Assembly: GCA_964016885.1 (NCBI GenBank)
Contig: OZ024741.1
Location: 203,794,001 to 203,858,000, forward strand
Origin: Eledone cirrhosa
Taxonomy: Eukaryota
DNA: 64,000 bases
Direction: 5' to 3'
Part shown: one piece after another, positions 1 to 64,000 of the stretch
Layout of the letters: each line of letters opens with the position of its first letter
Numbering within the stretch: the first letter of the stretch is position 1
Position numbers and translations under genes: made by a program
Notes under the pieces: model-generated
Told to the model about the DNA's origin: nothing
What the model saw: the letters and a program-made list of their open reading frames with translations, nothing else
Databases searched by the model: none

Positions 1-2100
1 TATTTTTAGCAGTCTTATGTTAGTTGGCGTTTTGATTGGTGCTGGTATTATGTAGTCCTGTTGTGAAATGTCTGTGTGTTCAATTATGTAAGTCATTAGT
101 TTCTTGTTGTGTGTGTTTATTGCCGTGCATTTGTTTTTCTGGGGGTGGGGTGTGGTTCTGCTATTTTCTTGTCGTTGTTGCTGGGTGTGTGTGTTTTGTT
201 GTTGTGTTTGCGATGTTGGTGCTTGTGGTGGTGGTGTTGAAGGTGTTGTTGGCGGTGGGGTTGTCGCCGGTGGTGATGGTGGTGCTGGTGTGGGTGGTGA
301 TGGTGTTGGTGGTGTTGCTGCTGTGGGTCTCTTTGCAGTAGACTTTACCCTTTTCTCATTTCTTTCCTCCCTTTTCAAAGGCGACGATGCGCTGCTTCTG
401 CGTTTGTGCCTTCTTGCGACCTTTTGCCATCCCTCTCCCACCTCACACTCCATGTCTGATTCTGTAAGGTCGGGGAGGGGTACCAGCTCCACTCTTTCAC
501 TTGTTGTTGTTGGTGATGTTTGCACTGGAGTCTCTGTTGCAGCTGCATTTGGTATTGCTGTTGTTGATGTTGTTAATATTTCCACTGCTGCTGCTGTCTT
601 TGATTTCCGTGGAGTGGGTATGGGTGCCACGGACCTATCGTTCCTGGTTGCCGCTTGTCCTGTTGCTGGTAGCCGTGGAGCCGGATTCGGAAGGAGGGGG
701 GTTTTCTCCTTTCTCAGGGTCTTCTCGTTGCAGAAGGCCCTGAGGTGAGTCTTCGATCCACAGCGAAAGCATTTCGGGCGTTTGCCCTCAACACTTATGG
801 GCAGTTGAGTGCCGTTATCGAAGTCTATCACATCCGGGATAGCTTCGATGCACTCCTGGTTGGTTTGGATTAGCATCTCAATGGAGGAGCCGACCCAATC
901 TTCTCTTACTTTTTTCTGTACTTGCAGTACAGTTGTTTTGTCCTCGATTCCGACGAGGACAGACGCGGCCAGCCAAGAAGGGGTCATTCCGGGGGGGACG
1001 TGGGTCAGTTTGACCCTCACAATTTTTTGCCCGCAGTAGGAGGGCACCAACACCATTTCCTCGCTCCTTAGGGTCACTACTGATTGGGCCTTTGCCTCCT
1101 GGGGTGTGGCAAAAAGTACGTCTACGGTGGCGTATTTTTTGCCTCGGGTGATGTGCGTTTTCCTCTGCCACACAGACCCCAAGGCTTTTTGTATTTGGGC
1201 CTCTGTGGCTCTTTCCACCCTACGGGATTTTGTACTTACTGTACGGTACGTGACCGTACAGTGCTCTTGGGTTTCGAAAAAATTTTTCGCTGCCTTGCAG
1301 ATTGCTCGGTGTCCGTTCTTTGTCACCATCTTCTTCGCTTCCTCTAATTCCTCATTTGTTATGAGGATTGTTTCCAAGTTTTTCGCAATACCTGCAAATG
1401 AGATTGGTTTTTCTCTGCTGTTGTTGTTGTCGTCAGAGCTGCTGGTACTTTTGTTGTTGCTGCAGGTACTACGACTACTGCCTCCGCCGCTGTTGCTGTG
1501 GTTGTTGTTGGTGTTGCTGCTGCTAATGCTGTTTTTGTTTATGCTGCTGGTGATGCTGTTGCGGCTGCTACTGTTGTTTTCATTGTCACTGTTGCTGTTG
1601 TTATTACGGCTGCTACTGCTATTATTCCTGACGTCAGACGAATGAACTGGGTTTTCGTATTTCCCGCACACCTGTTTCGTCGCTGTCGTCGTCGTCGTGG
1701 AGAAACCTTGCACGCTTTGCACGAGACTTTTCTTTTCTTTCGTCGCTTGCGAAAGAGAAGGGAGGGAGAGAGACACATTTAAAGAAGGGAGGGAGAGAGA
1801 CAATCTTCTCTCTGCTGTAGTGATGATTGAGGAAGAAGAAGACGGAATGAGTGGGAGTGACGTATGAAATTTCTTTTTCGTAGCCATGTTTTTTTGTTTA
1901 AAATGAAATTTTGGGTACAAAACCCCAATAACTGGTTATTTAACCCCGAAGGGCCAAATAACGGACAGAAAGACCCCTCTCACGAGGAGGAGGGTGTCTT
2001 TATCAACAATTTGGTTCAAGTTTTAAACAATTTACAATTGTTTTAACGGTTAAAAATTACTATACCTTACAGAGCCGAGCCTCCGTCAACCATGGCATTC
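1..2100 (-). mobile_element. 5' part (5'UTR + ORF1) of a Tx1-like L1-clade non-LTR retrotransposon, running off the left edge
   Basis: Minus-strand translation near 730-800 gives ISVEGKRPKCFRCGSKTHLRAFC (CCHC knuckle), matching IVEGRRPRCVVCGEGTHLRAFC in ORF1 of the element at 56372-61601. It has the same Thr/Pro/Asn low-complexity tracts and RGKKYATVDV / GQKIVRVK motifs. Its 5' end abuts (AAT)n at 2101. Confidence 0.85.

Positions 2101-2140
<40 letters not shown>
2101..2140. repeat. (AAT)n microsatellite used as a retrotransposon target
   Basis: About 13 AAT units between the Tx1-like 5' end and the 5'-truncated R4/Dong-like copy. Confidence 0.95.
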
Positions 2141-3641
2141 TATCTAGGTGTTTGTGAAGGAGACGGAATCAAGCACTCGACAATGAAGGAAATGATAAGG
2201 AAGGAATGTTACCGCAGAGTAAGAGCAATCTTAAGAACGGAATTGAATGCAAGGAATAGGATTGATGCCATAAACACGCTTGCCATACCAGTAGTAACCT
2301 ACAGTTACAATATCATCAACTGGTCAAGCACAGAGATCCGTAGGCTCGATACAAAAATTCGAAAATTCTTAACCATGCACAGAATGCATCACCCTAAGGC
2401 AGATACAGATAGAATATATCTCCCTAGGAAAGAAGGAGGACGTGGGTTAATCCAGTTAGACATTGCGTTGAAAACTGCAACAATTGGATTATCTACATAT
2501 CTAAGGGAATCACATGATTGGATGATCAAACTCGTTTTGAAACACGAAAGCATCAGAAGATCATATTCCTTTACAAAAGATGCACAAAGATACAGTAATG
2601 GACTACAAATTTCAGAAGTCCCATTTACTGCTGAAATGGAAAACACAGAAAAAGCAAAGCAGGTAAAAGTAACTGCAAAGAAAGAACTGCTACAGAAACT
2701 GACTAAGAAATGGCAAGAAAAGCCTCTGTATGGAAAATACCCAGAGCGAGCTAACAATCCTGATGTTGACAAAACTATAACCCATCAGTGGTTGGCATCC
2801 TCTGGACTGAAATCGGAGACTGAAGGACTGATTATATCAGCACAAGATCAGTGTCTGCCAACAAAAAATTACCAAGCCAACATAATAAAAAATGGATGCA
2901 GCCCATTATGCCGTGTATGCAAAAAACAACCAGAGACCATTAACCATATAATTTCAATGTGCAGTCCTATAGCTCCAACCGAATACCTAAACAGGCATGA
3001 CAGAGCTGCACAATACATACATTGGATAATGTGTAAGCATTTTGACCTGCCCCATCAAAAGAATTGGTGGGAGCATCAACCACCTCCCATACTTGAAAAA
3101 GATCACATCTCAATCTTGTGGAACTTTAGCATCCAAACAGACCAAAAAATAGATGCAAATAGACCTGATATAATATTGAAGGACTTTAAAAAGAGGGTAT
3201 GCCTGCTAATTGATATGTCTGTTCCAATAGACAAGAATGTATCTATAAAAACATTTGAAAAATTGAGCAAGTATAAGGACCTGGAGATAGAAATTGGAAA
3301 AATGTGGAAATTGAGAACTAAAACAATACCAGTGGTTGTAGGCGCTCTGGGAATGATACCTAAGGGGTCTAATGATTACTTATCGCAAATCCCAGGAAAC
3401 CCGCGTATAGGAGAAATACAAAAGATAGTACTAATGGGAACTGCCCATATACTAAGGAAGATTCTGTCAATATAAGTACATCACAAGTCTAAACACTAAA
3501 GATGCATGTGTGAATATGTATGTTCTTTCTTGAACATGGCGGACCTTGTTGTCTCTTGAGGTCACTGGTTGTGACTTGGTGATAACTCGTATGAACATAA
3601 AGCAAGATAAATACAACTGTAATAATAATAATAATAATAAT
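2141..3641 (+). mobile_element. 5'-truncated R4/Dong-like non-LTR retrotransposon (RT thumb, CCHC, restriction-like endonuclease)
   Basis: ORF 2183-3475 has YLG upstream, RIYLPRKEGGRGL, CRVC..ETINHIISMC, RHD, NRPDIIL..LIDMSVP, EKLSKYKDL and IPVVVGALG. It ends in a (TAA)n tail at about 3620-3640 and starts in (AAT)n. Confidence 0.9.
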
Positions 3642-4109
3642 ATATAGATACCTTTTAAAATGATTAATCTGATTAATCAGATTAATCATTTTAAAAGGTA
3701 TCTGTATTTGAAGTTCTAGATAAACTTTAATTGGTTACCTACCTAGCTATGTGTGCTTACATTCTTTACAAATTATTCCCTGTGATTGTTTCATATGTTT
3801 ATTTTATATATATGTCAATCTATTTCTAGTATATATATATATATTCAAAACAGGGGTCACACAGGGCAAAGACAACGGAAAAACGGACAACCCTATTTCC
3901 TACGTCAACCCCAGGAAGTCACTACAATTTCGGTTTTATTAAGGTTGATACTTTTCAATCCAGTGCTCATTAGGACGCAACAAAACAAGTAGAGATAAAG
4001 GCAGAACTAGTTATGGCTTTCGGCGAATTATACAAATAAGTACGAATAAATATCCCAAGTGCATCAACCGAGAAAGCCCGGTGTGTGAGGGCTATATATA
4101 TGGATATAT

Positions 4110-4212
<103 letters not shown>

Positions 4213-4279
4213 GTAGAACACTGGAAAGTAATATCCGTAGTGGTAGAGCACTCAGTCCATGGGGCGAGTTAGGTAGAAA

Positions 4280-4392
4280 TGGTTACACAACAGTTAGTTC
4301 ACCATACCGAGAACAATTGTTTCACCTTAGCGAAAGATCCGTTAAGGTGAAACAATTGTTCTCGGTATGGTGAACTAACTGTTGTGTAACCA
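4280..4392. repeat. Fold-back inverted repeat of a Penelope-like terminal module
   Basis: tggttacacaacagttagttcaccataccgagaacaattgtttcacctta is followed by its reverse complement. The same module recurs at about 9313-9382 and 51240-51425/51925-52105, always inside (TA)n. Confidence 0.8.
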
Positions 4393-4393
4393 C

Positions 4394-4429
<36 letters not shown>

Positions 4430-4455
<26 letters not shown>

Positions 4456-4671
4456 CTTGGGGAGGGTTATATTGTTGTAATAATATTGCCAGAATAATAA
4501 CAGAACACACTCACTGTGGTTGGTTTTCGCTTCTGTATCTTTTATATCAAATACAGATATAAATATATATATATATAGTCTATCAAAGTTCTTTCATTGC
4601 ACACCTACAACATCATCATGGAACTATTATGTTCCCTCCTATTGTATTGTAATGTCTACGCCATTTTTATT

Positions 4672-4702
<31 letters not shown>

Positions 4703-6065
4703 TTTCTTCTTGTCTCAGTCTCTGCGCATGCGTTTGCGTGTGTGAATAATGTTGGTGTGTGTATAATGTTTGGTGTGTGTGTGTGTGTGTGTGTGTTCGC
4801 GTTTGAGTGTATGTTTTTTTTTGTTTTTGTATTCTATCTTTGTTTACTAATGTGTGTTTATATGTGTTTGTTGTTATTGTACTTGTGTATATATTTATTT
4901 ATTTATATTTCCATTAAGTCAGTATTGTTTGTTTGGGTATGGTTTTTGTTGTTATTCCATCTATTTTTTTCTGTTTAACTTTGGTCTTCTTAGCTCTATC
5001 TCACTTGCTTCTCTGATTTGCCTACCTATTGAGTCATTTCTATGCTTAGATATTATTTTAATTTCTATGTTGTCTATATTACCATCATGTCTGGCGTGTT
5101 CATATAGTACTGAACCGTTTTTTTCCCCTTTTATTTCCCCCCAGTGTTGGTCTATTCTTTCTCCTATGCTTCGAGCTGTCTCACCTATGTATATCGTTGT
5201 CATGTTTCTGATAGTACCCTCTGTACATCTTATGGTATATCTGTATTTATATCTGTATTTCTATATTATATGTATAAAAATACAGATATAATATATTACA
5301 TCTTCTATTTATATCTGTATTTTTAACCGTTGGTCAATTGATGATAAACATTGATTGCCAAATAAATTAACTATGGAGATATAAAAGATACAGTAGCGAA
5401 AACCAACCAAACAGTGAGTGTTATTATTTCTGGCAATATTATTACAACAATATGACCCCCCCCCCCCCCAAGTATAACAATATTTGTTATCGACACATGA
5501 TTTCATATCAAAAACCTCGCAAAACAAATATATGTATATATATGTATATATATAACATGTCTATTGAGCACTCTTATTCGATATGTGATTTTCCACATTC
5601 CCGAATATTTTTCGCGGATATAGAGGTTATCTCCCTTGCTGGATTCCATGTGCGTTTTCAGCTAGGGTTGGCTTTTTTATTCGTCTGGACAAAGCTCGTT
5701 GATAAAGTATTTCCTGTCCGCCGCTCTCTAGAAGTCTTATATATTTTTATGTGGGCTGATAGTGGGCGGTTTAAGGATTTACAGAAACCCAAGAAGCTAG
5801 ATTTACCATCTTTCTAGTGGGTCCGGGTAAGCTTTTTACATTCACATGATTTATTGATTTATTGATATTTTATCTGAGTGACCCGAATCTTCCTGATCGT
5901 AATTTTTCGGTCGTATGGTTGATTTTAGACATAATCTATGTGTGTTGGTATTTTAACGATAGTTATAGCTCTGATTTCTCTGAATTATTGAGCCCTCTGC
6001 CACTCATGTCGAATTTTGTTTATCGTGAACTCGTGCGCCGATTTTTCGATACTCGATTATTCTAC
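4430..6065 (-). mobile_element. Penelope-like element remnants (GIY-YIG endonuclease and terminal repeat pieces)
   Basis: ORF 4961-5203(-) reads IYIGETARSIGERIDQH...IREASEI..RRPKLNRK (GIY-YIG C-terminal half). Flanking segments recur inverted at 5310-5530 and again at about 48300-48870. Confidence 0.75.
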
Positions 6066-6362
6066 TATATATATATATATATATATACATATGGATAGAT
6101 AGATAGAGAGAGATAGGTAGATACATACATACATTCAAACATAGATAGATATTATAATCATCCGGTATTAAAAAAAAACATGTGTTTTCACTAATACCAC
6201 ACACACATACACACACGCATACAGAAACACACACATACACACATTCTTATCATCCCCTTTCTATAAGGACTTGTTTCATCAAAGGATTAAAAAGATCTTC
6301 GGCGTTACTTTTTCCACCACCACAGCTCTCTCTCTCTCCTTCTCTTTTCTCCCGCTGTATTC

Positions 6363-6428
<66 letters not shown>

Positions 6429-6849
6429 CTCTATCTATCTATCTCTCTCTCCTTTCTCTCTGTATCTCTCTCTACTTCTGTCCCTGTCGCTCTCTCTTTC
6501 TCTCTCTTTCTCTCTTTGTTCTCTCTTTCTCTCTGTTTCTCTTTCTTTTCTCTCTGTTTCTCTTTCTTTTCTCTCTTTCTCTTTCTTTTCTCTCTTTCTC
6601 TCATTCTCTTTCTCACTCTTTCTCTCTCTCTCCTTTACGCACGCACACACAGACACACACACACACATACATACACACACATACACACACATCTACACAC
6701 ACACATACACTCCAGCGTGACCGACGTTACAATGGTCAGTGCTATAACAATTGATTCTACAAGCAAGAACATATGTATAAGAACTCTTTACAACAGATTT
6801 TATAAAAATGTTCGGATTAATGTTGTAACTTGATGAGAACGGAATTCTA

Positions 6850-7330
6850 ATAGGAGACTGTTGAGATCAATGAAGTGAATATATAGAGCGCAGGCCGGTT
6901 CCCCCGACATTCTGCTCTCAATAACATATTGAGAAGGAGACTGGACGCTGCTGGATTCCAATCCCAACTGGAGCCAGTCGGTCTAGACTGCGAAGAGAGC
7001 AAGCGTTCTGATGGAATCACCCTCTTTTCATTTGAAGGAGGTAGATATCTCATCTGGGACACCATATTTTGAGACACGTTCTCCACCTCCAACTTAGAGT
7101 CTTCGGCCATAAACCCCGGTACCACGGTGTCCAGAGGAAAGGAAGATAAACAAATACCTGGAATTCCCCGGCCGCTTCCTCTTCGTACCGGTCACCGTCG
7201 AGACCTCAGACGTACTTGGACCCCGTACTGCCGAGATTTCGCAAGATTGGAACGTCGGCGCCCTGTCTATTTAAGTGGAAATGGTGGAAATGCTTTTGCG
7301 TCCTGTCCGCGGGGCGCAGCCCCATTACGA
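6850..7330 (+). mobile_element. CRE-clade-like non-LTR retrotransposon 3' fragment (RLE domain), degenerate
   Basis: + strand translation gives NNILRRRLDAAGFQSQLEPVGLDCEESKRSDGITLFSFEGGRYLIWD, homologous to 11760-12350(-). Confidence 0.7.
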
Positions 7331-7551
7331 CCGCGCCCTGGGCCCAGACCCAATCACCCTCCCCTCCTAATTCTTCTGTGATACTAGTGTCCTTCCTTTT
7401 CCGTTTTTTTTAAATATATTTCCTTATTTTACATTCCATTCTTTCTTCTCAATCTAATTATTTTCCCTTTTTCTATTAAATTGTATTTAAAGTTTAAATA
7501 AGGATGAACAATCTGGGATTAAGCAGATATATATATATAATTAATACTCAC

Positions 7552-7653
7552 GTGTCATATTTGGTGGAGCATGAATCTGTAGAAGAAAGAATTGCTTCTT
7601 CGATCCTACAGGGATTCCGTATTCTTCATAGTACAAAAACATTTGAGTCGGTG
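7552..7653 (-). pseudogene. Exon 4 of degenerate PHM/Cu type II monooxygenase-like gene
   Basis: Reads (A)PTQMFLYYEEYGIPVGSKKQFFLLQIHAPPNMT, resembling the PHM GxxVG...YFVLQVHY segment. Perfect GTGAGT donor. The acceptor position reads ttttatttcAT instead of AG. Phase 1 matches the preceding exon. Confidence 0.65.
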
Positions 7654-7908
7654 ATGAAATAAAATGGAATCATTAATAGGGATTATTATATAATCCTATA
7701 TTATATATTTATGTGTATAATATTTATATTAGCAGTTTGACTTATTTGCACATTACCAGCGGTTTCATGACGTAATGCGGAGATAAATCAAGCTGTTAAT
7801 ATAAATAATCTCAATTTCCATATTACGTGTTGATTCCTCTTTTCTTTTCGTTTATATACATAGCTGTATATATATAATATATTATATATTATATATTATA
7901 TATTATAT

Positions 7909-7964
<56 letters not shown>

Positions 7965-7969
<5 letters not shown>

Positions 7970-8697
7970 TTAAGTCGTTTGGAAGCCTCGACAATGCAAA
8001 TGGGTAAATCTCCGGGTAACAAGATCCGGTGGTGGAGAGAGAGATGTAAGTGGGTGTACGTTGAGATGCGTCGTGTGTATAAGATATGTGAGATGTGTAG
8101 AATGAAGGGAAGAGTATAAAGGATAAAATAAAAATAACAACACAAGAGACAACTACACACACGCACACACACACAGTAGCATTCCACCTACGAACATACT
8201 ACACTGCAAATACAGAGGAACAAGGCAACAACACACGCACACACAGTAACATTTAACAAACAGGGAGAGAATGGACTGACAGCTAGCGCCATCCCACTCC
8301 CTCATTCGGCCGCTGACCTCTGTACGACCGACCCCATTTCACGCGCACGCGCGCTCTGCCGAATACCTCAGATATTCAAAACAACAAGCAGCGAAGGACG
8401 CGTTCCGTACTTGTCCGACAGACAACCTTTTCCCCCACCCGAAAAAAAACACAGTTGATGGATGTGAATCCGAAATATATAGGGACTATTAAATCTCTCC
8501 CAAGGTAACTCTCTCTTGTGTTGTTATTTTTATTTTATCCTTTATACTCTTCCCTTCGTTCTACACATCTCACACATCTTATACACACCACGCATCTCAA
8601 CGTACACCCACTTACATCTCTCTCTCCACCACCAGACCTTGTTACCCGGAGATTTACCCATTTGCATTGTCGAGGCTTCCAAACGACTTAAAGATAT
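7965..8697. repeat. Inverted repeat pair (about 7965-8150 and 8510-8697) around a ~360 bp spacer; probable Penelope-like 5' inversion
   Basis: ORFs 7903-8187(-) and 8516-8839(+) translate to near-identical strings (CCYFYFILYTLPF..HISHILY...). Confidence 0.75.
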
Positions 8698-8736
8698 TTA
8701 CTTATTGTTCCACAATGCTTTAAGAAAACTTCAATA

Positions 8737-8787
<51 letters not shown>

Positions 8788-8910
8788 TGTTATACTTTGG
8801 GAGGGTCATGCTGCCAATAAAAACACAATCACCTGTTGATTTTCACGTCAATTTATTATAAGTTTCCGGCTGGTTGGTTGGTTCGATAACTGGAAAGTTG
8901 TTTATATTTT

Positions 8911-8953
8911 GTCAAAGCTCTTTCGTCACATATTCTGTGACCTCCTCAGTGAC
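8911..8953 (-). ncRNA. Putative minimal type I hammerhead ribozyme in a Penelope-like terminal repeat
   Basis: Minus strand: gtca-CTGAGGA-g gtcaca gaata tgtgac-GAAA-gagc-TT-tgac, i.e. stem I, CUGANGA core, stem II hairpin, GAAA, short stem III and a UH site. A degenerate inverted partner lies at about 9008-9050. Confidence 0.6.
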
Positions 8954-9239
8954 TAAGTTTTCATTTTGTGTCTCCCCATGTTCTGTCCCACAGAACAAAG
9001 GAGAGTTACTGAGAAGGTCATGGAATGTGTGACGAAAGAATTTTGACAATATATAAACAACCATCTGGTTATCGGACCAACCAACCAATCAACCGGAAAT
9101 TTATAATAAACTGAATTGAAAACCAACAGGTGCGGGCGTTTTTATTGGCAGCATGATCCTCCCAAAGTATAACGATATATATCTACATATATATATATGT
9201 ATATATATATGTGTATGTGTGTGTATGTGTGCGTGTGTG

Positions 9240-9316
<77 letters not shown>

Positions 9317-9414
9317 GTAGTAACACAACAGTTAGTTCCCCATACCGAGATATGGTGAACTAACTGTTGTGTTACTACTTCTGATAAACAATTTCTACCA
9401 CTTACAGTGTTCTA

Positions 9415-9478
<64 letters not shown>

Positions 9479-9481
<3 letters not shown>

Positions 9482-9804
9482 ACGTTTGGATTTGTAAAGC
9501 CAAAACAATGCAGGTATGGACATAGAATATAAATGAAATGCAAAAGATATTGTTGACAATTAGTCTTTTACCTTAAATTTATTTAAATGTCCTTAATTTT
9601 CGAGATAATATCTCTTTTTGCAAGCTATTTAGAACACTGGTTTAACAGCTTTACTTCCCTCCGAAGAAGAGATATTATCTCGAAAATTAAGGACATTTAA
9701 ATAAATTTAAGGTAAAAGACTAATTGTCAACAAAATCTTTTGCATTTGCATTTATATTCTATGTCCATATCTGCATTGTTTTGGCTTTACAAATACAAAC
9801 GTTT
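9479..9804. repeat. ~140 bp-arm fold-back palindrome with a short spacer (Penelope-type)
   Basis: aaacgtttggatttgtaaagcc...ttttcgagataatatctct is mirrored by agagatattatctcgaaaa...ggctttacaaatacaaacgttt. Confidence 0.85.
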
Positions 9805-10597
9805 ATACCTCATTACACAATGATTCAAGTGAACTATAACTTCCTCCATATATTTATATATATATATATATATATATAGCGCATATCAAAAATTGTTGGT
9901 AAGTCCATTGTCTATTTGTTTCCAATGTAATTTTTTACGTACTTATTGCTGTTTTGTAGAAAAACACCATTACATTTTCATGTCCATTCTTTGCTTTGTT
10001 ATCGTCTCACATGAATCTTACCAACATAGCGGTTCTTTAATTTTGGCGCAAACTTGGATCATAAGTAAAAAATTGTACGCCAGTGAGGTGGCTGACTATG
10101 TAAATATGCAACTGTCTGTTTGTTTTATGTAACTGTGTGCTTTTTCTGATGTTACATATATACTGGAATTTAAAACAGGCGAAAATATATAGTTCTTACG
10201 CCTATATACATGGGTTGATTAGCCTCATTTGCATATGGAGCTGTCAGGCCGGCCGAGCCTGAAAATAGAATTAAAGTTTTCGCTCTGGCATAGCTATATA
10301 ATTATAAGTATGTTAATTTTGTATATGTAGTGATATAGTGATTCCTGCAGAAGCAGTAGAGAATAACTATCGACGATCGTTTCTGACTAGTGGCTGTTAA
10401 CAAGATAGTATATATATATATATGTGTGTATGTGTGTGTGCGTGTGTGCATAGATAGACAGATAAATAGATAAATAGTAGTTCAATAGATAGATAGATAG
10501 ATAGATAGATAGATGCAAATCATGAGCTCCTACACATCTGACTGCACATATAGAAGACCAGAGACCAGAGACGTTCAACTTAAACTAGAAGACAGCT

Positions 10598-10780
10598 TTC
10601 AGATATCCAGATGAGACATCCAACGCTAAACTCGTAAGTGACGTGTAGAAATTTAAAGACAGTGACTCAAATTTCACTATTAAATGGAAGATGCTAGAAA
10701 GATCCTGACCCTATACAAAAAGCTCGGGACATGTCAGTTGTGTACGACGGAAAGATGGGATACATTGAGAAAGCTGTACT
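10598..10780 (+). mobile_element. Penelope-like GIY-YIG C-terminal remnant
   Basis: Degenerate translation AKLVSDV*KFKDSDSNFTIKWKMLERS*PY...CQLCTTER. Confidence 0.55.
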
Positions 10781-10910
10781 ACTCCACAATCTATCTTATG
10801 TCTTATTACACCCGTCACATCTAACCATTGATATAATTCCTCTTGTGTCATCTGACCATATTTTTATTGAGTTAATCAAATGTGTGTGCTGAAGACATGT
10901 TTAGACCTAC

Positions 10911-11005
10911 CTTTTGGTAAATGCCATCCTGAAGCGTCCTTTGCCATCGCCCATAATGATTCTCCCTTCCCATATGGGCAGACATCCTCAGGTTTATTGC
11001 AATCC
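10911..11005 (-). pseudogene. Exon 3 of degenerate PHM-like gene
   Basis: tttctttgtAG acceptor and GTAGGT donor. 95 nt, phase 2 to phase 1, encoding DCNKPEDVCPYGKGESLWAMAKDASGWHLPK, comparable to PHM WxC...C...LYAWARDAxxxxLPK. Confidence 0.75.
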
Positions 11006-11759
11006 CTACAAAGAAAGCCAATTTCTTTTAGTTAGATATTCACCTCCTGAAGAACCGGCTCCGCAACCTTATTTCCATTATCTAGCGCCCAATTATAAAT
11101 ATAGCAATATCTCCTGTTCTATGGCCTATTAATATAGAGTATCATCATCAATATCATCATCATCTATATCATCATCATTATTTTTCGTCGGTTTTCTATG
11201 TTGGTAAGGGTTGAACGGATCGGGACTGTCAGAGATTAGGCGGGTCGAGGTACCATGAGTTCTTCATGTTTCATCTCTGGAATAGTTTCTACAGCTGGAT
11301 GGCCCTCCCAATGCCAACCACTTTACAGAGATTACTGTGCATATTTCATATACTGTGTATATTTTATTTTGTCACCAACACTGCCACGTTACAGAGTGTA
11401 TTGTGTGCATTTTATTGTGGTACCAGCACTACAACTTTACTGAGTACATGTTCATTTTATCGTAGTACCAGTAATTCCACTTCACAGAGTGTACTGATTG
11501 TATTTCATCATGACACCAACACTACTACATGCCGGAGTGTACTGGTTGCGTTTTATCGTAACACCAACACTACCACTTATAATATAACCAACAATAGATT
11601 ATCAGTTAGTGGTTAAAACAAAACGGTAATAACTTGTGTTTAATAGCTTTCTTTCGCAAATTGAATAAAACATGCATAGCAAGTACATAAAACCTGCAGT
11701 CTGATAAATGTGTCCGAACACGGAAGAGCCGAACTCCCACTGTCATCGCCTCTATTTCT

Positions 11760-12355
11760 CGCCCTCCCCATCTTTCTTTTATGAGCAAATGGGGCCCCAC
11801 GTGCTGGTCGCCCCACGGCTCCGGCGGGCAAAATGGAGAAGACGTTTCCTCCCCGGAGGATGGTAAGGGAGATGCGCTGGAAGAGCCATTCCATTTCGCG
11901 AGGCTCATACCTGCGGCTAGCCAGCTCAGCGCCTATGGTGGTATGTACGGAGGGAGCCCTAGGGCCAAGGACACAAGAAGTTTCCACTGCTAGGGGCACG
12001 ACCGCAAACCTGTCGGAGAGCGACCGATACTTGGAAAGTTTGCCTTCCTCAGCCGAGTGCAGCAGAACCTGGGTTAGTCGCCGACTGCACCAGGTTGCGG
12101 CTGGAGAGAGTGTCGCTGCAAGTAGCATCCCAGACAAGGGGTTTGCCACCGCAGAACGGGAAGATGGTCATACCGTCTGGCCTTTTGCTGTCCCCTCGAT
12201 CCATCCCTACCGGCTCAAGATGGGAGGGGAAGCCTGCAGCATCCAAGCCAAGCTTTACGACCTCGTTGAGGGCGGCGTGGCATGGAAGGTGGCCGGCAAT
12301 ATAGCGACAGGAAAGCGAGTGGAGGCCGAAAGAGTCCACGGTGGATCCGCGTGAT
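11760..12355 (-). mobile_element. CRE-clade-like non-LTR retrotransposon 3' fragment
   Basis: HSLSC...HAALNEVVK...LEPVGMDRGDSKRPDGMTIFPFCGGKPLVWDATCSDT and KLSKYRSL..VVPLAVET..LFQRISLTILRG; frameshifted. Confidence 0.8.
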
Positions 12356-12403
12356 TGTTCGAAGATATGATCAAAGTAAGTTCCTTACACTTCCAATAAA
12401 TAC

Positions 12404-12537
12404 CTTTGTCCCTTGCATTAGCTGTCTAGCTTCGCTAAATACAAAGTAAACTCTTAGCCAACAGATTGTAGCTGTTTGATTTCCTTTACATCGTCAACGT
12501 TGTTCAAATATATATCACATTTCTCAGAACTTTTTCT
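12404..12537 (-). pseudogene. Exon 2 of degenerate PHM-like gene (two in-frame TAA)
   Basis: ttttAG acceptor, phase 0 to phase 2. Reads RKSSEKCDIYLNNVDDVKEIKQLQSVG*EFTLYLAKLDS*CKGQR. Phases join exon 1 and exon 3 correctly. The donor is GTATTT, or GTAAGG 15 nt further on in the same phase. Confidence 0.5.
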
Positions 12538-13540
12538 CTAAAAGTATCAGATATTTTGTCGACTGAGACGAATTGGATTGATGCTGTTGATGTAGATGTT
12601 GAATCGATGAGATTGATGCTATTGATTTTAAAGAAAACCACTGAAAACTGCACCTATATAACCTTCTATAGACACTAAAACAAAACCATATATCATGCTC
12701 TCCTTAAGAGGCCGGAGATTAACAATTAATAATCTATGATATTTTTCGATCACAATTATATTAAGAAATGAAATCTACAGCCCACACCCATGCAGATTTA
12801 GCTGGCCTTATACGACGTTTACATTTTATAGGCGGTGTCTCAGGTGTTTTAATTATAAAAATTCCAGTCGTATCACGAAGAGTAACAAGAAATAAAGCTA
12901 AAAAAACTGAACGGGTGCCCTGTCCAGGAACCGAAGCTACGACGATATGACTATGAGTTCACCACCCTAACAACTGTCAGTTTAATAGATTTCTTAGATT
13001 ATAGATACATTAGTCCTTTCGTTTTTAACATCATATTCTGTGTAGTTTTGAGAAGTCTCATGGCTAAGTGGTTAAAACGTTGGGATCACAGTCGTAGAGT
13101 TGCAAGTTCGATTCTCGGTCCTGGCGGTGCCGCGTGTCTTTGAACAAGACACTTTATTTCACGGTGCTACAGTTCACTCAGCTGGGAAAAAATGAGTTTC
13201 GATGTCGCTGGTGCCAAGCTGTATGTACCTTTGTCTTTCTCTTGGACGGCACCGGTGGCGCTGAGAGGGGTGACTGGCATGCATTGACGGATGTTGGTCT
13301 TCCACAAAAACATTTTGTCCGAACTTGGGCCTTGGAGAGAAACTTTCTGGATGCAAACTCATGGTCATTCATAAATGAAAGGGACCTACTATTCGGTGGT
13401 GTAATAAAGAGAACGTTCAGACATTTTAAGTAGACATTACATATTACTGGAATACAGCAATCTTCGGAAACTATTAAATCAATAATTGCATTTCAAATTC
13501 ATTAAAATTATTTACAGTATTTTTTTTTTATATATCTAAA

Positions 13541-14226
13541 CTATTATAAAGTAAGAAGCGCGGGACTGCGTACGGTTTATAATTTGTTATCCCCTTAATA
13601 AAATAAGTTGGATTACTTTGAAGAAATAATTGCTTCTACTTTGGGCACAAGGCCAGCAATTATCCCAGTGTATTACTGGTACTTTATTTTATCGACCTGG
13701 TAAGGATGAAAGGCAAAGTTAACCTCGGCGGGATTTGAACTCAGTCCGTAAAGGGACGTAACTGTGCTGCAAAGCATGGCGTCCGACTCTCTACCGTTAC
13801 TGCCAATCCACCGCCCTTTGAAGAAATAATGAATGAATGTTACATAATTTATCTAAATTTATCTAAATTTCGTGGCTGTTCATTAAGTATATTTTATTAC
13901 TTATTTAAAGATTCACTTCTTTAAAATGTTCAAATGTAAACACTTCCGGTTAGCGATCGTTTAAATAAATATTCATATATTTCTGACACTAATTTTCTCC
14001 TAATGCAGTTTATATATAATATCGTCTTTTTTTTAATGTATCATGGATTACGTTACTGATTACATAAGAGAGTGTAACGCAGTCTTCGTTCAATTTCTGT
14101 GTATATTGTCAATTACGATTTTATTTGATGTATCAATATCTACATGTATATATACTTGCGTATAATATCAATATACACACTCCACATGTTAGCAGAAAAC
14201 CACCCGAAGGGTGGATTTTGTTCTAG
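13541..14226 (+). mobile_element. Non-autonomous dispersed repeat ending in a hairpin + CTAG (Helitron-like), interrupted by a SINE
   Basis: An inverted copy lies at about 49415-49895 and a diverged copy at about 16785-17240. The end reads agcagaaaaccacccgaagggtggattttgttCTAG|t. Confidence 0.55.
13625..13820 (-). mobile_element. tRNA-headed SINE (dominant family in window)
   Basis: Consensus ggcggtggattggcagta...gagttcaaatcccgccgaggttaactttgcctttcatccttacggggtcgataaaataaagtaccag. Other copies lie at about 15925-16060, 18360-18545, 25530-25720, 26255-26445, 30680-30800, 49140-49330 and 62785-62945. Confidence 0.9.
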
Positions 14227-14559
14227 TTTACTTTAATTATTATTAAATATAATTTAATTTTAAGCATAAGTAAGCAAGATTTTAGCAAATATGTGGAAAC
14301 GATATGAAGTGATGCCCATGCATATTGCAATATTTCGTCTTTCTTTATTAATATATTATTCATAATTTACATATACAGATGAATCACGTACCGTTTTCAT
14401 TCTATATATTCCATTGCTCGGTTATGTACGGTTATGCCGGAGATTGCCAAAATCCAATTATATGAAATGTCTACTTACAATGAATGCACGCTTATGAAAG
14501 AAAATGAAAGGAAATCCTATTTTTGTTATTTATATAATTAAATCAACATTAAAACAATC

Positions 14560-15920
14560 TCTCTTGTTGAAAATTGGGATTATCACTCCCGATTGTCATT
14601 GTTTAGGTGCCTTTCCAGAAATCCAGGCTACACTGCACACACGAGTCAGCCAGAGAATACCTTTTTTATTTAAGGCTTTTAACATCTCGGGCCGGATATC
14701 ATTTTGCCCAGCAACCTTGCCACATTTGAGCTCTTTAACTGCTCATGTGACTTCAGTCTCCGAAATATTAGTCACCACTCTCAAGTGCACCTCGTGTACA
14801 TCAGAAGATGCTGTTGTGATCGGGTTTAGGAGATCAGCAAAGTATTCTCTCCACCCCGTCAGCATGCACCACTCTGAAGAGGGATGAACCCCAGACGCGT
14901 TCCTGATAGCAAGTGTGGAGAAGGACTTCTTATTACGAAGTCCGTGGATGGTCTGCCAGAACACTTAATTTGCTTATATGAAGTCGGATTCTAGCTTAAC
15001 CCTAAAGTCCTCCTATATTTTAGCTTTGGATTCCTTTACTGTCTTTATGACTCTTCATTTCTGCTTGTACCGCAGGTGCAAGAAGGAGGGCTTATTTCCA
15101 AGTCAAGCTTTGTAGGCCTTCCTCTTTGCTCGGATGGATTATCTGACCTCTTTATTCAACCAATGGGTCCTCCCGCCATTCGGCACTACACTAAACCTCT
15201 TTGGCCCACAGCCGAAGCAGAAACTACTGAGCTGAACAATCTCCACTTTATCTCAACGTCTTCTGTTTCCTCAGGGAGTTCTCTAATTTGGGATGCAATA
15301 GTATCTGAATACCTGGTCCTGACTTCCCTATCCACCAACGCCGCTTCCCATTTTAGGTAGTATCAAGCCGCAGATAACTAGATGGTGATCAGGTGACGGC
15401 TCAACCCTGGTCTTAACATGAACATCCAGCACAGAATCGAAGAGATCAGAGAAAATAACAAAAAATCAAATTTCAAAAAGGGAGTCGAGAGAGATCGTTC
15501 CAATTACAGAAGGATCTCCTTTTTAAGACTTCCCCATATAGTCTGCTAAATGCTAAATATCTGGCGAAGAGATGCAGGGAGATTATCGAGTCCAAGTTAC
15601 CTGATGAGCAGTGCGGTTTTCGCCCCGGATGCAGCACAGCCGACCAAATATTCACACTGCAACAAGTCTTCGAGAAATAATGCGAGTACTGCCAAGAGGT
15701 GTATTCTTGTTTTGTAGACCTCGAAAAAACATACGACCGCGTCCCTAGGGACCTGCTGTGGAAGGCTGTGCAGAAATATGGGATCGGTGGTCAGCTTCTT
15801 GCTACCCTGATGTCTCTATATGAATGCCTGACTATTTGTGTTCGGATAAATGGTGCTGAATCGACACTGTTTAATGTGGGAGTTGGACTCCGCCAGGGGT
15901 ATGTACTGTCACCTCTCCTA
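14560..15920. mobile_element. RTE-clade LINE fragments in both orientations
   Basis: Minus: WREYFADLLN, WISGKAPKQ. Plus: EQCGFRPG, CFVDLEKTYDRVPR, VGVGLRQGYVLSPLL. Confidence 0.85.
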
Positions 15921-16310
15921 AAGAGTTACGGTCCTTTATGATCTGAGTTCAAATCCCGCCGAGGTTAACTTTGCCTTTCATCCTTACGGGGTCGATAAAA
16001 TAAAGTACCAGTAATGTACTGTTATAATTGCTGGCCTTGTGCCAAAAGGAGAAACAATTATTTACATGAACAAGATTGACATGCGCAGTCGAGTTGGAAG
16101 TGATATCATGACTGGCGGATGTAAAATGTAAAATCAGTTGGCTGGAATTTGCAGACGACATAGTGTTACTTAATTCGAGAGGTGATTTCCAACTTGCACA
16201 TGAGGTCAGCTGGTTTCGCTTGGAGATCTAACCAGATTAGTCGGATCCGGTTGGTTCTGACAGGACCCACTTGAAGGAGTATTTGAGGACTCTGCTCCCA
16301 CGACCCTCTC

Positions 16311-16416
16311 AGAAGAAGAAGAAGAAAAAGAAGAAGAAGAAGAAGAAGAAGAAGAAGAAGAAGAAGAAGAAGAAGAAGAAGAAGAAGAAGAAGAAGAAGA
16401 AGAAGAAGAAGAAGAA
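16311..16416. repeat. (AAG)n microsatellite
   Basis: About 35 GAA units. Confidence 0.95.
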
Positions 16417-17386
16417 GACTTACCATATTTGGTCAGATTTAGCAGGCTGATCACATATCATTACACTTATGTGACGAACGGTGTTCCGGTGATAAAGCGG
16501 GTCAAAAGACGCTGAAAAGGTACAAAACATCACTCGTAGAGAAATAAAACCTTACTTCAAGGATTCAATTTTATTGACTGATTAAGCTAACCTACATTAT
16601 CACTATCTTATATTTCAACCAATCTTTTCATCCAAACGACAAAAGCACATTGATGGCACCTACACTCGCCTACTTCCGCGCATTCAGAACATCTGCTGGC
16701 GACATCTGCCTTTGAGAGAGATATATTCCGGCATCATTGGAGAACTGCGGGTCTATGTAGAGTTTATCTTTTTACATCACGTTATCAAAATAAATAGGAT
16801 TACTTTGAATAAATTATGAATGAATATTAAATTTCTTAGCTCTTGATTAAACATAAATAGTCTATATGTAATGTATTGCTTATTTCAAGATTCACTTCTG
16901 TTAAAACTTTCAAATGTCAACTTCCGTTAGCGTTCGTTATATCATAACATTTATATATCATGTTTATATTTCCATCGCTAATCTCATTTTCTCCTTTTTC
17001 GTTTTAATATATATTTATTTCTAAGATTTCACCGTAGGGATAACATATATATTTATACATACATGGGTTGTCTTCTTTTAAACTATCATGGATTACTTTA
17101 CTGATTACAGAAGAAAATGTAACACTGTCTTTGTTCAATGTATGTGCATATTGTTAAATAACTTTTCAATTTACGTATCATATCTATATGCATATATATA
17201 TATATTTGCGTATAATACCTTATGCGCAGTACATTTTCTGCTGGTATAATCATAAAGATAGCAGAGTCATAAGAATGTGTTACGGTATTCGTCCAAGCTC
17301 TCTACAAATCCCACCGAGGTCAACTTGTCTTTAATCCTTTAGACGTTGATTTACAAAGTACCAAACAAGTACTGGGGTTCGAATTT

Positions 17387-17475
<89 letters not shown>

Positions 17476-19914
17476 AAATAGATTGTTTTCAGACCCTGAA
17501 GAGGTGTGGGCTTCATCAAATTTAAAATGTCCAAGACATGCCATATGTCCCGATGTAACCCCAACGACTCCAATAGAAGTTAAGAGACCATAGTATGTCA
17601 TATCAATTAAATTATTTGAGATGGAAGAAGATGTCAATCTCAAAAATTAGAAGTCCAAAGTGTCATGTTTCATAATTACAGGTGTACCAACTGTAGTTTG
17701 AATAAAGAAAATCTTCAGTAGAAGCGAAGTATATACTCACTAATGTATTGATTCGGATCTACTGGTACAGCTTTACACAAAAGACTTTTCGTCTGAAATA
17801 AGTTCACATTTATATATTATTCAAATTATAAGCTATGACTTAATAAAAAAACTTCTTGAATTTTAATCTTTGTTACCTCTTACAACAGTATGAAACGTCA
17901 TGAGCATATTTCTTTCGTTTAATTCTATTCATTGGCATTGCATTGAGTTCTGCCCATGATTGTCATTGAAACTAGTATAGCTTCTGGTCTCTCCATCTAC
18001 CATTGCAGCATCCTGGGTTTCTCTTTCCAAGGATCACCCTCTTCAGACAAATTTTAGAGAGATCTCATGCTCATTGTTATTACATTAAGTTTTGCCCATA
18101 ACATTGACATGATTTTAGGATCTGGTCGCGTCATCTATCATTGGGGTGCCCTCGATTTTTCTTTCCAGATATCATACCTTCAAGACAGATTTTAGAGAGA
18201 CCACAAATTGAGCTTTTCATGTAGCCATTAGTTTGAGAGAGTTGCTTTTAATTTTATTAAAAACTGGTTGTTGTTGTTGTTGTTGTCGTTGTTGTTGTTG
18301 TTGTCGTTGTTGTTGATGATAAGGATGATGTGTCATTTCTCGAATATGTAATATTTTTACCGGATTTGCAATATCGGTAGAGGGTCGGACGCCATGCTTT
18401 GAAGCATAGAGTTATGGCTCCTTACGTTCTGAGTTCAAATCCCACCGGGGTTAACTTTGCCTTTCATACTTACGGGGTCGATAAAATAAAGCACCAGTAA
18501 TGCACTGGGATAATTGCTGGCCTTGTACCCAAAGTAGAAACAGTTATTGTTGGTTAGGTGTTCAGTAATAAATCTCGTGACATGGTTATGAAATACTTCA
18601 AGTTTTGTAGTTAAATATTTACTGGTATATAAGTATGTATATACTATGTAATACGGGATGTTTGTTTACAAACACACCGAGCATTATAATAAATGTTCGG
18701 TGAATCCATACGTACATATATATATGTGTGCATGTATGTATATATATATATATATACATACTACTGTACGTCTGTATACATATATGTATGTACGTGTACA
18801 TACTTATATTTAAGTAACAGCCGTACTAAGAGTGGGAAATGAAATTTCGTTTCATTTTTTCCGTTTATTTACCGGTAATTATTTCATTGGCTCACTTAAA
18901 TGTGACCTCAACTCGGATACTGGAGACAATAAACCAAATATATTCAAGAATCTACAGTGTATAATGTTCATTTTTTGTGGTTTTACTTTTTTCAGGAAAA
19001 TCTACGTGCGGTAACGATGAACATGGTAAGCGCTTTCATCGGAATATTCTTATTAGGGAAAAGCGTTACCAAGGCAACTCGGTCCTAGAATACTTACTGA
19101 CTACTTCGGTACTCTGAAGAAGCACATGACTGTAAGAAAGCTTAGAAGAAACTCAAACCTGGTTACTTTTGAAACTACGGGCATACATTTTCGGTCGTAT
19201 TTTAATAAAGATAAAAGCATGTTAAACATATATTTGTATTCAACGCGAAAAACATTTTTAGGATCACATATTTTGATTATTGTGGCACGATAAAATACTT
19301 TATTCCCTCTGCTCCTCACCTCCTTCAGTGTAATGGGAGCATTGAGAATGATCAAAGAACATGCAGACAAAGGCTTAATCAGAACCCCAGAACTTTGAAA
19401 TAGGCATAACATACATAAAGTAGCGCTGTTAGGAAAGGTGTATATATTACATAGCGTACTTTCAATATAATAGAAGCAAAAAAAAAAATAATACTGCGAA
19501 ACCCAAGGTACACAGGGATACGGTCAGTATGGAAACGAATGCATAAAATAAAGGATGACTAAACAAGAATATCGGCATCAATAACAACATCAACATTGAC
19601 AACAGCAACAACACAGCAGCAACAATATATACCTTATATCTATAGCTACCCCGTAACTTAATAAGCACCAAATTAAACCGTTGAAACTTCATATCCTATC
19701 GCATTAATTTCATGTTGTATTTTAACCTGTATTTTTGATTTTATCCTCTTTTAATATGAATGTAACCTCTAAATGTATACTGCCACTCTAAATGTATACT
19801 GCCACACTAAATGTTGTAATGGATGTCGACCCACCAAGCAACAATGTTTGCATATGTATCTGTATGTCTCTTGGGTTGAAAAGGAGGTCATATAAGTGAT
19901 CATTCATTAATAAA

Positions 19915-19963
19915 TTGCTCCGAAGAAACCAAACCTCGGTTTGGAGGAAACAGTTGTAAGCAT
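19915..19963 (+). ncRNA. Putative hammerhead ribozyme (CCGAAGA core variant) in a Penelope-like 3' region
   Basis: tgct-CCGAAGA-aa ccaaacc tc ggtttgg ag-GAAA-c agtt g-TA-agca: stems I, II and III and a GUA site are present. Confidence 0.55.
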
Positions 19964-20168
19964 AAAAATGTTTTGAACAGATCTTTGATTCTTATAACTT
20001 ATATATAACTGCTCTGTAAAACATCTGATGTTTTTACATTGAGCTATTTAACTTACTGGTAATAAGGTAGTAATATATTACTGCCTATCACTATTTAGGG
20101 TTTGTAAAAATATATATAACTACAAAAGGTTTTTGTATTTGCATAACCATAAATAGTATCCTTAGTAC

Positions 20169-20207
<39 letters not shown>

Positions 20208-20305
20208 GGGGATAGAGAGAGCGAGAGAGAGAGAGAGAGAGGGAGAGAGAGAGCGAGAGAGAGAGAGAGAGAGAGAACCACTGTAAACAAAATATGGGTA
20301 CTTAC

Positions 20306-20410
20306 ACCGTCCCAGACAGAGTTTGGTATGGTTATTTGAACGGTTTTAGATTCTGCAAAGGTCGTCGTTAAAATGAAACTCAACCACACAAGAATTTCGA
20401 TGGATAACAT
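20306..20410 (-). CDS. Exon 1 (signal peptide) of PHM/Cu type II monooxygenase-like gene, likely pseudogenised downstream
   Basis: ATG in an aacaATG context. Encodes MLSIEILVWLSFILTTTFA|ESKTVQITIPNSVWDG (hydrophobic core and small-residue cleavage site). Perfect GTAAGT donor at 20305-20300, phase 0. Confidence 0.75.
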
Positions 20411-20459
20411 TGTTTCAGTTGGTAGTTCGACTGTTTAGTTTTTACTGCATCAGTCGGGA

Positions 20460-20473
20460 CATATGTTTATATA
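20460..20473 (-). promoter_or_regulatory. Candidate TATA box (TATATAAA) with adjacent CATATG E-box
   Basis: About 55 nt upstream of the ATG at 20410. It borders a (TA)n tract, so it could be incidental. Confidence 0.4.
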
Positions 20474-20477
20474 TATA

Positions 20478-20525
<48 letters not shown>

Positions 20526-20739
20526 ATGTATATAAGTATGCATGTATGTACAAGTTTGCATGTATATACGTATGTATAGTATTTCAAATTAGGTGACATG
20601 ACATCACATAAGGCGTGTCTTTGCTATTCATTGTGTTCTTGTTATACCTGCTTTCTACCAATGAAGTTACTCAGATATTCATATAAAATGTATACTACCC
20701 TCTCAACACTTTTCGTCTTCCCCCAACCACCATTTCTCC

Positions 20740-20810
<71 letters not shown>

Positions 20811-20828
20811 TATCTACTTCCTCACTCA

Positions 20829-20891
<63 letters not shown>

Positions 20892-21239
20892 GAAATAATT
20901 CCGTCGTCCAGGAAAAAAGAGTGCTCTATGTAGGTTACAGAGCTTATTAGTTATGTAATAAACAACATAAGATAATTATTTCATTTACCAGTGGTTTCTT
21001 GAAAGCAAACAAATTTATTTTCTTATTTCTGCCTTTCTCCTCCTCTGTATCGCTGTCAACTCAATAATAATTTTTATTTCCTTAATTCTTATTTTTTGTT
21101 TTTATATTTTTATTTGTATGTGATTGCGTATGTAGGTGTATATATATCTTATATGTGTGTGCATATGTATGTGTGTATATGTGTGTATTTATGTGTGTGT
21201 ATGTATGTGTAAGTTTTGTGGGTTTCTTTGGCTTTAAGT

Positions 21240-22615
21240 AGTCTCAAGTTGCAGATAACTAGATGGTGATCAGTTGACAACTCAGTCCCTCTCTTAACAT
21301 CAACATCCAGCACAGAATCGAAAAGATCAGAAACAATAAGAAAATCAGTTATTGATATCTGTCCTTATTCCCATTATATCATGTATATGTCTCTATACTG
21401 GAAGAAAGTGATCATAATAGAGAGTCCATTGCTAGAACAGAAATCTTATAAGGACTCTCCATTCGTATGTATATGAAGGTCGCCATTCCCTCCAATCACT
21501 CCTTTCCATGTTAGGTGGTCAGTGCCAACATGTACATTGAAGTCTCCCATCAACATATATAACTCAGTCTTAACTACATCTAACGCTGCAGTGACATCAT
21601 CAAGGAGAGACCTGTATTCGGACTCCTTGTTTGGTGGATAAACTTGAACCACCCACATAGACCTATCTGTCAGCCTCAACTTCAAGAGGTAAATTTTTTC
21701 CTCCTAATGAGATCCAGTCCATAACACATTCTAACAGCCGAGAGTTGTGCTGTCATTTCTGGCGCCACATGTGGATAGTGGTATTTCCATCCTCCATAAA
21801 AATCTACAGTAGCAGAGATACGGAACTTTATTGAGGAAACTCCGACAATATCTAGCCGGTAGCATCTAGCCTCCTCTGCTAATTCCTGCTCCTTAGCTGT
21901 AAGGGTTGTGGTGTTCCAGGTTCCGATTGTCAAGGTTTGCTCTCTTTGGAGTCTCGGGATACGCAATCCGCTGACTCGTAATAAGAAGCCCTCTTCCACG
22001 CCTGCTATTAAGAACACGTCGGCAGTTCTCCTCTCTTCAGCGAGATACATCTTCGCGAGGTGGAGAGAATATTTTGATGATCTCCTAAACACGAGCACAA
22101 CAGCATCTTTTGATGTACACGAGGGACATCTAGGAACGGTGACTAATCTCTAAAAGCAGTTAAAGAGCTCAATGTAGCAAGGCCGCTGGAGAAAGGGATA
22201 TCCGGCCCGAGATGTTAAAAGCCTTAAATAGAGTGTGTGATGGGTGGCCTGGATCTCTGGAAAGGCACCTAAGCAATGGCAATCGGGAGTGATAATCCCA
22301 ATATTAAAAAAGGGAAACAAGGGAGATTGTTGCAATTACAGAGGGATCATCTTGTTAAGATTCCCTGGTAACGTGTATGCTAAGTGTCTGACAAAGAGAT
22401 GCAGGGAGATCGTCGAGTCCAAGCTAACTAATGAACAGTGTGGTCTGGTCCCTAAGGCAGCACAGCTGACCAAACATTCACACTACGGCAGGTCTTCAGG
22501 AAATCGTGGGAGTATTGCCAAGCGGTAAATTCTTGTTTTGTCGATCTTGAGAAGGCATATGACCGCGTTACTTAGGAGTATGGGATCGATAGCCAGCTTC
22601 TTGCTGCCCTGATAT
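21240..22615. mobile_element. RTE-clade LINE fragment with 5' inversion (APE on -, RT on +)
   Basis: Minus: TIGTWNTTTL, LDIVGVS, VVQVYPP, MGDFNVHVG. Plus: RWREYFDDLLN, KGNKGDCCNYRGI, EQCG. The switch point is at about 21950. Confidence 0.85.
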
Positions 22616-22767
22616 CTCTCACACACACACGCGCGCGCGTGAGTGTGTGTGAGTATGTATGAGTGTGTGTGAGTGTGTGTGAGTGTGTATATATAAAAAT
22701 ACACACACGCGCGCGCGCGTGAATGTGTGTGTATTTATATATATACACACTCACACATATACACTCA

Positions 22768-24059
22768 TCTATATATATAAAACTGTGGTTGTCTGTCTGT
22801 CTATCGATTTTTGGCACACATCTCCTCTTAGAATCTCTCACGGAATTGCACCGAAATTGCTATACTTGTACATTGAGCCCTAGCGAAGACATCGGAAAAA
22901 AAATATTTCAAATTGACCCGCCCTATCTGACGAAATCGAATATAATGTATCGATTTTTGAGCGTAAGTGATCAGTTATTTCCCTTTGTTCTGTTTACATT
23001 GAGCGTCTGCGTGCAAAAATTAAAAAAATTACGCTGGCTTTCTCAGCGTTTAAAATGACATTAACACAATAATTTTTACTTGAAAACAAGTCTATTTAAA
23101 GACTACGTAAAACAAGCAAATATTTCGTAAAAAAAAGCAAAAATTATATAAGTTTATTTAAAATATATGTATCTGTAAATTTCGTTAGGCGTGCAGTCAG
23201 TTTTATATATATAGATGATAAACAATAATATGTGTGACCTCTATGAGGTCACTAAACCTGCTAGAAACAGCAGCTAACTCTCCCTCATATCACACCACTC
23301 CCTACTGTCTTAAATTTAGAAAACACATATCCTCTATGAGGTTACTAAACCTGCTAGAAACAGCAGCTAACTCTCCCTCATATCACACCACTCCCTACTG
23401 TCTTAAATTTAGAAAACACATATCCTCTATGAGGTTACTAAACCTGCTAGAAACAGCAGCTAACTCTCCCCCATATCATACCCCTCCCTACTGTCTTAAA
23501 TTTAGAAAACATATCTTCTATGAGGTCACTAAACCTGCTAGAAACAGCAGCTAACTCTCCCTCATATCACACCACTCCCTACTGTCTTAAATTTAGAAAA
23601 CACATATCCTCTATGAGGTCACTAAACCTGCTAGAAACAGCAGCTAACTCTCCCTCATATCACACCACTCCCTACTGTCTTAAATTTAGAAAACACATAT
23701 CCTCTATGAGGTCACTAAACCTGCTAGAAACAACAGCTAACTCTCCCTCATATCACAACCCTCCCTACTGTCTTAAATTTAGAAAACACACAGACAACCA
23801 TGCAGAACAACTCCATCGCAGCTCTGTTGTTCGGCTGGCATCGTCTACGCGCGTGTTGCGCAAGTACTGTGAAACAATAAATTTCAACACTTTTTTGCAC
23901 AGAGATAATATCCATAGGCGAAACTACAATTGTCACTGCTGGCGCAGCTCATGCTTCCAGGTCTGCAATTCATTCACCCAGTGCCTGGCAGACAAAAAAG
24001 TGCTGCAACCTAACTTTGGTAACTTAATGACCCCGAGCAACGCCGGGCTTTAATGCTAG
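22768..24059 (+). mobile_element. Non-autonomous Helitron
   Basis: a|TCTATATATATAAAA 5' end; 3' hairpin cccgagcaacgccggg followed by CTAG|t (AT target, no TSD). Confidence 0.85.
23238..23790 (+). repeat. Tandem array of ~6 x 93 bp units inside the Helitron
   Basis: Unit cctctatgaggtcactaaacctgctagaaacagcagctaactctccctcatatcacaccactccctactgtcttaaatttagaaaacacatat. Confidence 0.95.
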
Positions 24060-25149
24060 TACTCTCTAAAACCATATTCCAAAAATAGAATTTATTTTAC
24101 AACCCTACTTTTGCCAATCCCATTTACCACTCTCACCCATATAATTTGTCTCTAGCTTACATTTCCCCTCCTTTCCACCCCCATCTGTACTCTTGACCAG
24201 TCGATTAACACAATTGAGATACACACACATATTTACAGAAAATCTCCCTCTCCCTAAAAATAATGTTGTTCTGTGTGAAAAAAAACAACTACCACCACAA
24301 CTACTACACTACTAATACTACTACTACTACTACTATGACTACCTATCTCAATACATAAGATTCTATTTTAGATCCAGTCTTCTTCTCAACAAGAAAGATG
24401 AACAAACCTGCCTCAACACTTAATTTTAAATCTTTAATTTTTAATTCTTTTTAATTCTTTTTAATTATAATACTCAACATTTGATAAGATGGATTTCACT
24501 GATACATCGAAACCAGTTATATTTTATATACATTATAAAACACTTTTTTAAAACGAATTTTCCTTCTCATATTTTCAATAATGTCACTTTGACGAATCAA
24601 AAAAAAACAGATCGTTAAATATATTTTCCGTGCTATTTCAAATTCCACCTTTTCTCTATAACCATAGAAAATAAATGAAAAATATTCTCATAATATATAT
24701 TTTATTATACATATTTCAAAGGTACAATGGTGTTTAAGTACGTTTTCATCAGATAAAATATAAGATTTGCTACGGTTGTGATTATTCAATTCCAATAGTG
24801 GCAGTGATTTATTTCAACAACCCGCAACGTTTTTATACCACAAATAATATGATAAACTTAGAGAAGATGGCGTAGAGCAAGGTAGAAATATAGAAGGGGA
24901 GTTGAGATGGAAAATGCAAAGAAAAAGAAAAAGACGAGAAATAAACAAATAAATAAATAAATAAATGAATAAAAGAAGAAAAAAAGATGTAAGAGAAAAA
25001 AAAGGGAATATAAACAAAAGAAAGGGAAGATGTCGGGAGAAAAAAGAAAAAAGAAAAAAGAAAAAAAAGAAAGGGAATAAAGAAAAAAGAAGAAGAGGAA
25101 AAGGAAAGGATAAAATAGAGGAGAGAATAAAAAAAACCGTTGCATTCAA

Positions 25150-54574: not shown

Positions 54575-56315
54575 ATTATTATTATTATTATTATTATTAT
54601 TATTGTTGTTGTTATTCCTTGAATCTCAGTCATTGATGTTGGTTAACTGGAAAGTCCGTTGGATTGAATATCAAGCCACTACCTGCAGCCTCAGATATTC
54701 AGGACGTATGGGAGGGTTCTTGCTGTTCCAAGCAAGCATGCCTTTTGAAGCGTTCCAAAAAGCGTGAAGGGGCCGATTTTCTTTAACCATCCCTGGAAAC
54801 TTTTGGAGATAGTCCCCAGTGCGCCTATGACAATCGGGATCACTTTGACTTCATGGCAGTTCCAAATCCTTTTCACCTCCCACTTTAGGTCCTGGTATCG
54901 GTTAATTTTCTCCCTCTCCTTCTCTTGCACTCTCGTGTCGAACGGGCAGGCCACATCCACAATCAGACACGATCTTTTTTCTTTGTCCACAACCACCAGG
55001 TCAGGTCTATTGTGTTCCAGTTTTTTGTCCGTCTGTATCCTAAAATACCACAGCACCTTCACCTGATTGTTCTCCATCACCGCCTCTGGCCTATGATCAT
55101 ACCATTTCTCAGAATGTGGTAAATTGTTTACTTTGCACAGGTGCCAGTGGATCACCCTGCCCATCACATCGTGTCTCCAGCCCTTATAGTGGGTCTGGGC
55201 TAGGTGTTTACACTCGGACAAAATGTGAGCCACAGTCTCCTCTCTCTCTCCACAGATCCTGCACAGTGGGCTAGCCTCCTCCTTGTAGATATGGTGCTTC
55301 AACCACTTCGTTTTGAGGGCCTGCTCCTGCGCAGCCATTAGCATTCCTTCTGTAGCCTTTTTGAGGTCTCCTCTTCTCAACCAGTTCCATGTCTGTGGAT
55401 CTCTAAATTCAGTTTTCTCAAAGAAGGTACTATGAAGGGATTTTCCCTTAAGGCTGCTCTTCCTCCTTGATGTTATTTCCTCCTTGGACATCCCCTGGCC
55501 TACTGTCCCCTCCTTCAGTACAGTTCTGAGCATTGGCTCCTTACTATAGGTCACGTATTTGTATAGGTTGTTTTTCTCCATCTGAACACAGTCCTCTATG
55601 CTGATAAGACCTCTTCCACCCTCAGATCTCCTTAGGTAGAGTCTATCGACATCACTCCTCTTGTGGAACATGTTGTAGATAGTCAATAGCTTCCCTCCAC
55701 CCGAAGCTGACGGCCATGTTCAATGACTGCTTGGTGTCGGGTGAGGTGCCAGAGTGGTTGACAAAAGTACCATAGTTCTGATAATGAAAGATCGAATCAA
55801 GGGTAATGATGTTACCAACTATAGACCTATCACATGTCTGTCCGTAATGTGGAAACTGTTGACGAGCATTGTGTCTGAGGAAATCTACCATCACCTCCAC
55901 ACAAACAACTTGTTACCGGACGAACAGAAAGGATGCCGAAAGAAGTCACGTGGTACAAAGGACCAGTTACTTATTGATAAGATGGTAATGGGGAATTGCA
56001 GGAGGAGACACACTGATCTTGCCATGGGATGGATAGACTACAGAAAGGCATTTGACATGGTGCCTCATTCCTGGATCACCAAAAGCCTGGAGATCTTCAG
56101 GGTGGCAGATAACATCAGACAGTTGCTAGGCAGGAGTATGGGGTCCTGGGAGACAGAGTTGACATCAACTGGAGTATCCTTGGGAAGCGTGAAGATCAAG
56201 AGAGGTATCTTCCAGGGAGATAGCCTGTCCCCTCTGTTGTTTGTCCTTGCCCTGATGCCCTTGACCATTATGCTGCGAAAAGTGAGAGCAGGATACAAGT
56301 TGGGAAGGGGAGAGC

Positions 56316-56316
<1 letters not shown>
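54575..56316 (-). mobile_element. R4/Dong-like retrotransposon with 5' inversion (3' part on -, RT N-terminal part on +)
   Basis: 54691-55686(-): EGGRGL, CRIC..HILSEC, RHD, NRPDLVV..IVDVACP. 55754-56316(+): [36 protein letters not shown]. Flanked by (TAA)/(TAT)n on both sides. Confidence 0.9.
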
Positions 56317-56371
<55 letters not shown>

Positions 56372-56372
<1 letters not shown>

Positions 56373-59300
56373 GGCGACCTACGTAGTAAATCGTATCATC
56401 GTGAGCTCCGCAAAGGTTTGTTATTTCCGTTTGTTAAAAATTGTCATTTATGGAAAATTTTATTGTTAACTGTTTATAAGCGCACATACATTGTTTTCCG
56501 AAAAGGACACCCAAAAAGATTGGGCCTTGTGCCCAAAATTTAAACTTTTATTATTATCAAAAAATTTCTTTGAAAAAAATGGCTAATTCACCTCTGCACG
56601 AAGCAGCTGAAAGCCTTCCTCACAAATTAACACCTCACACCGACACCACTATTGTAAATGTTACTACGTTTGCCAACACAAAAAAAAATATAAGCACTAG
56701 CAATATTTTAAATTTGTCTCAGGCAGACATTCATTTCCCGCCATTACTAATGACTGCAGGTGTTAAAGCCTCCACCACCACCACCACCGCGACAACCACC
56801 ACCACCACCACCGCGACAACAGAAACAAAAGAAGAAAAAATAAATTAACTCGTGATGTCGAAATGAAATCAAGCAAAATGGACTCTGCCCCACCAAAGAC
56901 GACTGACGTCACCACCACCACAACTGAAACTAAAATTAATATTAACGATAGCAACAACAACAACAATGACATTATAAAAAACCTCCCTCAGTTTCGCCAG
57001 AGTAGCAAAACAGTTCGAAGCATTTACGGTAACTCAGGAGGATTTAGAAAATGGTAAAGAAAGATGGGTACAGGGTCAGCCCCCCCCCCACCTAATAAAA
57101 TGGAGCATCGGCGCCTATGCACCGTGTCATATAGAACAATAAATGTAAAATCGCGCCGAGTGGAACGGGCATCCGAGTCCCAAATCCAAAAAGCTTTGGG
57201 GTGGGCAAGAAAAACCCACATCAGACGTGGGCAAAAGTATGGAACCGTGGACGTGTTCTTTGAAACACCAGAGGAGGCTAGAGAACACTCCATGGCCCCA
57301 TTAAGAAGTGACGACTTCACACTCGTCCCAAACTATTGTGGCCAGAGACTCGTAAAGATCAGGGTGACCCACGTTCCACCGGCCATCGAAATTCCCTGGC
57401 TAATAGCGGCTGTCCTCGCCGGCATCGAAGCCAACACGAAAATAATAGCAATAGCAAAATAAAAGCAGGAGAACTGGTCCGGATCTGGGATGGAGCTCCT
57501 GATCCAAGCGGACCAAAAAAGCATTGAGGAGATCCCAGAGGTAATAGACCTCACTGACGGCAGCCACCTCACGGTAATTGTCGAGGGCAGAAGACCTAGG
57601 TGTGTCGTTTGTGGTGAAGGAACCCACCTAAGGGCTTTCTGCCCTCAGGCTAAAAGGTTGAGGCCACCTCTCCTACCCACCCCAGTGACACAACCATCAA
57701 CACCACCAGTAGCAGAGATGGCAGCAACAACTGTAGCAGCAACAACAGAAGCAACTATAACAGCAACAACCCCAGCAACAGTAGAAAAACCAACACCACC
57801 ACCACCACCAGCAAAACCAACACCACCACCACCCAATGCTTCAGAACTAGCACCAACGCCTACACCATCCACCACGCCACAACCAAAACTAACGGCTGTG
57901 GAGGATTTTCCACTCCCCGGCCTATCACAACTGGAGACAGATTGTGACGACGAGGAGTGGGAAACGATATCCGGAAAAAAAAAGAAACCAAAAAAGAAAA
58001 AATTCTCTTCCTTCCCCCTCCAAAAACAAAATACAGAGGGAAACAAATAAATTAAGAAACAAAAAAGTTAGGACAGATATGCCACCATCCACACCAGCAT
58101 CACCAACCCCATCAACCCAAACACCAACACCATCACCATCATTAACCCCAACACCACCATCACCTACACCACAAAAGTCACCAAAATGCGAAACAGAAAC
58201 AAACCCACAACAAACGCAAACAAAACAAAACAACCAAAACGATACACACTACACAGCATTAAATTTGAACAACAAGCTTTCAGGTTAGTGGCCGTCTATG
58301 CCCCGACAGAAGCAGGGCGGCCTGATTTCTTCCGGCGTCTGGAGACCTTTCTTGGAACGTCCCGCTCTTTAGTGTTAGTGGGCGACTGGAACGGGATCTT
58401 AGATGCACGCTGGGATTGTGTGGGATTAGTGGATAGGGAAGGAGGGTGCAAGAGTCTCACCAACCTGCTCAGACGTTTTGAACTGTCTGACAGGTACCGA
58501 TTGGATTTCCCGAATGTACCAATGTGGACTTGGACAAATCGCATAGGGTCATCCAGATCATATCTAGATAGAGTATTTTGTAGGGAAATAGATAGGTCTA
58601 GCATAGGCTGTCCACAATTCAAGATAGTCAGCTACACGGACCACAAATTCGTGATCTGTGTGCTTGACTTAGATAGGCTTCATAGACGAGGACCCGGCTA
58701 CTGGAAGCTAAACGCGTCCTTACCAGCGCGCAAGGCCTACAGAGACCGGATTAGCGAACTAGTTAAGCGGGCGTTGACGGGGGCCGTCGTCAACAACAAG
58801 TGGTGGTTTGCTCTGAAAAGAGCAATTAGAATAGAGTCCATTAGGTTTAGTAAGACTTCAGCAATAGAGAAAAATAGAGCAGAGGGAGAATTAGTTAGAA
58901 AATTAGATGAGGCGCTTAGCAAAGGCATCGCGACCGACGTACTTGCGGCGAAATTGGCCCTTGACCAATTCTTCAATGCAAAGCACGAAGGCTGCGTTGT
59001 CAGAGCTAGGGTGCGTGCTCTCAGACACGAGGGGAAGAAAGCCGTTCAATGGGCCCGAGTGGCGGAGGCGCGTCGTGGCAACAAAGCCACGATCCGGTCT
59101 TTGGTGGACCACGACGGGCGCATGCTACTCGATCCCGGGCAAATGTGTAAAGCTTTTCAGCGACACTTCGCTCAACTGTTCGGGGGCAGTGGCGGGCCGG
59201 ATCGAGGGATGGACTTTAGTGTCTACCTCGACGGACTGCCGCGGCTTTCGGCCACTGAGGCGGAGTGTTGCGAAAAGCCGATAACAACCGCTGAAGTACG

Positions 59301-61601
59301 GGATGCAATGACTAGTTGCACAAGGGGTAAATCGCCTGGTTTGGATGGTCTGCCCTATGAACTTTACGTACAAATGCCAGACTTGTTCGGAGGCCTTTTG
59401 GCGGACGTCTACTGCAACTGGCAACAGAACGGGAGAATTCCCAGCTCTGTGAGCCGAGGAGCGGTGGCGCTGCTGAGAAAGGATCCGAACAAGGGGGATA
59501 ACATAGATAATTTTAGGCCCATAACTCTGCTAAACACAGAGTTCAAGATTTTGGCCAAGGTGCTAGCAAAGAGGTTGGCGCTTGTCGTTGGTGGTCTGGT
59601 GGGAGAGGCACAGACATGCGCCATTCCCGACAGATCCATCCACGACAACCTCCACCTCATGCGATACATCGTAGAGAGGGTAGCTAGGGAACCTGGCACG
59701 GGTGGGTCTTTGATCAATTTAGATCAGTCGAAAGCCTTCGATAGGGTCGACCATCGTTACCTAGCGGCAGTCCTGAGGGCGGCTGGCTTTGGGCCCGTCT
59801 TCAGAGGCTGGATCGCTGCCATGCACAGCGACATCTGCTCTGTAGTGAGAGTGAACGGTCACCTTTCGGAACCGTTCAACATCATGGGCTCGGTCCGCCA
59901 AGGATGTCCCCTCTCGTCTCTATTGTACGTATTGACTCTCGAGCCATTACTGCACAAACTGGAGACGTTGAGGGGGGTCCCGCGCGAACTAGGATGCGGA
60001 AGATCCGTGTCAGCATATGCCGACGATGTCACCGTAGTGGTGTCGAACGCCAAACACATCGAGGCGATCGGCACTACACTAAGAGAATACGAAGCGGTGA
60101 CAGGAGCAATGATCAACCAGGAAAAGTCAGTGGGCCTGCAGCTCGGCACCTGGAGAGGCAGGTCCATGCCGTCCAACAGCGTCGTCGGGCGCTGGACGGA
60201 CGGACCGGTTAAATTTCTAGGGGTCTGGTTCGGTCCAGACCTCCAGACGGACAAAAACTGGGACGAGGTGACGAGCAGGGTGGCTTCTCTCACCCAGAAA
60301 TGGGCGGAGAGGAAGCTATCCCTGAAAGGTCGAGCGGAGGTGGCGAATGCGTACATCGCATCCGTCATCTACTACCGCCTGACCGTCGTACCTTGTCCTA
60401 AGCCCCGCCTGACTGCGCTGGAGCGTTTGCTCTTTCGCTTCTTGTGGAAGGGACGCGCTCCGATGGTCAGGCGGTCCATCTGCTGTCAACACCCGCTACG
60501 TGGAGGGCTGGGCATGCCGTGGCTGATGATGCGCAGACACGCGCTCAGGCTACGACATCTCCACCTCTTCCTCGACGGTGATAAGGTGTGGTCGCCGTTT
60601 GCTAGACACGTTTTTCCCCAGCTCGTCTCCTTGACGGAGCTGCAGTCCTGGGTCAAGCGAAGACCGAGAGTTTCCACCGATCATATTGCCCAATCGGGCA
60701 ATATGATCGGTGGAAACTCCACCTTGGCGTTCTATAGGGGATTAGTGGAGGGGAAGAGCGACGACGTACTTGGAGAAACTCTAGGCGTCGACGAAAATCA
60801 ACTAGCCAATCTCTTCGGAAGGACTTTCGGGCCGGGGCCTATGGACAACTTCCAGAAATCCCTGGCCTGGCAGTGCTACCGAGGAGCTTTGCCAGTTCGG
60901 GATAAACTCTACAGGCATGGAGGTGCCGTCAACCGGGCATGTCCGAGATGCGCGCAGGGCGACGAAACCATCCTGCACGCACTCGTCCTGTGTCCGAGCA
61001 TTGCTGACTTGTGGGTTTATGTCGAACACCTGCTGTCACGTGTAGGACGGATCCAGCTATCAGCTGAGTCCATCGTGAGGATTGCCCCGCCCCCTTCCTT
61101 TAGCCGGGAAGGGCAGGCAGTTTTTATCTGTCTGGTAGCCATGGCGAAAGAGATAGTATGGTGGACACGTTTGAAAGGGCTGAAGACGAGCACTTACCTC
61201 TTCGGTGATGCCCTGATTAACTTTTTCAAATTTCATTTGAAAAGTAAAATCAGGGTAGAGAGGGAAGTGCTCTCTTCCCAGCATTTTGTTGAAAGATGGG
61301 TGAGAGAAGCAAGTATGGCCCGAATGTATGGGCCTTCTCTGAGTATGTGTCTGTAAATTAAAGGTGGAAAACTGGGAGAGGGCACTTGCCCTGGTGGTCA
61401 GGGCCACTGTGGTCTTTTAATGGGCTTTCTCCACAAATGTCCCTCGGAAGTCTCCCCCCTATTGGGGAATTTTTCTTTGTTATTTTTATTTCAACCTCTG
61501 TTTTTTTTACACGCAGAAATGCCCATTTGTACCGTACTGTATTGTCCTGTACTGTCCTTAATGTCTACTTTATGTAAACCCTTGTGGTTAATAAAGAAAA
61601 C
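56372..61601 (+). mobile_element. Tx1-like L1-clade non-LTR retrotransposon (ORF1 + ORF2) inserted in (TAT)n
   Basis: ORF1 pieces at 56570-58288 contain an RRM-like region and CVVCGEGTHLRAFC. ORF2 spans 58186-61356. The 3' end is AATAAAgaaaac followed by (ATT)n. ORF1 has internal stops. Confidence 0.92.
58186..61356 (+). CDS. Tx1-like ORF2 (N-truncated APE endonuclease, reverse transcriptase, CCHC)
   Basis: VAVYAP, GDWN, SYLDR, TDH, GYWKLN, KSPGLDG, NFRPITLLN, LDQSKAFD, SVRQGCPLS, YADD, KFLG, CPRC..ETILHALVLC. The first ~100 aa of APE (NxxG, LQET) are absent. Confidence 0.9.
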   Translation: MRNRNKPTTNANKTKQPKRYTLHSIKFEQQAFRLVAVYAPTEAGRPDFFRRLETFLGTSRSLVLVGDWNGILDARWDCVGLVDREGGCKSLTNLLRRFELSDRYRLDFPNVPMWTWTNRIGSSRSYLDRVFCREIDRSSIGCPQFKIVSYTDHKFVICVLDLDRLHRRGPGYWKLNASLPARKAYRDRISELVKRALTGAVVNNKWWFALKRAIRIESIRFSKTSAIEKNRAEGELVRKLDEALSKGIATDVLAAKLALDQFFNAKHEGCVVRARVRALRHEGKKAVQWARVAEARRGNKATIRSLVDHDGRMLLDPGQMCKAFQRHFAQLFGGSGGPDRGMDFSVYLDGLPRLSATEAECCEKPITTAEVRDAMTSCTRGKSPGLDGLPYELYVQMPDLFGGLLADVYCNWQQNGRIPSSVSRGAVALLRKDPNKGDNIDNFRPITLLNTEFKILAKVLAKRLALVVGGLVGEAQTCAIPDRSIHDNLHLMRYIVERVAREPGTGGSLINLDQSKAFDRVDHRYLAAVLRAAGFGPVFRGWIAAMHSDICSVVRVNGHLSEPFNIMGSVRQGCPLSSLLYVLTLEPLLHKLETLRGVPRELGCGRSVSAYADDVTVVVSNAKHIEAIGTTLREYEAVTGAMINQEKSVGLQLGTWRGRSMPSNSVVGRWTDGPVKFLGVWFGPDLQTDKNWDEVTSRVASLTQKWAERKLSLKGRAEVANAYIASVIYYRLTVVPCPKPRLTALERLLFRFLWKGRAPMVRRSICCQHPLRGGLGMPWLMMRRHALRLRHLHLFLDGDKVWSPFARHVFPQLVSLTELQSWVKRRPRVSTDHIAQSGNMIGGNSTLAFYRGLVEGKSDDVLGETLGVDENQLANLFGRTFGPGPMDNFQKSLAWQCYRGALPVRDKLYRHGGAVNRACPRCAQGDETILHALVLCPSIADLWVYVEHLLSRVGRIQLSAESIVRIAPPPSFSREGQAVFICLVAMAKEIVWWTRLKGLKTSTYLFGDALINFFKFHLKSKIRVEREVLSSQHFVERWVREASMARMYGPSLSMCL

Positions 61602-62724
61602 ATTATTATTATTATTATTGTTGTTATTCCTTGAATCTCAGTCATTGATGTTGGTTAACTGGAAAGTCCGTTGGATTGAATATCAAGCCACTACCTGCAG
61701 CCTCAGATATTCAGGACGTATCGGAGGGTTCTTGCTGTTCCAAGCAAGCATGCCTTTTGAAGTGTTCCAAAAAGCGTGACGGGGCCGATTTTCTTTAACC
61801 ATCCCTGGAAACTTTTGGAGATAGTCCCAAGTGCGCCTATGACAATCGGGATCACTTTGACTTCATGGCAGTTCCAAATCCTTTTCACCTCCCACTTTAG
61901 GTCCTGGTATCGGTTAATTTTCTCCCTCTCCTTCTCTTGCACTCTCGTGTCAAACGGGCAGGCCACATCCACAATCAGACACGATCTTTTTTCTTTGTCC
62001 ACAACCACCAGGTCAGGTCTATTGTGTTCCAGTTTTTTGTCCGTCTGTATCCTAAAATCCCACAGCACCTTCACCTGATTGTTCTCCATCACCGCCTCTG
62101 GCCTATGATCATACCATTTCTCAGAATGTGGTAAATTGTTTACTTTGCACAGGTGCCAGTGGATCACCCTGCCCATCACATCGTGTCTCCAGCCCTTATA
62201 TGGGTCTGGGCTAGGTGTTTACACTCGGACACAATGTGAGCCACAGTCTCCTCTCTCTCTCCACAGATCCTGCACAGTGGGCTAGCCTCCTCCTTGTAAA
62301 TATGGTGCTTCAACCACTTCGTTTTGAGGGCCTGCTCCTGTGCAGCCATTAGCATTCCTTCTGTAGCCTTTTTGAGGTCTCCTCTTCTCAACCAGTTCCA
62401 TGTCTGTGGATCTCTAAATTCAGTTTTCTCAAAGAAGGTACTATGAAGGGATTTTCCCTTAAGGCTGCTCTTCCTCCTTGATGTTATTTCCTCCTTGGAC
62501 ATCCCCTGGCCTACTGTCCCCTCCTTCAGTACAGCTCTGAGCATTGGCTCCTTACTATAGGTCACGTATTTGTATAGGTTGTTTTTCTCCATCTGAACAC
62601 AGTCCTCTATGCTGATAAGACCTCTTCCACCCTCAGATCTCCTTAGGTAGAGTCTATCGACATCACTCCTCTTGTGGAACATGTTGTAGATAGTCAATAG
62701 CTTCCTAGTCTTCCTATCCATTTC

Positions 62725-62728
<4 letters not shown>
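61602..62728 (-). mobile_element. 5'-truncated R4/Dong-like copy, near-identical to 54605-55692
   Basis: Same translation with one frameshift near 62200. (TAA)n on both sides. Confidence 0.9.
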
Positions 62729-62776
<48 letters not shown>

Positions 62777-62945
62777 ATTATTAGCAGTACCGGTAGAGGG
62801 TCGGACGCCATGCTTTCCAGCATAGTTACGTCTGAGTTCAAATCCCGTCGAGGTTAACTTCGTCTTTCATCCTTACTGGGTCTATAAAATAAAGTACCAG
62901 TAATGTACTGGATAATTGCTGGCCTTGTGCCAAAAATAGAAACAA

Positions 62946-63792
62946 TTATTATTATTATTATTGTTCTTTGAGTCACAGTCATTGATGTTATTTAACTGGA
63001 AAGTTTTGTTGAAATGAATATCAAGCCGCTACCTGCAGCCTCAGATATTCAGGACGTATCGGAGGGTTCTTGCTGTTCCCAGCAAGCATGCCTTTTGAAG
63101 TGTTCCAAAAAGCGGGACTGGACTATCTTTCTTTAACCATCATTGGAAACTCTTTGAGATAGTACCTAGTGCTCCTATGACAATCGGGACGACTCTGACT
63201 TCATGGCGGTTCCAAATCCTTTTTAACTCCCACTTTAAGTCCTGGTATCGGTTAATTTTCTCCCTCTCCTTTTCTTGCACTCTCGTGTCAAATGGGCAGG
63301 CTACATCTACAATCAGGCACGATCTCTTTTCCTTGTCCAAAACCACCAGGTCAGGTCTATTGTGTTCCAGTTTCTTGTCCGCCTGCATTCTAAAATCCCA
63401 TAGCACCTTCACCTGATCGTTTTCTATCACCGACTCTGGCTTATGCTCATACCACTTCTCAGAATGTGGTAAATTGTTTACTTTGCATAGGTGCAGTGGA
63501 TCACCCTGCCCATCACATCATGTCTCCAGCCTTTATAGTGAGTCTGGGCTAGGTGTTTACACTCGGATACAATGTGAGCCACAGTCTCCTCTCTCTCTCC
63601 ACAGATCCTACAGTGGGCTAGCCTCCTCCTTGTAAATATGGTGTTTCACCCACTTCGTTTTGAGTGCCTCTATGCGGATAAGACCACTTCCACCTTCAGA
63701 TCTCTTTAAATAGAGTCTATCGACATCACTCTTCTTGTGGAACATGTTGTAGATAGTCAATAGCTTCCTAGTCTTCCTATCCATTTCTTTTT
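62946..63792 (-). mobile_element. Third, more diverged R4/Dong-like copy with internal deletion
   Basis: ORF 63140-63430(-) NRPDLVVLD..IVDVACP. About 250 bp are missing near 63670. Confidence 0.85.
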
Positions 63793-64000
63793 GTTCAGCA
63801 ACATTCCATTTCAGAATTCCCGCACTCTACTTAATAATAGACACAGCTCGGGAATATTCACTGCACTTATGACATTCCTACTATTTAGACGTGATTTTAA
63901 TACACTCCTTACTCTCCTTATGTACTCAGATCTTATCAATTCCTTCATTTTTTTTTTTGTTCTTGATGTCATCTGCCTCCAGAGCACCTAAATATTTGTA

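Follow-up and report, generated by a model that had tools for sequence, protein, structure and literature searches.

The window (the whole stretch of DNA that we analysed, 64,000 nucleotides in length) contains the 5' part of a gene on its minus strand that is intact and not decayed (Table 1). The gene has 12 exons and 337 codons and is a paralogue of peptidylglycine alpha-hydroxylating monooxygenase (PHM), the copper enzyme behind the amidation of peptide hormones. In our exon model of the locus, all 12 exons are open, with no stop or frameshift, and every intron has GT-AG ends. All 11 intron phases are equal to those of the genome's two canonical PHM/PAM genes, and the intron positions, like the phases, are common to the locus and the PHM/PAM gene lineage. 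Judged by its sequence relationships, the gene is old and under constraint.

Table 1. Features of the locus. Positions are those of the window, except where G000:C2 is given.
Feature	Position	Strand	Remarks
Exon 1	20306..20410	-	ATG, residues 1-35, phase-0 GT donor; signal-peptide-like hydrophobic N-terminus
Exon 2	17741..17792	-	52 nt, phase 0 to 1; Cys41 and Leu39; overlooked in the original prediction
Exon 3	16424..16511	-	88 nt, phase 1 to 2; overlooked in the original prediction
Arg65-His66	codons 16476-16471	-	exon 3; at the His107-His108 CuH position
Exon 2 of the original prediction	12404..12537	-	intron 3 sequence, chance AG/GT ends, two TAA
Exon 4	10911..11005	-	95 nt, phase 2 to 1; exon 3 of the original prediction
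Exon 5	7552..7623	-	72 nt, phase 1 to 1; acceptor AG at 7625-7624
His131	codon 7573-7571	-	exon 5; equals His172 CuH ligand
Intron 5, part	1..7551	-	continues left of window
Exon 6	G000:C2 203789107-050	-	left of window
Exon 7	G000:C2 203786056-5992	-	left of window
Exon 8	G000:C2 203784264-184	-	left of window; CuM His-x-His, Ser at Arg240 place
Exon 9	G000:C2 203782174-098	-	left of window; Glu at Gln272
Exon 10	G000:C2 203774917-864	-	left of window
Exon 11	G000:C2 203772159-110	-	left of window
Exon 12	G000:C2 203770706-490	-	left of window; CuM Met, stop

The original prediction described a strongly diverged, secreted and perhaps non-catalytic PHM paralogue that had become a pseudogene. 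Its strong divergence, probable secretion and altered CuH site were upheld, as were the exons at 20410-20306 (phase 0; now exon 1) and 11005-10911 (phase 2 to 1; now exon 4), the donor at 7551, and further exons left of the window, of which there are seven, all open. The decay was not upheld. Both TAA codons and the AT can indeed be read in the sequence, but under the PHM/PAM exon pattern all of these cited lesions lie outside the exons, and stops, frameshifts and dead splice sites are absent from all 12 true exons. The segment at 12537-12404 does contain two TAA in the frame proposed, but it is not exonic. Compared with four orthologues, its peptide reached scores of 18-24, which 67-236 of 500 shuffles equalled in each comparison, and this shuffle-level similarity rules it out as coding; exons 17792-17741 and 16511-16424 jointly scored 106-156, matched by none of 500 shuffles for each of four orthologues. 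Similarly, no single 0-to-2 exon of the kind predicted was convincing in the paralogue described below, where two exons fitted instead. The supposed AG-to-AT acceptor change at 7655-7654 was a misreading, as the AT is not an acceptor; with the AG of 7625-7624 as acceptor, the exon has 72 nt and needs no insertion in its alignment with the orthologues, and the paralogue's exon is likewise 72 nt behind a canonical AG. This acceptor is canonical but weak. Another AG, in frame and 18 nt further downstream, is a possible alternative.

The exons agree with those of related genes. Residues identical to the O. vulgaris orthologue P0004 number 18 of 35 in exon 1, 11 of 17 in exon 2, 20 of 32 in exon 4 and 15 of 24 in exon 5, while the length of exon 3 (88 nt) is that of the His-His exon in both canonical PHM/PAM genes. 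Exon 12 runs for 71 codons to its stop and has no strong donor ahead of it, and the orthologues stop at the same place. Contigs of three public sequencing runs, all from a single sample that may be the source of the assembly, carry the same letters at both TAA codons, which excludes an assembly error as the origin of the stops, and in exon 3 the contigs of all three runs do not differ from the assembly. In exon 2, one of the three runs has a 1-nt deletion at 17786, within a run of four A, in a single contig at depth 2.7. This deletion might be taken as a sign of decay; however, it is absent from the other two runs and from the assembly. Given also the 337-codon frame that stays open across 12 canonical exons, the 64% end-to-end identity to annotated Octopus proteins, and the lack of similarity to these proteins in the stop-bearing segment, we regard a pseudogene as very improbable. 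The locus shows that a guessed exon can turn an intact gene into an apparent pseudogene.

Several searches were less helpful. A Pfam scan of the four originally predicted exons, taken singly, returned no families, but these exons are too short to tell. Genome-wide searches with PF01082 and PF03712 found DBH/MOXD and canonical PHM genes and not the window locus, and a word search using the exon-4 frames gave no match. A match at C10:52178252 was rejected as a simple repeat, and comparing all ORFs of the two PAM loci with one another yielded mostly repeat noise.

The orthologues XP_029641604.1, CAI9728457.1 and XP_052826668.1 of Octopus have 64-65% identity to the window protein. Together with the window gene, the Octopus orthologues form one clade (support 97/99), in which the branch to the window gene has a length of 0.23 and is not a long one. 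An intact paralogue lies 70 Mb away in the same genome, with 47% identity to the window gene, pS 0.81 and pN 0.34 over 327 codons, synonymous sites being saturated. A sister relation of these two genes is rejected (p-AU 9e-14), and therefore the pair is older than the split from Octopus. The genome's two canonical PHM/PAM genes, which the window protein matches at E 1e-34 and 7e-28, keep every site residue.

The clade nests inside a wider PHM branch (SH-aLRT 98), in which P0021, P0022, P0024, P0025, P0046 and P0127 are without Arg240 and keep all six copper ligands. The clade's nearest outside relatives are also without Arg240, and most retain the six ligands. At position 107, P0019 (the best match outside the clade) has Lys, and the nearby library matches P0037 and P0153 have Leu; P0037 lies inside the wider branch yet retains Arg240. 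The tree was a quick one and gives the inner forks of this branch weak support (82-88), which leaves more than one order of the losses open to consideration. As background we used the 157 domains in 147 other library matches, where counts made on raw positions give His107 in 133 of 141 covering domains (no Arg, one Lys) and Arg240 in 132 of 148. The genome's DBH/TBH- and MOXD-like genes have Gln, Leu or Phe at the 240 place, and no Arg.

In terms of domains, the clade members P0001 and P0002 contain PF01082 and PF03712 above both curated cut-offs, and precomputed annotation assigns the same two families to P0004. A fold model of P0004 (pLDDT 76, pTM 0.76), which stands in for the window protein, has the PHM/DBH two-domain beta fold, and its best structural matches are all PHM (TM 0.60-0.70). 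The PAL (NHL) domain and membrane anchor of bifunctional PAM are absent, as is a DOMON domain; the PHM-like core directly follows the signal-like segment, for a total of 337 residues. The N-terminus is hydrophobic (hydropathy peak 2.43 at residue 4), no further membrane-length hydrophobic stretch follows, and there are four N-glycosylation sequons. The product is likely secreted.

Residues below are numbered by alignment to rat PHM. The CuM ligands His242, His244 and Met314 are kept as His201, His203 and Met273 of the window protein. The CuH ligands His107, His108 and His172 correspond to Arg65, His66 and His131, so that a three-His CuH is absent; the His-His pair, originally reported as not visible, appears as Arg-His at 16476-16471 once the overlooked exon 3 is read. 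The LQIH histidine is kept, as had been recognized. The substrate contacts Arg240, Asn316 and Tyr318 are Ser199, Asp275 and Tyr277, the Gln272 place is Glu, and Leu39 takes the place of Tyr79. These changes are largely shared by the clade: 18 of 20 rows have Arg at 107 (one has Asn and one is without the region), none has Arg240, which is replaced by Ser, Gly or Ala, and all 20 have Glu272. The Asn belongs to P0018, an O. bimaculoides model. An alignment of 16 clade sequences has 302 columns, of which 75 are invariant. They include Met273, all eight Cys and exactly four of the window protein's 11 His, all at ligand places, a pattern that speaks for selection on the metal site. Gln170 and three further Met (Met136, Met205 and Met251) are also invariant in the clade, while the positions of Tyr318 and Asn316 vary, the latter often being Asp.

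Our preferred explanation, to which we give slightly more belief than doubt, is that the product is a copper oxygenase that is secreted and acts on a different substrate from that of PHM. From its conserved residues, it likely still activates oxygen at a complete CuM, although this activity is putative, and its substrate is likely something other than a glycine-extended peptide. The wider PHM side branch may first have lost the Arg240 carboxylate anchor with the six copper ligands retained, which would mean a substrate change rather than the death of the enzyme. The Octopus-type clade would then have placed Arg at 107. Its two-His CuH might remain able to bind Cu(I) and transfer an electron, with Arg65 pointing toward the cleft as a new anion anchor, for substrate or reductant, on the opposite wall; the two canonical genes would retain peptide amidation. 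According to PMC12164859, Cu(I) can be bound with any two His, H107A still binds two Cu, Arg240 holds the substrate carboxylate, and His107 comes within reach of the CuM copper in the closed H108A structure. Some observations run against the preferred explanation. No CuH single mutant of rat PHM, H107A among them, has more than about 5% of the activity, mainly through a kcat more than 150-fold lower, and a two-His CuH may therefore not sustain turnover. Asn at 107 in P0018 and Leu in P0037 and P0153 weaken a strict need for positive charge. There is also the Arg240 of P0037 within the wider branch, and the variation of Tyr318 and Asn316 within the clade.

Haemocyanin gives cephalopods a high copper requirement, and it is conceivable, if rather unlikely, that the intact gene encodes a copper-binding pseudoenzyme. 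Such a protein would store copper, pass it on, or bind a ligand, either within the secretory pathway or in a secretion, and would not turn over as an oxygenase. The low activity of rat PHM without His107, with both coppers still bound, would fit this idea, as would the loss of Arg240, the frequent Asp at Asn316, and the clade-invariant Met136, Met205 and Met251, which could supply extra soft copper sites. However, the oxygen-binding His/His/Met and Gln170 are invariant when seven other His are not, and sister lineages without Arg240 retain the six ligands, as enzymes would.

Still less probable, in our opinion, is a slow or precursor-specialised peptidylglycine hydroxylase in which Arg65 replaces Arg240 as the anchor of the C-terminal glycine carboxylate. 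The PHM fold and exon pattern, the retained Tyr318, and the database labels of the orthologues (PAM-like or PHM-like) are consistent with it. Position 107 can also come close to CuM in the closed form, and one arginine is left in the cleft. Nevertheless, two of three substrate contacts (Arg240 and Asn316) and Tyr79 are altered, outside relatives without Arg240 have no basic residue at 107, the genome already has two canonical genes, and the orthologues' names are automatic.

Clues to expression were few. The three sequencing runs contain intron sequence and no joint across intron 2, and are uninformative on expression. Among the sequencing runs listed none holds RNA, and the search turned up no transcript from this species. 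We found no matching term in the octopus ink proteome (PMC10142993), nor in one short supplement file of PMC9068888. In the Euprymna organ tables (PMC12773714), only a PAL row was among the matches listed (2 of the term's 4 places).

This copper family is small in animals, its members being PHM, DBH, TBH and MOXD1. A conserved, duplicated clade with the oxygen site kept and the peptide anchor given up would add another activity to these, one now masked by a "PAM-like" label. More tentatively, and with our doubts outweighing our confidence, the clade may represent an unrecognised branch of animal PHM-type oxygenases that lost Arg240 and then changed His107 to Arg or Lys, giving a new cephalopod oxidation with a two-His CuH and an Arg across the cleft. 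If true, this would be a natural counter-example to the three-His CuH rule and would put the domain-closure mechanism to the test. The CuH role and domain closure are under debate for PHM (PMC12164859), and the clade naturally combines changes at 107, 240 and 272, positions studied in the rat enzyme, making it a ready test protein.

Compared with known proteins, the same altered site occurs in Octopus XP_029641604.1 (O. sinensis), CAI9728457.1 (O. vulgaris) and XP_052826668.1 (O. bimaculoides), except that the last has Asn where the window protein has Arg at 107. We found no paper on the clade or its Octopus members, whose automatic names ("PAM B-like", "probable PHM 1") imply ordinary amidation. 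The nearest named ESM Atlas clusters are monofunctional invertebrate PHM, mostly arthropod, with about 336 residues and only PF01082 and PF03712 (feature score 0.95-0.96). In contrast to the window clade, about nine in ten domains of canonical PHMs have retained His107 and Arg240. DBH, TBH and MOXD1 have the copper type II core in common with the window protein, and no Arg at the 240 place; DBH and TBH act on non-peptide substrates. However, they match far more weakly (4ZEL, E 9e-8, versus 1e-31 for PHM), and they keep the His-His pair, whereas the window protein has Arg-His and no space for DOMON. The clade profile's E 1e-31 match is to the rat PHM core of PAM (PDB 1PHM, 1OPM, 3MIB; EC 1.14.17.3), and rat PAM differs in having PAL and membrane domains. 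Rat PHM and the window protein share His242/His244/Met314, His108, His172, Gln170 and Tyr318, and differ by His107 to Arg, Arg240 to Ser, Asn316 to Asp, Tyr79 to Leu, Gln272 to Glu and Glu313 to Gln. The best-scoring PDB sequence is 8DSL, an engineered Q272E variant.

The four minus-strand segments that the original prediction had spliced into a decayed PHM-like gene are present in the sequence and join in frame as claimed, as are the two TAA codons in the second segment (12537-12404) and the AT ahead of the fourth (7655-7654). Over exons 2 to 4 of that model, contigs from three public runs, all of one sample, agree with the assembly, with no differing letter in the listed pieces. Searched singly against Pfam, the segments matched no family.

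The genome is large (3.0 Gb) and rich in repeats, and the exon structure was settled by comparison with related genes. The 95-nt third segment (11005-10911) matched a paralogous exon at position 133616095 of the same contig (48%, E 0.002). Family searches of the genome located two canonical PHM/PAM genes, on contigs C11 and C3; in both, the region of the second segment consists of a 55-nt exon (phase 0 to 1) and an 88-nt exon (phase 1 to 2), the latter encoding the His-His pair. Among 417 splice-site candidates in a 19-kb stretch of the paralogue, the best two exons were 52 and 88 nt long, with phases 0 to 1 and 1 to 2. Compared with 763 window candidates, their peptides selected 17792-17741 and 16511-16424 (scores 45 and 53, versus at best 24 and 23 for phase-matched candidates elsewhere in the window), which are stop-free and equal the paralogue's exons in length and phase. 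Jointly these two score 106-156 against four orthologues, a result equalled by 0 of 500 shuffles, whereas 12537-12404 scores only 18-24 and 67-236 of 500 shuffles do as well, so that it is rejected as an exon. Directly 3' of it lies a GC-rich, high-copy fragment (11640-12384) with no Pfam match, which we take to be like a non-LTR retroelement at its endonuclease end.

Nor does the AT appear to be a decayed acceptor: the AG at 7625-7624 gives instead an exon of 72 nt, the length of the paralogue's exon behind a canonical AG. This AG is weak by a crude splice score, and an alternative in-frame AG lies 18 nt downstream. One of the three runs has a 1-nt deletion in an A4 run at 17786 (contig depth 2.7) that the other two are without; we read it as an error, less probably as a rare allele.

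With the exons of the C11 gene as guide, exons 6-12 were found in the paralogue and then in the window gene, where they lie outside the window, between 4.9 and 23.5 kb to its left. The completed gene has 12 exons and an open 337-codon frame across 43.9 kb, with GT-AG at every intron; all 11 intron phases are common to it, the paralogue and both canonical genes. Its exon 6, picked by splice strength, was supported afterwards by the orthologue (12 of 19 residues identical). As an independent genome query, the Octopus vulgaris protein matched nine exons of the window gene and four of the paralogue; these were the two copies found, apart from a single marginal hit to C3 (E 0.58). The paralogue's exon 6 (49 nt), unlike that of the orthologues, may have been wrongly chosen. 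A pseudogene, suggested by the stops and the AT, is highly improbable given the open frame.

Related genes elsewhere in the genome, and other elements of the window
Feature	Location	Strand	Description
Paralogue	G000:C2:133597217-133635232		12 exons, 331 codons, intact; Arg-His CuH and Ser240 as in window gene
Two canonical PHM/PAM genes	G000:C11:53.11-53.14 Mb; C3:348.03-348.10 Mb		all site residues kept
Broken Helitron pieces	window 27742-28845, 32167-36085		Helitron_like_N, PIF1 helicase
Near-complete LINE	window 56480-61356		endonuclease/reverse transcriptase frame of 1094 codons, preceded by ORF1-like pieces
ORF1-like frame related to that LINE's	window 1-1935	minus	645 codons
Tandem repeat	window 44569-45581		63-bp unit, 16 copies, 97% alike; open for >380 codons on both strands
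Tandem repeat	window 23238-23790		93-bp unit, six copies, 96% alike

Exon 1 of the paralogue is part of a ~2.6-kb unit that occurs four times in tandem, the copies being nearly identical (97-99% alike; G000:C2:133635131-133643260, loci L053 and L054); they are either a true expansion or an assembly artefact. In each canonical gene, exon 12 reads on through a long tail to a stop, and possible donors precede that stop. The genome also holds a cluster of about five genes at C13:27.24-27.72 Mb, one exon of which (L073) has a stop close to the Met motif, and a further gene at C19:10.58 Mb; from their motifs we presume these to be MOXD/DBH-like and DBH/TBH-like, respectively. A weak Pfam match of the 63-bp repeat to TRAP_beta, with no passing stretch, is probably spurious.

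Among named sequences, Octopus proteins are the nearest to these genes. The last exon as query matched two Octopus proteins, one of which matched five further clusters. CAI9728457.1, XP_029641604.1 and XP_052826668.1 share 64-65% identity with the window protein, and XP_036362534.1 and XP_014770957.1 share 61-63% with the paralogue; nine Logan proteins are ~50% identical to both window protein and paralogue. Each of the nine lies whole on contigs of <=2.6 kb (one is present on 30 contigs), although the gene has 12 exons, which suggests that these contigs are transcripts. In a tree of 18 rows (P0001, P0008, P0009 and P0011, truncated or isoforms, were omitted), a split with support 100/100 sets this clade apart from the canonical pair, and the window gene groups with the first-named Octopus proteins (97/99); a tree test rejected a sister relation of window gene and paralogue. 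Comparison of these two shows saturation at synonymous but not at non-synonymous sites. The orthologues are already in databases under automatic PAM/PHM-like names, and a literature search that covered openly accessible papers and some of their supplements found no paper on the clade.

The predicted fold is that of PHM. An AlphaFold model of the O. vulgaris orthologue (14 sequences) has pLDDT 76.3 and pTM 0.76; its best Foldseek matches are PHM without exception (E 4e-18, TM 0.60-0.70), followed by DBH, and ESM Atlas features give PHM clusters at 0.94-0.96.

Numbered by alignment to rat PHM, 20 of 20 clade rows have His172, His242, His244 and Met314, and His108 is present in all 19 covering the position. 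Position 107 is Arg in 18 rows and Asn in one, the region being absent from another. Arg240 occurs in none of the 20, Ser, Gly or Ala standing there; position 272 is Glu throughout, 316 holds Asp or Asn, and 318 holds Tyr, Asn or Ser. At each of these positions (107, 108, 172, 240, 242, 244, 272, 314, 316, 318) the two canonical genes carry the textbook residue. Across 16 clade sequences, several nearly identical, one column in four is invariant; the window protein has 11 His, of which those at the four ligand positions alone are invariant, as are 8 of 8 Cys. The window gene is an intact member of a PHM side branch, so far uncharacterised, whose active site is remodelled and conserved.

Searching 1.84 billion representatives with a profile yielded 608 hits at E 0.001, the best 150 of which were analysed. 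Of the matches listed, 147 proteins with 157 domains fall outside the clade; among these domains His107 is found in 133 of the 141 that cover the position and Arg240 in 132 of 148. None of the best single-domain hits among them (P0019, P0021, P0022, P0024 and P0025), which share 28-35% identity with the window protein, has Arg240; the last four retain the complete set of six ligands, and in P0019 position 107 is Lys. In a quick tree of 62 rows, made up of every row that deviates at 107 or 240, 26 canonical ones, the two PAMs and clade members, the clade, these five, P0046, P0127 and P0037 form one branch (SH-aLRT 98; inner forks 82-88). Within it, P0037 still has Arg240, with Leu at position 107. 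Independent copper-ligand loss is seen in other PHM domains (P0035, P0128, P0142, P0159, P0164); in P0035 a ligand-less first domain precedes an intact PHM and NHL repeats.

According to PMC12164859, oxygen binds at CuM beside the substrate, whose carboxylate is salt-bridged by Arg240 and also contacted by Tyr318 and Asn316; H107A retains two coppers with activity of at most about 5%, any two His bind Cu(I), His107 reaches the CuM copper in the closed H108A structure, and the CO band of Q272E is unresponsive to peptide substrate. CuH mutants lower kcat >150-fold (PMC6123673). On these grounds the window protein is expected to perform poorly as an ordinary PHM. That it is still a PHM, either slow or specialised, is quite unlikely. 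Arg65, the window protein's residue at place 107, might serve as an anion anchor that has changed its place, a conjecture prompted by the closed structure and by Lys in P0019; Asn in P0018 (the O. bimaculoides model) and Leu in P0037 and P0153 speak against an essential role.

A copper-binding pseudoenzyme would accord with the copper retained by H107A, and seems rather unlikely to us when the full CuM set is under selection. We lean, with modest confidence, towards an altered copper oxygenase predicted to act on another substrate, because of that selection, because some relatives have lost Arg240 alone, and because this genome's DBH/TBH- and MOXD-like genes are likewise without Arg at the 240 place.
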